This document shows, one piece after another, positions 1-64,000 of a stretch of 64,000 bases of DNA; positions within the stretch are counted from its first letter, which is position 1; each line of letters begins with the position of its first letter. Source of the DNA: an uncultured Planctomycetales bacterium (lineage in GTDB: Bacteria > Omnitrophota > Gorgyraeia > Zapsychrales > JANLHA01). The notes under the pieces are model-generated. The model had not been told where the DNA came from. It saw only the letters and a program-made list of their open reading frames with translations, and did no database searches. Made by a program: the position numbers and the translations under genes. The DNA is taken from the NCBI GenBank assembly GCA_964374105.1, contig CAYJXI010000008.1, positions 2,589 through 66,588 on the forward strand, given 5' to 3'.

Positions 1-1
1 C

Positions 2-769
2 AATAAAATCAATTCTTCGGATATCAATATTATCACTTTAGAGGATCCCGTGGAATATAAGATCATGGGGATGAACCAATGTGATATTAGAACCCGTTCT
101 GATTTTAAATTTTCCGATGGACTCAAAGCCGTATTAAGACAGGACCCAGATGTGATTCTGGTGGGAGAGGTCAGGGACAAAGAGACCGCGGATATCGCCA
201 TTCGGGCTGCCATCTCTGGACATTTGGTATTTAGCTCCATTCACGCTAATAGTTCTATTGGTACAGTCGTAAGACTTGTCAACATGGGGTTGGAGCCTTT
301 TATGGTTTCTTATTCCATGATTGGAGCCATTGCCCAAAGGTTAGTCAGAAAAGTTTGCACCCAATGTAAGGTGGAAGAACCCGTCAATCAAGAATTGATT
401 AGTCATTTAAAGAATCATTATGAAATTGATATTGATTCTTTACTTCTTAAGAGTTCAAAATTTTTAGAAGGCAAGAAAGAGGACTCGCGTTCAGAATTCT
501 CTGCCAAGGGACAATCCCCTGTTTTTTATAAAGGTGCGGGCTGCCAATATTGTTTTGGGACAGGGTATATGGGCCGCGTGGGTATTTTTGAAATTGTATT
601 GTTTGATGAAGAGTTAAGACATGGGATTCTCCGTGGAGCAAATTCTTGGGAATTGCAAGATATTGCTATTCGAAAGGGTGCTAAAACTTTAGCCTTGGAT
701 GCCCTCCATAAGGTAAGAAGTGGTCTGACAAGTTTGGAAGAAGTTTATTCTATACTGATTGAAGATTAA
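2..769 (+). CDS. pilB: Type IV pilus / type II secretion assembly ATPase (PilB/GspE family), 5'-truncated by the window edge. Only the C-terminal part including the tetracysteine Zn module is present.
   Basis: The frame is open from nt 2 and encodes NIITLEDPVEYKI upstream of the tracked ORF. Motifs ILVGEVRD and LVFSSIHANS are present, with CTQC...CQYC cysteines typical of the GspE C-terminal domain. Confidence 0.85.
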   Translation, partial: NKINSSDINIITLEDPVEYKIMGMNQCDIRTRSDFKFSDGLKAVLRQDPDVILVGEVRDKETADIAIRAAISGHLVFSSIHANSSIGTVVRLVNMGLEPFMVSYSMIGAIAQRLVRKVCTQCKVEEPVNQELISHLKNHYEIDIDSLLLKSSKFLEGKKEDSRSEFSAKGQSPVFYKGAGCQYCFGTGYMGRVGIFEIVLFDEELRHGILRGANSWELQDIAIRKGAKTLALDALHKVRSGLTSLEEVYSILIED

Positions 770-781
770 ATAAATTAAATA

Positions 782-826
782 GGGACAGATACCTATTTTT
801 CAAAAAATAGGCATCTGTCCCCTTTT
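782..826 (+). terminator. Rho-independent terminator after pilB: 19-bp near-perfect stem GGGACAGATACCTATTTTT / AAAAATAGGCATCTGTCCC, 3-nt loop, then CTTTT
   Basis: The inverted repeat was read directly and is followed by a T-run 10 nt before the next ATG. Confidence 0.7.
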
Positions 827-836
827 ATGCTAATCA

Positions 837-2348
837 ATGAAACAATTAGACATTTTATTTATCCACCCTAACGCCTCGCAAAAGATCTATCAAGATCTCA
901 GTAAAGACTATTCTGCTATTGAACCCCCGATTTGGGCTGGAATGCTTTTATCGCACTGTCTTAAGGCTGGGTTTAGAGCGGAGATTCTAGATTGTGAAGC
1001 CTTGCATTTGTCCGATGAAGAGGCTTCCCAGAAAATCCAGAAATCAAATCCGCGTGTCGCCTGTTTTGTTATTTATGGCCAGCAGCCCAGTGCTAGTTCC
1101 CAGAATATGGAAGGAGCGGTCTCACTGGCCAAGACGATTAAAGGCTTAAATCCTCAAATCAAAATCCTGTTTGTGGGGGGGCATGTCAGTGCCTTACCAC
1201 GGGAGGTGATGGAGAAACATCTCTGTGTGGATATGGTTTGTCAGAATGAAGGGGTTTATACGATATCCACTCTGTTAAAAACGAATTTGAAAGATAACTT
1301 AAAGGAGGTCAATGGCCTAGGCTTTAGGAGCAACGGTATGACCATCTTAAATAAACCCTCCCCTATTGTCGCAAAGGAGGATCTTTCCCAGCAATTACCG
1401 GGCAGTGTCTGGGATAAATTGCCGATGAAACAGTATCGAACCGCTCTCTGGCATGCCTTGCCTAATGATTGTGTCCGCCAACCTTTTGCCGCATTATACA
1501 CAAGTTTAGGATGTCCTTTTCGATGTAGTTTTTGTATGATCAACATCATTAATCGGCAAGAGAATGAGTATGCGGATGGAAGCAACGTCTTTCGGTATTG
1601 GGATCCGGAATTCATCATTGAAGAATTTGATAAATTGGCTCGGATGGAGATAAAAAATATTAAGATCGCTGATGAGATGTTTGTTCTTAATCCCAATCAT
1701 TTTATGAAATTATGCCAATTGATTATTGAGAGAGGGTACCAGTTCAATCTCTGGTGCTATGCCAGGATTGATACCGTCAAAGAACAATATCTGGAAACTT
1801 TAAAGAAAGCCGGTGTGAATTTCTTAGCTTTAGGGATTGAGAGCGGGGATAAAAAGGTCAGAAGCGATGTCGTTAAGGGCAAGTTTGAGGAGATCGATAT
1901 CCGTGATATTGTCAAAAAAATCCGATCCCATGGGATTTATGTTGCTGCCAATTACATCTTTGGTCTTCCGGAAGATAATTTGGAGACAATGCAACGGACC
2001 CTGGATTTAGCCTTGGAATTAAATACCGAAATGGCTAATTTTTACAGTGCCATGGCTTATCCGGGAAGTCCTTTGTATGGAATCGCCCAAAAAGAAGGGT
2101 GGAGACTTCCCGAGACATACGCTGCATATTCTCAGCATTCTTATTATACTCAGCCATTACCCACAAAATATCTCACTCCCCAGCAAGTTCTGGCCTTTCG
2201 CGATGAGGCGTGGATGAAGTACCATACCAACCCTCGATTTTTGAATTTATTGAGAGAAAAATTTGGACAGATGGCTGTTGAGGAAACCGTAAGATCAACC
2301 AAGATCAAGTTAAGAAGAAAAATTTTAGAAGAGGTCACGACCGTATGA
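837..2348 (+). CDS. B12-binding (class B) radical SAM protein
   Basis: N-terminal Rossmann-like B12-binding region (ILFIHPN...PPIWAGMLLS...AEILD). CPFRCSFC CxxxCxxC radical SAM motif. Stop overlaps the next ATG (ATGA). Confidence 0.75.
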   Translation: MKQLDILFIHPNASQKIYQDLSKDYSAIEPPIWAGMLLSHCLKAGFRAEILDCEALHLSDEEASQKIQKSNPRVACFVIYGQQPSASSQNMEGAVSLAKTIKGLNPQIKILFVGGHVSALPREVMEKHLCVDMVCQNEGVYTISTLLKTNLKDNLKEVNGLGFRSNGMTILNKPSPIVAKEDLSQQLPGSVWDKLPMKQYRTALWHALPNDCVRQPFAALYTSLGCPFRCSFCMINIINRQENEYADGSNVFRYWDPEFIIEEFDKLARMEIKNIKIADEMFVLNPNHFMKLCQLIIERGYQFNLWCYARIDTVKEQYLETLKKAGVNFLALGIESGDKKVRSDVVKGKFEEIDIRDIVKKIRSHGIYVAANYIFGLPEDNLETMQRTLDLALELNTEMANFYSAMAYPGSPLYGIAQKEGWRLPETYAAYSQHSYYTQPLPTKYLTPQQVLAFRDEAWMKYHTNPRFLNLLREKFGQMAVEETVRSTKIKLRRKILEEVTTV

Positions 2349-3343
2349 TTATCAGCCGCACTCCTTTCCGTGTTTCATTTTTTGGAGGTGGAACAGATTA
2401 CCCGAAATGGTTTAAGGACTATAAGGGTGCAGTTGTGGCAACAACCATTGATAAGTATTGTTATATTACCTGCCGTTATCTTCCTCCTTTTTTTGAACAT
2501 AGATCAAGAATCATTTATTCTAAGATGGAACATGTCCGAAAAGTCAACGAGATTGATCACCCCGCTGTTCGAGAGGTTCTAAAATTCCTTAAAATTCGTC
2601 AAGGGATAGAAATTCATCATGATGGGGACCTGCCGGCCAGAACTGGTTTAGGGTCCAGTTCGTCATTTACTGTTGGACTTCTAAATAGTTTATATGCTTT
2701 GAAAGGAATCATGCCTACCAAAGAGCGTTTGTCCCAAGAGGCCATTTACGTTGAACAGGTGATGTGTCGCGACAATGTGGGTTGTCAGGATCAGACCTTG
2801 GCGGCCTATGGCGGGTTCAATTATATTGAGTTTGGCGGGAGTAATTATTTAAAGGTAAGTCATATAACTCTGACCGAAGAGAAATTGAAATATTTACAGA
2901 AATGCCTAATGCTTTACTTTACCGGTTTTTCTCGGATGGCCTCAGAGATTGCTGCCCATCAGATCAAAAATATTCCCAATAGAACAAAAGAACTTAAGGC
3001 CATGTATGAGATGACCAAAGAGGCTATTCGAATTCTCAATGGGAAGGACTTACTTGCCTTTGGGAAACTCCTGCATGAAAGTTGGATGCTCAAGAGGACG
3101 TTATCAGATAGGATTTCTACACATTTTATTGATGAGATTTATGAAACTGCCAAACGGGCTGGAGCCGTGGGGGGGAAACTTTTAGGAGCGGGGGGGGGTG
3201 GTTTTATCCTCCTGTTTGTCCCTCCCGAGAAGCAGAAGAAGATTAAAGAAAAACTTAAAAAATTACTTATGATTCCTTTTAAATTTGAGAATCTTGGTAG
3301 CCAAATTATATTCTATCAGCCCAATAGCGGGAAGGTGATTTAA
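2345..3343 (+). CDS. GHMP-family sugar kinase, most similar in motif pattern to D-glycero-alpha-D-manno-heptose 7-phosphate kinase (HddA)
   Basis: N-terminus RTPFRVSFFGGGTDYP and GHMP ATP motif PARTGLGSSSSF. Followed by an HddC-like nucleotidyltransferase, with GmhB in the same locus. Confidence 0.65.
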   Translation: MIISRTPFRVSFFGGGTDYPKWFKDYKGAVVATTIDKYCYITCRYLPPFFEHRSRIIYSKMEHVRKVNEIDHPAVREVLKFLKIRQGIEIHHDGDLPARTGLGSSSSFTVGLLNSLYALKGIMPTKERLSQEAIYVEQVMCRDNVGCQDQTLAAYGGFNYIEFGGSNYLKVSHITLTEEKLKYLQKCLMLYFTGFSRMASEIAAHQIKNIPNRTKELKAMYEMTKEAIRILNGKDLLAFGKLLHESWMLKRTLSDRISTHFIDEIYETAKRAGAVGGKLLGAGGGGFILLFVPPEKQKKIKEKLKKLLMIPFKFENLGSQIIFYQPNSGKVI

Positions 3344-3355
3344 ATTTTAAGTAAA

Positions 3356-3431
3356 AAGCTATCAGCTGTCAGCTTTCAGTTCAAAGATTCATTTTCATTA
3401 AATATTTCTGATAGCTGAAGGCTGATAGCTA
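3356..3431. repeat. Imperfect 23-bp-arm palindromic element (AGCTATCAGCTGTCAGCTTTCAG ... CTGATAGCTGAAGGCTGATAGCT). A second copy lies at 11908-11975.
   Basis: Arms read as reverse complements with about 20 of 23 positions pairing and a 28-nt loop. A related sequence recurs inside the 3' end of CDS 11161-11991. Confidence 0.55.
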
Positions 3432-3445
3432 ATAAGATATTCATT

Positions 3446-4174
3446 GTGAATCCATTAAATGAAATCGATGTTGTTATTTTATGTGGAGGATTAGGGAAAA
3501 GATTGCGGTCAGAGATTGGGCGTTCCCAAAAAACGATGGCCGCAATAAGAGGAGAGCCTTTCTTAAATATTTGGATCAGGGATCTCAGCAAGCAGGGATT
3601 TAGGCGGATCATTTTATGCACTGGCTATCGGGCCGAAAGTGTCCATCGTTACTATCGGAAGAATAATTTTGGGGTTGAGATTGTTTACAGTCGAGAAAAG
3701 AACCCTTTAGGGACGGGTGGGGCCCTTGGACATTCCGGGCCCATGATTCACAGTGATCCATTTTTTGTTTTAAATGGTGATTCGTATTGTGCTGTCAGTT
3801 TTAAGAAGCTCCTTTCTTATCACCATTTAAAGAAATCTCTTGTGACCATCGTTATTTCCAAGGTCAAAAATCAAAAAGATTACGGCTCGGTTAGTTTCCA
3901 TAAAGATAAGAGGATTACGGGTTTTAAGGAGAAGGTCGACTCTTCCTTAAAGAGGAGTCACGCTAGCACAGATTTTTATGCGAATGCTGGTATTTATTGT
4001 TTCCGAAAAAATATCTTTCAATTGATGCCCAAAGTCGCAATATTTTCTTTAGAAAAGGATTTTTTCCCAAGGTTGCTTCGGAAACCTGTTTTTGCCTTTA
4101 AAGTTAATACTCCGTTTTGGGATATAGGAACACCCTATCGTTATCAATATGCGCAAAGCGTTTTAAAAAGATAA
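3446..4174 (+). CDS. Sugar-1-phosphate nucleotidyltransferase, HddC-like (D-glycero-alpha-D-manno-heptose 1-phosphate guanylyltransferase candidate). GTG start.
   Basis: VVILCGGLGKRLRS G-G-x-G-x-R-L motif and overall similarity to HddC/RmlA-type short nucleotidyltransferases. Adjacent to the HddA-like kinase. Confidence 0.65.
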   Translation: MNPLNEIDVVILCGGLGKRLRSEIGRSQKTMAAIRGEPFLNIWIRDLSKQGFRRIILCTGYRAESVHRYYRKNNFGVEIVYSREKNPLGTGGALGHSGPMIHSDPFFVLNGDSYCAVSFKKLLSYHHLKKSLVTIVISKVKNQKDYGSVSFHKDKRITGFKEKVDSSLKRSHASTDFYANAGIYCFRKNIFQLMPKVAIFSLEKDFFPRLLRKPVFAFKVNTPFWDIGTPYRYQYAQSVLKR

Positions 4175-4189
4175 ATCTTACTTTCCTCC

Positions 4190-5437
4190 TTGGATTGCGA
4201 ACTGATTCCATATAAAATCGGAAAGTGTGATCAAAAATCCTCTATATCAACAGAAAGGTTAAAAAAGGTGACAACTCAGAAGGTCTTAAGTACAGAAGCC
4301 AAAACACAATATCGTGTTTCATTTGGGACAGTGTCCATAACCGAGGAAGCCCGTCATTTGATTGATAAGGCCCTTTCCAAAAAGCTTGTCACTCGGGGGA
4401 AATATGTTGAGGAATTTGAAAAACAATTTGCGAAATTATTTGGAACCAAAGAAGCCGTGGCCGTTAGCAGCGGCACTGACGCGGATGCCCTTTCGTTAGC
4501 GGTCCTTTATGATCATGGTGCAAAGCGGGGCGATGAGGTGATTATCCCGGCCTTGACCTTTATTGCCACGGGTAATAGTGTTTTTCAGGCAGGATTTAAA
4601 CCGGTTTTTGTTGATATTAAAAAAGATAATTTGAATATCAATGTCGATCAAATTGAAAAAGCCATAACCCCAAAAACCCGTGCCATTATGCCGGTCCATT
4701 TGATGGGGAAACCTTGCCCAATGGATCGCATCCTAGAAATCGCCAAGAAGTATAAGTTGTTTGTTATTGAAGATGCTGCCGAGGCGCATGGGGCGGAATA
4801 TAAAGGCAAAAAAATCGGAACGTTTGGGAACATGGCCGCGTTTAGTTTATATGCGGCGCATATTATTACAACGATTGAAGGTGGGATGGTGATTACCGAT
4901 GACCCCCAAATGGCGGACGCCTTAAGGTCATTGAGGAATCATGGGATCGTCAATAAATTTGAATTCCAAAGAATCGGGTTTTCGGCCAAGATGAATGAAA
5001 TCGAGGCCGCGATCGGGCTGGGGAATATTAAGATATTTTCCACCATTCTAGAACGCCGAAGAAGAAATCTCCTGTATCTTATAGATCAATTTAAGAAATT
5101 CGAGCATCTTTTTATTACCATCAAAGAAGAAAAAAATGAAAAGATTGGGCCGCATGCCTTCTCCATCATTTTAAGAGAAGGTTTAAAGTTTACCAAAGAT
5201 GAGTTTGTTGATTACTTGGACCAGGAGGGAATTGATTCAAGAAATTTGTTTTACTCTCTTCCCACCCAAACACCCAGTTATCGGTTTTTAGGATACCATT
5301 TAGGAGATTTCCCTGAGGCAGAGTATTGTGGGGATCATGGATTTCATATTGGTATCCATCAGGATCTTGAGTTAGAGCAACTCGACTATGTTGTTGAGAC
5401 CATCGAAAAATTCTTAAAATTAAAAGGAAGGAAATAA
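4190..5437 (+). CDS. DegT/DnrJ/EryC1-family PLP/PMP enzyme with His in place of the Schiff-base Lys: predicted ColD/E1-like nucleotide-sugar 3-dehydratase rather than an aminotransferase. TTG start in the ORF track; the true start may be downstream.
   Basis: SSGTDADALSLAV and EDAAEAHGA motifs are present. The active-site region reads AAFSLYAAHIITTIEGG, where consensus FSFxxxK has H; ColD and E1 dehydrases carry His at this position. Confidence 0.6.
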   Translation: MDCELIPYKIGKCDQKSSISTERLKKVTTQKVLSTEAKTQYRVSFGTVSITEEARHLIDKALSKKLVTRGKYVEEFEKQFAKLFGTKEAVAVSSGTDADALSLAVLYDHGAKRGDEVIIPALTFIATGNSVFQAGFKPVFVDIKKDNLNINVDQIEKAITPKTRAIMPVHLMGKPCPMDRILEIAKKYKLFVIEDAAEAHGAEYKGKKIGTFGNMAAFSLYAAHIITTIEGGMVITDDPQMADALRSLRNHGIVNKFEFQRIGFSAKMNEIEAAIGLGNIKIFSTILERRRRNLLYLIDQFKKFEHLFITIKEEKNEKIGPHAFSIILREGLKFTKDEFVDYLDQEGIDSRNLFYSLPTQTPSYRFLGYHLGDFPEAEYCGDHGFHIGIHQDLELEQLDYVVETIEKFLKLKGRK

Positions 5438-5444
5438 GGGAAAA

Positions 5445-5557
5445 AGGATTTGAGGATCAGAGGATTTAAGGAATAAATGACCAAAGAAACATTCCCTTTT
5501 GGATAACCAAATATTTTAACCCTTGAATCCTCAAATTCTAAAATTCCTAAATCCTCT
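5445..5557. promoter_or_regulatory. Array of four copies of a 12-mer AGGATTTRAGGA (two direct, two inverted) in the 128-bp intergenic region upstream of the GT4 gene: candidate operator array
   Basis: AGGATTTGAGGA (5445-5456) and AGGATTTAAGGA (5461-5472). The reverse complements ATCCTCAAATTC and TCCTAAATCCTC lie at 5527-5557. Confidence 0.35.
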
Positions 5558-5565
5558 ACTATATT

Positions 5566-6690
5566 ATGCGTATTGCTATCAATTGCCGATCATTTCTTAA
5601 CCGACAATATACCGGTATTGGGCGGTATGCTTATAACCTGGTGAAATCTTTGAGTGAAATTGACCATGACAATGAATACTGGCTTTATGCCCAAAAAAAA
5701 TATTTTGATTTCAAAAGACAAGTTCCGCGCATCTCGGCTAAAAATTTTTTTGTTAAAATCGATTGGTTAGGACGGGGGATTGATCGGACTCTTCATCCCG
5801 CTGATATCTATCATTCTCCCAGCCCAGACTATATTAATATCAGTCAGGCTAAGATCATTGTTACGGTTCACGATTTAGTCTACAAGACTTATCCCGAAGG
5901 ACATACCCCGCAAACCATCGAGACAACCGACAAACAGCTAAAGATGATTGTGGAGAAAGCCGACAAGATCATCTGTTGTTCTAAGAGTACAATCAAAGAC
6001 CTCTTGTATTTTTTTAAAGTGGATCCTCAAAAGGTATGCCTCGTTTATCAGGGGGTGGATAAAGCAATCTTTTATCCTATCAATGACATCGAAAGGAGAA
6101 AAGCCCAAAGCATCATCAAAAGAAAAGGGCTCATTCGTCCCTTTATTCTTTTTGTGGGAACGATTGAACCAAGAAAGAATCTTATGAATTTGTTGAAAGC
6201 CTTTTCCATCTTAAAAGAAAAAAAAAGATTCAATGGACAATTGGTTGTCATCGGAATGAAGGGATGGATGATTGAAGGTCTCGAGCAGGTGACTCAAAAA
6301 TTTAAGATTCAGAACTCGGTTCTGTTCCCAGGATATGTGACCGATGAACTCTTGCGCTATTTTTATAACCTGACCGAGGTCTTTGTTTTTCCTTCTTTTT
6401 ATGAAGGTTTTGGTTTCCCAATCGTGGAAGCCTTCAGTTGTGGAACCACGGTCATTACCTCTAATGTCTCTTCTTGTCCAGAAATTGCTTGTGAGGGGGC
6501 CAACCTTATCAACCCACACAGTCCTGAGGAAATCGCCAATGCTATTGGGCAGGTGATAGAAGATGAAAAACTACGTCTCAGTCTTAAAGAGAAAGCCCTC
6601 AAACGGGCGGAAGAGTTTTCCTTTTTAAAAACTGCTCAACAGACATTTAAGATTTACCAAGAAGTCTATGATTCAAGTGACAATGGGTAG
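5566..6690 (+). CDS. GT4-family (GT-B) glycosyltransferase
   Basis: C-terminal FPSFYEGFGFPIVEAFSCGTTVITS matches the GT4 EX7E/EGFG motif. Confidence 0.8.
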   Translation: MRIAINCRSFLNRQYTGIGRYAYNLVKSLSEIDHDNEYWLYAQKKYFDFKRQVPRISAKNFFVKIDWLGRGIDRTLHPADIYHSPSPDYINISQAKIIVTVHDLVYKTYPEGHTPQTIETTDKQLKMIVEKADKIICCSKSTIKDLLYFFKVDPQKVCLVYQGVDKAIFYPINDIERRKAQSIIKRKGLIRPFILFVGTIEPRKNLMNLLKAFSILKEKKRFNGQLVVIGMKGWMIEGLEQVTQKFKIQNSVLFPGYVTDELLRYFYNLTEVFVFPSFYEGFGFPIVEAFSCGTTVITSNVSSCPEIACEGANLINPHSPEEIANAIGQVIEDEKLRLSLKEKALKRAEEFSFLKTAQQTFKIYQEVYDSSDNG

Positions 6691-6727
6691 ATGATGAATC
6701 GATGCTGGGGTGAGGAGTTTTTAAACA

Positions 6728-7579
6728 ATGATGATCAGTGGATTTACGATTATCCGTAATGCAACGAAATTCAGTTATCCTGCGGAGGAATCCATTCTTT
6801 CTATCTTGCCCATCTGCGATGAATTTATTATTAATGTGGGGGATTCTGATGATAAGACTCTCGAAATGATGCAGTCTCTTCAACGTTCTTATCCTGACAA
6901 AATTCGTATCATTGAAAATAAATGGGATTTATCCGAAGGTAAAACGGTTTTATCTAAACAAACCAATATGGCCTTAAAAGAATGTAAAGGGGATTGGGCT
7001 TTTTATCTGCAGTCCGATGAGGTGATCCATGAAAAAGACCTTGTCCATTTAAGAAAGATCATGCACAGGTATTTAAAAGATGAAAATATTGATACCTTTC
7101 GATTCCCATGGTTGCATTTTTATGGGAGCTATTATCGTTACCGTATTGACAGCGGTTGGTATCAGAAACAAGATAGGATTATCCGCAATAACGGTGAGAT
7201 TGAGTCTTTTGGGGATGCTTATGGTTTTCAATGTAAAGACGGGCAGTCCCTCAAACGAAAGAATACAAATTGCTTCCTTTATCATTACGGATGGGTCCAT
7301 TCTGAGCCTGTGATGACCCAGAGAAGGATCAATGCTGAGAAAATTGGATTTACCACATTACAACAGAATGAGCGCGAGCGCGAGTACTCTTTTGGAGATT
7401 TGAACCGATTCCCGATATATTTTGGGAGCCATCCAGCGGTTATGAAAGAAAGGATCGCGGCTCATCATTTGAGTCAGAGAGATTCGGCGAAAATTCACAG
7501 GCGATATTGGTGGCATCCGTTTAAAATTTTCAAGATTAGATATAAGACTCCCTTTCGGCTGAAAACCCGTATTGCTTAA
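6728..7579 (+). CDS. Glycosyltransferase, GT2-like (GT-A fold)
   Basis: N-terminal FTIIRNA...YPAEESILSILPICDEFIINVGDSDDKT resembles GT2 nucleotide-binding and DxD regions. Weak. Confidence 0.4.
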   Translation: MMISGFTIIRNATKFSYPAEESILSILPICDEFIINVGDSDDKTLEMMQSLQRSYPDKIRIIENKWDLSEGKTVLSKQTNMALKECKGDWAFYLQSDEVIHEKDLVHLRKIMHRYLKDENIDTFRFPWLHFYGSYYRYRIDSGWYQKQDRIIRNNGEIESFGDAYGFQCKDGQSLKRKNTNCFLYHYGWVHSEPVMTQRRINAEKIGFTTLQQNEREREYSFGDLNRFPIYFGSHPAVMKERIAAHHLSQRDSAKIHRRYWWHPFKIFKIRYKTPFRLKTRIA

Positions 7580-7580
7580 T

Positions 7581-8645
7581 ATGAAATCCTTTAAAAAGAA
7601 TATTTATGCCGTGATTTTGGCGGGTGGAACAGGGACACGATTTTGGCCGATGAGTCGAAATAAAAAGCCAAAACAGTTTCTTAACCTTTTTGGGAAAAGA
7701 TCATTGTTTAAGGAAACCCTCCTTCGGATCAAATCTTTAATCCCTTCTTCTCATGTGTTGATTGTCACAAATTCACATTTTAGAAAGATTATTAATGACG
7801 AAATAAGACCTTTCCAGATTCCTAGGGCTAATATCTTGTGCGAACCCGAAGGAAAAAATACCGCCCCGGCTATCTGTTGGGCAGCCAGATACATTTTAAG
7901 GAAGAATAAAGAAGGGGTGATGGTGGTGTTGCCTTCGGATCATTTGATCCTCAATCAAAAGGCCTTTTTAAAAAATATAAAAAAGGCCATTGGACTGGCC
8001 GAAAAAGATTATCTTGTGACCTTAGGGATTGTCCCTACGCGACCGGAAACAGGTTACGGGTATCTTAAATTTAAAGTGTTCCGAGATGGTAATAAAAGTT
8101 TATTTAAAGTTGAAAAATTCACAGAGAAACCAACACGATCTTTAGCGCAAAAGTTTATTAGGCAAAAAAGGTATTTGTGGAACAGTGGGATGTTCGTCTT
8201 CAAGTGTTCGGTGATTCTTCGGCAATTCCAGCGCTATCTTCCTTCTATTTATTCCATTTTCCAAAAGGAAAAAACCGTCACCAGGAGATTGTGGATCAAA
8301 TTACCGCAGATCTCTATAGATTATGGAATTTTAGAAAAGGCAAAAAATGTGGTGACGATCCCTGCCTATGACATGCGCTGGTCGGATTTGGGAAGCTTTG
8401 AATCACTCTTTGAGGTCATGAAAACCGACAGCCAAGGAAATATCATTAAGGGTAAGGCTATTGCTTTGGAATGCCGAGATTCCTTGATCCTTGGGAAGAA
8501 TCGTCTGATTGCGGCTGTAGGATTGAAAGATTATCTGATTGTTGATAGCGATGATGCTGTCCTTATCTGTAGTAAAGATAACTCACAGAAGATCCGAGAA
8601 GTCGTAGCGCTATTAAAAAGTTCAAGACAAGAAAGTTTAACCTAA
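7581..8645 (+). CDS. manC: Mannose-1-phosphate guanylyltransferase-like nucleotidyltransferase (ManC N-terminal type, no cupin domain)
   Basis: AVILAGGTGTRFWPMSRNKKPKQFLNLFG is the ManC/GDP-mannose pyrophosphorylase signature. ATG at 7581 sits 1 nt after the upstream stop; the ORF track's TTG at 7572 is less likely. Confidence 0.7.
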   Translation: MKSFKKNIYAVILAGGTGTRFWPMSRNKKPKQFLNLFGKRSLFKETLLRIKSLIPSSHVLIVTNSHFRKIINDEIRPFQIPRANILCEPEGKNTAPAICWAARYILRKNKEGVMVVLPSDHLILNQKAFLKNIKKAIGLAEKDYLVTLGIVPTRPETGYGYLKFKVFRDGNKSLFKVEKFTEKPTRSLAQKFIRQKRYLWNSGMFVFKCSVILRQFQRYLPSIYSIFQKEKTVTRRLWIKLPQISIDYGILEKAKNVVTIPAYDMRWSDLGSFESLFEVMKTDSQGNIIKGKAIALECRDSLILGKNRLIAAVGLKDYLIVDSDDAVLICSKDNSQKIREVVALLKSSRQESLT

Positions 8646-8647
8646 TT

Positions 8648-8738
8648 TGACGGCTCGGGGAGTTTCTCGAGCCGTCATGACCTCTTGGGTAAGGTAGCCC
8701 CTGACTGCCGTCAGGCAGGTAAAATTCCCCGAGGGCTC
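8648..8738. repeat. Structured intergenic region with multiple hairpins (TGACGGCTCG/CGAGCCGTCA 10-bp stem; CCTGAC-TGCC-GTCAGG) and a direct repeat GAGTTTCTC
   Basis: Inverted repeats read directly between the manC-like stop and the GT9 start. Confidence 0.4.
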
Positions 8739-8769
8739 AATTGAGTTTCTCCCAAAGGAGTGTGAAGGA

Positions 8770-9858
8770 TTGTCTTATAAAAAAGTCCTCATTATTAATA
8801 TTTTTGGTATTGGCGATGTGCTTTTTACCATCCCTTTGATGAATAATCTTAAAACCAATCTTCCGGATATCAGAATTGGCTATGTTGCTAATAGTCGAAC
8901 AGCGGGACTGCTTAAGTCTGTTCCCTATATTAATCAAGTTTTTATTTATGATCGGGATGAATATCATTCTCTTTATCAAAAGTCCAAAATTCAATTTATG
9001 AAAAAGTTTCTTCATGACCTTAAAGCCATTAAAAAGGAGGGATATGATCTTGTTTTTGATTTATCGCTCAATCCTTATGCGGGTTTGTTGATGGGACTTA
9101 TTGGAATTCGCTATCGGATTGGATTTAATTATAAAAATCGGACTCCCTTTTTAACAAAAAGAGTCCCCTTAGAGGGATATGAAGGTCGCCATGTGATTGA
9201 ATATTATCTTGATTTATTGAGAGCCTTGGGACTGAAGGTCACATCTAACCATTGGGAACTCCCTTTAGACCGCCAAGATGTGGAGTGGGTTAAAAATTTT
9301 TTGACTCAACACCGGATCGATCAGAAAGATTTAGTCATTGGGCTTTTCCCGGGAGGAGGGGCCAGCTGGGGGAAGGAGGCTCACCTGAAGCGCTGGCCAG
9401 CGGATCGATTTTCACAATTAGCTGATAAAATTATTGAAAATTTTGCTTGCTCCCTTATACTGTTGGGAGACAAGAATGAGAGAAAACTTTGTGAGGAAGT
9501 AGCTTCCTTGATGAATCATAAAGCCTCTGTGGCTTGTGGCCAATTGACCTTAGGTCAACTGGCAGCAATGTTGTCCCAATGTTCCTTAGCCATAATGAAT
9601 GATGGAGGGCCTTTGCATCTGGCGGTGGCGGTTGGGACAAAGACAGTCTCAATCTTTGGTCCGGTGGATGAAGAAGTTTATGGCCCTTACCCATTGGGGT
9701 CGCATAGTGTCGTAACTCACCCTATTGCCTGTCGACCTTGTTATCGGCAATTTCGTCGGGCAAGCTGTGAACATATCAGTTGTCTTTCTCAACTGAAAGT
9801 TGAGGGTGTTTTTGATAAAGTGAGGAAAATTATTGAAATGACTACTCTAAAGACTTAA
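8770..9858 (+). CDS. GT9-family glycosyltransferase (heptosyltransferase-like), TTG start
   Basis: N-terminal KKVLIINIFGIGDVLFTIPLMNNLK matches the heptosyltransferase RfaF/RfaC-type ILIIRLSxLGDVLxTxP motif. AAGGAG lies 11 nt upstream. Confidence 0.7.
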   Translation: MSYKKVLIINIFGIGDVLFTIPLMNNLKTNLPDIRIGYVANSRTAGLLKSVPYINQVFIYDRDEYHSLYQKSKIQFMKKFLHDLKAIKKEGYDLVFDLSLNPYAGLLMGLIGIRYRIGFNYKNRTPFLTKRVPLEGYEGRHVIEYYLDLLRALGLKVTSNHWELPLDRQDVEWVKNFLTQHRIDQKDLVIGLFPGGGASWGKEAHLKRWPADRFSQLADKIIENFACSLILLGDKNERKLCEEVASLMNHKASVACGQLTLGQLAAMLSQCSLAIMNDGGPLHLAVAVGTKTVSIFGPVDEEVYGPYPLGSHSVVTHPIACRPCYRQFRRASCEHISCLSQLKVEGVFDKVRKIIEMTTLKT

Positions 9859-9915
9859 AGAAAATTATCTAAAAATTATACTGATATTTTTTTCAAAGAA
9901 AGGTTATTGTTCTTC

Positions 9916-11016
9916 ATGCAAGTCCAATTCATTGATTTTAGAAAGCAGTATGAGGCGATCAAAGACGAAATTGATGTAGGCCTTAAGAAGGTTTTTGAGA
10001 AAGGGGATTTTATTTTAGGTAAAGAAGCCCAAGATTTTGAGGAAGAATTTGCTCAATATTGTGAGGCTCAGTATGCGGTGGGAGTTAATTCTGGAACGGA
10101 TGCCTTGTATCTGGCCCTGGCAGCCTTAGACGTTAAAGTGGGAGATGAGGTCATTTTACCTGCTTTTACTTTTATTGCCACCGCTCTGTGTATCTCCTAC
10201 GCTGGGGCCAAACCCGTATTTGTTGATATAGAACCGGAAACTTATAATCTTGATCCTAAAAAATTAAAAAAGGCTATCACTAAGAAAACAAAGGCCATTA
10301 TCCCGGTCCACATTTATGGTCAGGCGGCGGATATGAATGAAATCCTTGCTATTGCAAAGGAAAATAAACTCAAAGTCGTTGAGGACGCCGCTCAGGCCCA
10401 TGGTGCGAAGTATGAGGGAAGGAAGATCGGTTCTTTAGGGGAGGTAGCGTGTTTTAGTTTTTATCCCACCAAAGGGTTAGGGGCGTTCGGAGATGCAGGG
10501 ATGATTGTCACTAAAGATAAATCCATCTATGAAAAAGCCAAAATGTTAAGGGATTATGGCCGAATCGGCCGCTATGAACATAAAGTTAAAGGATATAATT
10601 CTCGCCTGGATACTATTCAAGCTGTTATTTTATCCGCTAAATTAAAATACTTGGATGAATGGAATGCCATGCGTGATGAAAAAGCCGCGTACTATTGTCA
10701 GCTTTTAAAAAGCAGTGATGGGGTGAAGACTCCTACGATAAAGCCTAACCGAACACACGTATTTCAGACATTTGCTATCCGAATTAAAAATCGAAATAAG
10801 ATATGTGAAGCATTAAACCAAAGAGGAATTGGCACTCTCATTCATTACCCAATTCCTTTGCATCTGCAGGAGGCCTACAAAGAATTGGGTCACAAACGGG
10901 GTGACTTTCCTATTTCAGAATTAATAGCGGATGAAATCCTTTCCCTTCCTATGTTCCCGCATATCTCAAAAAAGCAGATAGAATTTGTTTGCGATCAATT
11001 GAAGGAAGTCATCTAA
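9916..11016 (+). CDS. DegT/DnrJ/EryC1-family PLP-dependent sugar aminotransferase (Lys intact)
   Basis: MQVQFIDFRKQYEAI start typical of the family. GVNSGTDALYLAL, EDAAQAHGA and FSFYPTKGLGAFGDAGMIVT with the PLP Lys. The ATG at 9916 has an AAAGG RBS, whereas the upstream TTG at 9907 in the ORF track has poor spacing. Confidence 0.8.
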   Translation: MQVQFIDFRKQYEAIKDEIDVGLKKVFEKGDFILGKEAQDFEEEFAQYCEAQYAVGVNSGTDALYLALAALDVKVGDEVILPAFTFIATALCISYAGAKPVFVDIEPETYNLDPKKLKKAITKKTKAIIPVHIYGQAADMNEILAIAKENKLKVVEDAAQAHGAKYEGRKIGSLGEVACFSFYPTKGLGAFGDAGMIVTKDKSIYEKAKMLRDYGRIGRYEHKVKGYNSRLDTIQAVILSAKLKYLDEWNAMRDEKAAYYCQLLKSSDGVKTPTIKPNRTHVFQTFAIRIKNRNKICEALNQRGIGTLIHYPIPLHLQEAYKELGHKRGDFPISELIADEILSLPMFPHISKKQIEFVCDQLKEVI

Positions 11017-11114
11017 GCTTTTCCTAAAAACAAAGGATAAAGTTTTCCTAAAGGATATCTTTAAAGAATAACTAAATTGCTCAAACACCTTAAAGAAAAT
11101 ATTTTCCTTGGTTA

Positions 11115-11143
11115 TTGTTCCAAACTTTAACATCAAGTATACT
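11115..11143 (+). promoter_or_regulatory. Candidate sigma70-like promoter TTGTTC-N17-TATACT upstream of the GT2 gene, preceded by direct repeats TTTTCCTAAA..AAGGATA (x2)
   Basis: Hexamers and spacing read directly; the -35 is weak (3 of 6). Confidence 0.25.
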
Positions 11144-11160
11144 AAGAAAGTTATTAAATC

Positions 11161-11991
11161 ATGAAGAAGGTCAATCTCTCGGTTGTTATTCTTACAAAAA
11201 ACGAAGAAAATAATATTGAAAGTTGCCTGTCGAGTGTTCATGACTGGGCAGATGAGATTATTGTTGTTGATGATGAAAGTACCGATCAAACTTTAACGAT
11301 TGCGGAAAATTATGCTGATCAGATACTTAAACGCAAGATGGAGAATGAAGGAAGCCATCGAAACTGGGCTTATCAAAAGGCAAAGCATGAGTGGGTCCTC
11401 AGCCTTGATGCCGATGAAATGGTGACTGAGGAATTACAACGGGAGATTGAGGACAATTTAAAGGATAACGACTGTGCCGCCTTTGCTATACCTTTAAGGA
11501 CTTACATCGGTGATTACTGGGTCAAATATGGGGGATGGTATCCGGCTAGCAAGATCCGTTTGTTTAAGAAAACCAAATTCCGTTACGAAGAGGTCGAAGT
11601 CCATCCCCGGGCCTTTGTGGATGGGAAAGCGGGAAGTTTAACGAAAGATATTATCCATAAAGGGTATCCCGATTTCGAACATTTCTTAGCGAGTCTCAAT
11701 CGCCAGACAACTTTAGAGGCCCAAAAATGGATTCGAACGGGACAAAGAATCACAACCGGACGGATTGTCCGTCGATCGGTTGACCGATTCTTCCGAACCC
11801 TCATCCGTAAAAGGAGTTTCAAAGACGGTTTTATGGGATTTATGATTGCGTATTTTGCCTCTTTGTACCAAGTGATGAGTTTTGCAAAATACTGGGAAAT
11901 GAAAAGAAAGCTATCAGCTCACAGCCTTCAGAAACCAGATGAAAAACTGAATACTGAAGGCTTAAGGTCTGAAAGCTCTAACGGAGTATAA
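11161..11991 (+). CDS. GT2-family glycosyltransferase with a C-terminal about 25-aa tail encoded by a palindromic repeat element
   Basis: LSVVILTKNEENNIESCL...IIVVDDESTDQT GT2 signature. The last about 80 nt coincide with the second copy of the AGCTATCAGC palindrome. Confidence 0.8.
   Translation: MKKVNLSVVILTKNEENNIESCLSSVHDWADEIIVVDDESTDQTLTIAENYADQILKRKMENEGSHRNWAYQKAKHEWVLSLDADEMVTEELQREIEDNLKDNDCAAFAIPLRTYIGDYWVKYGGWYPASKIRLFKKTKFRYEEVEVHPRAFVDGKAGSLTKDIIHKGYPDFEHFLASLNRQTTLEAQKWIRTGQRITTGRIVRRSVDRFFRTLIRKRSFKDGFMGFMIAYFASLYQVMSFAKYWEMKRKLSAHSLQKPDEKLNTEGLRSESSNGV
11908..11975. repeat. Second copy of the AGCTATCAGC...CTGAAGGCT palindromic element, embedded in the 3' end of the GT2 CDS
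   Basis: AAGCTATCAGCTCACAGCCTTCAG at 11908-11931 versus AAGCTATCAGCTGTCAGCTTTCAG at 3356-3379. The partner arm CTGAAGGCT...TCTGAAAGCT follows. Confidence 0.5.
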
Positions 11992-11994
11992 AAG

Positions 11995-12549
11995 ATGAAA
12001 GTGGTCTTTCTCGATCGGGATGGCGTGATCAATGAGTTCCCAGGTAACGGGAGTTATGTCACGAAGGTTAAGGATTTTCGCTTTATCCCAAGATCGCTAG
12101 AAGCCTTGAGGATGTTGACGCAATCAGGATACACCATTTTTGTTGTTTCCAATCAGGCGGGTGTGGGCAAGGGAATTTATAGTCGAGATAAATTAAAAAG
12201 TATCACCCGCTTTATGCACAAGGAAGCCCATAAGATGGGAGGAAAGATTAAAAGAGTCTTTTATTGCACGCATACTCCTCAAGCTGGTTGTGGTTGTCGC
12301 AAGCCTGACATTGGTTCCATTCGTAAGGCCTTGGGTTCACTGAAGAAATCGATGCGGTCAGCAAGGAAAGCCTTTTTTGTAGGAGATACCGGGGTGGACA
12401 TTGAGACGGGGTACAATGCCGGCTGCAAGACGATCTTTGTTCTCTCAGGACGGGAAGATCGTGGATATATGAGGAAATGGAGTGTACGTCCGGATTATAT
12501 TGTTAAAGATCTTTATGAGGCCGCAAAGATTATCCTTAAGTTAAGATAA
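11995..12549 (+). CDS. gmhB: D-glycero-D-manno-heptose 1,7-bisphosphate phosphatase (HAD family)
   Basis: FLDRDGVIN HAD motif I and the CTHTPQAGCGCRKP zinc-binding signature specific to GmhB. Confidence 0.85.
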   Translation: MKVVFLDRDGVINEFPGNGSYVTKVKDFRFIPRSLEALRMLTQSGYTIFVVSNQAGVGKGIYSRDKLKSITRFMHKEAHKMGGKIKRVFYCTHTPQAGCGCRKPDIGSIRKALGSLKKSMRSARKAFFVGDTGVDIETGYNAGCKTIFVLSGREDRGYMRKWSVRPDYIVKDLYEAAKIILKLR

Positions 12550-12611
12550 GGTGTCCACTTTTTTGGTTAGCCATTCTCATTTTTTAGACCAATTGATGGG
12601 CCTAGATAATC

Positions 12612-13700
12612 ATGAAAATCCTTGTCATTTACGCCACTGCCGGTGCCGGTCACAGAAGAGCCGCCGAAGCCATCTATCAAGGTCTTAAGTCTTCCCCTCA
12701 ATTTCAAGTTACCCTGGCGGATGTTTTGGATCATACCAATCGTTTTTACAAAATTCTTTACAGTGGGACCTATACATTTTTTATCTCAAAGATTCCTCCG
12801 GTTTGGGGGATTTTATTTCAAATTTTAGATTGTCGCTCTTTATTACCGATAATCAATTTATTCCGTCGCACCTTTAATGCGATCAATGCGAGGAGATTTC
12901 ATCACTTTCTCGTGAAAGAAAATTTTGATTATATCCTTTCAACCCATTTTTTCCCAAACGAGGTGGCCGCTTATCTGAAACGAAAGGGTTTGATCCGTTC
13001 TCAAATTATTTCCGTTATCACGGATTATGATGTCCATCAAATTTGGCTGGCCGAAGGAATTGATTATTATTGTGTCGCTTGCGAACTCACGAAAAGAAAA
13101 TTGTTACAATTGGGAATCAAAGAAAATTACGTTGTCATAACCGGTATTCCGGTAGATGAAAAGTTTATTCAGCCATGGAATAAAGCGGAATTGAGAAAGA
13201 AACTTGGTCTTAAGGAGAATATTTTCACCGTGTTGGTGGCCACCGGATCCTTTGGGATCGGCCCGATTGAGGAGATCATCAATCTTTCTCTGCCTTTGGG
13301 TTTTCAGGTTATTGTTGTGTGCGGTCACAATAAGGTCCTTTATGATCGCCTGAGTCGGTCGGTGAGAGTGGGAGGGAAAATATACGGTTTGGTGAAAAAC
13401 ATGGATGAATTGATGGCGGTGAGTGATATGATGATCACCAAACCGGGAGGGTTATCGATCACCGAGGCCCTCGTTACTGGCCTTCCGTTGATTTTTTTTA
13501 GTGCCATACCTGGACAAGAGACAAATAATATTAAAATTCTATCTCAATATGGTGTTGGCCGTAGCGGTTCCTTGGAAGGGATAGGAAATGTTCTTAAGTC
13601 GTTGGGAGATTCACCATCGGAATATCAAAATCTTAAAGAGAAAATTAAGGCCATCGCCAGACCGCATGCTGTCAAAGATATCATCGCCCTGATTCAATAA
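12612..13700 (+). CDS. Diacylglycerol glycosyltransferase (MGDG-synthase / UgtP-like, GT28)
   Basis: N-terminus MKILVIYATAGAGHRRAAEAI (MGDG synthase domain). C-terminal ITKPGGLSITEAL GT28 motif. Confidence 0.7.
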   Translation: MKILVIYATAGAGHRRAAEAIYQGLKSSPQFQVTLADVLDHTNRFYKILYSGTYTFFISKIPPVWGILFQILDCRSLLPIINLFRRTFNAINARRFHHFLVKENFDYILSTHFFPNEVAAYLKRKGLIRSQIISVITDYDVHQIWLAEGIDYYCVACELTKRKLLQLGIKENYVVITGIPVDEKFIQPWNKAELRKKLGLKENIFTVLVATGSFGIGPIEEIINLSLPLGFQVIVVCGHNKVLYDRLSRSVRVGGKIYGLVKNMDELMAVSDMMITKPGGLSITEALVTGLPLIFFSAIPGQETNNIKILSQYGVGRSGSLEGIGNVLKSLGDSPSEYQNLKEKIKAIARPHAVKDIIALIQ

Positions 13701-13721
13701 ATTCTCTCATTTTCGAATTTC

Positions 13722-15569
13722 ATGAAGAAAAAGATTGCCCAAGTTGTTTTTGGCCTTCCTCTGGAAGGTCCCTTTGATTATTTAATCCCAGAAGATGGGC
13801 AGGCAAAAATCAGTCTAGGGCAACGAGTCTATGTCTCATTTCAAAATCGATATAAAGTTGGTTATGTGGTAGGATTTCGAAAACAAAGTCCTTACCCAAA
13901 GTTGAAAACAATCCTCACTCCATTGGACAATGGCCCGGTCTTAAACGCAAAGGCATTGAAGTTAACAAAGACCTTTTCTGACTATTATGGGTGTTCTTGG
14001 GGGGAGGCCATTGAAACGAGCTTGCCCCTTGCCTTACGTCGAAAACAGCCTATGCCATTTTCATTGCCTCCTCAACAAAAGAACAGTTTTGTTACCAAGG
14101 CAGAGATTGTTTTATGCCACGATCAGGGGCTAACGGGCCGATGGCCATTTTTAATCCAACAAATAAAAGAAAATTTAGGGCATCACAAAGGTGTTATTTT
14201 TCTTGTCCCGATAGTCTCGCTTATCAAAAAGATTCAAAAGATCCTGCAAGATAAACTAGACTTTTCCATAACAGTATTGGATCGGCAATTAACAAATAAA
14301 GAAGAAAGAGACCAATGGAGAAACATCTTAGAAGGAAAGGTTAAGATGGTTATAGGGACTCGTTCCGCGATTTTTACCCCGGTTGCCGATTTAGGACTCA
14401 TCATTGTTTATGAAGAAGAACACACCTCTTATAAACAGGAACAATCCCCTTTTTATCACGTGCGCGAGGTCGCTTTGATGCGAAGAAAGATTGAAGACTG
14501 TTCTTTGATCTTCGTGAGTTCTTATCCCAGTACCGAAGTCTGGTGGCAGGCTAAAAAGAAAAAGATTAATTTAAGGTCATTCCCTTCAGAATATTTAAGT
14601 CCCATACAATGGCTAGATCTTTCTAATTATAAACCTCGCAGGAGATCCACCATCTCCTTTCCTCTGCAAAACAGCATTCAAACAACACTTGATCAACAGG
14701 GGAAAAGCCTGTTGTATTATAATCGTCGAGGATTTAGTACCATCACCCTTTGTCATCAGTGTGGATTTATCGTCACCTGTCCACGTTGCCAGGTGAATTT
14801 AAGTTATTTGTATTCTCAAAAAAAGTTGATATGTCATTTGTGTCAAAAATCGATAGAGGTGCCTAAGGTTTGTCCAAATTGTCAGGGAAGTTACTTGCAT
14901 CATCTGGGGAGGGGAATTGAAAAGGTGGCCAGTGAGGTGTCCCTTTATTTTCCCCAAGCGCGGGTGGCTAAATATGACCGAGAGACACAGAAAATCCCTT
15001 TAGATTTCGATATCTTGGTGGCAACTCAAGCCGTTTTTAAAGATCTTGATCATCTTTCCATTGATCTTGTGGGGGTTTTGGAAATCGATTCCCAATTTAA
15101 TCGCCTGGATTTTCGTAGTGCGCAGAAGGTCTTTGCCCTTTTGTATCAATTCCGACAGTATGCAAAGGAAAAGATAGTGGTACAAACCTTTTTAAAAGAT
15201 AACTATTGTTTGCAGGCCGTTGCAACAGCAGATTTCGGGAAATTTTATCAAAAGGAATTGGAATTTTTAAAAGAATTGGGATTCCCTCCTTTTCAACATC
15301 TCATTCACATCGGATTTCGTGGACCTAAAGAAGAAATCGTCTTACAGCAGGCAAAGGATTTTTATGAAAGACTTATTGAAAAGAATTGGAAAGATGCCGA
15401 GTTAACCACTCCCCAGGCCGATCTTGTTAAGAAATTGCGTGATCAATATCGTTTTATTATCGTGTTAAAATGTTCCAAGGTGATTCCGGCTATTTCCTCA
15501 ATCAAATCGGTGATCAAGACTTTTAGAAGAAAACGGGGTGTGATTGTAACCATTAATGTGGATCCATAA
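13722..15569 (+). CDS. priA: Primosomal protein N' (PriA) with conserved Cys-rich Zn region but an apparently degenerate Walker A
   Basis: FDYLIPE 3'-DNA-binding domain start, GTRSAIFTP, and an 8-Cys CxxC cluster (CHQCGFIVTCPRCQ...CHLCQ...CPNCQ). The region aligning to GVTGSGKT reads HDQGLTGRW, and DEEH reads YEEEH. Confidence 0.75.
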   Translation: MKKKIAQVVFGLPLEGPFDYLIPEDGQAKISLGQRVYVSFQNRYKVGYVVGFRKQSPYPKLKTILTPLDNGPVLNAKALKLTKTFSDYYGCSWGEAIETSLPLALRRKQPMPFSLPPQQKNSFVTKAEIVLCHDQGLTGRWPFLIQQIKENLGHHKGVIFLVPIVSLIKKIQKILQDKLDFSITVLDRQLTNKEERDQWRNILEGKVKMVIGTRSAIFTPVADLGLIIVYEEEHTSYKQEQSPFYHVREVALMRRKIEDCSLIFVSSYPSTEVWWQAKKKKINLRSFPSEYLSPIQWLDLSNYKPRRRSTISFPLQNSIQTTLDQQGKSLLYYNRRGFSTITLCHQCGFIVTCPRCQVNLSYLYSQKKLICHLCQKSIEVPKVCPNCQGSYLHHLGRGIEKVASEVSLYFPQARVAKYDRETQKIPLDFDILVATQAVFKDLDHLSIDLVGVLEIDSQFNRLDFRSAQKVFALLYQFRQYAKEKIVVQTFLKDNYCLQAVATADFGKFYQKELEFLKELGFPPFQHLIHIGFRGPKEEIVLQQAKDFYERLIEKNWKDAELTTPQADLVKKLRDQYRFIIVLKCSKVIPAISSIKSVIKTFRRKRGVIVTINVDP

Positions 15570-15584
15570 ACCGTGGCCAGTGAC

Positions 15585-15623
15585 CAGTGACCCGTGACTC
15601 GGATCACCGGTCACGGGTCACTG
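15585..15623 (+). repeat. Strong hairpin with a 14-17 bp stem (CAGTGACCCGTGAC / GTCACGGGTCACTG, loop ATCA) immediately upstream of the fmt RBS, preceded by tandem CAGTGAC heptamers
   Basis: Read directly. There is no downstream T-run, so this is not a classic terminator. Confidence 0.5.
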
Positions 15624-15637
15624 TAAAGAGGTCATGC

Positions 15638-16570
15638 ATGAAAATTATCTTTTTTGGGAGTGATGATTTTGCTGCATTTCACTTAAATCAACTCCTATCT
15701 TCAGAACACGAAGTGGTGGCTTGTGTCACCCATCCGGATGTCCTCAAAGGGAGGGGATTAAAAATGATCTCTTCCCCAGTTAAAGAGGTAGCGATCCAAG
15801 AGAAGATTCCACTTTATCAACCTCTTCATCTGAAAGAAGACTCATTTCTCCATCCCTTAAAAGATTTGCGATGTGATCTTTTTGTGGTTGTCAGTTTTGG
15901 GAAAATTTTACCTCCCAGCCTTCTTTTTATCCCTTATGTTTGCGCCATCAATGTCCATGGATCCTTACTCCCGAAATATCGAGGGGCCGCGCCGATCAAT
16001 TGGGCTATTATCAAGGGGGAGGAAGAAACCGGTGTCTCTATTATTAAGATGAATGCCCAGCTAGATCAAGGAGATATCTTCGCTCAAGAAAAAATCAAAA
16101 TAGCGGGTGATGATACAGCTGTAACATTAAGATCCCAAATGGCTGTCTTGGGGGCAGAACTTCTTCTTAGAACCATTAATTCTTTGGAAAACAATTCTTA
16201 TTCTCTAGCAGTACAGGATCAGCAGAAGGCTACTTACGCCCCCAAACTCGCTAAACAACTTGGGAAAATCGATTGGAAGAAATCTTCTTTAGAGATTCAC
16301 AATCTGGTTCGGGGTCTTCTTCCGTGGCCAACGGCTTTTACCTATTGTCGAGGTCAATTGCTTAAGATTTTAGAGACAAAAGTAGTGGATATCAAAAAGT
16401 CAACTTCTGCTTGCGGGACGGTGGTGGGAATCACGCAAGAAGGATTCCACGTTGAGACTGGGAAGGGACAATTGCTTATCAAAAAGGTCCATCCTGAGTC
16501 CTCCAAAGTCATGGAGGCGCGCAGTTTCATGGTGGGATATAAAATTCAAGAAGGGCTTTTATTGGGCTAA
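15638..16570 (+). CDS. fmt: Methionyl-tRNA formyltransferase
   Basis: MKIIFFGSDDFA start with AAAGAGG RBS. HGSLLPKYRGAAPINWAIIKGE catalytic motif. The ORF-track start at 15587 runs through the hairpin and is unlikely. Confidence 0.85.
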   Translation: MKIIFFGSDDFAAFHLNQLLSSEHEVVACVTHPDVLKGRGLKMISSPVKEVAIQEKIPLYQPLHLKEDSFLHPLKDLRCDLFVVVSFGKILPPSLLFIPYVCAINVHGSLLPKYRGAAPINWAIIKGEEETGVSIIKMNAQLDQGDIFAQEKIKIAGDDTAVTLRSQMAVLGAELLLRTINSLENNSYSLAVQDQQKATYAPKLAKQLGKIDWKKSSLEIHNLVRGLLPWPTAFTYCRGQLLKILETKVVDIKKSTSACGTVVGITQEGFHVETGKGQLLIKKVHPESSKVMEARSFMVGYKIQEGLLLG

Positions 16571-16584
16571 ATTAGTGTCAGAAA

Positions 16585-16638
16585 GGGGACGGTTCTATTT
16601 ACAAAGGATTGGGTAAGAAAAAAAATAGGACCGTCCCC
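16585..16638 (+). terminator. Hairpin after fmt (GGGGACGGTTCTATTT / AAATAGGACCGTCCCC, 22-nt loop), member of a GGGGACRG hairpin family
   Basis: 15 of 16 bp pair. There is no clear T-run. Confidence 0.4.
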
Positions 16639-16648
16639 ATATCTATTA

Positions 16649-16657
16649 TGATATAAT
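16649..16657 (+). promoter_or_regulatory. Extended -10 element TGaTATAAT upstream of the galT-like pair
   Basis: Perfect TGnTATAAT read at 16649-16657, about 90 nt upstream of the ATG at 16745. Confidence 0.35.
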
Positions 16658-16744
16658 TCTACGACTCAAACTTGCATGTCGCTGATTGTTTTTAAAGAGT
16701 CTTCAATTTAAAGAATAATTTATCTTTTAATTTACAATCTCCCT

Positions 16745-17761
16745 ATGCCTGAATTACGCAAAGATCCAGTGGTTGGTCGGTGGGTCATTATTGCCACCGA
16801 ACGGGCAAGGCGACCGGGTTCCTTTATCGGCCAGCAAGATAACAATTTTGATCCGAATCAAAAATGCCAATTCTGTAATAATCAAGATCCAGAAATTTAC
16901 GCCATTAAAGCTCAAGGATTTCAGGGGAATGGGGCTTGGCAGATCCGGGTTGTTCCCAGTGGAACGCCTTTATTGAAAATGGACACTTCGTTTAAACGAC
17001 GGGGACATGGACTTTATGATGTGGTCAACGGATATGGTGTCCATGAAGTTGTTATAGAAACCCCCCAGCACATTGCCAATATGGCGGATTTGGATTTTAA
17101 ACAGATTCAGCTGGTTCTTGAGACGTATGTCGTACGATTCAATGAATTGGAAAAGAATCCGAATTTTCAATATGTGATTGCCTACAAAAATTATGGCTGG
17201 GCAGCGGGAAGTCGAAGAATTGGCCATTCCCGCTCTCAGATTATCGCCACCCCCGTCAATCCCTTAAGAGTCAAAGAAAAATTGATTGGGGCGAAACGCT
17301 ATTTTGATCTCCATGATCGCTGTCTTTATTGTGATCTGATCCTCCAGGAAAGGGAAATAAAAAAGAGGGTGGTGGTGGAATCAGAACATTTTTTAGCGGT
17401 TACACCTTTTGCTCCGCGTTTTGCTTTTGAGATCTGGATTCTCCCTAAGAAACATCATTGTGATTTTGCTAAAGGGATCATCGGTCAACAAGAGGATCTG
17501 GCCAAGGTTTTAAAGGAAATTTTATTAAGACTTAAAGTAGGGATTGATGATCCATCTTACAATTATGTGATTCATACGGCTCCTTTCCGTCATGGCGAAA
17601 AGGGACAGCGTTGGAAAACGATCGAGGAAGATTATCACTGGCACATTGAGGTTATGCCCAGATTAACCCGAGCGGCTGGATTTGAGAAGGGGACAGGGTT
17701 TTATATCTGTTCTATTCCCCCCGAAAATACGGCTGAGTATTTGCGCGAGGTACAGATTTAA
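16745..17761 (+). CDS. Galactose-1-phosphate uridylyltransferase-family protein (HIT-like GalT, type 1), paralog 1; nucleophilic His replaced by Arg
   Basis: ELRKDPVVGRWVIIATERARRP and the CQFC Zn motif. The active-site region is GHSRSQII where the paralog has HAHSQII. Confidence 0.7.
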   Translation: MPELRKDPVVGRWVIIATERARRPGSFIGQQDNNFDPNQKCQFCNNQDPEIYAIKAQGFQGNGAWQIRVVPSGTPLLKMDTSFKRRGHGLYDVVNGYGVHEVVIETPQHIANMADLDFKQIQLVLETYVVRFNELEKNPNFQYVIAYKNYGWAAGSRRIGHSRSQIIATPVNPLRVKEKLIGAKRYFDLHDRCLYCDLILQEREIKKRVVVESEHFLAVTPFAPRFAFEIWILPKKHHCDFAKGIIGQQEDLAKVLKEILLRLKVGIDDPSYNYVIHTAPFRHGEKGQRWKTIEEDYHWHIEVMPRLTRAAGFEKGTGFYICSIPPENTAEYLREVQI

Positions 17762-18765
17762 TGGGAGAATTAAGACGTGATCCAATCATAGGTCGATGGG
17801 TGATTGTAGAGAATGACAACGATTCTTATTCACCGCAAGACTATGGAGTTGAGGAAAGGATCCCAAAGCAGAAAGCCATTTGTCAATTCTGCAGTGGGAA
17901 AGAGAATCTTACTCCACCCGAGGTGGATGCTATTCGGGTTGGGGGCTCTTCTCCCAATACCCCTGGGTGGTTAGCCAGAGTGGTTTCCAATAAGTTCCCC
18001 GCACTTAAAATCGAGGGTGAACTCGATAAACGAGGAACGGGAATTTATGACATCTCTAACGGGGTGGGGGCCCATGAGGTTCTTATTGAAACCCCCGAAC
18101 ATTATTTGAACCTTGCCGACCTTAAGGTGGAAGATTTTGTCAATGCGATCAAGCTTTATCAGAATCGTTCTTTGAGCCTAGCCCGAGACAAACGTTTTAA
18201 GTATATTATGATCTTTAAAAACTACGGGGAGTCAGCCGGGGCCTCGGTGGAACATGCGCATAGCCAGATCATCGCGCTTCCCATGGTCCCCAAATATGTC
18301 TTAGAAGAATTGGAAGGGGCGGTCTCTTACTTTAACTTTCGGGGAAGATGTATTTATTGTGATATCATTGAATTAGAATATGCAGACAAAGACAGGGTTG
18401 TAACCGAAAACGATACTTTTATCTGTTTTTGTCCCTACGTGCCCAGGTATCCTTTTGAATGCTGGATTTTACCTAAAGAACATCATTCTGATTTTTGTTC
18501 GCTTTCTGATAGAGAATGTTTTCAGTTAGCCAGTTTATTGAAAGAGATGCTATGTCGTATTAAGATTTGCTTATCCGATCCTTCTTACAATTATTATTTG
18601 CATGTGACTCCCGTGAATTATGAGAGAGAAGAAAGTTATCACTGGCATATTGAGATTGTTCCCCAGCTGACCCGTGAGGCCGGCTTCGAATGGGGAACGG
18701 GATTTTATATGGTGAGAACCTCGCCTTCGGTGGCGGCAGAATATTTAAGAAAAGTGCGGCTTTAA
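17761..18765 (+). CDS. galT: Galactose-1-phosphate uridylyltransferase-family protein, paralog 2 with an intact HxHxQ active site
   Basis: ELRRDPIIGRWVIV, CQFC and VEHAHSQIIALP. The start overlaps the stop of paralog 1 (TAATG). Confidence 0.75.
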   Translation: MGELRRDPIIGRWVIVENDNDSYSPQDYGVEERIPKQKAICQFCSGKENLTPPEVDAIRVGGSSPNTPGWLARVVSNKFPALKIEGELDKRGTGIYDISNGVGAHEVLIETPEHYLNLADLKVEDFVNAIKLYQNRSLSLARDKRFKYIMIFKNYGESAGASVEHAHSQIIALPMVPKYVLEELEGAVSYFNFRGRCIYCDIIELEYADKDRVVTENDTFICFCPYVPRYPFECWILPKEHHSDFCSLSDRECFQLASLLKEMLCRIKICLSDPSYNYYLHVTPVNYEREESYHWHIEIVPQLTREAGFEWGTGFYMVRTSPSVAAEYLRKVRL

Positions 18766-18773
18766 TTCATCAT

Positions 18774-18830
18774 GGGGACAGCGCCCTTTATCAAATAATT
18801 ATGTCTGGAATAAAAAAAGGGCGCTGTCCC
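18774..18830 (+). terminator. Perfect 15-bp stem hairpin (GGGACAGCGCCCTTT / AAAGGGCGCTGTCCC, 26-nt loop) between galT and gap
   Basis: Read directly. It shares a GGGGACAG 5' arm with the hairpins at 782 and 16585. Confidence 0.45.
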
Positions 18831-18844
18831 TTAAAATCAAATAG

Positions 18845-19903
<1,059 letters not shown>

Positions 19904-19947
19904 AAACAGCATATTTTTTTCATCTGCCCCATTTTGGGTTGGGAGTT

Positions 19948-19986
19948 AAAGGCCGGTTACTTAAGCGTAACTGGCCTTTATTCTTA
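19948..19986 (+). terminator. Rho-independent terminator after gap (AAAGGCCGGTTAC / GTAACTGGCCTTT, loop TTAAGC, then TTTATTCTT)
   Basis: Inverted repeat plus U-rich tail read directly. Confidence 0.6.
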
Positions 19987-20108
19987 TAATAAATCTTAGA
20001 AGAAACTTTTTGCTTTGACTTGGGAGGGTTATATTGCTATGATTACGCCACTTAAGCTTGTCATACTTAAAACAGTACGGTTCTTGCTAAAGGCCCTGTC
20101 CCTACAGG

Positions 20109-21914
20109 GTGTGTCTGATGGTTATGAAATATCACTTCTTGACCCCGCTTATTATTTTTCTCTGTGTCGCCGTGATTTTTAGCCTTCCTGTTTTCCACAA
20201 CTTTCACCATTGGGGGCAGATGGAATGGGATCAGTTTACCTTCTGGAACGCTGTCCCCCGAGAAACAATATTAACATATCAGCAATTTCCCTTGTGGAAT
20301 CCCTACGCGAATGGCGGCAACGTCTTATTAGCCCATCCGCATTCTTCCTTTCTTTCCCCCTTCTATATTTTCGTATTGATTTTTGGGCCGGTCATTGGCT
20401 TAAAATTAGAGATCATCATCCATTTGATCATTGGGTTAGGAGGAATGTTTTTTCTTTCGCAATATTTATCGCTGAATAAGATATCTTCCTATTGCGCCTC
20501 TTTTGTCTTTATGCTAAGTTCCCTCTACGCGTTACATTTAACCGAAGGCCACACAGAGTGGTTAACCATGGCCTTTGTCCCATGGATGTTTTTGTTTTAT
20601 TTAAAAAGCTTCAAGGAAACGAGACACGTGCTGGGGGCAATTGTATTCTTTGGATTAATGCTTTTGGGAGGAAGCGTTGATGTTGTGACTGTAACAACAG
20701 TTTTTTTTTCGATTTATGCTCTTTTAAAATTATTTGAGCTGAGACAAATAACGCCTCTCATAACTTTATGTTTGATTTTTGGTGGGACATTCTTACTGTG
20801 TGCCGTTAAGTTATTGCCCATGCTTGAATTTCTTGATGAATGTTCCCGACTAACAAGGGAAACAAGCCGAATAGATTTGGGTGTACTGCGCGATATGTTT
20901 TTTAGCAGAGAGCAAGCCCATTTGGATTCCTTGGATTGGGATACAACTCAAAATATGGGGTTGGCCTATGGATGGCATGAATATGGAGCTTATATCGGTG
21001 TCGTTCCCTTTTCATTATACGTGTACGGTTCCTTAAGAGGTTTTAAAAAAAATTGGCCCTTGGTATTAACAGGGATAATATCTCTGTTGATTGCGATGGG
21101 GAATCAATCCCCGGTTGATTTATGGAAAATTTTACATAACTTACCCTTTTATGATTCGCTGAGAGTCCCCACGAGATTTGTTTTAGGTTTTGTTTTTTCT
21201 GTGGCCATATTGTCAGGGGTGGGGTTGGCTTACTTAGAAAAGGACGTATTGGCCAAGACTCCCAGCATACAGGCCGCACCCTTAAGCAGCTATCTTGTAT
21301 TGATCGTTTTATTTGTGATTTTCGATTTATGGCAGGTGGATTCTCCAATCTTTAGGAGCGCCTTTCGGATCGCGCCTTTAGCTGTTGAGCGAAATTCTGT
21401 TTTTCTTCAAAGGTATGAATACCTCAACCTTCATGAAGAGAATAAATTTGAAAATATTATCGGCGAAAAGATGAGCAACAGTTCGATGTATCCGGTTTTT
21501 TTAAGCAACAGTGGCATCTTAGAAGGGAATGAGGTGATTCATGTCCCTAAGGGAGAGGTCAAGGCCATCTTTGATGAGGAATATCAAGGGGAAGTTTATT
21601 TGGCTGAATCTCAAGGCCAGGCGTCGTTTAAGTATTTTTCTCCTAATAAAATAACGGTAGATATCAAGGTGCATAAACCAGACACGCTCGTGGTAAATCA
21701 AAATTATTATGAGGGATGGAAGGTCAACAAGAGCAATCAAACAGAACATGCTGTCTCTTTTCAAGGATTAATCGCCACACCCGTTATGCCCGGCGATCAT
21801 ACGGTTACTTTTTATTATCGGCCCTTGAGTTTTTTGGCGGGTTTGTCCGTAACGATTAGTTTTGTTTTACTTGTTTCCTTGTTTTATATGAAAAGGTTAA
21901 AATTTCATTCTTAA
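20109..21914 (+). CDS. Polytopic membrane protein (about 12 TM N-terminal region plus C-terminal extracytoplasmic domain), function unknown; start uncertain (GTG 20109, ATG 20118 or 20124)
   Basis: Long hydrophobic segments. No recognisable catalytic motif. Confidence 0.5.
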   Translation: MCLMVMKYHFLTPLIIFLCVAVIFSLPVFHNFHHWGQMEWDQFTFWNAVPRETILTYQQFPLWNPYANGGNVLLAHPHSSFLSPFYIFVLIFGPVIGLKLEIIIHLIIGLGGMFFLSQYLSLNKISSYCASFVFMLSSLYALHLTEGHTEWLTMAFVPWMFLFYLKSFKETRHVLGAIVFFGLMLLGGSVDVVTVTTVFFSIYALLKLFELRQITPLITLCLIFGGTFLLCAVKLLPMLEFLDECSRLTRETSRIDLGVLRDMFFSREQAHLDSLDWDTTQNMGLAYGWHEYGAYIGVVPFSLYVYGSLRGFKKNWPLVLTGIISLLIAMGNQSPVDLWKILHNLPFYDSLRVPTRFVLGFVFSVAILSGVGLAYLEKDVLAKTPSIQAAPLSSYLVLIVLFVIFDLWQVDSPIFRSAFRIAPLAVERNSVFLQRYEYLNLHEENKFENIIGEKMSNSSMYPVFLSNSGILEGNEVIHVPKGEVKAIFDEEYQGEVYLAESQGQASFKYFSPNKITVDIKVHKPDTLVVNQNYYEGWKVNKSNQTEHAVSFQGLIATPVMPGDHTVTFYYRPLSFLAGLSVTISFVLLVSLFYMKRLKFHS

Positions 21915-21954
21915 ATGGAGTCCCGGAGCTTCTCTAGTAGAGAGGAATCCATCT

Positions 21955-22899
21955 GTGAAGATTAACGGCAAGTTTTTACGGTTCATGGTTGCCCTCAGCA
22001 TAACCGTTGGTATTTTCGTCTTCCTGCTTTCAACGATAGATTTTTCCAGGGTCATGGCTGCCCTACAAGAAGCGAATATTTCTCTCATAATTTTTGTATT
22101 CTTTATTTTAATCTTTGGTAATTCCCTACTGGATGTCTGTAGATGGAAAGTTATATTGCATTATCTCCATTATCCTATTTCTTTTAAAGAAGCCTTGTTG
22201 ATCAAAGTAGCGGCTAATTTGTTGATCACGGTATTGCCGTTTAGGAGCGGAGAACTGTCCCGCCTTGTGTATCTCAAACGTTTGAAAAATATTCCTTATA
22301 CCAAAACCACACTTTCCATTGCGGTGGAATACGGTCATAAAATTTTCATCCTGCTGCTTTATCTGTGCATAGGCATGGGCTTGTACTATTTTGAAAATCA
22401 TAAGCAAAATACGGGTTATGATTTTAACCGTTTTTCCTTAACTTTGATGCCCTTATGTTTTATTAAGCTCGACATCTATAGGGTGATCATGGCAAAATGG
22501 GGGGAGAAATACCTCTCTGTCTTCCAGCTTCATTTTAACGAGTTAAAGGATCTTCTTAAGAATAAAAAGATATTTTTTTTTAATTTTTTGTACACCAGTA
22601 CGGATTTTATCAATTTCTATTTGCTATCCAAATCGTTGTCGATGGACATCCCTGTTTCTGCAATATTGTTTTTTCTCCCTCTCATTTTATTTATCAGCTG
22701 TCTGCCGTTCACTATAGCAGGACTGGGGTCGAGGGAGTTATCTATCCTATTTTTCTTTCAGAAATACGCCTCTTCTGAGGTGCTGTTGTCATTAGGCATA
22801 TTGTATTCTTTGGTGGAGTTTGTATTACCTTTTTTGGTAGGGGTATTGGTTATGGCCTTTTTCTTTAGACAAAATCCTAAATTTGAGTGTTGGCCGTGA
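21955..22899 (+). CDS. Integral membrane protein resembling the lysyl-PG-synthase-TM / flippase-like family commonly paired with GT2 enzymes
   Basis: 8 or more TM segments, GTG start with an AGAGGA RBS. Family assignment is by pattern only. Confidence 0.4.
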   Translation: MKINGKFLRFMVALSITVGIFVFLLSTIDFSRVMAALQEANISLIIFVFFILIFGNSLLDVCRWKVILHYLHYPISFKEALLIKVAANLLITVLPFRSGELSRLVYLKRLKNIPYTKTTLSIAVEYGHKIFILLLYLCIGMGLYYFENHKQNTGYDFNRFSLTLMPLCFIKLDIYRVIMAKWGEKYLSVFQLHFNELKDLLKNKKIFFFNFLYTSTDFINFYLLSKSLSMDIPVSAILFFLPLILFISCLPFTIAGLGSRELSILFFFQKYASSEVLLSLGILYSLVEFVLPFLVGVLVMAFFFRQNPKFECWP

Positions 22900-24536
22900 A
22901 TCAAATCCAGAGACATCGTATGAATGACGGTAGGCATCGAAATCAAAAAATTGTCATCGCAATTATCGTTTTGGCGGGCAGCTTATTTTTCTTGTTTTTT
23001 AACCTTGGGCACTATGCGCTCTGGGATGATGAAGCTACAACAGCCCTTTATGCCCAATCCGTCTGGCGTACCGGGGATACCTACGCCTTGTTAGATCATC
23101 ATTTGATTGCTTATGATTCGGGGATTGACTTAAAAGGTCTTTACAGCCGATATATGCCCCCGTTGCCATTTTATCTAGCCGCTGTGTTTGTCGCCAACTT
23201 TCCTGGATCAGCTTTTGCGGCACGGTTACCTTTTGCCATTTGCGGATTGTTAGCGGTAGGGATGATGCTTTTATGGTTATGGCGATCCGGGGCTTCTCTT
23301 AAGACATGGGGCCTTACCGCGATAGGCATTCTTTGTAACGTTTCGCTCATGTTATTTAGCCGGCAATGCCGTTATTACTCGATATCCATCCTCATGGCAA
23401 TACTTTTAGCCTTTCTCTATTTTTACCGAGATGAGCGAATAAAGACCTCAGCAGCAATAACGGTGACCTCACTTTTACTTTTTTCCTCCAATTATTTGAG
23501 CTATGCCGCTGTTTATGCCTGTCTGATCGTTGATTATCTTTTCTGGGGTCGAAAAACCCGCCCTATTCCCTATCCTCAACTTGCCATAATTTTTGTTCCC
23601 CAATTTCTGATCGGTGGATTGATTTTTAATATATTCAACCCCCTGGGCAAGGACCTGTGGGAGCATTATACGTACGCACAGTTTTGGAGGGGAAAGGCCG
23701 CATTATTACTGGAAAGCTTTTACAGTCTTAATGCGTGTGAGTTAGGTGTGGGAATACTTATTCTCCTAGCGCCGATCCTGTATTTGTTCACGAGAGACAA
23801 TCTCTTGCGTTGTTTTGTGGCTAGCGGCATTTATTTACTTGTGGTTGGATTGCTTTCTCCGCCCTTAAGTAAAATAGGGACAACGGTCAGATACCTTGCC
23901 CCGTTGATTCCTCTGTGCATTTTGACGACGGCCTTAAGCATACAGGCATTAACCATTCGTCTGAAGTGGTTATCCATTCCGCTGGCGGTGTTTGCCTTCG
24001 GGACAAATGTATTGCACGGCGGACCATGGGGCCTCACTGATAACAAAACGAAGTTTAGCCGAGTTCTGGCTCAAGATCGATTCAGGTCTACGGTTATAGA
24101 ATTTACGAAGGAATTGATTTCGCCGCCTCCGAGCGCTTATCGGGTGACGTCCGCATGGATTAATCAAAATTTAACAGAGGGGGACACTCTTTGGGTCATG
24201 CCTTCTTATGCCGCGTATCCTCTTATGTACCATGCACCGAAGCCGACCTATGCCTGGCAATTGAAGGGAGTCTCAGAGTCGTTTAAGGGTTTATCGGCGA
24301 TTCATTTTATGTATCAAATCCCGCCCGATTATGTTATTGCTTTCGGCCCTTATGTCGGTATTGTTCAGGATGAACTGGTGGCATTAGAAAAAAGGGGAGT
24401 CCATTATGTTCAAATCCAACAGATCGACCAATATTGGTATGATTTGACAAGACCGGAATTGTTTTGGCATTCATTCCGTAAAATAGAGAATTATTCATCA
24501 ACGTCAGAGGCAGTTTACATCTTTAAACGCATTTAA
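22887..24536 (+). CDS. GT-C fold glycosyltransferase, ArnT/PMT_2-like (uses polyprenyl-phosphate-sugar donors)
   Basis: First-loop motif ALWDDEATTALYAQSVWRTGD and ARLPFAICGLLAV match the ArnT/PMT_2 DE...RLP pattern. Multi-TM. An alternative ATG lies at 22920. Confidence 0.6.
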   Translation: MLAVNQIQRHRMNDGRHRNQKIVIAIIVLAGSLFFLFFNLGHYALWDDEATTALYAQSVWRTGDTYALLDHHLIAYDSGIDLKGLYSRYMPPLPFYLAAVFVANFPGSAFAARLPFAICGLLAVGMMLLWLWRSGASLKTWGLTAIGILCNVSLMLFSRQCRYYSISILMAILLAFLYFYRDERIKTSAAITVTSLLLFSSNYLSYAAVYACLIVDYLFWGRKTRPIPYPQLAIIFVPQFLIGGLIFNIFNPLGKDLWEHYTYAQFWRGKAALLLESFYSLNACELGVGILILLAPILYLFTRDNLLRCFVASGIYLLVVGLLSPPLSKIGTTVRYLAPLIPLCILTTALSIQALTIRLKWLSIPLAVFAFGTNVLHGGPWGLTDNKTKFSRVLAQDRFRSTVIEFTKELISPPPSAYRVTSAWINQNLTEGDTLWVMPSYAAYPLMYHAPKPTYAWQLKGVSESFKGLSAIHFMYQIPPDYVIAFGPYVGIVQDELVALEKRGVHYVQIQQIDQYWYDLTRPELFWHSFRKIENYSSTSEAVYIFKRI

Positions 24537-24546
24537 CGAAATCTTT

Positions 24547-26199
24547 ATGAAATTGAGCTTATTCGATTTTGAATTACCCCTAAATAAAAGGAATTTGTTA
24601 TTCATAACAATCGGCAGTTGGCTTTGTTTAGGCATCCTGATATGGATGATTCAGAAGATTTCCATTAATGGCCCGGATCTATTTAACGAGACCGAAACAT
24701 ATCTTTTTAGTCACTATCTTCAAGAAATTGGTATTTATTTATTGGCTAGTTTTATTATCTTTATACTGCCCGGGTTGATATGGATTAACGTTTTTTTCAA
24801 CAGGAAATATACGACCTTAGAATTATTAGCGGTTTCTTTCATCGCCAGTTTAACCGGGTTAATCGTTATGACTACCATGTTTAAGATGGCTACCTCTAAA
24901 GAGTTGCAATTCTTGAATTTTCTTTCTATGCTCCTGACATTGACTTTTACAGGACTAATGATGTGCCTCAAAAAGGATATTCTTATAAATACGATCAAAA
25001 TTTCTTTAGCGCATATCCTTTTATGTTTCCTTTTGATATTCCTCATTGTTATGGTAGGGTGGGTTTTTCAAGAAGAAATATTACGAGTTGATTATGATAG
25101 AAATTTCTCACCGGAACGAATTTTAGACATACCGTTAGGAATGCAGGATGACGTCTTAGAAAGTTTTGGTTTAATGAATAGTCTCAAGACTTATTTACTG
25201 CCGTATTGGGATCTAGAATATGCGGATCGTTTCGGCTACTCTATTATTGATCCGCCTTTAAGGATTTTTATTTCTCTATTTTTAATGCTTTTTTTGGGTG
25301 AGTCTTTTGCGGTCCAGAGTTTGAATACTTTATTAGTGCTGCTGTTGAGTTTTTGGCTAGTTGTCCATTTATCAACTTTAGAAATGAAAAGAACAAATCG
25401 TTTCTTTTTTGTTCTTGTGATTCCCTTTTTGTTTCTGGACTATCTTTTTGTTTTTTTAGAGCATCACGAATCTTCCCTGGTTTTGATTGACCATATCCAT
25501 TTTATGAGTCTATTCGTTATGGCCCAATTTTATTTTCTATTAATGGGGAAACACAATCTGTTTCTTATCTTTGCTTTGTTAGCGTTTTTAACTAAATTTG
25601 AAGCAGTTTTGTTCACTCTTCTGGGCCTTTGGTTTTATCAAAAAATATGCAAACCTCAGCCTCAAACCATCTCTGATCTCTTCAGGAAATATTTAATGCT
25701 TATTTCGCCTTATATTTTGCTGATGATCATGATCGGTATGCTTCGAAGAGATTTGGGCGCCTATCTAGAAGCTTTCTTTTTGGAAAGATTTGTACGGATG
25801 GATCATTTTCATCTTTTCGATAAGGTCTTCCCGCATGAATCAACGGCGCCCTGGGGTTCTTTTTCTGTGAAAGCAACATGGGAATTCTTTAAGCAATTCA
25901 TGCTGGGTTCAAGTTTTCTGGGTATTGTCATATTCTTTCCTCAAAAGGACAAAATCTCCTGTTTTTTTAACCGAATGACTATCTTTTATTTTATTTTAGT
26001 TATGATCAGCCGGGAAAAGAGGGTACATTATATTTCACCGTTAGTCTTAATGTCTTCCATAGTCGCTTTACGGATGTTGTTTTTAACTAAATGGAAAGAG
26101 CATTTTCTTCCTTACGTATATCGTTTAGCAGAGAGGATGGGAGCATTTCCTCAAAAACTAAAAAAAATGATACACGAAGAAAAGAATATGAGAGAATAG
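24547..26199 (+). CDS. Polytopic membrane protein, unknown function (very AT/Phe/Leu-rich)
   Basis: More than 12 predicted TM helices; no motif recognised. Confidence 0.45.
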   Translation: MKLSLFDFELPLNKRNLLFITIGSWLCLGILIWMIQKISINGPDLFNETETYLFSHYLQEIGIYLLASFIIFILPGLIWINVFFNRKYTTLELLAVSFIASLTGLIVMTTMFKMATSKELQFLNFLSMLLTLTFTGLMMCLKKDILINTIKISLAHILLCFLLIFLIVMVGWVFQEEILRVDYDRNFSPERILDIPLGMQDDVLESFGLMNSLKTYLLPYWDLEYADRFGYSIIDPPLRIFISLFLMLFLGESFAVQSLNTLLVLLLSFWLVVHLSTLEMKRTNRFFFVLVIPFLFLDYLFVFLEHHESSLVLIDHIHFMSLFVMAQFYFLLMGKHNLFLIFALLAFLTKFEAVLFTLLGLWFYQKICKPQPQTISDLFRKYLMLISPYILLMIMIGMLRRDLGAYLEAFFLERFVRMDHFHLFDKVFPHESTAPWGSFSVKATWEFFKQFMLGSSFLGIVIFFPQKDKISCFFNRMTIFYFILVMISREKRVHYISPLVLMSSIVALRMLFLTKWKEHFLPYVYRLAERMGAFPQKLKKMIHEEKNMRE

Positions 26200-26312
26200 A
26201 GAAGAAAGAAATAGAAAATGCGTTCTACTGCTTTTGATTAGTAATTGCCATTTAACTGGCCGTATGTTATATTTTTCTCGAGGTATATCAAACCTTTATT
26301 TCGCAAGGAATT

Positions 26313-28067
26313 ATGAAGTTAGCTTTAATTTACCCCCCATTTTTTCATAAGAAGTTTAATGAAAACCTCCCGACGGTTGATGATGAATTCGGCTTATTCC
26401 CTCACATCGGTTTTGGTTGGGTAGCGGCTGCTACTAAACAGGCCGGCCATGAGCTCAAGCTATTTGATGCCGCGGTGTCCAAATGCCGGTACGAAACCGT
26501 TTTGAAAGAGGTCCGGGATTACAGTCCCGATATATTAGGTTTTGCCGCTCATGCGATCCAGACGTATCGCGACATGCTGGTATGGGCCAAGAAATTCAAA
26601 AAGGATACCGGCCTGCCTATTTTGGTCGGCGGGTATGAGGCAAAAATTTATCCTTTAGAGATTATGGAACATTCATGCTTTGACTATTTGTGTGCCGGTG
26701 AAGCGGTGACGTTCATGGGGCCTTTCTTAGAAGCATTTAAGAGAGGATATGATTATGATAAAGTTCCGGACCTTTTTTATCGTAAGAATTGGCAAGTGAG
26801 AAGAACCCAAGATGCCCCGCATATTCCCTTCAGTCAGCATCCTCATCCTGATCGGTCCATTTTCCCTAATGAGCTTTATTACTCCCATGTGTCTTCTCGA
26901 AGGAATTTTACCATTGGCATGTCCGAAGTCGGCTGTCCCTACCCATGTACGTTTTGTTCGATGAGGCACACGGGCTTTGATGCCAGGACCCCAAAGCAGG
27001 TAGCCGATGAAATGCAGGAATGTGTTGAGCGTTACAACATCCATGAAATCGATTGGTTTGATCCCATCATGCTGTATGACCGAAATCGGATGATGAATTT
27101 AGCCGAGGAATTAAAGCGCCGCAAACTGGATATGATTTGGTCCACCAGAACGCGAGTCGATTGTCTTTCTTTCAGACGTCCTGATGGCAATGTTGATGAG
27201 GAGCTTATTCAAGCCCTTACCGAGTCTGGCTGTAAACGTCTTTTTTTCGGCATAGAGTCGGGAGATGACGAGGTTTTAAAAAATATCAGAAAGGCCAGCC
27301 GGACTGACAATATGCGCAAGGTATTGGAAGCCGTCGCAGCTCATGGCATTCGCCCTTTAGGTTTTTTTATGATCGGCAATCCCGGAGAAACCAAGGAGTC
27401 GGTTTATAAAACCATCACCTACGCTAAATCCCTGCCGTTGGATTATGCGCAATTTACCATTACCATCATGAAGCCCCACTCTGAATTGGAGAAAGATAAC
27501 TTTAAGGCTTTAGAAACAATCAACTATTGGCGTGAATACATTCGCGGAACCGTGGAAGAGCGCGTTCTGCCTACTCCCTGGACTAACCTCACTCGCGCTG
27601 AAATAGAGGTCTTGACGCGAATGGCGTATCTGCATTTCTACGCCAGACCCCGATACATTTTAAGAATGATCAGACGGTTACAATCCAGGGAAGAATTGAT
27701 GCGTTATGTGCGGGTATTTTTTCAGCTTTTATTGCGGCCGGTACGGCCTCAACAAGGGAAGAAAATACCTTTCATCGTTAAGGTCATAAGGTGCGTGTTG
27801 GCATTCTTGGAAGGGCTTATTGCTGTTATTAACAAGGGTGCCAGACATCCTGTTGCGGCCTATGGAGGAGGAGTGCGAGGGGCCTGGCAGTTGGCGAAAC
27901 GTGAATGGAAACGGTCAACAACCCTCGAAGATTTACCGGCTCCTGGTAATATGGACGAAGATCTTCTAATGATAGGTTCTGATAAACAATCTGACCAACG
28001 GGAGCAATTTGACCAACCCACCCGCTATATCCCTGTTTCCTCTGGTTCCCTAGGTTCTAGGCGCTAA
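26313..28067 (+). CDS. B12-binding (class B) radical SAM protein with a low-complexity C-terminal tail
   Basis: MKLALIYPPFF...GFGWVAAATKQAGHELKLFD B12-domain pattern and CPYPCTFC motif. Confidence 0.75.
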   Translation: MKLALIYPPFFHKKFNENLPTVDDEFGLFPHIGFGWVAAATKQAGHELKLFDAAVSKCRYETVLKEVRDYSPDILGFAAHAIQTYRDMLVWAKKFKKDTGLPILVGGYEAKIYPLEIMEHSCFDYLCAGEAVTFMGPFLEAFKRGYDYDKVPDLFYRKNWQVRRTQDAPHIPFSQHPHPDRSIFPNELYYSHVSSRRNFTIGMSEVGCPYPCTFCSMRHTGFDARTPKQVADEMQECVERYNIHEIDWFDPIMLYDRNRMMNLAEELKRRKLDMIWSTRTRVDCLSFRRPDGNVDEELIQALTESGCKRLFFGIESGDDEVLKNIRKASRTDNMRKVLEAVAAHGIRPLGFFMIGNPGETKESVYKTITYAKSLPLDYAQFTITIMKPHSELEKDNFKALETINYWREYIRGTVEERVLPTPWTNLTRAEIEVLTRMAYLHFYARPRYILRMIRRLQSREELMRYVRVFFQLLLRPVRPQQGKKIPFIVKVIRCVLAFLEGLIAVINKGARHPVAAYGGGVRGAWQLAKREWKRSTTLEDLPAPGNMDEDLLMIGSDKQSDQREQFDQPTRYIPVSSGSLGSRR

Positions 28068-28087
28068 CAAGGACCGTCATCTACAAA

Positions 28088-29080
28088 ATGAATTTAACGA
28101 GAAAAATAAAAATAGCCCAGAAAGTTCTCTCTGCTAAAATTTCTAAGAAATATTGTCCTCTGACAGTTAGTTGGGCTATTACAAGGCGTTGCCGCCAGAG
28201 GTGTTCCTATTGTGGGGTTGTGGTCCCCAAAGAAGAATTATCCACAGAAGAAATTTTTACGATCATTGACAAATTGAGTCGTTTTGGAACGGAAAGGATT
28301 TCGTTTACCGGTGGAGAGCCGTTATTAAGGGAAGATTTAGGGCGTATTATCGATTACGCTAAAGGTAAAGATATTGTTTCCGTTGTTAATACGAATGGAG
28401 ATTTGTTAAAGCAGGCAATACAAAAGTTATCGAATGTCGAGAGAATTACGATGAGTTTTGACGGACCGGATGAGGTCCACAGGGAATTGAGGCGCGGCAA
28501 TTCCCATCATCTTGAGGCGATAAAATTATGCCGGTCAGAAGGTATTCCGATCGTCTTAACCACTGTCTTATCCAAACTCAATCTTGATTATATAGATTAC
28601 ATTTTGGATATAGCAGAGAAGTTCAATATCAAGGTGTTATTTCAGCCAGCCCAGCTTAATTTGTTGGGTCAAGACAAGACAAATCCATTAGCTTTAGAAA
28701 AACAACAGTTGCAAGACCAGATTGAAAGATTAATCAAGAAGAAATCACAAGGGAATAGTCATATCTATAACTCACTATCCGGATTGAGACATCTAAAGCA
28801 TTGGCCTGAGGCCGCGATAATCCCCTGCTGGGCGGCTAAATTGCATTGTCGAATCGATAGCGATGGTTATATATACCCTTGCGGGCACACAACAGCCGCT
28901 TATAAAGAGCGATCAATCTTTTACAAGGATTTAAATGATTATAATGAACTTTATGATTTGGTACCTGTTGGTTGCCGTCACTGTTGGTGTGCATCGATCG
29001 TTGAATACAATTTAGCCCTTTCTTTCCATATGGATTCTCTTTGGAATATTGCTAATAATGAAAATCATTTTTTCAATTAA
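28088..29080 (+). CDS. Radical SAM protein with C-terminal SPASM/twitch-like Cys cluster
   Basis: CRQRCSYC CxxxCxxC, FTGGEPLLR, and C-terminal CWAAKLHC...PCGH...GCRHCWC. Confidence 0.7.
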   Translation: MNLTRKIKIAQKVLSAKISKKYCPLTVSWAITRRCRQRCSYCGVVVPKEELSTEEIFTIIDKLSRFGTERISFTGGEPLLREDLGRIIDYAKGKDIVSVVNTNGDLLKQAIQKLSNVERITMSFDGPDEVHRELRRGNSHHLEAIKLCRSEGIPIVLTTVLSKLNLDYIDYILDIAEKFNIKVLFQPAQLNLLGQDKTNPLALEKQQLQDQIERLIKKKSQGNSHIYNSLSGLRHLKHWPEAAIIPCWAAKLHCRIDSDGYIYPCGHTTAAYKERSIFYKDLNDYNELYDLVPVGCRHCWCASIVEYNLALSFHMDSLWNIANNENHFFN

Positions 29081-29130
29081 TGAATGAAATTTTTGGGTAT
29101 GTCAATTGCGGTTTTTAAGGGAAGGCGTTT

Positions 29131-30369
29131 TTAGAAATATCGCGTGATTTTATTTAATGTTTCAACGAGAAGTTTCGCCTCATCTTTTGTATTATAGAGA
29201 TATAAAGACACCCTCAAACTCGGAGGCAATTTATATTTTTTATACCAGGCATGACAACAGTGAACCCCGCTTCGTGTCATAATATTGTAAGTCTCATCGA
29301 GAATAATCGACAATTCTCCGGAATCCATGCCATCAATGGTTAAGTTTATTATACCAGCTCTTAATTTCGCATCTTGTGGCCCGAGCAGTTTAATTCTGGG
29401 AAGACCTTTGATTTCACTGCTAATGAACTCATTGAGTTCAGTTGAATGTTGCAGGATGTTTTGCATTCCAATGTTTTTTAAGTACTGGATGGCCGCCGTT
29501 ACCCCCAATGCCCCGGAATAATTCTGTAAACCAGCCTCGAATCGATCAGGTATTTTGGAAAGAATAAACGAACGATAGTCTACATCGTCAACAGTTTCCC
29601 CACCTATAAGAAAAGGAGTCATTTCTTCAAGGAGATGTTTTTTAGCATAGAGACACCCCATGCCGGAGGGTCCCAGCATTTTATGAAATGAAAAAACAAG
29701 GAAATCAACATCGAGTTTCTGAACATCTAGCGATTGATGCGCAATGCTTTGTGCAGCATCAAGGAGGACCAAAGCCCCGTGTTCATGGGAGCAGTTGATG
29801 ATTTCTTCAATAGGGAGAGTGTATCCCGTAACGTGGGATGTGTGAAAAACACTGACGAGCCTCACTCCCGAACTCAATGCTGTTTTAAATTTTTGCATGT
29901 CAAAAGTAAAATCCGGTGAAAGTGTAAATGTTTTGTACTGCACTCCTATTCTTCTGGTTAATATTTGCCATGGCAAATTGTTGGAATTGTGTTCCATATC
30001 GGTGGTGAGAATGCAATCGCCGTTCTTAAAGGGAAAACTATGAGCAACAATATTAATGGAATCTGTTGCGTTTTTTGTGAAAACGATCTCCTGGGCATCC
30101 TTGGCGTGGATAAATTGACGTACCATCTCTTTTGCCTTGAGGTAAGCATCGGTTGTCAGCTTGCCGAATTTATGTATGGCCCGTTTGTGGCAACTGGGAT
30201 GCGCCGTATAATATCTGTTCATTGCTTCGATGACCTGCTGCGGTCTTAAAGTCACACAGGCATTATCAAAATATATCGGTCTTTTCCCATTGATCGATTG
30301 ATATAAGGATGGGAAATCGTTTCTTATTTGTTCGATACTCACAGGCATTAGTTCGATACTAATAGGCAT
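29131..30369 (-). CDS. Class V aminotransferase, cysteine desulfurase (SufS/CsdA-like)
   Basis: FSFHKMLGPSGMGCLYAKK (PLP-Lys motif of NifS/SufS) and RSGVHCCHAW (catalytic Cys loop). The start is taken as the ATG at 30369 (MPISIELMPVSIEQIRNDFPSL, the usual family N-terminus) rather than the ORF-track start at 30525, which would overlap the neighbouring small ORF. Confidence 0.7.
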   Translation of the reverse strand: MPISIELMPVSIEQIRNDFPSLYQSINGKRPIYFDNACVTLRPQQVIEAMNRYYTAHPSCHKRAIHKFGKLTTDAYLKAKEMVRQFIHAKDAQEIVFTKNATDSINIVAHSFPFKNGDCILTTDMEHNSNNLPWQILTRRIGVQYKTFTLSPDFTFDMQKFKTALSSGVRLVSVFHTSHVTGYTLPIEEIINCSHEHGALVLLDAAQSIAHQSLDVQKLDVDFLVFSFHKMLGPSGMGCLYAKKHLLEEMTPFLIGGETVDDVDYRSFILSKIPDRFEAGLQNYSGALGVTAAIQYLKNIGMQNILQHSTELNEFISSEIKGLPRIKLLGPQDAKLRAGIINLTIDGMDSGELSIILDETYNIMTRSGVHCCHAWYKKYKLPPSLRVSLYLYNTKDEAKLLVETLNKITRYF

Positions 30370-30376
30370 GTGAAGT

Positions 30377-30742
30377 TTAAGATAGCAACAAACAGATTGG
30401 AAGTAGAAAGACTGCCCACAAAAAGAGTAAGAATAAGAAATTAAAATTTTTGTAAGCGACCCCGGAAATTCTTGCGAAATACGGCAACAGGTAGCCGGCG
30501 ACCTTGCACCGAATTTTAGGAACAATCGGCGTCATGTGGATCAGACGCAAATTGATCCGAACAATTAACTTAATGAGTTCACAGATTTTTTTTAGCGGCT
30601 TGATTATTTTGCTTAAGGGGATCAAGATAAAAAGAAACAGACTGCCTATGATGATCATAGGCATGGAGAGTGTTATCAGTCCAACCAAATTGGGTTCATT
30701 TTCTTTGAAATGGTAACCACAACAACCGGTCTCAAAAGACAT
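30377..30742 (-). CDS. Small (121 aa) two-TM membrane protein of unknown function, fitting exactly between the PP-loop and desulfurase genes
   Basis: The ORF fills the gap with 4-nt and 8-nt spacers to its neighbours. It has hydrophobic helices and an N-terminal CCGYHF. Confidence 0.4.
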   Translation of the reverse strand: MSFETGCCGYHFKENEPNLVGLITLSMPMIIIGSLFLFILIPLSKIIKPLKKICELIKLIVRINLRLIHMTPIVPKIRCKVAGYLLPYFARISGVAYKNFNFLFLLFLWAVFLLPICLLLS

Positions 30743-30746
30743 CTCT

Positions 30747-31595
30747 TTACCTTTCGATCAGTTTATAAAAACGGCTATGCTTTCTTTTTTGCACATAATC
30801 CTCTAAAGTATTTGTCAGATGAGATATTTTATCTTTGTAAAGTTTAACATTGGCCTTAACATATTCCTCATAAGAGTGATCGTATAAATAATACCACTTA
30901 ATAAATATATTAAACAGAATAAACTGAAAACAACGAGGCTGCATTCTACGGTCTAATTCAGTTCCTTTAACATTTTCAGACGGCATCAGGCCAAGTTCAT
31001 GCAATTGACAACCCGTCGTCCTCGCTTTTGTTTTCATGCTTGGTTTTTGAGGATCCTTTTCCTTTAAGATTGATTCTAAATGAAAACGATCAGCAAAGCC
31101 GATATTCTTGGGCGGGTCATAGTTGAAGACAGGGTTGTTATAGTTAATACCAAATTTGGCATACAATTTTTTTAGTTCATCAATGACGGTTGATATTTGT
31201 TCTGGGAATAAATACATGCCTTGGTTAGCCCCATCGGACACATTGCCGATATTATGATCCAAACAGAATATCAAAGTTCGGATATGCATGGCCAGTTTGC
31301 ATAATCCGCAAATAGAGAGTAAGAAAAAGCCGTGATGTCGCAAGTTATAAAGGTAACGTTCATAAAAAACATATTCGGTGAGTTTATCTATTATGACAAT
31401 GTGGGAGATAAACTTATCTTCACCGAATTTATCTTTCAATTTTTGGACGTTGAGTTGGCTGTTATTGACAGAAAATAATCCGAAACGCTTATATGTGAGA
31501 AGATGGACTTTGTCAAACTTTTTGGCTTCCAATGCCGCGGCTAAGGTTGAGTCCGTGCCTCCCGAAAACATCACAACTGTTTCATTATTGTTCAT
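30747..31595 (-). CDS. PP-loop ATP pyrophosphatase (adenine-nucleotide alpha-hydrolase superfamily), TtcA/TtuA/LarE-like candidate sulfurtransferase
   Basis: N-terminal VVMFSGGTDST PP-loop. A CGLCK motif about 80 residues downstream plus a further Cys, as in Fe-S dependent thiolases. Confidence 0.5.
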   Translation of the reverse strand: MNNNETVVMFSGGTDSTLAAALEAKKFDKVHLLTYKRFGLFSVNNSQLNVQKLKDKFGEDKFISHIVIIDKLTEYVFYERYLYNLRHHGFFLLSICGLCKLAMHIRTLIFCLDHNIGNVSDGANQGMYLFPEQISTVIDELKKLYAKFGINYNNPVFNYDPPKNIGFADRFHLESILKEKDPQKPSMKTKARTTGCQLHELGLMPSENVKGTELDRRMQPRCFQFILFNIFIKWYYLYDHSYEEYVKANVKLYKDKISHLTNTLEDYVQKRKHSRFYKLIER

Positions 31596-31599
31596 GATA

Positions 31600-31785
31600 T
31601 TAATTTTCTAGTTGTGTTTTTTGTGCCTTTTGAAGTTCATTAATAATGAATTTTAGAAGGACAATATAGCTCAAATAGAAAAATTGCGTGATCCAGCCTA
31701 ACAGCTCAATATAAAGACATCGCAAGCGCCAGGGCAATATAAGACCGAGGCTCAAGAGGAAGAAGGCCATTATTTTTTTAAACAT
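31600..31785 (-). CDS. Small hydrophobic ORF (61 aa), possible membrane peptide, translationally coupled to the PP-loop gene
   Basis: Stop lies 4 nt before the downstream start. Support is weak. Confidence 0.25.
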   Translation of the reverse strand: MFKKIMAFFLLSLGLILPWRLRCLYIELLGWITQFFYLSYIVLLKFIINELQKAQKTQLEN

Positions 31786-31851
31786 AATTTGTCACTTGTT
31801 GAAAATATGCTTTTGTTTAACAGTTTTTTGAACCGAAATGGTTAGGAGATT

Positions 31852-33333
31852 TCAGGATGTTTTTCCTAGGCTTAAGTTCTTTCCATTCCCATCCCTCTGT
31901 AAATTTTGTATCAAATAAGCTTGTAACATCAATCCTGCAGCATTCAAAATATTCTTCAGATAATTGAATTTACTGGGATATTTCCAAAATCCTCTCATCA
32001 TTCTTTTGGGGTTTAAATAAAATTTGCTTTGGGCCTTAAAGATTATTTTATTAAGTTCACCAGAAGAGACTTTGGCCATAGAACGTTTCACGGAATAGTA
32101 GCTTATGTCTTGAAAATCCAAATTTAACGCCCCACCTTTTTTATCCCCGTTTAATTTGTTTTGGTAAATATCAAGAATGTCATTGTATTCTGTAGCTTTA
32201 AAAAAGGAGGCAATATCTAGATCAGAGTCAACGGCGAAATCAATGGTTTGGTTCATTTCTTCCTCGGTCTCTGTGGCAAAGCCCAGCATAAAATAGCCTC
32301 CTGTCAGGATGCCTGTCTTTGCCGTTTTGCGAATGACTTCCCTGACAAGGGGGAGGTTAAGATTTTTCTTGATCAACTTTTGGATGCGCGGGGATCCGGA
32401 TTCAACGCCATAGACCAATTTGTAAGTTCCCGCCTCCTTTAACAAGCGTATCAAATCATCGGTCATGATGTCCGCACGGATACCGTGTGGAAAGGCAAGA
32501 CTGATTTTGATATCGGAATCTATGATGGCCTGACAGATATCTTTTGCGCGTTGATTATGATAATTAAAGACTGCATCAAAGATATGAATTTCTTTAGCCT
32601 TATATTTATCCTGCAGGAACTTGATTTCCGCTATGACATTTTGCGGTGATCGAGCCCGGAATTGTTTGTCATATGTCTCCAGACAAAATGTGCATGGGAA
32701 AGGGCAGCCTCGGGAGGTCAGAAGGGGAAGATAAAAACTTTCTTTGAGGGCCCCGTTCCAATTTGCGTATCGGGCGTATGCTTTAACATCGATCAAATCC
32801 CAGCTTGACGATGAAATAGAGATATCATCCAAATCGTTGGGTAAAATACGTTCTTTCGTTGTTATCATTGTTTCATCAATTTTATAGATAAGGCCATTGA
32901 CCTTAGAGCAATCTAATTGATTTTCTAATGAGGATAAAAGTTCTTTAACGGTTAATTCCGGCTCTCCTATAATGACAAAATCAATATTCGTATCCGTTGC
33001 CAAATATGTTTTGGCTAAAGTGGCCAGCTGCCCAAAGACAATAACTTTTGTATCTTCGTTATAATCTTTTGCTAGGGAAGCAATTGTGTGCACAGGCTCC
33101 GCCTCCCAAGCCATGGCATACAGTAATATAAATTTCGGATTTAACGATTCAATTTCCTGCTTAATATCCAATTCCGAGAGGTTCCCGATTCCCATATCGG
33201 TAATTTTAAGGGAATAGTAATCCCCAAATTCCTTTTCAATTTGGGATGCGACATAAAGCAGTTCCAGCGGGGGAATCGGTCCACCGATGCCAACAGGTAT
33301 ATATGTTCTAACTAATAAAATGTTGTTATCCAT
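31852..33333 (-). CDS. B12-binding (class B) radical SAM protein
   Basis: SRGCPFPCTFC motif and N-terminal B12-domain pattern. Confidence 0.75.
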   Translation of the reverse strand: MDNNILLVRTYIPVGIGGPIPPLELLYVASQIEKEFGDYYSLKITDMGIGNLSELDIKQEIESLNPKFILLYAMAWEAEPVHTIASLAKDYNEDTKVIVFGQLATLAKTYLATDTNIDFVIIGEPELTVKELLSSLENQLDCSKVNGLIYKIDETMITTKERILPNDLDDISISSSSWDLIDVKAYARYANWNGALKESFYLPLLTSRGCPFPCTFCLETYDKQFRARSPQNVIAEIKFLQDKYKAKEIHIFDAVFNYHNQRAKDICQAIIDSDIKISLAFPHGIRADIMTDDLIRLLKEAGTYKLVYGVESGSPRIQKLIKKNLNLPLVREVIRKTAKTGILTGGYFMLGFATETEEEMNQTIDFAVDSDLDIASFFKATEYNDILDIYQNKLNGDKKGGALNLDFQDISYYSVKRSMAKVSSGELNKIIFKAQSKFYLNPKRMMRGFWKYPSKFNYLKNILNAAGLMLQAYLIQNLQRDGNGKNLSLGKTS

Positions 33334-33349
33334 CGTTATTCATGCTCAA

Positions 33350-33574
33350 TTAAAATAAAGCATAAATGGCCGGCAGAATCGACTGACTGCCGCTTAAATT
33401 AACAAACAAACTCAAGAAAGCAAGTAGGATGAGTAAGGGAAGGAGCCACCATTTTTTGCTCTGCATAATAAGAATGAATAGATAAGTCAATACTTCCCAA
33501 TTGCTCTTGATCCGACTTTTTTTGGACTTAGTCGGATTTTTATTTTTTTGAGCATCCGCTTCATCCGCTTTCAT
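33350..33574 (-). CDS. DUF5989-like small membrane protein
   Basis: KKWWLLPLLILLAFLSLF...PAIYALF matches the remembered DUF5989 signature (KKWWL.P..., C-terminal ...IYTLF). Confidence 0.5.
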   Translation of the reverse strand: MKADEADAQKNKNPTKSKKSRIKSNWEVLTYLFILIMQSKKWWLLPLLILLAFLSLFVNLSGSQSILPAIYALF

Positions 33575-35235
33575 AGGTTAACGGCCCTTTCTTTAACTAG
33601 GACTTTATAAATGTCATCTGCCATAATACGATGGCCCTCTTTAGTGCAATGGTCGAAGTCTGAGAAGAATTTATCTTTTTCTTGCGGAGGGAATTTATTA
33701 AATACCGCATAATTATCAACAAAGGACACGCCATTTTTATTGGCAACATTCTCTAAAACTTTATTGGCTGAGTGATAGGCATAAGGGTAGTTCTGGATGA
33801 TTAAATTGATATTATTCATTCTGCACAACTGCACTATTCTTTCTAAATCATTTTCTAGCCAGGCATCAATTTCTTTTTCCATTTGTACTCTATTTTTAAA
33901 AAAGAAAACATAATTTCGAAACTCCTCGTTTTCTCTAAGGGTTGGATTTTCTTTTTCCAGCTTGGAAAAGAATGCCATAATATCATCGGCATCATACTGG
34001 CTTTGAAATTCATAGGCTTTGAGCAGGGCATAATAATTATCGAACTCGCCTGGATACAAACCGATAACATTTATGAACATCCCGACAGCTTCATCAAATT
34101 GACCTAATTGCATATAAATCCAGGCTAATTCGGTATAGGTATACGGTTTTGGATTCAATTCCAGTGACTTTTTGTACCATGTGGCTGCCTCCTTGTATCG
34201 GCCGAGTTTCTCATTGTAGCTGGCCATAGCATCATAAATAAGGTCTTGAGCCGTATTGAATTCGAGTGCCTTTTTGAATAATTTTTCCGCCTCTTCAAAT
34301 CTCTCCCGCATGATATAGGATTTGGCTAATCTTACATAAGCCCAGATACGATAAGGCTGATCGGTAATTAATTTGTGATATAAGTCTTCCGCATCATTGT
34401 ATCTTCCTTGTTTTTGGTAGTTTTCTCCTAAAGCCATATATGCATTTTCAGTTCCTATGTTATTGGTGATCATCTTGTTATACAATGATTCCGCCTCTTC
34501 ATATTTACCCTGTTCGTTATAACATTCTGCCAGTTGATAATATGTTTCAATCCTGTCGGGGTTTGAAATTATTTCTTTTTGATATTTTTCTTCTAAATTT
34601 TTATCACAAAAATCCACCTTCCCTGTGAAATCTCCCGTTTTATTGTAAGCATAATCATATTTTGCTTTAAGCCGTTCTTTGGCGCTCTTTTGGGCTTGTT
34701 TTTGGAGTATTCTTCCCTTTAAATTGACCATAAGAATGCTAGCAACTTTAAATAAGCGTAAATGAGAGAGGATATTCCCTCCCTTATTTTGATGATAACC
34801 GGCTGGGTTGAATCGGTTAGCCGATCCCACCAGAAGTATAACCGTATCTACACTGTAAGTCTTAATCAGTTTAGATAAATAGGAGAGGGCTTGTGTGGAA
34901 TTGGCCTCACAAATGCCACCGTTAATAACGGTGTATTCTTGTGGATAATTTTTTGAAAACAATTTCTGTAATTGACTGGGATAATTTTCCTCCCATTTCC
35001 CGCTTCCTCCCACCGTATAGGAGTCTCCTAAAGTTAAGATTGTGTTTGGGGTGTTATCGGTTAATTTATTTTGACCTTCGGAAAGCAATTGATGTAAATA
35101 AACATATCCCCCGAGCCTCAACCCGCCTTCTAACAATATGAGAAAAAAGAAGAGGCTAGCCAAACTGATACACAAGCGTGTTTTTAAATTGAGTTTATTC
35201 ATCTTCCAATTTGGATTTTGCCAATTGTATTCCAT
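33571..35235 (-). CDS. Membrane-anchored SGNH/GDSL-family hydrolase with an internal TPR-repeat insertion
   Basis: SGNH block I LGDSYTVGG, block II NGG, block III GSAN, block V DFDH. 5-6 TPR units (YYQLAECYNEQGKYEEAESLY...) lie between blocks III and V. Confidence 0.6.
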   Translation of the reverse strand: MEYNWQNPNWKMNKLNLKTRLCISLASLFFFLILLEGGLRLGGYVYLHQLLSEGQNKLTDNTPNTILTLGDSYTVGGSGKWEENYPSQLQKLFSKNYPQEYTVINGGICEANSTQALSYLSKLIKTYSVDTVILLVGSANRFNPAGYHQNKGGNILSHLRLFKVASILMVNLKGRILQKQAQKSAKERLKAKYDYAYNKTGDFTGKVDFCDKNLEEKYQKEIISNPDRIETYYQLAECYNEQGKYEEAESLYNKMITNNIGTENAYMALGENYQKQGRYNDAEDLYHKLITDQPYRIWAYVRLAKSYIMRERFEEAEKLFKKALEFNTAQDLIYDAMASYNEKLGRYKEAATWYKKSLELNPKPYTYTELAWIYMQLGQFDEAVGMFINVIGLYPGEFDNYYALLKAYEFQSQYDADDIMAFFSKLEKENPTLRENEEFRNYVFFFKNRVQMEKEIDAWLENDLERIVQLCRMNNINLIIQNYPYAYHSANKVLENVANKNGVSFVDNYAVFNKFPPQEKDKFFSDFDHCTKEGHRIMADDIYKVLVKERAVNL

Positions 35236-36511
35236 CGATAAGGCCGTTGCCGATAAGGGCCTTATATATCTCTTGGCTGATAATGGTATGCCCTAAGGGG
35301 TTGGGATGTATAGTATCATGCTGAGAGTCTAAGAAAAGCGATTTATTATTCTCTTTTGCATATTGATTAAAAGCAGAAACCATATCAACCATTACTACTT
35401 GTTCTTCTTTGGCAACCCTTTCCATAATTTCGTTGTAATCTTTACCAAGATATCCGCACTCATAGAGTTCCATCTTTATGGCTTGCTTAAAATTATCATG
35501 GGCCTGTTTACCGTCACCGATCTGCTCATAGTATTTTCCTAACAAATAATATGCTTTACTTGAAAAGGGATCCAGAACGATCGCATCTTTAAGTTTTTCG
35601 ATGGCTTTCCCAAATTTTTTTTCTTTGGCCAGGGCAAGGGCATCGGCCAGATAGCTGTCTAGTTTTGAATGCGAAGACTCAGAGACATTTTTTTTAGAGG
35701 GCAAATTGACTGGCATTTTAAGAAAAACGACTTTAATCCCATTTTGTCTTGCTATATGAATAATCGATTTTAGGTTCTCTTTGTAATCGTCGATGGGGAC
35801 TCTTCTTGTCTCTATGTATTGATATTTACCAATCGTACCAAAATATTGTACGGCTGCCGACTGGAATTGAGTCACGGTTTTTCTTAAAAGATTGACCAGA
35901 TGGCTTCTATCCAATAAGTTTTCGATATTTGTTAATATTTTGCTTTTTGATTTCAATTCTTTATCAGTTTTTCCATCACTTCTAAAAAAACGATGTTTAT
36001 CCACATCATTAATGACATAGGGGACGGTGATAATATCTGGAGAAAGTCTTAGGATTTTATTCTTAAGAAACTGCAACCCTTGATGGGAACTGTACCCTAT
36101 GACACCGGCATTAATGACTTCGACATCTTTTGACTGGGGAGCATTTTTCTTAAGGAGTTGATCCAATTGATAGGCATAGGTCTGTTCTTCTTTGACTCCC
36201 CAGCCAAATGTCGGTGATGCGCCAAGACAAACGATCCTCGTTGTATTTTCATTCGTTTTGCGTGGGATTGCTTTGTTACGCAATCCAAGGCTGTTTGTTC
36301 TGACCCTGGCTCCTTCAAAGACGGTATTTAAATCTGCCCTTTGTTTCCATAGGAGGTCTGCGTCCTGTTCTAGCATAGCCAATATACGTTCGAGTCGATT
36401 GGGGGGAGGGGAGAATAACCTTGCTAATCCCTCTATTGACAGCAATAGAAAACAGAGAAAAGTCAGGGCTGCTATTTGTCCACAATATTCTTTTACTTTT
36501 ACGTTCGCCAT
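35195..36511 (-). CDS. Paralogous membrane-anchored SGNH-like hydrolase with TPR insertion (block I GASPT, Asp replaced by Ala)
   Basis: IVCLGASPTFGWG, NAGVIGYSS, YVINDVD and DTIHPNPLGH, with about 2 TPRs between them. Confidence 0.55.
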   Translation of the reverse strand: MANVKVKEYCGQIAALTFLCFLLLSIEGLARLFSPPPNRLERILAMLEQDADLLWKQRADLNTVFEGARVRTNSLGLRNKAIPRKTNENTTRIVCLGASPTFGWGVKEEQTYAYQLDQLLKKNAPQSKDVEVINAGVIGYSSHQGLQFLKNKILRLSPDIITVPYVINDVDKHRFFRSDGKTDKELKSKSKILTNIENLLDRSHLVNLLRKTVTQFQSAAVQYFGTIGKYQYIETRRVPIDDYKENLKSIIHIARQNGIKVVFLKMPVNLPSKKNVSESSHSKLDSYLADALALAKEKKFGKAIEKLKDAIVLDPFSSKAYYLLGKYYEQIGDGKQAHDNFKQAIKMELYECGYLGKDYNEIMERVAKEEQVVMVDMVSAFNQYAKENNKSLFLDSQHDTIHPNPLGHTIISQEIYKALIGNGLIDGIQLAKSKLEDE

Positions 36512-36518
36512 GTCTTTA

Positions 36519-37709
36519 TCACAATGACCGGTATTTCTGATTCCGTAAGATTGATTCGCTTTTGATCTGGCCTTCTTGAGAAGTCAGGATTTTATAAAGC
36601 GCGACAATGACCCCTGTTCTGACATCTACGCTGGTATCGTAGAGTCCTTTTTCAAGATAAGGGAGAGCCACTTTGTCTTTTCTTTCCCCCAAAGCCCAAG
36701 CGGCTATTTCTCTGACCGTGCTGTTCTCGTCGTTAAGCAGCACCTCTCCCAAAATCGATACCAGGGGGAACTCCTTAAAGTTGTTCAAATCTTCAATGGC
36801 GCTCTCTCTGATCTCCCAATTTTTTTCTTTTAAAAAATTCAGTAAAAAGGGATAAACGTACTCGAGCTCGTCTAAATGGCACAAGGCTTTAGCGGCCTCG
36901 GATTTGAGTTCTATCTCATTGCCATTAGCTACAACATTTTTTAAATATAAAAGGCTGTCCTTATCCTCATTTTTAGCAAGTAGGCAGGCAAGCCAGACTT
37001 TAACATAGGGGTCCATCTCGTTTTTCATAACCTGTTTGAGGGTTAAATTATCTAAGGCGATATTGAAAATGTGCAATAGATTTACTAAATGATACCTGGC
37101 TTCGGGGTTAGCATCTTTTAACAAGGAGTCGTTAATAAATTCCAGCTTTTTTTTATCGCCTAATTTTGCCATAGCAGCGGCGATTGTGATTTTATTGAGC
37201 TTATCTTTCTCCTGAAAAAATGCGTTTCCCAGTTCCGGGGTTGTTGATTCATCTCCCAGTTCACCACAACCAAAAGCGGCTTTTCTTCTGATCAAGGTGT
37301 CTTCATCGTTTAATAGCTTAAGCAGGTAAGGAACAGAGGATTTATTTTGAGTGAGTAGCATCCCTTCAACGGCTCCGAGTCTTACCACAGGTGTTTTTTC
37401 CTCAATAATGACCTTCCAGAGCTTCTTTAGAATCACGGGATCACCCAATTCCCCCATGGCTTCAGCGATATTGAATCTGGGCATCACGTCATGATGATTC
37501 AGTTGCATCAATAGAATTTTTCTAAGAAGGTCTGGCTGATGCGTTTTGTATTGATTAAGCAAATCGCGGTATTTAAAAACAGCCTCATCTTGATCATAAG
37601 TACGATTCTCAGCTGCGTGTATGGGACAAATTAACAAGAAAACAATGTTAAAAAATAGAAACGATAATAAAGAGATGGTTTTGCCTTTTTTGAAGTCAAG
37701 TGTTGTCAT
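36519..37709 (-). CDS. Secreted or periplasmic HEAT / PBS-lyase-repeat protein
   Basis: N-terminal signal-like hydrophobic segment, then about 9 repeats of the type VRLGAVEGM...IRRKAAFGCGELGD...VREIAAWALGE. Confidence 0.6.
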   Translation of the reverse strand: MTTLDFKKGKTISLLSFLFFNIVFLLICPIHAAENRTYDQDEAVFKYRDLLNQYKTHQPDLLRKILLMQLNHHDVMPRFNIAEAMGELGDPVILKKLWKVIIEEKTPVVRLGAVEGMLLTQNKSSVPYLLKLLNDEDTLIRRKAAFGCGELGDESTTPELGNAFFQEKDKLNKITIAAAMAKLGDKKKLEFINDSLLKDANPEARYHLVNLLHIFNIALDNLTLKQVMKNEMDPYVKVWLACLLAKNEDKDSLLYLKNVVANGNEIELKSEAAKALCHLDELEYVYPFLLNFLKEKNWEIRESAIEDLNNFKEFPLVSILGEVLLNDENSTVREIAAWALGERKDKVALPYLEKGLYDTSVDVRTGVIVALYKILTSQEGQIKSESILRNQKYRSL

Positions 37710-37828
37710 GTCAAACCTGAACTTAGATATTCAATAGAGGTCCCTTGCAGTAGAATTCGAGAAGAGGCGTGTCAGTACCAATGAGATAAATATTTTTTCA
37801 TTAACGAGGCCAGCGTGAAGTATTCCGA

Positions 37829-37856
37829 TTGACAGTATTTTAGTATAAGTTAAAAT
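37829..37856 (+). promoter_or_regulatory. Candidate promoter TTGACA-N16-TAAAAT upstream of the 38052 gene
   Basis: Consensus -35 hexamer read directly. The -10 matches 5 of 6. Confidence 0.3.
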
Positions 37857-37916
37857 AAGTCACAAGATAAAAATTAACCTACTGAATTAATATGTATAGA
37901 AATATTCATTATTAGA

Positions 37917-38035
37917 TTCCCCCGCCTTCACAGGCGGGGAACTTACTGTCTCAAGCGCTGTTGGCGCTAATCGTTGTCCAGAAATTTCATTTCTGGAATT
38001 TGCTCTCATCCCCGCCTTAAATAAAGGCGGGGAAT
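37917..38035 (+). repeat. Four consecutive hairpins in the leader/intergenic region, including two related GC-rich palindromes CCCCGCCTT-N4/5-AAGGCGGGG 91 bp apart
   Basis: Hairpins at 37917-37941, 37954-37968, 37978-37996 and 38008-38035, all read as perfect or near-perfect inverted repeats. Confidence 0.55.
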
Positions 38036-38051
38036 TCTCGCTGAGATTAAA

Positions 38052-39962
38052 GTGCTCAAAGCATTTTTAAAAAACGTAAGAGAAGGACCCACCCAACTAG
38101 TTTTGGGAATAATTATTTTTTTTATTTTTATCCGATTCCTCATTATTCTCTTTGGGTCTTCACACTTTTTTTGTGAATCTGAGCTTTATCGAGGGACGAT
38201 TGCTCGCGAGATATTAACTAATTGGGGATGGCCAATTTGGGCTTACCAGAATGAGGCACATACCGGCGGTTCGCTTATGATGAGCCTCAGCATTATCCCT
38301 TTCTTTGCCGTGTTCCCACAAAATTTAATTACGATCAAAATCATTGCGCTCATTTTTTCCTTATTGACTTTGCAATGCGTTTATTATTTCACCTATCGCT
38401 GCCTGAATAACCCGAAGGCCGCGCTTTTAACTCTTCTCTGGTTTGTTTTTGCTCCTCCTTTGTATCTGATCTATTCAACAGTACTGATGGGCGAACACTA
38501 TGAATCTCAACTTTTCAGCTTCTTATCTTTCATTCTCTTTTATAAAATGACTGATCCTCAGATATCCTCCCAAAAGAGACTTATCTTTACAGCACTTTTC
38601 GGTTTAACCTGCGGTTTTTCTCTGTATTTTAGCTTTACTTTTTTAATAACTTTAATTACCTGCTTGTTGGGCTGGTTCTTTATTGACAGAATTTTCTTCT
38701 TGCGTATGAATTTCGTGGCTTTTATTATCTGTGCGACCATAGGTTTTATTCCGCATCTTCTGTATAATTCTACTCTTAAACTTTATCCTTGGACGATTCA
38801 CGGGCAGTCAATTCTGAATCATATCAATGTCGGTTATTCTACACTGGCAGAACGATTTCATTTTCTTTTGACATTTTATTGGCCGCACGGCCTTTGGTTG
38901 GGAGATCTGGGGAATGTAGAAACATTTCCATTGTTAGGATCACTTTTAGGCATCTTGTTTATTATTGCTTATTTCGTTGTTGGCATTGAAAAGACAAGAA
39001 CCATCACAGCTAACCATCAGTGGGTGGATAATCGGGCGTGGTTTCTTGTGCTTTTTTATCCGATTGTCTTTATCGCATTAAATATATTGACTGATTTTTA
39101 TGATGAATTTTTAAGGTTCCCTCTTGAGGCGTATGCATGGATTGATGATTATACGGAATTCAAATATGTTTTTGTATTATTCCCATTTGTTTTTATCATC
39201 ATTTCCTTTTTTCTAGTTCATATAAATCAAGGGAGCCGAAAGAATCCCTTGATAAAATTTGTTATGCCGATCTTGATTTGCGTTTTCTTCTGGTCAATGT
39301 CCATGTTAGATGTGACAAGATTGACGGCCATAGGCAACTTTGACTTGCATGTTCAAAGGTGGCGTTCAAATTCCTATCATTTGCTGGGGGAGCATGTCTT
39401 CCGTTCTTTTTCGCAAAGCACCTTAGAGCAAAAGAATGAATATATCGAAAAAATAAAGATGCCTTATCGTAAGTTTGCTTATATCGGATTCGGGTATCAG
39501 ATTGCCGATGAAGATGTTAGTCATGAACTGTTAACAGAAGCTCTTAGTTTGGTAAAACAGGAATGTAAAAGGTATTTCATAGTCGGATTAGGGGCCGCTT
39601 GTGCAGAACATATCCTTCAGGAAAAAGCCTCCTTGGAAGATGCCTGCCCATTTGCAAAGGATATCCCAACAGATTTTCACCGAGATTTTATTGAGGGTTT
39701 AGGGGTAGGAATGGGTGCGGATATTCACGGAATCCCTGATATGAATTTACCTGATCAAGACATGCCAGCTTATTATCAGGGGTTTGCCATAGGCAAATTG
39801 CGTCTCTTCCGCTATGATTTGGACAGGATTTTCGAGGAAATGGAAGATATTCCTTTACTATACCGGAATGACTTCTACACGGGGTTAAATAAATATTCGG
39901 ATTACCTTATTGACTTTGAAATTGATCGACAGAAATTAAATGGGTTTCTAACAAGACTTTGA
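38052..39962 (+). CDS. Polytopic membrane protein, possibly GT-C (ArnT/PMT-like) glycosyltransferase; GTG start
   Basis: Multi-TM. First-loop ESELYRGTIAREIL resembles the GT-C DE motif. Weak. Confidence 0.4.
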   Translation: MLKAFLKNVREGPTQLVLGIIIFFIFIRFLIILFGSSHFFCESELYRGTIAREILTNWGWPIWAYQNEAHTGGSLMMSLSIIPFFAVFPQNLITIKIIALIFSLLTLQCVYYFTYRCLNNPKAALLTLLWFVFAPPLYLIYSTVLMGEHYESQLFSFLSFILFYKMTDPQISSQKRLIFTALFGLTCGFSLYFSFTFLITLITCLLGWFFIDRIFFLRMNFVAFIICATIGFIPHLLYNSTLKLYPWTIHGQSILNHINVGYSTLAERFHFLLTFYWPHGLWLGDLGNVETFPLLGSLLGILFIIAYFVVGIEKTRTITANHQWVDNRAWFLVLFYPIVFIALNILTDFYDEFLRFPLEAYAWIDDYTEFKYVFVLFPFVFIIISFFLVHINQGSRKNPLIKFVMPILICVFFWSMSMLDVTRLTAIGNFDLHVQRWRSNSYHLLGEHVFRSFSQSTLEQKNEYIEKIKMPYRKFAYIGFGYQIADEDVSHELLTEALSLVKQECKRYFIVGLGAACAEHILQEKASLEDACPFAKDIPTDFHRDFIEGLGVGMGADIHGIPDMNLPDQDMPAYYQGFAIGKLRLFRYDLDRIFEEMEDIPLLYRNDFYTGLNKYSDYLIDFEIDRQKLNGFLTRL

Positions 39963-41009
39963 GGCGAGTTTATGTTCCTGCAATAAATCTTCATAGGGGA
40001 TCGGTACTTTTTTAGAATTAAGTTTTTCTTTCATAACTTCATTATAGCCTTTATTGGTCGAAGGGATGCACATTTCGTTGTGATCGCTGATGAAGGGGTA
40101 GGTTAACATGCGTTTGCGGATGTCACTGAGTTTCTCTTTCCTGATGTTGCCAAAGCTAATCGGCACAAATGTGCATGGCATGACATCACCATAGGCCGTT
40201 ATATGCAACTTTTCCACACCCGATCTACAGCGCGTTGAGAAATAGGAGGACATTTCGCAGGCTCTCACAGATTTTCCTCGGTAGAACTTCCTGACCAGTT
40301 CCTTGTCTTCCTCATTGAGAAATAAATCGTCTCTTCCTTTCCACATACCGTACAAGGCAGGCAGATTCGTATGAAGCAGCATTTTTCGTTCTCCACAGAA
40401 GTTCCCTAATTTTTCCATGCTCCCATCGCGGATATTTTGTTTTGTTAGGACGGTGCTGATGTAGACTTTAAGTTTTACTTTAAAGCAGCTTTCCAGGGCC
40501 TTTATGGCTTTTTTATATGCGCCTTTTCCGCGAATTTGATCATGTTCCTTTTCATCAAGAGAGTCTAAACTGAGCAAGACCACATCCAGCCCGTTTTTTT
40601 TGAGTTTGCGCGCGAACTCTTCATCGATCATAGACCCATTTGTAGCTAAGCTACTAATCGCTGGTTTTCTATTGATGTAATCGAGGAGTTTAAACAAATC
40701 TTTGTGTAACGTGGGTTCGCCACCGATAATATTGAAATGAAGAGCCCCTTCCGCACAACATCTGTCAACAGTCTCAAATATTTCAGAAAGAGATAGCGCT
40801 GGTTTCTCATGATCCTCAAAATCAGAGGCATAGCAGTGAGAACATTTGTAATTGCAGCGGTATTCAAAAACCAAATCAACTGTCCGGAGGGTGTTTTTTC
40901 TTAAAATACCTTTACAGAAGTAATTCCAAATGACCCGTGGTAGAACAGCAGGTTTATTGAATACGAAGCTCGAATTTTGTATGAGTCGGTCAATAAGTTT
41001 CATGTTCAA
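39948..41009 (-). CDS. Radical SAM protein with SPASM/twitch-like C-terminal Cys cluster
   Basis: CNYKCSHC, IIGGEPTLH, and C-terminal CEMSSYFSTRC...PCTF. Confidence 0.7.
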   Translation of the reverse strand: MNMKLIDRLIQNSSFVFNKPAVLPRVIWNYFCKGILRKNTLRTVDLVFEYRCNYKCSHCYASDFEDHEKPALSLSEIFETVDRCCAEGALHFNIIGGEPTLHKDLFKLLDYINRKPAISSLATNGSMIDEEFARKLKKNGLDVVLLSLDSLDEKEHDQIRGKGAYKKAIKALESCFKVKLKVYISTVLTKQNIRDGSMEKLGNFCGERKMLLHTNLPALYGMWKGRDDLFLNEEDKELVRKFYRGKSVRACEMSSYFSTRCRSGVEKLHITAYGDVMPCTFVPISFGNIRKEKLSDIRKRMLTYPFISDHNEMCIPSTNKGYNEVMKEKLNSKKVPIPYEDLLQEHKLASKSC

Positions 41010-41076
41010 TTATCTCCCAGTTTTCATTATTGTTTGATCGGACAATTTTTTAAAAATTATTCGGAGTCCAAGTAGT

Positions 41077-41832
41077 CTAGTAATATATAAAGACACATAT
41101 TAAAACTAACACGATTACGGAAAAAGCTATTCTAGGATAAACCGCAAAGGGTTTCGGAGATAATGTTAGCATTAACGTTAAATGTCTCCATCCATCTCTA
41201 AAGGTTTTTAAGTGAGGTATCCGTCCAGAGAAGCTCGGGAAAAAATTGATGGGTATTTCCTCGATACTTAATTTCTTTATAGTTGCTTGAATGATCATTT
41301 CTGATGCAAATTCCATGCCTTTACATTGCAAATTAAGTCTTTCAATGGCTTCTTTTTTAAAAGCCCTCATGCCACAATTCACATCCGATATTTTTGAACC
41401 ATAAAATAATCTTAAGACCCATGTCAAGACAGGGGTACCTAAGTAGCGATGTAGCTGTGGCATAGCATTTTTGTGAATTTTTCCGCCGAGACGATTTCCT
41501 ATAACAAGATCTGCGCCATTTCGCAATAAGCTAACAAAATCCTTCAATTCCAAAAAATTATATGTATCGTCCCCATCTCCCATAATAACCATCTGACCAA
41601 CTGCTTCTTTAATCCCTGTCCTTACCGCACTGCCATACCCCTTTTCTTTCTCAAATACAATTCTGGCACCGGCGTCTTTAGCTCGTTGCCGCGATTGATC
41701 TGTTGATCCATTATCAACAACAACAACCTCTCCCGAGAGGCCTTCTTGTTTCAAGGCTGCAAAGGCCTTTTTCACACAAAGACCAATGGTTTTCTCTTCA
41801 TTCAAACAGGGAATAACGACACTTATGTCCAT
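41077..41832 (-). CDS. GT2 polyprenyl-phosphate sugar synthase (GtrB/ArnC/DPM1-like) with C-terminal TM anchor
   Basis: MDISVVIPCLNEEKTI...VVVVDNGSTDQS...MGDGDD and a C-terminal hydrophobic helix. Confidence 0.7.
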   Translation of the reverse strand: MDISVVIPCLNEEKTIGLCVKKAFAALKQEGLSGEVVVVDNGSTDQSRQRAKDAGARIVFEKEKGYGSAVRTGIKEAVGQMVIMGDGDDTYNFLELKDFVSLLRNGADLVIGNRLGGKIHKNAMPQLHRYLGTPVLTWVLRLFYGSKISDVNCGMRAFKKEAIERLNLQCKGMEFASEMIIQATIKKLSIEEIPINFFPSFSGRIPHLKTFRDGWRHLTLMLTLSPKPFAVYPRIAFSVIVLVLICVFIYY

Positions 41833-43259
41833 TTAAAATTTCTTTTTGTAGTCGCCATCCAGCCTAAAAATCGGCACATTTTAAGGACTTGACGTAAAGG
41901 GTACTCTTTGATGATATTGTTCAAAATATAGGATGGGCGGTAATAGAATTTTCTAAAGGCTTTTTCACGAAAATACACAACTTCTTGAGAGGAAAGGGTC
42001 CCGTTATTGACAATCGAATATCCCCCAAAATCGTATTGTGACCACCGGTCGGCCTCAATCCACCTGTTCTCACGGGCCATTTCTCCAAACTCGGTTTTAG
42101 GGTAAGGAACGGCACAGTAGCTTTGGATAAAATCTAATTTAAGTTCAAGCATGAAATCAATGGTTTGATTGGCCGTTTCCTTTGTTTCTCCCGGCAATCC
42201 AAAAATAAAATGCCCCATTGTTTTAATGCCGGCTTTTTTAACTAATTTGACACAACGTCTCACATCATCCAGGGTCTGCTCCTTCTTTGAATTATCTAAA
42301 ATTTTCTGATTCCCACTTTCTATCCCTAACCCTAACAAATAACAGCCGGCTTCTTTCATTTTTATAATAAGATCATATTCTACAAGATCTACACGTGTTG
42401 TAGCCGCCCATTTGATGTTTAAATTATGATCAATAATGGCATTGCATATTTCAAAGGCGAACTCCTTATCTATTGTGAAAACTTCATCCCAGAATAAGAA
42501 TTCTTTTATACCGTATTGGAACTTACACTCTTTAATTTCGTTAATTATATATTCTACGGAATGTTTGCGTGTTTTTTTCCCGGAGTAAGGGGCGACAATA
42601 CAGTATGTGCATGAGTATGGACAACCTCGAGCTAGGTTAATAAGTGTAAATGTATTGCCATTATGGGGAAGCCGGTAGCGGCCATTTTTAAATAAATCAC
42701 GAGCTGGGAAAGGAAGAGTATCCAGATTTTGTTGTAAAGGGCGTTTGGGATTGATTTGGAGTACCTCGTCCTTTCTAACAATAAGACCTTGAATTTGATC
42801 AAAGTTGTTTTTTCCCGCATTTAATGTGGTTAGCAATTCCCTAAAAGTGTCTTCGGGCTCGCCATAAATACAAAAGTCTAAGTAGGGGTGTTGGCGAAGC
42901 GCTTCCTTTTCAAGCAGAGTAAAATAAACTCCAAAAGCGGCTAGTTTGATATCGGGGAATGATTTTTTAACTGATTCAGCAACCGACATATCCATATCAA
43001 TCGATGGGAACCCAGTATTAAACAGAATGAGGTTTGGATTAAATGTTCTGATATCATTCAGTAAATCTTGTAACGTCCAATTTTCAACATTGCCATCAAA
43101 AAAGCGAACCCTACCATACGATTTAGCGATTTGTGTCAGTATACCCAGTGTAATCGGAGGCCAAGCTGTCGCCCATGAGGATGCTTTTTGCATACAACGC
43201 CCTTCACGTATGTACGCACTGTTTTTATCAACGGTTGGATTTAATAGGTATGTTTTCAC
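41823..43259 (-). CDS. B12-binding (class B) radical SAM protein
   Basis: LARGCPYSCTYC motif and N-terminal B12-domain pattern. Confidence 0.75.
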   Translation of the reverse strand: MKTYLLNPTVDKNSAYIREGRCMQKASSWATAWPPITLGILTQIAKSYGRVRFFDGNVENWTLQDLLNDIRTFNPNLILFNTGFPSIDMDMSVAESVKKSFPDIKLAAFGVYFTLLEKEALRQHPYLDFCIYGEPEDTFRELLTTLNAGKNNFDQIQGLIVRKDEVLQINPKRPLQQNLDTLPFPARDLFKNGRYRLPHNGNTFTLINLARGCPYSCTYCIVAPYSGKKTRKHSVEYIINEIKECKFQYGIKEFLFWDEVFTIDKEFAFEICNAIIDHNLNIKWAATTRVDLVEYDLIIKMKEAGCYLLGLGIESGNQKILDNSKKEQTLDDVRRCVKLVKKAGIKTMGHFIFGLPGETKETANQTIDFMLELKLDFIQSYCAVPYPKTEFGEMARENRWIEADRWSQYDFGGYSIVNNGTLSSQEVVYFREKAFRKFYYRPSYILNNIIKEYPLRQVLKMCRFLGWMATTKRNFKWT

Positions 43260-43416
43260 TTTTTAAGATGAGAGTATTATTATGGTAGAAAACTATGGTT
43301 AGTATAACATAATCTAAATTAAATTTAAAATCTAAAATGTTTGGATTAGATTAAAACTTCTACTGATTCACGGCAATTGACACAAGTTAATCTATTAAAG
43401 TAAAAGTAAACTCATT

Positions 43417-44955
43417 TTATTTTAAGCGAAAGATCTGAATAGTGCCAAACCTTTTGAACGATGAAGTTTGCTTAGAAATGTTTTCAGGTAATGGATAGTA
43501 TGGATCCTCCCGATGGAAATAAAATTTAACAGTGTTATGATCTGATAAAGGGAGTTCGATATAATTAAAAGCGAAATGTTCGATTCCTTTGGGATGTTTC
43601 GGTAATGCCTTATAATGATATTTTGCTAACATATATAAAGCATTTAAGTCTGAGGGGTCCATTTCGGAAACAACCTGATAATTATTATTTGATTCTGATT
43701 GCATGTAGCTTATGGCATTCAAGTAATCTTTTGTTGTGCCAAAAGCGTTGTCCTTAACAAAACAAAGATATTTTGAAAATTCTGAAATGGAGGTAATAAA
43801 AAATATAACTGCTAAGCCGTACAAAATCATTTTTTTTATGCCAGTTTTATATTCGTGATGTAGATATTCAACCCCCATGGTTTTAAGAATAGCAATAAGC
43901 GGGATAATTGTATAAAGATACCTTGCATGACAATCTGCCATACGTAGCAGATTTACGGTGATGACTGAGGCTACGCATATCAGAATAAACGAAAGAGCAG
44001 TGGGTTTTTTGAATAAAGTTTTCTTATCATTTTTTAGAAACTTCATGATGGGGTAGACGAATGCGATCAGTCCAAATCCCACTGAAAGTCCTAGTAGCAT
44101 AAATCTAAATATATCTGTCTCATAAAAGTTTTTTCCAAGAAGAAACATATATTCCTCAAAAGGTATGGGTACTGCGAACAAAAATGTCCATAAAAAGGCC
44201 TTCAAGGCATTTTGCGGGTGGTCAAAAAATAAATCGGAACGAATATTCATTAGAATATCCCTAATATCCTGAAAATTGTGTTGAAAAAGATAAAGAATAT
44301 AGGGTGTGTATAACAAAAAACAGATCAGCAGTCCTAGGAGCTGATACTGCAATGAGGGTTTTATCCGGAAGAAAATAAAACAACAAAGCATAGCCAATCC
44401 TAAAGCCAAATGGGCGAGGTCAATTTGTGAAGTCAGCGCAAATAAAGGAAGTAGAAATATCTGGCTTGCGCTTTGAGGTTTCTGCACAGCTCGATACAGG
44501 ACCCAAAAAAATAGGGCTCCAAACAATAGGACATAATTGGGAGCAAATACTTCTCGGCTGAAAATGTTAACATTAAGATTTACAGTCATAAAAAGACAGG
44601 GTAGTACTCCTCCCATAAACAGTAGATTCATTTCTCTTGTCATAAAAAAAACGACTAGAATTGTTAATGAGGAAAGAAGACCTAAGAATATAACGGCAGC
44701 ATAAGGATGATCAGTAAAAAGGTGGGGAATACTCATGAGAAGATAAACAAACCCGCCGGGTGTGCGTACTGTTTTTTTAAGGTAATTAATCTCTATCCCA
44801 GAAATGGGGAAATACTCACCGTTTGAAGTTTGTACCGCCCTTTCATAATCCCTTGGGTTATCAGGGCCTTCCATATTTGAAATGCCGATATTCTGCCAAT
44901 GCATAAACAGTGAAAAAAGAAATATATAAGTCAGGGGATGTTTAAAGAGTTTCAT
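43417..44955 (-). CDS. Polytopic membrane protein, unknown (possible GT-C type)
   Basis: More than 10 TM segments. Confidence 0.4.
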   Translation of the reverse strand: MKLFKHPLTYIFLFSLFMHWQNIGISNMEGPDNPRDYERAVQTSNGEYFPISGIEINYLKKTVRTPGGFVYLLMSIPHLFTDHPYAAVIFLGLLSSLTILVVFFMTREMNLLFMGGVLPCLFMTVNLNVNIFSREVFAPNYVLLFGALFFWVLYRAVQKPQSASQIFLLPLFALTSQIDLAHLALGLAMLCCFIFFRIKPSLQYQLLGLLICFLLYTPYILYLFQHNFQDIRDILMNIRSDLFFDHPQNALKAFLWTFLFAVPIPFEEYMFLLGKNFYETDIFRFMLLGLSVGFGLIAFVYPIMKFLKNDKKTLFKKPTALSFILICVASVITVNLLRMADCHARYLYTIIPLIAILKTMGVEYLHHEYKTGIKKMILYGLAVIFFITSISEFSKYLCFVKDNAFGTTKDYLNAISYMQSESNNNYQVVSEMDPSDLNALYMLAKYHYKALPKHPKGIEHFAFNYIELPLSDHNTVKFYFHREDPYYPLPENISKQTSSFKRFGTIQIFRLK

Positions 44956-44960
44956 AAAAG

Positions 44961-46481
44961 TTATTTTCTTTTAAATAGATAAAAATCATCCTCTATCGCT
45001 AAAGTTTCCCACGCATTGTTATTTAATAACTCAGTAAGCTCTTCCTTGATCTTTTCGTCATTCCAGAAATATTGCCCTGCTCCCATGTACATATTTTTAT
45101 TGTGGATCAAGATATAATCAACAGCATAATAATCATATTGATTATCTAAGAATTCTATGATCTTTTTTCGTGAGGATAAAGGAGGGAGTAAATCTCCTGT
45201 CGCTGCCACGGAAATAAGTGGATCCTTGGGGATCATATTCACCATACGCCAAGCTATTCTGTCGGCCTTATCCATCTGGTAGAACCTTGGGTCATAAATG
45301 TTTGTAATGTTTATAAACCGGTCGTCCGCTATCCTATAAACGTCAGCTCGATGTGGTCCTCCAATGATATTAGGGGCGAAATTCGATAGGAAACAGCCGA
45401 GAAACACCAACAAAGACAATATGGTAGGGCAATGTTTCTTAAAGATATTTATTAATTTTCTATCATGACATCCTTCTTCGGTGGGGTAAGCAGCAGAAAT
45501 CTTTTTAATGAAAAATATCGTTCCAATAAAAATAAAAGGCACAAGGTTAGAAATATAATGAGCTCGTTGAAAAAGAAAATCTTCCGTATTGACTATAAGG
45601 AAGATACTGGGCAATCCCAGCAGTATTTCCGGTGTAAACAAGGGGAAGAGTAAGACCGGCAGAAACAGCTTAAAGAAACATTCGATTTTTATATGAGAGA
45701 AATAAGAGGATAAGGGAAGAGGATTTAGGGATGTAAGGGAACTTGCGATGTCTGAAATCACTGTACAAGATTCACAAATGGGCTCTTTACCAAATTTGTT
45801 GGAAAGGATCACATAGCCCACCAGAAAGAAGATGGAAAGCAAACCCATGAAGAGATATACCCTGCTATCAATTTTGTTGAAATCTCTTCTTTTAATAAAA
45901 AGATATGTTGCGAGCAAGGTCATGTAAGATGGTGTTTCCGTTTTGCATAGCATGACTAAAATTGAGCATACATTAAACTGGTTTTTTTTCCCAACCAGAG
46001 TTGCATAAAAAGTGAATAAGAGAAGGGGAATAGTATAGATTGAGGTGTCTCCATCTAAAAAGTTAAGTGAATTTTTGGGAGCATACAACAGATAGGCAAT
46101 TGCTAATAATACAGCCGCTTGCTTATTTTTAAGGAAGTTCTCTGCGATAACATAAATAGCTATGGCCGCAATAGCTAAACTGGTAGTGACAACGAAAAAA
46201 AGTGTATAAATGTATGGCACACAAAAATAGAAGGCCGAAATAAGGATGACAAATGGTGGAATCTGCAGACGATCGTGCTTATAAAAGTTGAAATAATGAC
46301 TCATATGCCCTTGGGATAAGTTCCAACATAAATGATTGGCGGCAGCCAAATCCTCCCATTCGTAGCTAAAAAAAGCTTTATAGCGTAATACGCTAAGTGT
46401 GAAAAATATGGCTACATAGACAATGATGCAGAAAATAACGCAGATAAATGCCCTGTCAATTTTACAAATTATTTTTTTCAA
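44961..46481 (-). CDS. Polytopic membrane protein with C-terminal soluble domain, unknown
   Basis: N-terminal multi-TM region and a C-terminal about 150-aa hydrophilic domain. Confidence 0.4.
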   Translation of the reverse strand: MKKIICKIDRAFICVIFCIIVYVAIFFTLSVLRYKAFFSYEWEDLAAANHLCWNLSQGHMSHYFNFYKHDRLQIPPFVILISAFYFCVPYIYTLFFVVTTSLAIAAIAIYVIAENFLKNKQAAVLLAIAYLLYAPKNSLNFLDGDTSIYTIPLLLFTFYATLVGKKNQFNVCSILVMLCKTETPSYMTLLATYLFIKRRDFNKIDSRVYLFMGLLSIFFLVGYVILSNKFGKEPICESCTVISDIASSLTSLNPLPLSSYFSHIKIECFFKLFLPVLLFPLFTPEILLGLPSIFLIVNTEDFLFQRAHYISNLVPFIFIGTIFFIKKISAAYPTEEGCHDRKLINIFKKHCPTILSLLVFLGCFLSNFAPNIIGGPHRADVYRIADDRFINITNIYDPRFYQMDKADRIAWRMVNMIPKDPLISVAATGDLLPPLSSRKKIIEFLDNQYDYYAVDYILIHNKNMYMGAGQYFWNDEKIKEELTELLNNNAWETLAIEDDFYLFKRK

Positions 46482-46518
46482 TTATATTTAAGATTAAGAT
46501 AGATCTTTTGGAAAAATA

Positions 46519-47730
46519 TTAATGAAAACAGAAAATGGCTTTCATGAAGACGAGGGTATGTTGGTATATTCTTAAAATATGGTATTTGATTCTGATAACG
46601 AGATCAGGATTCTTATTGGTATATTTGCAACTTCTTGCGCCTCCCCTATCAGAATAAGCAAAGCCGACAAAATAATCAAAATGCCTTAATACCGCTAACG
46701 TCTTAAAGAAATCCCGCCAGCCTTCTCCCGGAAAGCCAACCATGGCATGTGTAGAAATGAAAGTTTTGGGAGATATTTTCTTAATATGTTTAATAACATT
46801 CATCACTTCACGGATATCATAATTTCGATTCATCTCGCTCAGGACTCTGTTAGAACCGCTTTGGATGGGGATGTAGACAGAATTAAGATCAATATTTCTG
46901 AAGGCATCTAGAAGTTCATCTCGGTACCGTAAAATCCAAAAGGGGTTTGTTTCTCCAAGATCAATTTTCCGGTTCCCGAATCTATTCGATATGGTTTTCA
47001 GCAGTCTGGGCAAGTTTAGGCCTATGTCCAGGCCATAAGGTCCGCAGTCATCCGACACGAGGTGGATCGTTTTGGCAAAATCACTGTTATTTTCTATGTC
47101 CTGAATGATGTGTTCCGGATTTCTGGATTTGACTTTTCCGATCGCTTTTTTGATAACACAGAAATTGCAGTTTGACGCGCAGCCGGTATTGATTTGTATA
47201 TCGAATTTGTTTTTGAAGTAAACTTGGTCAAATAGTTTCCGGAAGTATGATTTTTTCCCAAATACTCTTAAGAAGATTTTGCATACGATAAAATTATAGA
47301 ATTTAGAGAAACCGCTGTCCTGAATTTTGTAATAATCCTGAAATTCATCATGCATGCAGTATTCAGTCACATCATCGAACCTCACCTGGTTAAAGAATAT
47401 TGGGTCAAGTTCCTTAAGCTCGTTTATTAGCAAAATGTTTCCTGGGATGCTTGTTATAGCTTGTCCGTTTATTTTATTTAAGCAGCCGATCGAAATCACC
47501 TTAGATTTGTTTCTACTATAGAATTGAAACAGATTAACTGTTGCCATTTCAAATTCTTTCATGAACCCGCAGGTGTTGACGATTACATAATCGGCATGGC
47601 TGAAATTGCTTACAAAAGTATGCCCGTTTCGTTTTAGATAAGAATACACCTTGCTTAAGGTGATTGTATTCGGTTTGCACGCTTTGTTGGAACTGTCTAA
47701 ATAGATTTTAAATTTTGCCATGGGTGTCAT
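46519..47730 (-). CDS. Methylthiotransferase-family radical SAM (MiaB/RimO-like, non-canonical)
   Basis: MTTase N-domain Cys triad (KAC, VIVNTCGF, IGCL). Radical SAM CASNCNFCVIKKAIGKVKSRNPEHIIQDIE matches CxxxCxFCxI...RSR...I..E of MTTases. Confidence 0.55.
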   Translation of the reverse strand: MTPMAKFKIYLDSSNKACKPNTITLSKVYSYLKRNGHTFVSNFSHADYVIVNTCGFMKEFEMATVNLFQFYSRNKSKVISIGCLNKINGQAITSIPGNILLINELKELDPIFFNQVRFDDVTEYCMHDEFQDYYKIQDSGFSKFYNFIVCKIFLRVFGKKSYFRKLFDQVYFKNKFDIQINTGCASNCNFCVIKKAIGKVKSRNPEHIIQDIENNSDFAKTIHLVSDDCGPYGLDIGLNLPRLLKTISNRFGNRKIDLGETNPFWILRYRDELLDAFRNIDLNSVYIPIQSGSNRVLSEMNRNYDIREVMNVIKHIKKISPKTFISTHAMVGFPGEGWRDFFKTLAVLRHFDYFVGFAYSDRGGARSCKYTNKNPDLVIRIKYHILRIYQHTLVFMKAIFCFH

Positions 47731-47742
47731 CTTTATTTCGTA

Positions 47743-48780
47743 TTACAGTGAACTCATTTTGGCATTCACGAATCTTTTTCGTTTGCTTATGAGAATCGGC
47801 TGATATTTGCTTCTCTTATCCAATGAAAATAAAATACCACCTATAAATGACAAGAACATAACAATATGTGTTGTGAGAAAGACAAAGGGGAGGACCCCGA
47901 ATACAACGGGATGCTTTTTAAGATATTTCCATGAAAATCCAATTGCTAAGGAAAGATAGGATATTCCTGCAATACATAATGTAGTATGTAAATGCTGAGG
48001 GAAGAGCAGACCTATTCCTGATAGGATCCCGAAAACGACGATGGCCAGTTTTATAAATGGCATTTTCCCATAGATTTCGTTGAATAAGACAGCGTTAATC
48101 CCTGTGTTAAAACGGGTAATCATTTTCTTTTTCAAATAACCAACAGGAAATGGCTCTACAATATGGTGGACATTTAACTCAGGGATGACGAAGAAAGAAT
48201 ATCCCAAATACGAAGCAATATAAAAAAATTCAATGTCATCGATGTAATAAGAAGAAGTCTCGTTAAACCCTCCCACGGCTTCCCATACGCTTCTTTTGAT
48301 AAGACAGTTGCATAAGGGCATGTTATAAAAATTCACTTTTCTGACGTTTTCGGCATGGGTGTCTTCAAATCCTTCCAGAAAGAAAGAATCATTAGCCGCG
48401 CCTGCTAACTGATAAGGTAATGAGGCTTTTTCATCAAAATGAGAGAGGGGACCGCAAACGCCATCGCACGGATGATCATGTAAACTTTTTATGGCCTGGT
48501 CAACCCAATTACGGGCCACAATAATATCGTCATCGAGAAATGCAACGAGTTCTGCCTGTGTGTGCTTTACACCTCTATTCCTGCGCATGCTTGGATGGAG
48601 AGTGTTTTCTATCAGGTGGGTGATTTTAACATCTGTTGGGGGCAGATCGATTATGTAGTCGTCTGCCATCACCAAGATGATTTCAAATTGGTTATGATCG
48701 TATGTTTGGTGAATTAATTGTTTCAGGCAGTGAGATAATCTCTGCGGTCTTGTGACAGGTATGATGATCCCCAGTTTCAT
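47743..48780 (-). CDS. GT2-family glycosyltransferase with C-terminal TM helices
   Basis: MKLGIIIPVTRPQRLSHCL...VAFLDDDIIV (DxD) and C-terminal hydrophobic segments. Confidence 0.65.
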   Translation of the reverse strand: MKLGIIIPVTRPQRLSHCLKQLIHQTYDHNQFEIILVMADDYIIDLPPTDVKITHLIENTLHPSMRRNRGVKHTQAELVAFLDDDIIVARNWVDQAIKSLHDHPCDGVCGPLSHFDEKASLPYQLAGAANDSFFLEGFEDTHAENVRKVNFYNMPLCNCLIKRSVWEAVGGFNETSSYYIDDIEFFYIASYLGYSFFVIPELNVHHIVEPFPVGYLKKKMITRFNTGINAVLFNEIYGKMPFIKLAIVVFGILSGIGLLFPQHLHTTLCIAGISYLSLAIGFSWKYLKKHPVVFGVLPFVFLTTHIVMFLSFIGGILFSLDKRSKYQPILISKRKRFVNAKMSSL

Positions 48781-50213
48781 TGTCCATTCTTTGAATCAGC
48801 AGGAACCCATTTTAACTTTAACCATAGATTGCAAATGATATCCCTCAAGATAAGCGGATTACCTATTTTGTTCGGAGAATAGAGTCGCAGACTTTTCACA
48901 ATGCGAAAGACCCTGATAGGGTTTGAATACCACTTGCGGTAAAAACTTTTTATCGCTCTGCTGGCTTCATCATTGCTATTATAAATAATATTTTGGTAGG
49001 AGCGGTCCTCAAAAACGGCTTCATTATCTTCATTTAAAGATTGATCTTTATACAATCCTGTTGTCGGTAAGGCTATATATTTTGACAAAGTTACGAAATC
49101 CGTATCTAATTCAAAGGCCAAATCGAGTGTTTTTTTGTAGTCTTCTTTATTTTCCCAAGGGAAACCTATCAGAAGAAATATTTCCGTGGCGACTCCATGC
49201 TTTTTAGCCAACGCAACGCCTTTTTTGACATCATCGAGCGAAAGGTCTTTTTTGAGCCGTTCAATCGTTTTGGGGCTGCCTGATTCGGGCGCAAAATTAA
49301 CCACCCACAAGCCGGCTTCTTTTAGCTTCCGCATTGTTTCTTCATCAATAAAATCTGCTCTGATACCGCTCGTAAAATGCAGCTTTACCTTTATGCCCCT
49401 TCGTATAATTTCATCGCAAATTTCTATGACCCTATTTTTATTCAACGTAAAATTCTCATCAACAATGCCGATATCCTTGATGCCAAATTTTGTTACTTGC
49501 CATTCTATCTCGTCAACCACATTGTTGGGAGATCGTGTTCTAAAATTCCTTCCCATATTATGATAACAAAATGTGCACTCATAAGGACATCCCCGCGATG
49601 TGATGATGTAAGAAGACGGCCATTCTCTGGAAAACATGATGTGATACTTTTTTATGTCAATTTTGTCTAAAGCTGGGAATGGCAAGGGGTCGAGGTCCTG
49701 CATCCAATCCCTTGTTCCGGTGAAATTCAGCCGATCATTTTCTCGATAATATAATCCTTTAATTTCTGGCTGTGGTTTTCTGGAAAGATACTCATAAAAT
49801 GTTTGCTCGGCCTCACCGACTACGACCACATCAATATATTTTTCTCGCATGAGGATCTTGGGGTAAGCGCTGGCAAACGGGCCTCCAAAGATTATTCTCG
49901 TGTCAGGTTTCTTTTGCTTTATGGAGAGCGCTGTGGTCAGACTTTTTTTAATATTATTAATGGTCACGCTAAAACCAATGGTGTCATATTTTGTGTAGTC
50001 AACATGTTTTGAGTGATCAACATTGCGATCAAGGAAATCACCAGGTATTCCCCTGTGTTCCAGAAATGACAAGATATACAGAGGTCCTAGGTGGATGGCC
50101 GTTCCCAAATATTCCGGTTTAGCAGGGGATTCAACAACTAAGAGTAATTTAGTTTGAGTAGCTGTCCCCCTAGGCCTATTACCCTTTTCTAATAAAACAT
50201 TTTCATGCTGCAT
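48777..50213 (-). CDS. B12-binding radical SAM, tandem paralog A
   Basis: SRGCPYECTFCYHNMGRNFRTRSP. The start at 50213 (MQHENV..., aligning KLLLVVESP to KILIVVERS of its paralogs) is preferred over the 50267 ORF-track start, which overlaps the upstream gene by 37 nt. Confidence 0.7.
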   Translation of the reverse strand: MQHENVLLEKGNRPRGTATQTKLLLVVESPAKPEYLGTAIHLGPLYILSFLEHRGIPGDFLDRNVDHSKHVDYTKYDTIGFSVTINNIKKSLTTALSIKQKKPDTRIIFGGPFASAYPKILMREKYIDVVVVGEAEQTFYEYLSRKPQPEIKGLYYRENDRLNFTGTRDWMQDLDPLPFPALDKIDIKKYHIMFSREWPSSYIITSRGCPYECTFCYHNMGRNFRTRSPNNVVDEIEWQVTKFGIKDIGIVDENFTLNKNRVIEICDEIIRRGIKVKLHFTSGIRADFIDEETMRKLKEAGLWVVNFAPESGSPKTIERLKKDLSLDDVKKGVALAKKHGVATEIFLLIGFPWENKEDYKKTLDLAFELDTDFVTLSKYIALPTTGLYKDQSLNEDNEAVFEDRSYQNIIYNSNDEASRAIKSFYRKWYSNPIRVFRIVKSLRLYSPNKIGNPLILRDIICNLWLKLKWVPADSKNGQ

Positions 50214-50230
50214 TGAACAGGCTTTCAAGG

Positions 50231-51613
50231 TTATTTCTCCCTGATGGGTAATCCTAATTTCATCCACGAATTAACCATCATAATTTTGAACATATTGGGG
50301 TTAAATAATTTGTTGGGTGAATAAAGATTCAATATTCTTGCCAAACGCATCACCCTGCGTGGATCTGCATACCATCTACGATAAAAGTCTTTTACCATTT
50401 TAGAGGCTTCATCGTCTCCTTGGTAGGCGTAATTATTGTACAATCGATCGCTAAAGAGGTTGATTTTATCTTCTTGTGTCAATTCACTTGGTTGCAGTTG
50501 TGTGCCTGGAAAGGGGATATATCTGTTCAATGAGACAAAATCAACATCTAATTCATACGGCACGGCAAGGGTTTGTCTATAATCTTCCTTGGATTCCCAA
50601 GGCAGGCCTAACAAGAGGAATATTTCCGTTGCAACGCCATATTTTTTGGCTATCCCTATTGCCTTTTGCATATCGTTGCTTTTAAATCCCTTTTTCAATC
50701 GCTCGATTGTCTGAGGGCTACCTGATTCTGGCGCAAAATTAATAACCCATAAGCCGGCGTCCCGTAATTTCCTCATCATTTCATCATCGACGAAGTCTGC
50801 TCTTACACCATTGGAGAACTGCAATTTTACTTTAATCTTCCTTTGGATGATCTCATCGCAAATTTCAATGACTCTTTTGCGGTCAAGGGTAAAATTGTCA
50901 TCAACAATCCCGATCTCTTTGACACCTAAAGAATTGATTTGCCATTCGATTTCATCGACAACATTCTGGGGGGATCGTACCCGCCATTTTTTCCCCATAT
51001 TATGAAAACAAAATGTGCAAGGATAGGGGCAACCCCGGGTTGTCATAATATAGGAAATAGGAGAGGCCTTTGCAAAAAAGCTATGGTATTTTTTAATGTT
51101 GGTTTTATATAGCGCGGGGAAGGGGAGAGCATCGAGATCTTTGATCCACGGCCTGTTTCCCGTAAAGTGGACATTCCCATTTTCCCGAAAGTATAAGCCC
51201 AGAATATCTTTTTTATTTTTCCGGATGACGCATTCATAAAATGTCTCTTCGCCTTCTCCAATGACAACAGCATCAATATACTCTTCCTGCATGAGAAGCT
51301 GCGGATAGGAGCTGGCGAAGGGCCCTCCAAAAATGATTTGAGTTTCGGGTTTATTACGTTTAATGGATTGTGCCGTGAAGAGGCTCCCTTTTATGTTATT
51401 GACGTTTGTGCTGAAGCCCACTATCTCATAGTTGGCGAGATCAATAATTTTAGTAGGATCAACCGTTCGGTCTAAAAAGTCTCCGTTGATTCCTTTTTGT
51501 TCAAGATAGGAAAGAAGATACAAGGGTCCTAACCAAAGCTGATTTTCCTGACAGTAGGGTAGCGTGCTCCTTTCCACAACAATCAATATCTTAGGCGCAG
51601 CATTTTTAATCAC
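50231..51613 (-). CDS. B12-binding radical SAM, tandem paralog B
   Basis: TRGCPYPCTFCFHNMGKKWRVRSP. About 75% aa identity to paralog C by eye. Confidence 0.75.
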   Translation of the reverse strand: MIKNAAPKILIVVERSTLPYCQENQLWLGPLYLLSYLEQKGINGDFLDRTVDPTKIIDLANYEIVGFSTNVNNIKGSLFTAQSIKRNKPETQIIFGGPFASSYPQLLMQEEYIDAVVIGEGEETFYECVIRKNKKDILGLYFRENGNVHFTGNRPWIKDLDALPFPALYKTNIKKYHSFFAKASPISYIMTTRGCPYPCTFCFHNMGKKWRVRSPQNVVDEIEWQINSLGVKEIGIVDDNFTLDRKRVIEICDEIIQRKIKVKLQFSNGVRADFVDDEMMRKLRDAGLWVINFAPESGSPQTIERLKKGFKSNDMQKAIGIAKKYGVATEIFLLLGLPWESKEDYRQTLAVPYELDVDFVSLNRYIPFPGTQLQPSELTQEDKINLFSDRLYNNYAYQGDDEASKMVKDFYRRWYADPRRVMRLARILNLYSPNKLFNPNMFKIMMVNSWMKLGLPIREK

Positions 51614-51618
51614 GGCAT

Positions 51619-53028
51619 TTATCCTTTCACATAGTTGCGATATAGATTACTCTGCCAAGGCAGTGAGCCTAATTTCAGCCACGAATTTTCCATGATATTT
51701 TTTAACATATCAGGGTTAAATAGTTTTTTGGGGGAATAAAGATTCAACATCTTGGCTATGCGTAGAACTCGTCGCGGGCTAGAATACCATTTGCCATAAA
51801 AGGCTCGCATCATTTGCGACACTTCATCCTTTCTATCATAGGCGAAACTATTGTATAATCGGTCGTTAAAAAGGTTTTCTTTATCTTCTTGCGTCAATTC
51901 GTTTGGCTGAAGGGGTGTGCCTGGAAATGGAATGTATCTGTGTAATCCAACAAAATCCACATCTAATTCATACGGTAAGGCAAGGGTTTGTTGATAATCT
52001 TCTTTGGTTTCCCAAGGGAAGCCTAGCATGAGAAATATTTCCGTGGCGACACCATATTTTTTGGCGATAGCTACTGCCTTTTGCATATCATCTTCTTTAA
52101 ATCCTTTTTTCAAACGTTCAATCGTCTGAGGGCTTCCTGATTCAGGAGCAAAATTGATCACCCATAAACCAGCATCGCTTAATTTTTTCATCATTTCATC
52201 ATCAACAAAATCAGCTCTAACCCCATTGGTGAACTGTAATTTGACGTTAATCTTCCTTCGAATGATCTCATCGCAAACGTCGATCACTCTTTTGCGGTCA
52301 AGGGTGAAGTTGTCATCAATAATGCCGATTTCTTTGATACTTAAGGAATTGACCTGCCATTCGATTTCATCAACGACGTTTTGAGGGGAACGTGCACGCC
52401 ATTTTTTTCCCATGTTGTGAAAGCAAAATGTACAAGGGTAAGGGCAACCCCGGGTTGTGATAAGGTAGGAAATAGGTGAGGTTTTTGCAGAAAGGTTTTG
52501 GTATTTTTGAATTTTGGTCTTATGTAATGCCGGGAAGGGAAGAGAATCAAGGTTTTTGATCCAAGGCCTGGGACCCGTAAAATGGACACGGCCACATCCC
52601 CGATAATATAAGCCTTGAATCTCACTTTCTTTCTTCCCGCAGACAAATTCATAAAAACTTTCTTCGCCTTCGCCCACCACAGCCGCATCGATATATTCTT
52701 CTCCCATAAGAAGCTGTGGATAGGAACTGGCAAACGGTCCTCCAAAGACGACTTTAATATCAGGTTTAATACGTTTGATTTTTTGCGCTGTTGCAAGGCT
52801 TAATTTTATGTTATTGACATTCGCGCTGAAACCCACAACATCGTATGATGAATAGTCAATAACTCTTAATGGCTCAACGCTTCGATCAACAAAATCCCCG
52901 CTGATTCCTTTTTGTTCGAGATAAGAGAGGATATACAAAGGGCCTAGCCAAAACTGAGATCCTTGATAGGATGGTGCCGTACTTCTCTCAACGATAATCA
53001 ATATTTTAGGCTGAGAATGGTCAATCAT
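51619..53028 (-). CDS. B12-binding radical SAM, tandem paralog C
   Basis: TRGCPYPCTFCFHNMGKKWRARSP. Confidence 0.75.
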   Translation of the reverse strand: MIDHSQPKILIIVERSTAPSYQGSQFWLGPLYILSYLEQKGISGDFVDRSVEPLRVIDYSSYDVVGFSANVNNIKLSLATAQKIKRIKPDIKVVFGGPFASSYPQLLMGEEYIDAAVVGEGEESFYEFVCGKKESEIQGLYYRGCGRVHFTGPRPWIKNLDSLPFPALHKTKIQKYQNLSAKTSPISYLITTRGCPYPCTFCFHNMGKKWRARSPQNVVDEIEWQVNSLSIKEIGIIDDNFTLDRKRVIDVCDEIIRRKINVKLQFTNGVRADFVDDEMMKKLSDAGLWVINFAPESGSPQTIERLKKGFKEDDMQKAVAIAKKYGVATEIFLMLGFPWETKEDYQQTLALPYELDVDFVGLHRYIPFPGTPLQPNELTQEDKENLFNDRLYNSFAYDRKDEVSQMMRAFYGKWYSSPRRVLRIAKMLNLYSPKKLFNPDMLKNIMENSWLKLGSLPWQSNLYRNYVKG

Positions 53029-53033
53029 GGGGT

Positions 53034-54380
53034 TTATCCTTTTGCATAAAAGACTTCCAGGCCGTACTTAACAAATCTCAAGAATGATTTTATACCAATT
53101 TTATTAATGATTTCCATTATCTTGAGAGGTCTTGAATAGAAGCGGTAGTAGGCATTTCTGTATATCCTTTCGAGAAAATCATCACTTTGTTTGTCATAGT
53201 AAGTGGTCATGGATTCCTGGATCCGGCCGCTTAAGGCAGGATTTTTCTCGTAAACTTCGGTTCCTTTAAAGGGTACAAGTTTGCTTAAATCCATCATGAG
53301 CGGGTCAAGCTCAAAGGCAAATTCGACCGTCTTTTTCATATCTTCCTCTGTCTGAAAGGGGAGCCCGATAAGGAAAAATCCATAGAAGACAATATCCAAT
53401 TCCTTACACCATTTTGCCGCGTGACGGAACTGGTCTATTTTTGCCGCCTTCTTGATTTTTTTGAGGCTTTCGGCATCACCGACTTCCGGGGCAATGGCGA
53501 TCTTCCAGCATCCGGCTTCTTTCATGGCCTGAAGCAGTTCTTTGGTCATTTTGTTGACGGTGATACCGTTGGCCAGTTGCCAGTCAAGTTTGATCCCTTT
53601 TTTTCTTTTCAATTCACATATTTGATAAACACGGTCGATGTCATAAGTGAAATTATCGTCTTCAATAGAAATTTCCTTGACACCAATTTCTTTTTCAAGC
53701 CATTCCATTTCCGCCACAATATTTTCCGGTGAGCGTGAACGCCATTTTCTGCCTGTTACTTTTTGGCTGCAGAAGATGCAGTGCGAAGGGCACCCGCGGG
53801 AGGTGACCATGGAGACCAGCGGTCTTTTTTTGTAAGAATTGATGTAATATTTGTCAACGCTGATCATGTCATAGGCCGGGAAAGGCAGGGTGTCCAACTC
53901 CCAGACGGGATCATATTTGTTGATAATTTTAGAGATTTTTGTTTCGTTTTGCCTGAATTCTTCCATGGGGCCGTTTTTGGCCGTTAAGAAATCCAGGATC
54001 ACTTTTTCTGCCTCATACTGGATAATGTAATCGATAGAAGCCTGGTCATACTCCGCGGGCTCGATGGTAGGGTGAGGGCCGCCGACAAGGGTAACGACAT
54101 CTTTGTCAAGCTCTTTGATAGCCGAGGCCAATTTAATAGTCATATTCCGGTTTGAAAAATTTGAAGACAACCCAACGGTGGTCGGTTTGTATTCATTCAC
54201 AATTGAGGCTAAATCTTTTTCCCAATTCCTGCTTATATTTAAATCCACAACCTTGACATTGACACCATGTTGTCTTAGGTAGGAGGCGATGTATAAAATA
54301 CCCAGCGGGGGTTGGATGGAAATATAATATAGCTTATCCGAAGGGGGATTGATTAATAAAACCTTTTCATTTTTATCCAT
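53034..54380 (-). CDS. B12-binding radical SAM (HpnJ-like position in a GT2-deacetylase-rSAM triad)
   Basis: SRGCPSHCIFCSQKVTGRKWRSRSP and an N-terminal B12 domain. Confidence 0.7.
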   Translation of the reverse strand: MDKNEKVLLINPPSDKLYYISIQPPLGILYIASYLRQHGVNVKVVDLNISRNWEKDLASIVNEYKPTTVGLSSNFSNRNMTIKLASAIKELDKDVVTLVGGPHPTIEPAEYDQASIDYIIQYEAEKVILDFLTAKNGPMEEFRQNETKISKIINKYDPVWELDTLPFPAYDMISVDKYYINSYKKRPLVSMVTSRGCPSHCIFCSQKVTGRKWRSRSPENIVAEMEWLEKEIGVKEISIEDDNFTYDIDRVYQICELKRKKGIKLDWQLANGITVNKMTKELLQAMKEAGCWKIAIAPEVGDAESLKKIKKAAKIDQFRHAAKWCKELDIVFYGFFLIGLPFQTEEDMKKTVEFAFELDPLMMDLSKLVPFKGTEVYEKNPALSGRIQESMTTYYDKQSDDFLERIYRNAYYRFYSRPLKIMEIINKIGIKSFLRFVKYGLEVFYAKG

Positions 54381-55242
54381 AGAAGCTCCGATAATTTATT
54401 AAATTGACGTTCAATTGATGGATTAAATGGAAAATTTCTGGATTGGTTAAGGCCTCGCGTTCCGTCTGCCACCCGTAATTCCAGTGTTGATAGGGGCCCG
54501 CCAAGAGTTTGTTCCCTGGATGACACATCAATTCGGTCACTCCCTGGTTTAGATATGATAAATATTTGTTTAAATTTTTCTCATTCATTTTTCCGGAAGC
54601 ACCAAGTCCTAAAAAATAATCTGCACGCTTCCCATCAAGATTATTTTTTTCTATAGGAATGAAATTTAAAAGACTCCTTATACAGAGCCATTTCAGGAAA
54701 TGGCTAAAAGAAGCACATCCGGCGATGTTTTCTTCAAGAGGATAACGGACAAAATGAATGCGGTATTGTTGGCATACCCGTTTCACGATACTCCATAGGC
54801 TTGGGAATATATGGATGTGCTGATGGCTATCGAGATGCGTTGGAAGTAAACCAGCATCCAGAACTTTTTTGATTTGGGCTTCCCACTCATGCTCAATCTC
54901 AGCAAGGCAGATCTTCCTTGTAAGCAGTCTCAAGATAACCTCCCAGCAGTTCTCATAAAATCGATTTGCCCGATTCAGAAGAGTTGGGATATATCGCTGT
55001 GGTAAAACGGGGGAAGTATGTGTTAAAGCCAAATGGACTCCCACCCCCAAACCAATATTTTCCTTGATGAGCTTCAGCGCATGATCAAAGGCCTCACCGG
55101 TCGCAAGGAGGGAGACACTGGTGACAATGCCTTTTTGGTGCGATTCAATAATGCCATTATTAATTTCTTCGGTTAAACCGAAATCATCGGCATTAACAAT
55201 GAGATATTTTTTCGTTTGTTTTATCGAGTCAAGAGTCATCAA
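54373..55242 (-). CDS. YdjC/ChbG-family carbohydrate deacetylase (HpnK-like)
   Basis: YLIVNADDFGLTEEINNGIIESHQKGIVTSVSLLATG and THLDSHQHIH metal-binding motif. Confidence 0.65.
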   Translation of the reverse strand: MMTLDSIKQTKKYLIVNADDFGLTEEINNGIIESHQKGIVTSVSLLATGEAFDHALKLIKENIGLGVGVHLALTHTSPVLPQRYIPTLLNRANRFYENCWEVILRLLTRKICLAEIEHEWEAQIKKVLDAGLLPTHLDSHQHIHIFPSLWSIVKRVCQQYRIHFVRYPLEENIAGCASFSHFLKWLCIRSLLNFIPIEKNNLDGKRADYFLGLGASGKMNEKNLNKYLSYLNQGVTELMCHPGNKLLAGPYQHWNYGWQTEREALTNPEIFHLIHQLNVNLINYRSFYG

Positions 55243-55253
55243 TAGCTATAAAT

Positions 55254-55982
55254 CTAATAATAGAGCGATCTGATTTCGGGATAATATTTTATTATTTCGT
55301 ATATGGTTCTCGAAATGTTACTGAGAGACGCAAGATGTGATCGTCCATATTTTCGTTGGTTAAAGGTGACCGGTATATTGATGACTTTAAAACCATTGTA
55401 ATAACTTTTTAGTAAAAATTCAGCGCTGATAAATGATCCGTTAGCGGAAAGGGAGATTTTATCTAACACGTCTCGCTTAAATATCGTCATCGCAAAATTG
55501 ATGTCATTTGTTTTATAACCAAAGATAATCCTTATGAGGAAATTATAAGTGCGAGAATACACCGTACGCAAAAAAGATTCTCTCTTCCCAACTCTATATC
55601 CATGGACAACATCTGTTTCCTCAAGTAGCGTAACGGCATCTTTTAATATGGAAAAATCAAAAGGCATATCGACATCGGTATAGACGATAGTGTTTTTCTT
55701 CGCCTTATTAAATCCTGTTTTCAATGCCGCCCCCAAGCCTTTATTTTTGTCATGTTGAAAAACTTTTATTCGAGAATCCCCAGCCGCAAGCTTGAGTGCA
55801 ATGGTTTCTGATCCATCAAAGCTGGCATCATTGACGAGAATGATTTCATAGTCGGCCTCCAGGGAATTCAACACATTTTGGGCTTTGGCTATGGTCATTT
55901 GTAAATATTCAATTTCATTATAGAAGGGCATAACCAGAGAAAGGGATGTTTTCATTTTATCTTCCATTTGGGAAAAATTCAT
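55254..55982 (-). CDS. GT2-family glycosyltransferase (HpnI-like position)
   Basis: LSLVMPFYNEIEYL...EIILVNDASFDGS...YTDVDMPFD. Confidence 0.7.
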   Translation of the reverse strand: MNFSQMEDKMKTSLSLVMPFYNEIEYLQMTIAKAQNVLNSLEADYEIILVNDASFDGSETIALKLAAGDSRIKVFQHDKNKGLGAALKTGFNKAKKNTIVYTDVDMPFDFSILKDAVTLLEETDVVHGYRVGKRESFLRTVYSRTYNFLIRIIFGYKTNDINFAMTIFKRDVLDKISLSANGSFISAEFLLKSYYNGFKVINIPVTFNQRKYGRSHLASLSNISRTIYEIIKYYPEIRSLYY

Positions 55983-56016
55983 AATAAACGAACAGGATGA
56001 AAACTTTTCTAAATGA

Positions 56017-57462
56017 CTAATTTCTTGCTAATAGGTATTCATAGATTCGCTTAAAAATAAAATAAATCTGATAAGGCGATTTGATCTTACGTAATAGCTT
56101 AATAAGGATATGCCATCGCAAATAAAACCGCAGGTAGGCTCGTCTGACTATCGTTCGCTGGATATTTTTTTCTTTATTGTCTTGAAATCGATTGGTGATG
56201 TGAGCGGGAGAGGAAAGCCGTTCGTAATTGAGCTGATTTACGGCATCCTGACCATAGACGCGATTGATCACAGATCCCCCCGGGAGCGGCAGAAAATTGC
56301 TAAAATCAGCTACGTCTAACGGTAAGGAGCGAGCAAATTGTATTGTCTTATTCATATCGGCTTCTGTCTCACCGGGAAACCCCAGTATAAAAAACCCAGT
56401 GACATCAAAATCGAATTTTTTAATGATCTCCATTTTGGAAACGATCTCTTTAAGGCGCAATCCTTTTCTCATTCTATTTAAGGTTTCTTGGGAACCAGAT
56501 TCTATGGCGACAAATAATGAATAACATCCGGCTTGTCTCATTTTTTCTAGCAAAGGTTCATTCAGGCTGTCAATCCGAACACCATTGGGACAACTCCAGG
56601 CAATGTTTACCTTTTGATCTAAAAGCACATTACAAAACGATGTAACAAATTCATTATCTTCGGTGAAATCATCATCCAAAAAATGGAACTCTTCAATGTT
56701 ATATTCTTTTTTAAGATGAAGGATCTCCTGGATAATATGGGGGATGCTTCTTTTCCTGATTTTTCTCCCCGTCACGGTATGGGCAGCACAAAAGGAACAA
56801 TAATGAGGACATCCCCTCGTTGCAAAGAGAGGGGCAAACCGGCTTTTTTTATAAAAAACCCCTTGGCAGGTTTTAAAATATTTTTTAGGGTCAACCACAT
56901 CCCAGGCTGGGAATCCAAAAGAATCGAGATTATCTTCAAACGATTGGGGGTTGATGCGTACTTGGTGGTCGTCACGATAAATAAGCCCGGGGATATGTCT
57001 TAATCTGTCTGGACGATAGGTCCCATTCGTTTTAACCGATTCTAAAAGTTGAGGGAAGCCGATTTCCGCTTCCCCTTTGAAGGCAAAGTCCACGTTATCC
57101 AAAAATTGCATTGTATGTTCCGCAGCAGCGGAAGAGTGTGGTCCTCCTACCACGGTCAATATATCTTTTGAAACTCCTTTTTTTATTGCCTCGGTGACAC
57201 GTTTGACCATAGGCACATCATGCGATAACATGCTTAGTCCAATAACATTCGGTTTTTTTTCCTTAATGATTGTTATAAGCTCAGCCAAGGAAAAATTGTC
57301 GCAAACACAATCCAAGATTTGGGTTTTTTCACAATGATTTTTGATGGATGTAGCCAGGTAACCTAACCCAAGGGGAGGCATGATATGAAAGACAGCCTGT
57401 TGAGGTTGAGGGGGTTTAACTAACAGTACTTTCATTTCATTAAGGCAGATGTGTATAGACAA
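56017..57462 (-). CDS. B12-binding (class B) radical SAM protein
   Basis: TRGCPHYCSFCAAHTVTGRKIRKRS. Confidence 0.75.
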   Translation of the reverse strand: MSIHICLNEMKVLLVKPPQPQQAVFHIMPPLGLGYLATSIKNHCEKTQILDCVCDNFSLAELITIIKEKKPNVIGLSMLSHDVPMVKRVTEAIKKGVSKDILTVVGGPHSSAAAEHTMQFLDNVDFAFKGEAEIGFPQLLESVKTNGTYRPDRLRHIPGLIYRDDHQVRINPQSFEDNLDSFGFPAWDVVDPKKYFKTCQGVFYKKSRFAPLFATRGCPHYCSFCAAHTVTGRKIRKRSIPHIIQEILHLKKEYNIEEFHFLDDDFTEDNEFVTSFCNVLLDQKVNIAWSCPNGVRIDSLNEPLLEKMRQAGCYSLFVAIESGSQETLNRMRKGLRLKEIVSKMEIIKKFDFDVTGFFILGFPGETEADMNKTIQFARSLPLDVADFSNFLPLPGGSVINRVYGQDAVNQLNYERLSSPAHITNRFQDNKEKNIQRTIVRRAYLRFYLRWHILIKLLRKIKSPYQIYFIFKRIYEYLLARN

Positions 57463-57583
57463 AAAATTAGGACATTCGGATAAAAGTGTTTAACAACGCA
57501 ACCGACTCGTCTTAAAACTTAATATGAATATAACTTAAAACTAATTCTAATTCAAGGGAAAAAGCGGCGTTCAATTGATCAGA

Positions 57584-58954
57584 TTAATGTTGGATTGTCG
57601 ATAGAATCTCATTTGCGCGGCCGACTAACATCTTGTCGTTTGTTTTGGATAAGACCCAATAGCATCTATCAATAGCCCAATCATATTCGCCGGCCAGCCG
57701 GTAGATCTCAGCTTTGTTTAAATAGTAAACATACAACTCTTTTTTAGGAAGTGCAAATTGACTTTCCGGTAAATTGATAAAATAAATGGAATGGAGAAGA
57801 AAATAAATCATCAAACCCGTTATAACGAATTTAAAGAAACGGTGCTTTTGTAAAATATCGTTGAGCATATAAGAAAATAAGATAACACCCGGAAACAGGG
57901 TCATCCCTGCCCACCAATGATCATCCAGTAAGGAATAAGATCCCGCAATAAAGCTGGTTATCGTAAACACAAAGCCAAACATAAATAGAGAAAATTTTAT
58001 TAACTCAGTTTTATTTTTTTGTTTAAAACAATAAAAAAATCCCCAAAAAATTAATACCCCTAAAGGCCAATGAATCACAGGCAATTCATTGCTAAGCGCG
58101 CTTAAGAATATTAATTTGCCATCAGGTGCGATAAAAGAGATTGAATCGATATTTGAATCCCAAATAAACAAATGAAAATGTTCATTGAGAATAGGAAGCA
58201 ACTCAGCAAAATATAAATAAAATGATCTGAGGCTAACCCCCAAATCGAAGAAATGTTCACTGCTAATTTTGCTGAATTTATTCTCGTAACTCCAAAGCAA
58301 ATGGGGTGAGAAAATGAGGAACATGATCAAAAGCGAAAAATAAAATTCCTTACGTCTCAGCCAAAACCTGTGGTTTCTATTGACTATTAAATAAAAAAGG
58401 AGGGTTGAGGCAAATAAGACCATCCCCTCGTAAGCCAAACAACCAAACCCAATGAAAATAGCCGTAAACATCACATATTTTGCCTTCTGTGTATGCAGTC
58501 CTCGAAAAAAAGTATACAAAGCCAAAGGCATAAAAAAGAAAAATAAAGTCCCTTCATACGCAAAGCGTGTTACCCCGATATGATATTGGCTAAATGAGAG
58601 GAAATAAAGGGTCAAAAAAGCTGTTTTAGTTTTCAGATTTTCTTCTACGAGCTTGAATATAAAAAAAAGGCCCAAGGTCCCTAAGGCAACAAATAGCAGA
58701 CGAATTTCTAGCTGACCTGTACCGAAGAGAGCAACGCCTAGTTTAATGATATAAGTAGAGAGTATAGGGTTTTGTAAATCCTTATCCCCAATAGGGAGTT
58801 TCCAATGATCTCGAGCCAATGAGATATTTTTAATAAAATCGATGAGTTCTTGTTCATCAGGGATAAAAGGAACGAGACAGGATGTATAAAGCCGAAAAAG
58901 GCCGGCTATAATTAAGAGAAGGGATATTAGAAAAAACCGGGGCTTTCTTCTCAA
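57584..58954 (-). CDS. GT-C fold glycosyltransferase, ArnT/PMT_2-like
   Basis: FIPDEQELIDF...PILSTYIIKLGVALFGTGQLEIRLLFVALG matches the PMT_2 DE...KPPL...RL pattern. Multi-TM. Confidence 0.5.
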   Translation of the reverse strand: MRRKPRFFLISLLLIIAGLFRLYTSCLVPFIPDEQELIDFIKNISLARDHWKLPIGDKDLQNPILSTYIIKLGVALFGTGQLEIRLLFVALGTLGLFFIFKLVEENLKTKTAFLTLYFLSFSQYHIGVTRFAYEGTLFFFFMPLALYTFFRGLHTQKAKYVMFTAIFIGFGCLAYEGMVLFASTLLFYLIVNRNHRFWLRRKEFYFSLLIMFLIFSPHLLWSYENKFSKISSEHFFDLGVSLRSFYLYFAELLPILNEHFHLFIWDSNIDSISFIAPDGKLIFLSALSNELPVIHWPLGVLIFWGFFYCFKQKNKTELIKFSLFMFGFVFTITSFIAGSYSLLDDHWWAGMTLFPGVILFSYMLNDILQKHRFFKFVITGLMIYFLLHSIYFINLPESQFALPKKELYVYYLNKAEIYRLAGEYDWAIDRCYWVLSKTNDKMLVGRANEILSTIQH

Positions 58955-59367
58955 CTTTTAAACTCTTTAAATTTATTCATAGCAAAACTCATCGGAATTT
59001 TTTTGGAAAAAATAATAGAAGGATGGAGTCTTAACACTCAGAATGTCTGTAATTAATAGCTTAAAGTTCGGGGAAGGAGAAACTGTCTTTTCCAAAATCA
59101 GATTATCAAAGAAACAGTATGAAGCCAAGAGAAAAATTTATTCTTATTACAAAAGGTTAATACTAAACATCTAAAAATATGTTATTATAAAAACGCTTTT
59201 AGGCTAAGAACAACCTTTATTTCTGTTTGAATAATCATTTAAAATATTAGATACTTTTAATAGAAAAATGTATTAAGCCCGCCGTTAGTCAAGGGATTTT
59301 TAAGTGAGAGCCGGCTTATTGATGAAAATTTTTCAGACGAAGCCCTTAAACTCAACACATTATAGAA

Positions 59368-60831
59368 ATGAAAAGAAAGATTAGCTGTGTCCTGTTGCTT
59401 AGACTAAGTTCTGCTATCCTTAAGGAGGACAAACATCCCCGAGGTAGCCGCTTCCCGTATATGTTGAAGTATATGGAAGCGCTTCTTAAAAAGAATCCGG
59501 ACTGCAACGTTAAACTGATGGATTTAATGATTACACCGATGGAATCGAGGGCGTTGTTGAGTAGGGTACAGGATTGGACGCCGGATCTGATTGTCATTTA
59601 TTCAACCACCCGTGATCATTCGGCGGTTTTGGAGTTCTCTTCGTCTGTCAAGAAAGTTTGTCATCCAATTATTGTGAGCGTAGGGCAGGATCCTACCGCC
59701 AGACCCCTCCAATATCTCTTTGAAAACTCTCCAATTGATATTGTATTACCTGGTGACTCGGAATTAGAATTGTTAAAGGTCATTAAGGAGCTTAACAATG
59801 GAGCTGATCTTAAAAATTTTAAGCAATTTTACCTTAAACAAAAGACACTTATGATCTCTGAACTGGATGATCTTCCTTTCCCTGATGTCACTGGGGAGGA
59901 ATTGAAAGCTTATTATCACATCTACCCTATTGCTCTCAATCAGCGGTTGATCTGGGGACATATCCTAAGTTCTCGGGGATGTCCTTATCCCTGTATGTTT
60001 TGTACCGAGATGATCCGGGAGACCACCGGGGATAAGCCGCGATTCCGCAGCGCCGGTAATGTGGTCGATGAAATAGAATATTTGGCGGGAAAGGGCGTTA
60101 ATATTATTATTTTTGACGATGACAATTTCACGACTTCGAAAAGTCACGTTCAAAATATCTGTGCCGAGATGAGGAAAAGGGATTTAAGGATGCCTTGGGT
60201 GGCACATGCCAGGGTTGATAACCTTACCCATGATCTTTTGGAAGTCATGAAGGAAACGGGTTGCCTATTACTGCGGTTTGGCATTGAGTCAGGATCCCAT
60301 CGGATCATTAAACTATTGGAAAAGACAACGAGGGAGGATTGGGCACCGCAGACAAAAAAAGTATTTCGTTCCTGTCAAGAGTTAGGCATAGCAACAGCGG
60401 CCCTTTTTATGGTGGGATCGCCAACCGAAACAAAGGAGGAAATCGAAGAGAGTATCCGATTTGCCAAGGAACTCGATCCGGATGTCATTCAAGTATCATT
60501 TTTTACCTTTTATCCGGATACAAAAGCTTTCAAACGTCTGGAAAATTACGATAACGGTTATGATTTTGCCAAAATGTACCATTTTTCTACCTCGGATCCC
60601 GATTTCAATTTTAGCGAAGTGGATAACGATACCTTACAAAAACTACAAAATATTTTTTACAAAACGATATTGCTGAATCCGAGGTATATTATCAGACATC
60701 TTACAAAATACGGTCTTTTTTATTTATACAACCCTATGACTTTCCGTTCTCTGGCCCGGATCGGTAGCTATCTAGGGAGCAAAAAGGAGATTCGTTCGGG
60801 AGCTCAACTTTGCCATAGCGGTGCTCACTAA
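59368..60831 (+). CDS. B12-binding (class B) radical SAM protein (start uncertain)
   Basis: SRGCPYPCMFCTEMIRETTGDKPRFRSA. Confidence 0.7.
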   Translation: MKRKISCVLLLRLSSAILKEDKHPRGSRFPYMLKYMEALLKKNPDCNVKLMDLMITPMESRALLSRVQDWTPDLIVIYSTTRDHSAVLEFSSSVKKVCHPIIVSVGQDPTARPLQYLFENSPIDIVLPGDSELELLKVIKELNNGADLKNFKQFYLKQKTLMISELDDLPFPDVTGEELKAYYHIYPIALNQRLIWGHILSSRGCPYPCMFCTEMIRETTGDKPRFRSAGNVVDEIEYLAGKGVNIIIFDDDNFTTSKSHVQNICAEMRKRDLRMPWVAHARVDNLTHDLLEVMKETGCLLLRFGIESGSHRIIKLLEKTTREDWAPQTKKVFRSCQELGIATAALFMVGSPTETKEEIEESIRFAKELDPDVIQVSFFTFYPDTKAFKRLENYDNGYDFAKMYHFSTSDPDFNFSEVDNDTLQKLQNIFYKTILLNPRYIIRHLTKYGLFYLYNPMTFRSLARIGSYLGSKKEIRSGAQLCHSGAH

Positions 60832-60844
60832 TATAAGGAATAAC

Positions 60845-62107
60845 ATGTTTGCCAAGAAAGCCTACCCGCGTCATACAATCAACGGAAGTATAAAGTTGTT
60901 TGGACTGGCGTGTCAGATGATCTTTAAGGGGAGGGCTCAGGCAGGAGATCATATCCAGCGTTTTGAACAGAAATTTGCTGAGTTTATCGGCACTCAATAC
61001 GCCATCGGAGTGGAATCAGCAAGAAAAGGGCTTTATTTAATACTCAAAAGCCAGCGTTTTGATAGAGGCGATGAAGTGATCATGCCGGACTATACCTTCA
61101 AGGCGTTACCGGTTGCGGTTATTGCCTGTGGTCTAAAACCCGTGTTTGTAGATGTCGATCGGTATACATATAATATCAACCCTACCTTGATTGAAGAGAA
61201 AATCACCAAGCGCACAAAGGCGCTCATTATTACGCATATGTTTGGTCAGCCCGTTGATATGGCTGCTATCTTGGCGTTAGCGCGGAAACATCAACTCTGC
61301 GTTATTGAAGATTGTGCTCATGCGTGCGGTGGAAAATATCAAAATCAGCGGCTGGGTTCTTTAGCGGATGCGGCGGTTTTCAGCTTTAAAATGGGAAAAA
61401 ATCTTCCTTGTTTTGGCGGAGGGATGATCACCACAAACGATACGCGCCTCTATACAAACCTTAAAGAAATGATTGCAAAATTTCCCTATCCCCAAAAGTG
61501 GGATTTGATAAAAGATGTTGCGAGTACTTTTATATTTTACTTAAGCACGCATAAAAATATCTTCCCTTTGGTCACTTATCCGATCCTTCGTCTTTTAGAT
61601 TGGGTGGGGTCCGACTTCAGTGATAGTCACATCGAGGAATCCGTAGATATAGAGAAGAGCATTAACTCTCTCCAAAACCAAACCCGGTTGGCCAATCTTC
61701 AGGCGGCGGTGGGCCTTGAGCAATTGTTGCGATTGGATGACCTCAATTGTAAGCTAAAAGTGAACGCCCAACAGCTTATTAAGGAATTGCGCAATGTTAA
61801 GAATATTTCTGTCCTGGTTGAAAATGCAGAAAACCTCCCGACCTATTTATATTTTCGAATTCAGGTCCCTCAGGTGAGGCCTTTTCGCAAAAAGTTGCTC
61901 TCTAAAGGGGTGGATACCAAACGGGATGATATGAGTGCGTGTTCCAATCTCAAGGTTTTTTCAGAATACCGACAGTCATGTCCTGTCGCAGAAAGACTGA
62001 ATGTGAGGAGTATCGAAATCCCCAACAACCCCTTTCTCAACGAAGATGACATTGGATACATCGCGCAGCAGGTTATGCATACTGCCGATGAAATTTATGG
62101 ACCGTGA
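60845..62107 (+). CDS. DegT/DnrJ/EryC1-family PLP-dependent aminotransferase (Lys intact)
   Basis: AVFSFKMGKNLPCFGGGMITT and EDCAHACGG. ATG at 60845 with a TAAGGAA RBS; the ORF-track GTG at 60821 overlaps the upstream stop. Confidence 0.7.
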   Translation: MFAKKAYPRHTINGSIKLFGLACQMIFKGRAQAGDHIQRFEQKFAEFIGTQYAIGVESARKGLYLILKSQRFDRGDEVIMPDYTFKALPVAVIACGLKPVFVDVDRYTYNINPTLIEEKITKRTKALIITHMFGQPVDMAAILALARKHQLCVIEDCAHACGGKYQNQRLGSLADAAVFSFKMGKNLPCFGGGMITTNDTRLYTNLKEMIAKFPYPQKWDLIKDVASTFIFYLSTHKNIFPLVTYPILRLLDWVGSDFSDSHIEESVDIEKSINSLQNQTRLANLQAAVGLEQLLRLDDLNCKLKVNAQQLIKELRNVKNISVLVENAENLPTYLYFRIQVPQVRPFRKKLLSKGVDTKRDDMSACSNLKVFSEYRQSCPVAERLNVRSIEIPNNPFLNEDDIGYIAQQVMHTADEIYGP

Positions 62108-62194
62108 AGATATGTCAGGGGTCGGGGAGTTTTTTCCCTCCCTTGGTAGCACTGCAGGCAGGCTCTCCCATCGAGGGGAAGGAAAAGATAGATT

Positions 62195-63493
62195 ATGAAA
62201 ATACTATTATGCAAACCCTATTGGCCTTACCCCTATGGCAGAGGCGAACATACGTACAACCGTATTTGGCCGCCGTTATGCTTGGCTAATTGTGCCGCTC
62301 TATTGGAAAGACAGAACCATGTTGTCAAAATTTTAGACGCGCATGCTTTGCGTATTAAACCGCAGAAAATCAAATTCTTTATTCAGAATTTTGATAAGAT
62401 TTTTATTACTTCATCGTCTCTGGATCGATGGCAATGTCCCAATATTGACATTGCCATGTTTCTTCAGACTGTTAGATATATCAGAGAAGTGACCAACGAA
62501 ATCTATATTATGGGTTACCACGGAACCATCGATCCCGCAAATATTCTTGTCCAAACAAAAGCCAAAGCGGTTATCAGAGGGGAAGCGGAATACACGATTG
62601 AAGAGATCTGTCAAAATCAAAATTTAAGCGATATCAAAGGTATTACCTATCAAACTAACGGTAAAATCATTTCCACCTCGGATAGAGAAAATGCTGATTT
62701 AAAAAAACTTCCTGTCCCTGCCTTTCATTTATTAGATACGAGCAAATATGCTTATGAAATACTGGGAAAAAATTTTACCTTGTTTGAAATCAGCCGGGGA
62801 TGTAAATGGGGGTGTAAATTTTGCAATAAACTTATGTATGAGCCAAACTTAAGAGTTAAATCCGCCAACCAGGTTATAGAGGAAATTAAGGTTGCCATCG
62901 AAGATAATGGCATCAAAACAGGTTATTTTATTGATTTGGAATTCCTCTCAAACAAAAAAACAGTTTCCGAAATCTGTGATTTTCTTACAACGAGCCAATA
63001 TGATTTTCGATGGTGTTGCCAAACGCGCGCCGATTCTCTAGATGAGGAAATTGTTAGGAAGATGAAAAAAGCCGGCTGTGAACTCATTCATGTGGGAGTT
63101 GAAAGCGGGATTCAGAAATTTCTTGATTTATCCGGCAAACACACCACAGAAGATAAACTAAAAAAGGGAGTACAGATGTGTGAAAAAGCAGGTATCAAAA
63201 CGCTTGCCTTTTTTATGTTTGGATTTCGCGGAGAAACAGCTAAAGACAGGGAAGAAATATTTCAATTTGCCCGGAAATTAAATACCAATTTTGTTTCATT
63301 TCATAAAGTGTATCCTTATAGGAAGAGCGATATTTATTTATCCGATATCCATTCCAATAAAGAAATAGACAATCATATTCTTAAAGTATATCTGAAATAT
63401 TATTTAAGGATCGCCTATTTGAAGAAATCCGATATCATGACGTTGATCCGAAGTTTTAAATTATTCTTAGGGCGGCTAGGCACTTTGACATGA
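62195..63493 (+). CDS. B12-binding (class B) radical SAM protein
   Basis: SRGCKWGCKFC, and MKILLCKPYWPY B12-domain-type N-terminus. Confidence 0.7.
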   Translation: MKILLCKPYWPYPYGRGEHTYNRIWPPLCLANCAALLERQNHVVKILDAHALRIKPQKIKFFIQNFDKIFITSSSLDRWQCPNIDIAMFLQTVRYIREVTNEIYIMGYHGTIDPANILVQTKAKAVIRGEAEYTIEEICQNQNLSDIKGITYQTNGKIISTSDRENADLKKLPVPAFHLLDTSKYAYEILGKNFTLFEISRGCKWGCKFCNKLMYEPNLRVKSANQVIEEIKVAIEDNGIKTGYFIDLEFLSNKKTVSEICDFLTTSQYDFRWCCQTRADSLDEEIVRKMKKAGCELIHVGVESGIQKFLDLSGKHTTEDKLKKGVQMCEKAGIKTLAFFMFGFRGETAKDREEIFQFARKLNTNFVSFHKVYPYRKSDIYLSDIHSNKEIDNHILKVYLKYYLRIAYLKKSDIMTLIRSFKLFLGRLGTLT

Positions 63494-63527
63494 GCGCCAA
63501 ACAGATTAAGCGAAGGGAAAGGATGAG

Positions 63528-64000
63528 ATGAATATTCACGCCGTGAGGCGAATCGATTTTTGGGTTGGAGTACCGCTATGCTTCTTGTTGACCTTGGTGG
63601 ATAAAACTTTGCGGTTATTCTCCTTTAAGGGGGATGGAAAAGATATCCCCAACAACATACTGTTTATTAAGCCCTCAGAGATGGGGGGGATTATTCTGTC
63701 CCTTCCATTACTGCGCCGGATACAAAAAGATTATCCGGAAGCGCAAATGTTTTTTCTTACCTTTGAAAGCAATAAAGGTCTTTTTGATGTCCTGGATGTG
63801 ATCCCTGTTAAGAATGTCTTCACCATCCGTGATGATTCGGTCTTGGCGACTCTCTTAGATACCATAAAGGTGCTTTTAAAGATACGTAAGATAAAGGCTG
63901 ATGTGGTGTTTGACTTGGAATTTTTTTCCCGTTTTACCGCGATTATTTCTTACCTCACGGGTGCGGCGAAAAGAGTAGGATTTTATCGATATACCCTGGA
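63528..64000 (+). CDS. GT9-family glycosyltransferase (heptosyltransferase-like), 3'-truncated by the window edge. Not in the ORF track because no stop is reached.
   Basis: Open frame to nt 64000 translating to ILFIKPSEMGGIILSLPLL...VVFDLEFFSRFTAIISYLTGAAKRVGF, a GT9 pattern. GAAGGGAAAGG RBS. Confidence 0.6.
   Translation, partial: MNIHAVRRIDFWVGVPLCFLLTLVDKTLRLFSFKGDGKDIPNNILFIKPSEMGGIILSLPLLRRIQKDYPEAQMFFLTFESNKGLFDVLDVIPVKNVFTIRDDSVLATLLDTIKVLLKIRKIKADVVFDLEFFSRFTAIISYLTGAAKRVGFYRYTL

Follow-up and report, generated by a model that had tools for sequence, protein, structure and literature searches.

C-methylation is the commonest chemistry of class B radical SAM enzymes. Three-component periplasmic glycosylation relies on a GT2 enzyme of the GtrB, ArnC or PpgS type, on a flippase, and on a transferase of the GT-C class (ArnT, YfhO or Rv3779, for example). 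Single pathways are known that use several B12 radical SAM paralogs differing in regiospecificity, and sugar-modifying members of the class include GenK, GenD1, MoeK5 and HpnJ (PMC12931638, PMC13459092). The last of these belongs with HpnI and HpnK to the pathway of the hopanoid cyclitol-ether head group (PMC13459092), and has been reported in genomes with SHC and HpnH (PMC12324291).

The array described here lies on the minus strand of a 64,000-nt stretch of DNA (the window), and consists of three head-to-tail open reading frames: paralog A (48777..50267), paralog B (50231..51613, 460 aa) and paralog C (51619..53028, 469 aa). They are old, conserved tandem paralogs of a class-B-type radical SAM enzyme. 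A sequence-only reading had described a three-gene B12-radical SAM tandem at these positions, and this description holds. ORF calling matches the coordinates exactly, and each protein contains a B12-binding domain (PF02310, 49-59 bits, cut-off 32.1) and a Radical_SAM domain (PF04055, 73-85 bits, cut-off 29.5), with Pfam gathering scores used as domain thresholds. The shared motif that had been reported is present as GCPYECTFCYHNMG in A and as GCPYPCTFCFHNMG in B and C, and the estimates of about 75% protein and 80% nucleotide identity between B and C agree with pairwise alignment (74.7%, and 79.0% over 1354 nt). Protein and DNA identities in the same alignments are 59.0% and 71.7% for A and B, and 57.9% and 70.8% for A and C; DNA identity between array copies ranges from 62 to 79%, varying with the alignment used. 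The length of A needs adjustment: 496 aa is correct for the longest ORF, which begins at GTG 50267 and overlaps B by 37 nt, but the true start is probably further in. TTG 50228 (preceded by GGAG at 50240-50237) or ATG 50213 is the more likely start, giving a protein of about 478-483 aa; the A ortholog in a related metagenomic contig (L001) is 464 aa long.

By motif and domains, and for C also by modelled fold, all three copies are predicted class B radical SAM enzymes, that is, enzymes with a B12-binding domain. The CxxxCxxC motif of the [4Fe-4S] cluster reads CPYECTFC in A and CPYPCTFC in B and C, and its three cysteines do not vary among 73 homologs. A, B and C carry GGPF where two further radical SAM proteins of the locus, D and E, carry GGPH. 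An AlphaFold2 model of C (pLDDT 91.5, pTM 0.91) has the three-domain fold of MgmA, TsrM, CysS, AprD4, TokK and OxsB, with Foldseek E values of 1e-20 to 1e-24 to MgmA, TsrM, CysS, TokK and OxsB. The nearest solved structure is MgmA/QCMT, the methyl-coenzyme M reductase glutamine C-methyltransferase (PDB 9CCB; sequence E = 9e-20, Foldseek E = 1.7e-24), which shares the arrangement of Rossmann domain, radical SAM barrel and C-terminal domain. However, identity is only about 20%, and the substrate of MgmA is a protein side chain, methylated in methanogens; nothing in the locus points to a protein substrate. The best TM-scores (0.70/0.72) are to AprD4 (PDB 6FD2), a radical SAM diol dehydratase of similar length that acts on an aminoglycoside sugar; it too works on an amino sugar, but is only 18% identical to the array enzyme. 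Because this best-scoring structure is listed outside the B12-dependent enzymes (PMC12931638), cobalamin use by A, B and C is a prediction only.

None of the array proteins reaches a curated NCBIfam cut-off. HpnJ (TIGR03471) is the best NCBIfam match for A, B and C (167, 175 and 161 bits), as it is for D and for another radical SAM protein, F, with scores of 160-245 bits overall against a cut-off of 577.6. Scores are 135-153 bits for BchE (TIGR02026, cut-off 481), 103-119 bits for MgmA/QCMT (TIGR04014, cut-off 360) and 67-82 bits for the AprD4 family (NF033070, cut-off 500). Some homologs carry the JGI name "anaerobic Mg-protoporphyrin IX monomethyl ester cyclase" or a BchE-like label, which was rejected on the TIGR02026 scores; the JGI name "YgiQ family" was likewise rejected as a family assignment on NCBIfam scoring.

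The array occupies a fixed slot in a minus-strand block, with the order GT2, YdjC deacetylase, D, array, membrane GT2, further radical SAM genes and GT-C-like transferases. The block opens with a PMT_2 (ArnT/PMT-like GT-C) membrane glycosyltransferase of about six TM segments (57584..58954; 88 bits against 26.1), followed by radical SAM E, a 481-aa ORF of the B12-binding type found by domain search (56017..57462). Next is a small GT2 (55254..55982) resembling polyprenyl-phosphate sugar synthases, with best matches to ArnC, PpgS, AglJ and DPM-like (DPM1-like) models, all below curated cut-offs. The YdjC-family deacetylase (54373..55242; PF04794, 221 bits) has HpnK as its best NCBIfam match (182 bits, cut-off 232.6). 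Radical SAM D (53034..54380, 448 aa; HpnJ 187 bits) is an older paralog, 30-34% identical to A, B and C, and always lies directly upstream of the array. In each of the loci examined, the final array copy is followed directly by a membrane-anchored GT2, here of 345 aa (TM-GT2, 47743..48780). Beyond it are a MiaB/RimO-like radical SAM protein (46519..47730; UPF0004 and Radical_SAM), a conserved cassette member, the polytopic DUF2079 membrane protein (44961..46481), a polytopic membrane protein with a weak PMT_2 match (43417..44955), radical SAM F (41823..43259), which is of the B12-binding type and has the highest HpnJ-like score in the block (245 bits), a GT2 with profile matches to AglJ and dolichyl-phosphate hexose transferases (41077..41832), and, at the cassette end, a conserved Radical SAM/SPASM protein found by domain search (39948..41009). 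All of these genes are on the minus strand. Heptose, aminotransferase and GT9 genes lie nearby, and 11 radical SAM genes of the B12 type occur in the window as a whole.

The order YdjC, D, array and TM-GT2 is constant in all spanning loci (the window, L001, L003, L007, L012, L013/L014 and L015); in L013/L014 and L015 the GT2 and YdjC genes are fused, and such fusions in distant relatives encode 503-513 aa. A putative operon structure is based solely on tight spacing and overlaps: a promoter and terminator scan of 39800-59500 gave no excess over shuffled sequences, and Rfam and tRNA scans of the window returned no matches, including no cobalamin riboswitch. In a GAPDH search, the matches at 80-86% identity were consistently labelled Omnitrophota or Omnitrophica, pointing to an uncultured Omnitrophota-like host. 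A link to the anammox S-layer glycan was dropped, the window being Omnitrophota-like and not anammox; the Kuenenia paper describes a methylated O-glycan and no gene cluster (PMC5088730).

On balance, it is probable that the array represents three old tandem paralogs held in a fixed slot of a conserved envelope glycoconjugate cassette that tailors a lipid-linked amino sugar. The GT2 would load a HexNAc onto a lipid carrier, most probably polyprenyl phosphate, and the YdjC enzyme would deacetylate the lipid-linked HexNAc. D, and then A, B and C, would carry out radical modification of the resulting amino sugar on the cytoplasmic side, and GT-C-type membrane transferases (PMT_2 and possibly DUF2079) would transfer the completed sugar to an acceptor that lies outside the membrane. 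The likely role of the array enzymes is position-specific tailoring of the lipid-linked amino sugar, with A, B and C most probably working at different positions or in successive steps. No dedicated flippase of the GtrA or ArnE/F type was recognised among the scanned ORFs, which include several polytopic proteins with no family match.

It is possible, but unlikely, that the cassette instead makes a lipid head group in the style of HpnI, HpnK and HpnJ, not a transferable glycan, and that A, B and C tailor this head group further. The chemistry in that case would run from glycosylation through deacetylation to a radical ring contraction yielding a cyclitol. The GT2, YdjC protein and D do mirror HpnI, HpnK and HpnJ, and the best NCBIfam matches and the GT2-YdjC fusion in relatives lean the same way, but every HpnJ score is far under the cut-off, no SHC or HpnH domain is present among the window ORFs scanned, and the small GT2 best matches polyprenyl-phosphate sugar synthases and not HpnI. 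In addition, the block contains several transferases of the GT-C type, which speaks for transfer onto an outside acceptor, in line with the preferred reading of the cassette as a glycoconjugate pathway. A more ambitious suggestion, also unlikely as matters stand, is that the product would be an undescribed envelope component, a lipid-linked amino sugar modified extensively by radical chemistry (by several C-methylations or by ring contraction to a cyclitol, for example), its modification pattern being set by the number and type of array copies. If so, lineages with one, two and three copies would show different surface chemistry, and having eleven genes for B12-type radical SAM enzymes within 64 kb would represent a strategy of surface diversification by radical chemistry.

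The history of the array can be read from related loci. L001 contains the same trio in the same order, and its array region is collinear with that of the window (80.6% DNA identity over 8980 nt). The window copies are 82-87% identical to their counterparts elsewhere, which exceeds their identity to their own neighbours (58-75%): A is 82% identical to L001:12860-14254, B is 84% identical to L007:8688-10064 and L012:8860-10236, and C is 86-87% identical to L001:10001-11413. Neighbour-joining trees with bootstrap, built on genes that are mosaic, pair W_A with L1_3 (100%), W_C with L1_1 (99.5-100%) and W_B with the L007/L012 copy (100%); the placement of L1_2 is weak (53-68%) and differs by domain. 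A is basal with 99-100% bootstrap, and this position is not a rate artefact, since the identity of A to the outgroup clade (46-50%) is about that of B and C (47-53%). The A lineage branched first, and B and C arose by a later in-place tandem duplication of a unit carrying the tail of the upstream gene and a 5-nt spacer. The in-place origin follows from the duplicated junction: the C/B junction (51614..51633, minus strand), made up of the C tail AAAGGATAA, the spacer and the start of B, closely repeats the D/C junction at 53029-53048 (AAAGGATAAaccccATGATTGA for D/C and AAAGGATAAatgccGTGATTAA for C/B) and delimits the duplicated unit. The B/C repeat unit of 1383 nt, with a period of 1415 nt, begins about 20 nt upstream of either start codon. 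These duplications predate the separation of at least three sampled lineages.

The junction upstream of A (B/A) shows no similarity to the other two and lacks the AAAGGATAA-plus-spacer signature, so in-place duplication of A is suggested by adjacency alone. It may be asked whether A is a xenolog, transferred from a related lineage and inserted beside B, which would leave B and C as the sole true tandem duplicates. A takes a basal position relative to every B/C-like gene of the related lineages, A-type genes are found only in the window and L001, and divergence between lineages is patchy across the cassette, a pattern compatible with recombination among relatives (dS is 0.36-0.51 for C, TM-GT2 and the MiaB-like gene, against 1.0-2.9 for the rest). 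However, the same distribution would result just as readily if A had been lost in L003, L007 and L010, GC content is uniform, and A sits in the same slot and orientation, its stop and the downstream GT2 start overlapping by 4 nt; transfer is rather improbable.

All copies are under purifying selection, with a B/C dN/dS of 0.14 overall and 0.04-0.29 by domain, and each has been retained as a distinct, intact gene. All 15 invariant family residues are kept in A, B and C, as are 30 of the 32 near-invariant residues, the other two being conservative D/E swaps in A and its ortholog. Identity is highest in the radical SAM core, at 86% between B and C (66-67% in the Rossmann and C-terminal domains) and 68-69% between A and B/C (43-54% in the same two domains). 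There are 32 sites that are fixed within ortholog pairs yet differ between B and C, at a density of 11 per 100 residues in the C-terminal domain and 4.4 in the core. A divergence of substrate specificity among the copies would fit this domain pattern. The conserved core and the identity of all catalytic and invariant residues in the three copies would also be expected if the copies were functionally redundant, serving dosage or a hetero-oligomer and not distinct specificities. This is a rather doubtful proposition given that dosage copies are usually near-identical or homogenised, whereas A, B and C form separate, long-kept ortholog groups with fixed B/C differences densest in the C-terminal domain, and that a single copy suffices in one relative.

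The sequence-only reading had taken the triplication to be recent. This is unsupported because B/C dS is 1.11, near saturation, synonymous sites between A and B/C are saturated (pS 0.77-0.81), the trio is syntenic in L001, and the copies are nearer to their counterparts elsewhere than to their neighbours. These values match or exceed the divergence between the window and L001, where most cassette genes have a dS of 1.0-2.9. The near-identical copies and near-zero dS of a recent segmental duplication are not seen among A, B and C; the extra copies are present in L001, and copies group by ortholog, not by genome. Duplication and divergence, described as ongoing, have indeed taken place, but on a long timescale and not recently. 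Assembly collapse, raised as a possible artefact, is ruled out: the Logan assemblies of ERR3478686 and ERR4904390 are 100% identical to the window over 9000 and 4853 bases spanning the array, and the copies differ by 21-38% in DNA. The suggestion of a recombination-prone array is weakly supported, in that the slot holds one, two or three copies among relatives and that in L001 a 68-nt run is identical between copies 1 and 2, which also form a mosaic pattern (permutation test, P = 0.013), modest evidence for a gene-conversion tract there, but the same test found no B/C conversion tract in the window (P = 0.84). A recent triplication that is still diverging quickly and prone to continuing unequal recombination is already contradicted by the present data and extremely improbable, for although the genes are head to tail with a duplicated B/C junction, a variable copy number and a tract in L001, synonymous divergence runs from 1.1 to saturation, there is an orthologous trio in L001 and a B ortholog in L007/L012, the longest identical B/C run in the window is 20 nt, and three assemblies are identical.

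The triplication is ordinary gene-family evolution, in which old tandem paralogs have been retained by selection, and replacing "recent" by old removes the hint of an unstable or mis-assembled locus. The conserved cassette is unusually rich in B12-type radical SAM enzymes, none of which falls in a curated family, and its apparent function is the tailoring of envelope sugars. Full-text searches on Omnitrophota with radical SAM, and on DUF2079 with YdjC and radical SAM, turned up no account of a cassette of this kind; papers joining Omnitrophota and radical SAM deal with giant proteins, with GDGT lipids or with surveys of BGCs. If distinct regiospecificities prove true, A, B and C would be a compact natural set for studying substrate selection by class B radical SAM enzymes.

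Among the described systems, HpnI/HpnK/HpnJ shares with the cassette the triad of a GT2, a YdjC deacetylase and a radical SAM enzyme with a B12 domain. The cassette differs in scoring below the equivalog cut-offs, in having no hopanoid core genes in the window, in a GT2 that resembles polyprenyl-phosphate sugar synthases, and in its extra radical SAM genes and GT-C transferases. In partial likeness to three-component glycosylation systems, it places a small GT2, with a below-cut-off resemblance to polyprenyl-phosphate sugar synthases, beside PMT_2-type GT-C proteins, and the putative removal of an acetyl group from a lipid-linked sugar has counterparts in ArnD and the mycobacterial GalN pathway; unlike them, it has no recognised flippase, and has many radical SAM tailoring enzymes, which are not known from such systems. 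Known multi-paralog sets (BotRMT1-3, PoyB/PoyC, GenK/GenD1, BchQ/BchR, HpnP/HpnR and the multi-copy archaeal Hgm) also have several class B radical SAM genes per pathway. In these sets every member is kept, with its own regiospecificity or step (PMC12931638), and the domain layout is shared with the array. They come from antibiotic, pigment or RiPP clusters, whereas the array stands in a putative envelope-glycan cassette of an Omnitrophota-like bacterium, with a substrate that is only predicted, and differs from them in being directly tandem, with members closer to each other (58-75%) than most.

The three array paralogs are intact minus-strand ORFs that follow one another head to tail (A, 48777-50267; B, 50231-51613; C, 51619-53028). 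As proposed in the sequence-only reading, all three contain the motif GCPYxCTFC(Y/F)HNMG, and each scores above the Pfam thresholds for a B12-binding domain (PF02310, 49-59 bits) and for a Radical_SAM domain (PF04055, 73-85 bits). The boundaries first assigned to the ORFs were recovered, but the 496 aa length of A is probably an over-extension: its GTG start at 50267 falls within B, alternative starts are present at TTG 50228 (preceded by a GGAG box at 50240-50237) and ATG 50213, and the A ortholog in L001, a related metagenomic contig with the same trio, has 464 aa. In pairwise alignments, B and C are 74.7% identical at the protein level and 79.0% identical at the DNA level over 1354 nt, close to the earlier estimates of about 75% and, for long stretches of DNA, about 80%. 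The corresponding values are 59.0% and 71.7% for A/B and 57.9% and 70.8% for A/C, so that even the lowest protein identity found lies above the 40% below which the similarity was to be considered over-read.

The B/C repeat has a unit of 1383 nt and a period of 1415 nt, and in each copy it starts approximately 20 nt ahead of the start codon. The junction between C and D, an older radical SAM paralog upstream, is nearly a copy of the junction between C and B (AAAGGATAAaccccATGATTGA vs AAAGGATAAatgccGTGATTAA), and this duplicated junction marks an in-place tandem duplication in which the tail of the upstream gene and the spacer were copied as well. The array is not an assembly artefact, a concern raised initially, since two independent Logan assemblies (ERR3478686 and ERR4904390) are 100% identical to the window, over stretches of 9000 and 4853 bases that span it.

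The original observation is confirmed, and its interpretation is supported in part: the genes are tandem paralogs that have diverged over a long time, but the triplication cannot be described as recent. By the Nei-Gojobori method, dS between B and C is 1.11, and synonymous sites between A and B/C are saturated (pS 0.77-0.81). Relatives were gathered by a homolog search with C as the query, followed by contig look-ups; among these, L001 shares the trio with its gene order unchanged and aligns collinearly to the window at 80.6% DNA identity over 8980 nt. In neighbour-joining trees (200 bootstraps), also built domain by domain, the copies cluster by type rather than by genome. The window copy W_A pairs with L1_3 of L001 (bootstrap 100%) and W_C with L1_1 (99.5-100%). 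The partner of W_B is the first copy in two further relatives, L007 and L012 (100%). The single-domain trees are concordant for all three pairings. The A clade is basal to every B/C-like gene (bootstrap 99-100%), and because A (46-50%) and B and C (47-53%) are about equally identical to the outgroup clade, this placement is not a rate artefact. Most cassette genes, that is, genes of the conserved envelope-glycan set around the array, have a dS of 1.0-2.9 between the window and L001; hence B and C diverged no later than these lineages did.

The number of copies in the array position, between D and a membrane GT2, differs among relatives: L003 has one, L010 has two, the more distant L013/L014/L015 have two, which form a clade of their own, and L007/L012 have one copy of B type, one that is D-like and one of a third type. 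Within the window, a GENECONV-style permutation test found no B/C conversion tract (P = 0.84), and the longest identical B/C run is 20 nt. In L001, copies 1 and 2 have a common identical run of 68 nt, and copy 2 is a mosaic with a C-like middle between B-like ends (P = 0.013). Given this mosaic and the differing copy numbers, the history of this position is one of long-term birth and death with occasional conversion. The suggestion of a recombination-prone array receives weak support: signs of conversion are modest and come from one relative, and the array in the window gives no indication of current recombination or instability.

Several further observations concern rearrangement of the locus. 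The cassette of the single-copy relative L003 also contains an IS element (L003:4458-5530, rve integrase and HTH_Tnp_1), demonstrating that the locus can undergo rearrangement. On the 13.7-kb contig L010, a module of an array-type radical SAM gene, a membrane GT2 and DUF2079 occurs twice in inverted orientation (L010:1-2784 and 10246-12784), flanking methyltransferase and EamA genes. Between window 46519-53028 and L001:10001-16512, dS is patchy: C, the membrane GT2 and the MiaB-like gene have values of 0.36-0.51, and D, E, YdjC, DUF2079 and others have values of 1.0-2.9, which suggests that cassette segments have been exchanged between lineages by recombination.

The dN/dS for B/C is 0.14, and does not exceed 0.29 in any estimable domain or pair. 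A, B and C each retain every one of the 15 residues that do not vary among 73 homologs. Of the 32 near-invariant residues, 30 are likewise retained, the other two being conservative D/E swaps in A and its ortholog. Within the radical SAM core (residues 186-365), B and C are 86% identical, compared with 66-67% in their Rossmann and C-terminal domains; the A vs B/C values are 68-69% and 43-54%. Thirty-two sites are fixed inside ortholog pairs yet differ between B and C; the C-terminal domain has the highest density of them, at 11 per 100 residues against 4.4 in the core. Such uneven divergence fits, but does not prove, distinct specificities of the three putative enzymes.

AlphaFold2 predicted the structure of C with confidence (pLDDT 91.5, pTM 0.91), and the model resembles the solved class-B radical SAM enzymes MgmA (9CCB), TsrM, CysS, TokK and OxsB, with the highest TM-score to AprD4. 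The closest solved structure by sequence is 9CCB (E = 9e-20), an MCR glutamine C-methyltransferase according to published papers. The best NCBIfam match of all three paralogs is HpnJ, at 161-175 bits and far under the cut-off of 577.6, and they also fall below the cut-offs of BchE, MgmA, AprD4 and all remaining NCBIfam models. A, B and C are class-B radical SAM members that match no curated NCBIfam family, and their use of cobalamin is plausible.

There are 11 radical SAM genes with B12-binding domains in the window: A, B, C and D (48777-54380, minus), E (56017-57462, minus), F (41823-43259, minus), and those at 837-2348 (plus), 26313-28067 (plus), 31852-33333 (minus), 59368-60831 (plus) and 62195-63493 (plus). 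Members outside the array share just 20-34% identity with each other and with A/B/C, which points to a family expansion that is old and unusually dense. The genes for PriA, Fmt and GAPDH, together with a uniform GC content, show that the setting is chromosomal; the best named matches of GAPDH (18857-19903) are all Candidatus Omnitrophota/Omnitrophica (80-86% identity). Elsewhere on the plus strand, GHMP kinase, nucleotidyltransferase, HAD phosphatase and GT9 heptosyltransferase-like genes (2345-4174, 8770-9858, 11995-12549) look like a nucleotide-heptose pathway supplying the same envelope glycan region. A second tandem pair consists of abutting GalT/HIT-like nucleotidyltransferase genes that are 43% identical (16745-17761 and 17761-18765, plus). 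Four large polytopic membrane proteins (20109-21914, 22887-24536, 24547-26199 and 38052-39962, plus; ~7-12 predicted TM segments), with no Pfam match and no detectable mutual similarity, may be additional GT-C-like transferases or flippases.

The radical-SAM-rich cassette is a more interesting object than the array itself. It forms a tightly packed minus-strand block (39948-58954) in the order PMT_2 GT-C, E, small GT2, YdjC, D, C, B, A, membrane GT2, MiaB-like radical SAM, DUF2079, polytopic protein, F, GT2 and SPASM radical SAM, and the core order of YdjC, D, array and membrane GT2 is constant in every locus spanning these genes. No description of it was found in full-text literature on Omnitrophota with radical SAM, or on DUF2079, YdjC and radical SAM together. 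The MiaB/RimO-like radical SAM gene of methylthiotransferase type (UPF0004 and Radical_SAM, 46519-47730, minus), conserved in L001, falls under the curated cut-offs for tRNA and ribosomal-protein enzymes. At L013:1-1970, the cassette adjoins an ORF that exceeds 6946 aa and extends off the locus, recalling the giant proteins reported for Omnitrophota (bioRxiv 10.64898/2026.06.07.730766).

In a scheme that we infer throughout, the cassette most likely tailors a lipid-linked sugar. A GT2 would place HexNAc on a lipid carrier, YdjC would deacetylate the lipid-linked HexNAc, D and next A, B and C would carry out radical tailoring, and the GT-C proteins would move the finished product outside the membrane. 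C-methylation is the commonest chemistry of this enzyme class, and a ring contraction has been proposed for HpnJ (PMC12931638; PMC13459092); the tailoring here could be C-methylation or, alternatively, an HpnJ-type ring contraction. By analogy to other multi-paralog B12 radical SAM pathways, A, B and C probably act at different positions or in successive steps.

The cassette also has a parallel in hopanoid head-group synthesis. The small GT2 is similar to polyprenyl-phosphate sugar synthases, and the best match of YdjC is HpnK (182 bits vs a cut-off of 232.6), with the proteins of the GT2, YdjC and D triad scoring under every Hpn cut-off. In the distant relatives L013, L014 and L015, GT2 and YdjC are one fused protein of 503-513 aa. 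The triad mirrors HpnI/HpnK/HpnJ, both in the window (53034-55982) and in its counterparts at L013:7145-10010, L014:2001-4866 and L015:7110-10008.

Follow-up and report, generated by a model that had tools for sequence, protein, structure and literature searches.

The genes lie in a 64-kb window (the whole 64,000-nucleotide stretch of DNA that was analyzed), in a cell-envelope sugar locus that is unusually rich in radical SAM genes and whose uncultured host is probably a member of Omnitrophota. A gene for a glycosyltransferase C (GT-C) membrane protein, the first of its operon, precedes a core of four genes encoding two B12-binding radical SAM (rSAM) proteins, a family 2 glycosyltransferase (GT2), and a YdjC-family protein:

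57584-58954, minus strand: PMT_2/ArnT-like GT-C membrane glycosyltransferase (Pfam PMT_2, 88.2 bits; cut-off 26.1)
56017-57462, minus strand: B12-binding rSAM protein (rSAM_56017), upstream member of the core (Pfam B12-binding and Radical_SAM)
55254-55982, minus strand: soluble GT2 of the DPM1/ArnC/GtrB type, 242 aa (Pfam Glycos_transf_2, 92.4 bits)
54373-55242, minus strand: YdjC-family carbohydrate deacetylase (Pfam YdjC, 220.9 bits; cut-off 29.7)
53034-54380, minus strand: B12-binding rSAM protein (rSAM_53034; Pfam B12-binding, 73 bits, and Radical_SAM, 89 bits)

All four core open reading frames and their enzyme classes are as the original prediction had described them, on the minus strand, at these coordinates, and with Pfam scores above the gathering cut-offs. 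Public gene calls start the YdjC protein at the ATG at 55239, which is likely its true start and yields 288 aa, and start rSAM_56017 27 nt further in, yielding 472 aa. The end of the YdjC gene overlaps the beginning of the rSAM_53034 gene by 8 nt, ATGGATAA, with GGAG upstream. Translational coupling had been proposed for the whole set but applies strictly to this pair only. At the other junctions the genes are spaced apart, the GT-C gene from rSAM_56017 by ~120 nt, rSAM_56017 from GT2 by 34 nt, and GT2 from YdjC by 11-14 nt.

The core order rSAM_56017-GT2-YdjC-rSAM_53034 is kept as orthologs in six related metagenomic lineages, as is the 8-nt ATGnnTAA overlap, although identity of the YdjC protein across these lineages drops to 46%. 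Orthologs of rSAM_56017 (L003, L006, and L091-L094) are 56-76% identical and unchanged in position, those of rSAM_53034 are 60-85% identical with the YdjC overlap kept, and the NADDFG and DSHQHIH motifs of YdjC are invariant among relatives. Because the core and its overlap recur in six lineages, the arrangement is not due to chance, and the earlier view of these genes as one unit stands. An ortholog of the GT-C gene likewise precedes the core in L003, L006, and L092; among close relatives the core is constant whereas the flanking GT-C-type genes are exchanged (PMT_2, YfhO, and DUF2079), and some carry an additional LPG_synthase_TM flippase-like gene. Nonorthologous groupings of rSAM, YdjC, and GT2 genes in different orders were found at three distant genome loci (L018, L019, and L042), of which L019, labeled Eubacteriales, has an independent four-gene set, rSAM-YdjC-GT2-PMT_2, and the L042 homolog adjoins LptF/G.

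The same-strand gene string continues downstream of the core, a divergent trio lies on its other side, and a YfhO-type protein is encoded elsewhere in the window:

51619-53028, minus strand: tandem B12 rSAM paralog (Pfam; same clade as rSAM_53034)
50231-51613, minus strand: tandem B12 rSAM paralog (Pfam; same clade as rSAM_53034)
48777-50267, minus strand: tandem B12 rSAM paralog (Pfam; same clade as rSAM_53034)
47743-48780, minus strand: membrane GT2 (Pfam/NCBIfam)
46519-47730, minus strand: MiaB-like rSAM protein (Pfam/NCBIfam)
44961-46481, minus strand: DUF2079 membrane protein (Pfam/NCBIfam)
43417-44955, minus strand: polytopic protein without family assignment
41823-43259, minus strand: B12 rSAM protein (rSAM_41823; Pfam/NCBIfam)
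41077-41832, minus strand: AglJ/DPM1-like GT2 (Pfam/NCBIfam)
39948-41009, minus strand: SPASM rSAM protein (Pfam/NCBIfam)
59368-60831, plus strand: divergent B12 rSAM protein (Pfam)
60821-62107, plus strand: divergent DegT-type sugar aminotransferase (Pfam)
62195-63493, plus strand: divergent B12 rSAM protein (Pfam)
20109-21914: YfhO-type protein (by orthology; YfhO-type proteins also occur in relatives)

The three tandem rSAM paralogs (48777-53028) are 59-75% identical to each other and ~30% identical to rSAM_53034, and their copy number varies among related loci. The downstream part of the string (39948-48780) is syntenic with L003 and L091, and the divergent trio (59368-63493) is kept beside the core in L001, L003, L006, and L092. 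Also encoded in the window are GT9 heptosyltransferase-like, GmhB-like HAD, GHMP kinase, nucleotidyl transferase, and DegT proteins.

A GT2, a YdjC deacetylase, and a B12 rSAM protein encoded contiguously recall HpnI/HpnK/HpnJ, which convert bacteriohopanetetrol glucosamine to a cyclitol ether and likewise pair a deacetylation step with a class B rSAM enzyme. The original prediction had drawn this parallel while noting the absence of a squalene-hopene cyclase (SHC), and indeed neither SHC nor an HpnH domain was found among open reading frames of at least 150 aa in the 64-kb window. The enzyme classes uphold the parallel, as do HpnK and HpnJ as top curated models for YdjC and rSAM_53034; the individual scores and the GT2 do not. 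A GT-C transferase is present in the window module and absent from the hpn system.

The GT2 is no counterpart of HpnI. It gave no match to the HpnI model TIGR03472 at E ≤ 1e-3 (a genuine HpnI scores 456 bits) and nothing below E = 0.01 by BLASTP against three annotated HpnI proteins, and has only the GT2 fold in common with HpnI. Its top NCBIfam matches are ArnC (first), PgfS, dolichyl-phosphate hexose transferase, and PpgS, with scores on these named polyprenyl-phosphate equivalogs far under the cut-offs (e.g., 75.7 bits for ArnC against 529); its best PDB matches are DPMS (5mlz), ArnC (9hwj, 9bhc, and 8vxh), and GtrB (5ekp); and it is 30% identical (E 3e-17) to the GT2 of an Acinetobacter baumannii YdjC operon. 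By sequence, it appears to be a glycosyltransferase of the polyprenyl-phosphate type, whose acceptor would be that lipid.

For YdjC, HpnK is the best curated model, but the score of 182.2 bits lies under the cut-off of 232.6 (a true HpnK scores 408), and 196 of 200 bootstraps excluded the protein from the HpnK clade. It nevertheless matches HpnK better (113 bits) than it matches the NaxD-type protein of A. baumannii (58 bits over a partial match; E 3e-13 over ~140 aa and 22% identity over the trimmed alignment), a relationship distant enough that orthology with NaxD/LgmC is not supported. Eighty loci were kept from a genome-collection scan for YdjC relatives: GT2 and GT-C genes recur beside these related YdjC genes, with an ArnC-type GT2 next to YdjC in ~27 and a GT39-like GT-C in ~13, and only ~3 have real Hpn neighbors.

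rSAM_53034 has a CxxxCxxC motif (C196/C200/C203) and, as its best PDB match, AprD4 (6fd2). HpnJ is its top curated NCBIfam model, at 187 bits against a cut-off of 577.6 (a true HpnJ scores 844), and it is 30% identical to annotated HpnJ over ~380 aa. In a comparison that included its paralogs in the window, its identity to HpnJ (28%) was no higher than that to the paralogs (30-32%). The best NCBIfam model for rSAM_56017 is the Sden_1168 P-methyltransferase (187 bits; cut-off 575), followed by HpnJ (150 bits). On the HpnJ model, the 11 B12 rSAM proteins of the window all reach 117-245 bits, and it ranks first or second among curated models for each of them, so the HpnJ resemblance of rSAM_53034 is generic; the most HpnJ-like of them, rSAM_41823 (245 bits), is not among the genes of the original prediction. 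In the literature, HpnJ shares a similarity-network cluster with the methylases Fom3 and MoeK5 and with GenK, and class B function is not predictable from sequence (PMC9204698). The window rSAM proteins have the B12-binding and radical SAM architecture of GenK/GenD1/Fms7 (aminoglycoside C-methylation), MoeK5 (methylation of a lipid-linked sugar), AprD4 (aminosugar deoxygenation), and OxsB (ring contraction). Those enzymes belong to antibiotic pathways, unlike the window proteins in their envelope glycan operon, and every NCBIfam score of the latter, including those on sugar-tailoring class B families, is far under the family cut-off.

The core and the GT-C gene appear to form a conserved envelope-glycan module acting on a lipid carrier. 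The best reading, to which we give an even chance, is that a polyprenyl-phosphate-linked N-acetylhexosamine is made, deacetylated, tailored by the rSAM enzymes, and handed by the GT-C to an acceptor in the envelope. GT2 (55254-55982) would attach the N-acetylhexosamine to polyprenyl phosphate on the cytoplasmic side of the membrane, and YdjC (54373-55242), also cytoplasmic, would then free the amine, as NaxD/LgmC do on undecaprenyl-phosphate-GalNAc/GlcNAc. The class B enzymes rSAM_56017 (56017-57462) and rSAM_53034 (53034-54380) would perform radical tailoring of the deacetylated sugar, possibly C-methylation, which is the commonest class B chemistry, or else ring contraction or deoxygenation. 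After flipping, the GT-C (57584-58954) would pass the modified aminosugar to LPS, another glycan, or protein. The sequences themselves establish the protein families, the adjacency of the genes, the conserved core, and the repeated occurrence of GT2 and GT-C genes beside related YdjC genes, whereas we infer the carrier, sugar, order of steps, rSAM chemistry, and acceptor. Several features favor this reading: the best structural and NCBIfam matches of GT2 are all polyprenyl-phosphate glycosyltransferases, which supports a lipid carrier; the PMT_2 GT-C directly upstream argues for polyprenyl phosphate as the carrier and against a sugar being added straight to a membrane lipid; and neither YdjC nor GT2 has a predicted transmembrane segment or signal-like N terminus, which supports cytoplasmic steps. 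The reading also draws on the neighbors of YdjC relatives in the genome-collection scan, the L019 set, the exchanged GT-C-type flanks of close relatives, the GT9, GmhB-like, and sugar-nucleotide genes of the window, and LptF/G beside the L042 homolog.

Comparable logic is known from the ArnC/ArnD/ArnT and CsbB/GtcA/YfhO relays, in which a GT2 loads undecaprenyl phosphate, de-N-acylation is optional, and a GT-C performs periplasmic transfer. ArnC is the top NCBIfam match of the window GT2 and a YfhO-type protein is encoded in the window; ArnD belongs to a deacylase family other than YdjC, and we know of no rSAM step in these relays. By family, GT2, YdjC, and GT-C look like a NaxD/Lgm-type lipid A aminosugar operon with two B12 rSAM genes added: NaxD/FlmF2/FlmK of Francisella and A. 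baumannii and LgmA/B/C of Bordetella likewise combine an ArnC-type GT2, a YdjC protein, and a GT-C (GT39/PMT-like). NaxD, a deacetylase of the YdjC superfamily, works on undecaprenyl-phosphate-GalNAc before transfer to lipid A (PMC11279074), and glucosamine modification of Bordetella lipid A requires lgmA-C (PMC4993483); in both, HexNAc on a lipid carrier becomes HexN before periplasmic transfer, as proposed here. The annotated A. baumannii operon has the order YdjC-GT2-GtrA-GT39 and no rSAM gene, whereas two class B rSAM genes lie in the window core and no GtrA-type flippase gene was detectable in the window. The window GT-C, with ~6 hydrophobic segments, weakly matched the A. baumannii GT39 by BLASTP (E 1e-4) and had no sequence match in the PDB. 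To our knowledge, no described polyprenyl-phosphate-sugar pathway includes a radical SAM step, which leaves the proposed one without a precedent.

The rSAM enzymes could instead act on nucleotide sugars or the finished glycan. We consider it unlikely that they and YdjC use soluble nucleotide sugars or assembled polysaccharide, with GT2 an ordinary chain-builder and the GT-C genes unrelated neighbors such as glycan polymerases or ligases encoded in the same locus. The three DegT genes, the nucleotidyl transferases, and the GHMP kinase would suit this, AprD4, the best PDB match of rSAM_53034, uses a soluble aminosugar, and membership in the GT2 family does not by itself determine the acceptor; yet GT2 matches specifically the polyprenyl-phosphate subgroup best, and a GT-C partnered with the GT2/YdjC pair recurs in unrelated genomes.

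A deacetylated aminosugar reworked by a class B rSAM enzyme on a nonhopanoid acceptor, the softer idea of the original prediction, is compatible with the data. Its specific form, an aminocyclitol-type (carbocyclic) head group produced when one of the rSAM enzymes contracts the hexosamine ring after deacetylation, as proposed for HpnJ, overlaps the lipid-carrier reading and differs from it solely in the rSAM chemistry. We regard ring contraction as distinctly improbable. The HpnJ match of rSAM_53034, its conserved overlap with YdjC, as if the free amine were its substrate, and the contiguous hpnI-hpnJ-hpnK genes of Mycetohabitans are in keeping with it. Against it, the HpnJ score is one third of the cut-off, follows the pattern of every B12 rSAM protein in the window, and is equaled or beaten by paralogs with other neighbors. 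HpnJ, OxsB, and BchE are class B nonmethylases (PMC9204698), and the radical SAM calditol synthase is quoted in the literature as a comparable ring contraction on a different lipid, but the mechanism of HpnJ itself awaits testing (PMC13459092).

That the genes are simply hpnI/J/K of a hopanoid pathway with cyclase and hpnH elsewhere in the genome is very improbable, and is largely refuted at the family level by the lack of HpnI similarity, the sub-cut-off HpnK and HpnJ scores, and the tree: SHC occurs at low frequency in some Omnitrophota, but HpnI/HpnJ domains are reported only in genomes with SHC and HpnH, and some of the proteins annotated as HpnK are known to be false assignments (PMC12324291). 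Many YdjC homologs carry the JGI label "HpnK," yet one so named, P0098, is just 27-33% identical to PGAP-annotated HpnK. We give equally little credence to a secondary-metabolite cluster (aminoglycoside-like or RiPP): tandem class B rSAM, SPASM rSAM, DegT, and deacetylase genes are typical of tailoring and there are sub-threshold matches to RiPP C-methyltransferase and AprD4 models, but precursor-peptide-sized gaps, 2-deoxy-scyllo-inosose synthase, and PKS/NRPS are absent, and at least seven polytopic GT-C-like membrane proteins, three polyprenyl-phosphate-type GT2s, and the GT9 and heptose-pathway genes point to envelope glycans.

The core of the locus lies in a tightly packed string of genes on the minus strand, the members of which were assigned to families with Pfam; the B12-binding radical SAM (rSAM) genes are named here by their start coordinates.

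39948-58954, minus strand: the tightly packed gene string
57584-58954, minus strand: PMT_2 membrane glycosyltransferase of the GT-C fold, directly upstream of the core (PF13231, 88.2 bits against a cut-off of 26.1)
56017-57462, minus strand: B12-binding rSAM enzyme, rSAM_56017 (PF02310 and PF04055 above the Pfam cut-off)
55254-55982, minus strand: GT2 glycosyltransferase, 242 aa (above the Pfam gathering score)
54373-55242, minus strand: YdjC deacetylase (PF04794, 220.9 bits against a cut-off of 29.7)
53034-54380, minus strand: B12-binding rSAM enzyme, rSAM_53034 (PF02310 and PF04055 above cut-off; CxxxCxxC motif CPSHCIFC)
48777-53028, minus strand: three B12 rSAM paralogs downstream of the core (Pfam)

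All four genes of the set originally predicted at 53034-57462 clear their Pfam gathering scores, and the set is thus confirmed. The deacetylase belongs to the YdjC family by its Pfam score and by its Asp-Asp and His motifs, and residues D18, D19, H69, H139, H141, and H143 are unchanged across 12 relatives. With an N-terminal B12-binding domain followed by a radical SAM core, rSAM_53034 and rSAM_56017 are predicted class B radical SAM enzymes, and the protein encoded at 57584-58954 is a GT-C glycosyltransferase by its PMT_2 score and approximately six hydrophobic segments. The start of rSAM_53034 overlaps the stop of the YdjC gene by 8 nt (ATGGATAA), with a GGAG upstream. The proposal that the core genes are translationally coupled holds, strictly, for this junction alone; elsewhere the genes are separated by gaps of 5-34 nt. 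A consensus scan of 52500-59600 detected no promoters or terminators above shuffled expectation.

The core had been likened to the hopanoid trio of HpnI (GT2), HpnK (YdjC deacetylase), and HpnJ (B12 rSAM). As positive controls, the PGAP-annotated hpnI, hpnJ, and hpnK products encoded on plasmids of Paraburkholderia graminis and Mycetohabitans rhizoxinica scored 456.1, 843.9, and 407.7 bits, respectively, with the corresponding NCBIfam models (HpnI TIGR03472, cut-off 310 bits; HpnJ TIGR03471, 577.6; HpnK TIGR03473, 232.6). The GT2 gave no match to TIGR03472 at E ≤ 1e-3, and its best blastp E value against three annotated HpnI proteins was 0.046, which places it outside HpnI. The YdjC protein scored 182.2 bits on the HpnK model, under the cut-off for membership, and 196 of 200 neighbor-joining bootstraps excluded it from the clade that the HpnK references form with Hpn-context loci; its identity is 26% to HpnK, 30% to Escherichia coli ChbG, and 22% to Acinetobacter baumannii YdjC. 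Scores on the HpnJ model were 187.1 bits for rSAM_53034 (about 30% identical to annotated HpnJ) and 149.9 bits for rSAM_56017, both far from membership. That model is the first or second match for all 11 B12 rSAMs of the window (117-245 bits), and its highest score there goes to the rSAM at 41823-43259 (rSAM_41823), outside the four reported genes. When plasmids were searched by tblastn with rSAM_53034, genes called "radical SAM protein" without further annotation in glycan loci, e.g., on Solidesulfovibrio carbinolicus pDCAR1, scored as high as HpnJ or higher. A neighbor-joining tree of 23 class B rSAMs was star-like, with 20-32% identity between groups, and assigned rSAM_53034 neither to HpnJ nor to the methylases; rSAM_53034 grouped with its three tandem paralogs and an rSAM of a distant YdjC locus (L018_5057). 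The YdjC-adjacent rSAMs of the three distant loci L018, L019, and L042 formed a separate clade closer to rSAM_41823 and HpnJ.

The hopanoid analogy is right for the enzyme classes and wrong for the GT2, which has no HpnI match; the YdjC and rSAM proteins fail the HpnK and HpnJ thresholds. Neither a squalene-hopene cyclase (SHC) nor an HpnH domain was detected in any ORF of at least 150 aa in the 64-kb window, in agreement with the observation that no cyclase was visible. In a recent survey, genomes encoding both SHC and HpnH were the only ones with HpnI and HpnJ domains (PMC12324291); the same survey reported spurious HpnK annotations and a low frequency of SHC in Omnitrophota (PMC12324291). 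A review of the class places HpnJ itself in one cluster with Fom3 and MoeK5, which are methylases (PMC9204698), and its ring contraction is still a hypothesis, drawn from a knockout (PMC13459092).

The module is best filed with lipid-carrier aminosugar relays of the NaxD/Lgm/Arn type, to which radical SAM tailoring would have been added. Among the 12 PDB sequence matches of the GT2, the top seven are the polyprenyl-phosphate glycosyltransferases Pyrococcus DPMS, ArnC, and GtrB, and its top NCBIfam matches are ArnC, PgfS, dolichyl-phosphate hexose transferase, and PpgS, all far under their equivalog cut-offs. One operon of the window combines an ArnC-type GT2, a YdjC deacetylase, and a GT-C, as in NaxD/Lgm-type systems. 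NaxD, a member of the YdjC superfamily, deacetylates undecaprenyl-phosphate-GalNAc, leading to galactosamine addition to lipid A (PMC11279074), and LgmA-C have an equivalent role for glucosamine in Bordetella (PMC4993483). An annotated operon of A. baumannii contains the same families in the order YdjC-GT2-GtrA-GT39, whereas the order in the window is GT-C-rSAM-GT2-YdjC. The two GT2s are 30% identical (E 3e-17). The YdjC match between the two operons (E 3e-13 over approximately 140 aa) is weaker than the match of the window protein to HpnK or ChbG, and comparison with the A. baumannii protein does not place the window YdjC as a NaxD/LgmC ortholog. This distance is one weak point of the relay reading; the other is that, unlike in the A. 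baumannii operon, no GtrA homolog was found in the window.

Genomic context across a genome collection points in the same direction. Among the 80 loci kept from a scan of the collection for YdjC relatives, an ArnC-type GT2 adjoins YdjC in approximately 27 and a GT39-like GT-C is present in approximately 13, while genuine Hpn neighbors occur in approximately three; most YdjC relatives in the collection have ArnC-type GT2 or GT39 neighbors, or none that was recognized. Class B rSAMs are also found in the distant loci L018, L019, and L042: the order is rSAM-YdjC-GT2-PMT_2 in L019 and GT2-methyltransferase-rSAM-YdjC in L018 and L042, the last of which adjoins LptF/G. JGI gives the name "HpnK" to many homologs of the window YdjC (P0011-P0120). 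For P0098 among these, identity to HpnK as annotated by PGAP is just 27-33%, ChbG being a little closer, and few YdjC relatives adjoin hpn genes; the HpnK label has probably been over-propagated. "HpnK/HpnJ" labels on homologs that score under the thresholds are not evidence of hopanoid side-chain chemistry.

The core is conserved as a unit. We compared six lineages, consisting of the window and the loci of the nearest YdjC relatives (L003, L006/L092, L091, L093, and L094; 46-61% YdjC identity). The gene order rSAM(56017-type)-GT2-YdjC-rSAM(53034-type) is constant in all six, as is the 8-nt overlap between YdjC and rSAM. Both core rSAMs (56-85% identity) are more conserved than YdjC (46-61%), and the flanks of the core differ between lineages, with PMT_2, YfhO, DUF2079, and LPG_synthase_TM genes. 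In L091, an insertion sequence element (rve integrase and HTH_Tnp_1; 6629-7701) sits just upstream of the core in place of the PMT_2 gene of the window.

Exact matches to window proteins are present, without protein names, in public assemblies. The closest locus in the genome collection, L006 (CAYHZK010000013.1), shows full synteny with the window and is labeled "uncultured Planctomycetales." The GAPDH encoded in the window (18857-19903) is 80-86% identical to proteins of which the named ones are all labeled Candidatus Omnitrophica/Omnitrophota, and given these relatives the taxonomic label of the L006 metagenome-assembled genome may be imprecise. An anammox (Brocadiales) origin, with a link to the heavily methylated S-layer O-glycan of Kuenenia, was dropped because the GAPDH homologs point to Omnitrophota; the paper on that glycan describes no gene cluster (PMC5088730).

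Taken as a whole, the window (64 kb) is a locus for envelope glycans and encodes the following families.

Glycosyltransferases: GT9 heptosyltransferase-like, GT4, and GT28-like genes, and three polyprenyl-phosphate-type GT2s
Sugar enzymes: GmhB-like HAD phosphatase, GHMP kinase, two nucleotidyl transferases, three DegT aminotransferases
Membrane proteins: LPG_synthase_TM flippase-like protein and at least seven polytopic GT-C-like proteins
rSAM genes, by start: 837, 26313, 28088, 31852, 39948, 41823, 46519, 48777, 50231, 51619, 53034, 56017, 59368, 62195

Eleven of the 14 rSAM genes encode a B12 domain. All 14 (837-63493) lie among glycosyltransferase and sugar-nucleotide genes, a density unusual for an envelope-glycan locus. 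The three tandem paralogs at 48777-53028 share 59-75% mutual identity, and the copy number of this subfamily varies among related loci, from one in L091 to more in L092; together, paralog identity and copy number suggest recent duplication and diversification. Class B rSAMs in surface-glycan loci also extend beyond Omnitrophota, as seen in a Desulfovibrionaceae plasmid glycan locus (L087; NZ_CP026539.1 54899-84284) with four "radical SAM protein" genes that adjoin glycosyltransferase, epimerase, acyltransferase, and SIS-domain genes. The match of rSAM_53034 to one of the four is better (E 4e-40) than its match to HpnJ (E 5e-33).

The analyses above show the families, their adjacency, and their conservation, and from these we infer a carrier, sugar, order of steps, radical chemistry, and acceptor. 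In the most likely mechanism, the GT2 would place a HexNAc onto polyprenyl phosphate, YdjC would free the amine, both conserved rSAMs would tailor the sugar, and the GT-C would pass the product on to an acceptor in the envelope. Within class B, C-methylation is the most frequent reaction. An HpnJ-like ring contraction is a conceivable alternative, as is a deoxygenation like that of AprD4, to which rSAM_53034 has its best PDB match; fold similarity would not settle the chemistry of a class B rSAM. The functions of most cobalamin-type rSAMs are unknown, and sequence is not predictive of them (PMC9204698). In its most far-reaching form, which we put forward tentatively and lean against, the proposal is that cobalamin-type rSAMs rebuild a carrier-linked hexosamine, by ring contraction to an aminocyclitol in the manner of HpnJ or calditol synthase or by C-methylation of unactivated carbons, before the GT-C delivers it to the envelope. 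If true, radical tailoring of surface glycans on a polyprenyl-phosphate relay would be a class not described before in bacteria, and Omnitrophota, where a single locus encodes 11 class B rSAMs, would have expanded it greatly. Here a compact, conserved unit of four to five genes ties two class B rSAMs to a well-understood relay (GT2 on polyprenyl phosphate, deacetylase, and GT-C) and thereby provides a defined, testable substrate hypothesis. Should it be right, the ways in which bacteria modify their envelope glycans would come to include radical chemistry, and the cell surface of the uncultured phylum Omnitrophota would begin to be understood in chemical terms. Among the papers listed by a literature search for YdjC together with radical SAM, none mentioned YdjC.

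Side observations in the window include a second module.

20109-29080: second module, with a YfhO-like GT-C, a flippase-like protein, two polytopic proteins without a family, and two rSAMs
21955-22899: the LPG_synthase_TM flippase-like protein of the second module

The YfhO-like GT-C is an ortholog of a PF09586-annotated protein of L091 (720 bits), and the two rSAMs are a 584-aa B12 rSAM and a 330-aa rSAM. The annotation of HpnL, which is encoded beside hpnIJK in Burkholderiaceae, is that of a protein with a lysylphosphatidylglycerol synthase domain; a phmmer comparison of HpnL with the protein at 21955-22899 detected no direct similarity. The interval 29131-31595, which lies between rSAM genes, encodes a cysteine desulfurase-like aminotransferase of class V (375 bits) and, beside it, a 282-aa protein that has an SGGxDS PP-loop-like N terminus and no Pfam match; the pair may be a source of Fe-S clusters or sulfur for the rSAMs. 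The rSAM at 46519-47730 is MiaB/RimO-like, with a UPF0004 N-terminal domain and without a TRAM match, and is kept within the glycan operon, where a methylthiotransferase-type enzyme is unexpected. GDSL/SGNH hydrolases lie beside rSAM-rich glycan loci in the window (33571-37709, fused to TPR repeats), in L018 (9509-10633), and in L087 on pDCAR1 (3795-5486).
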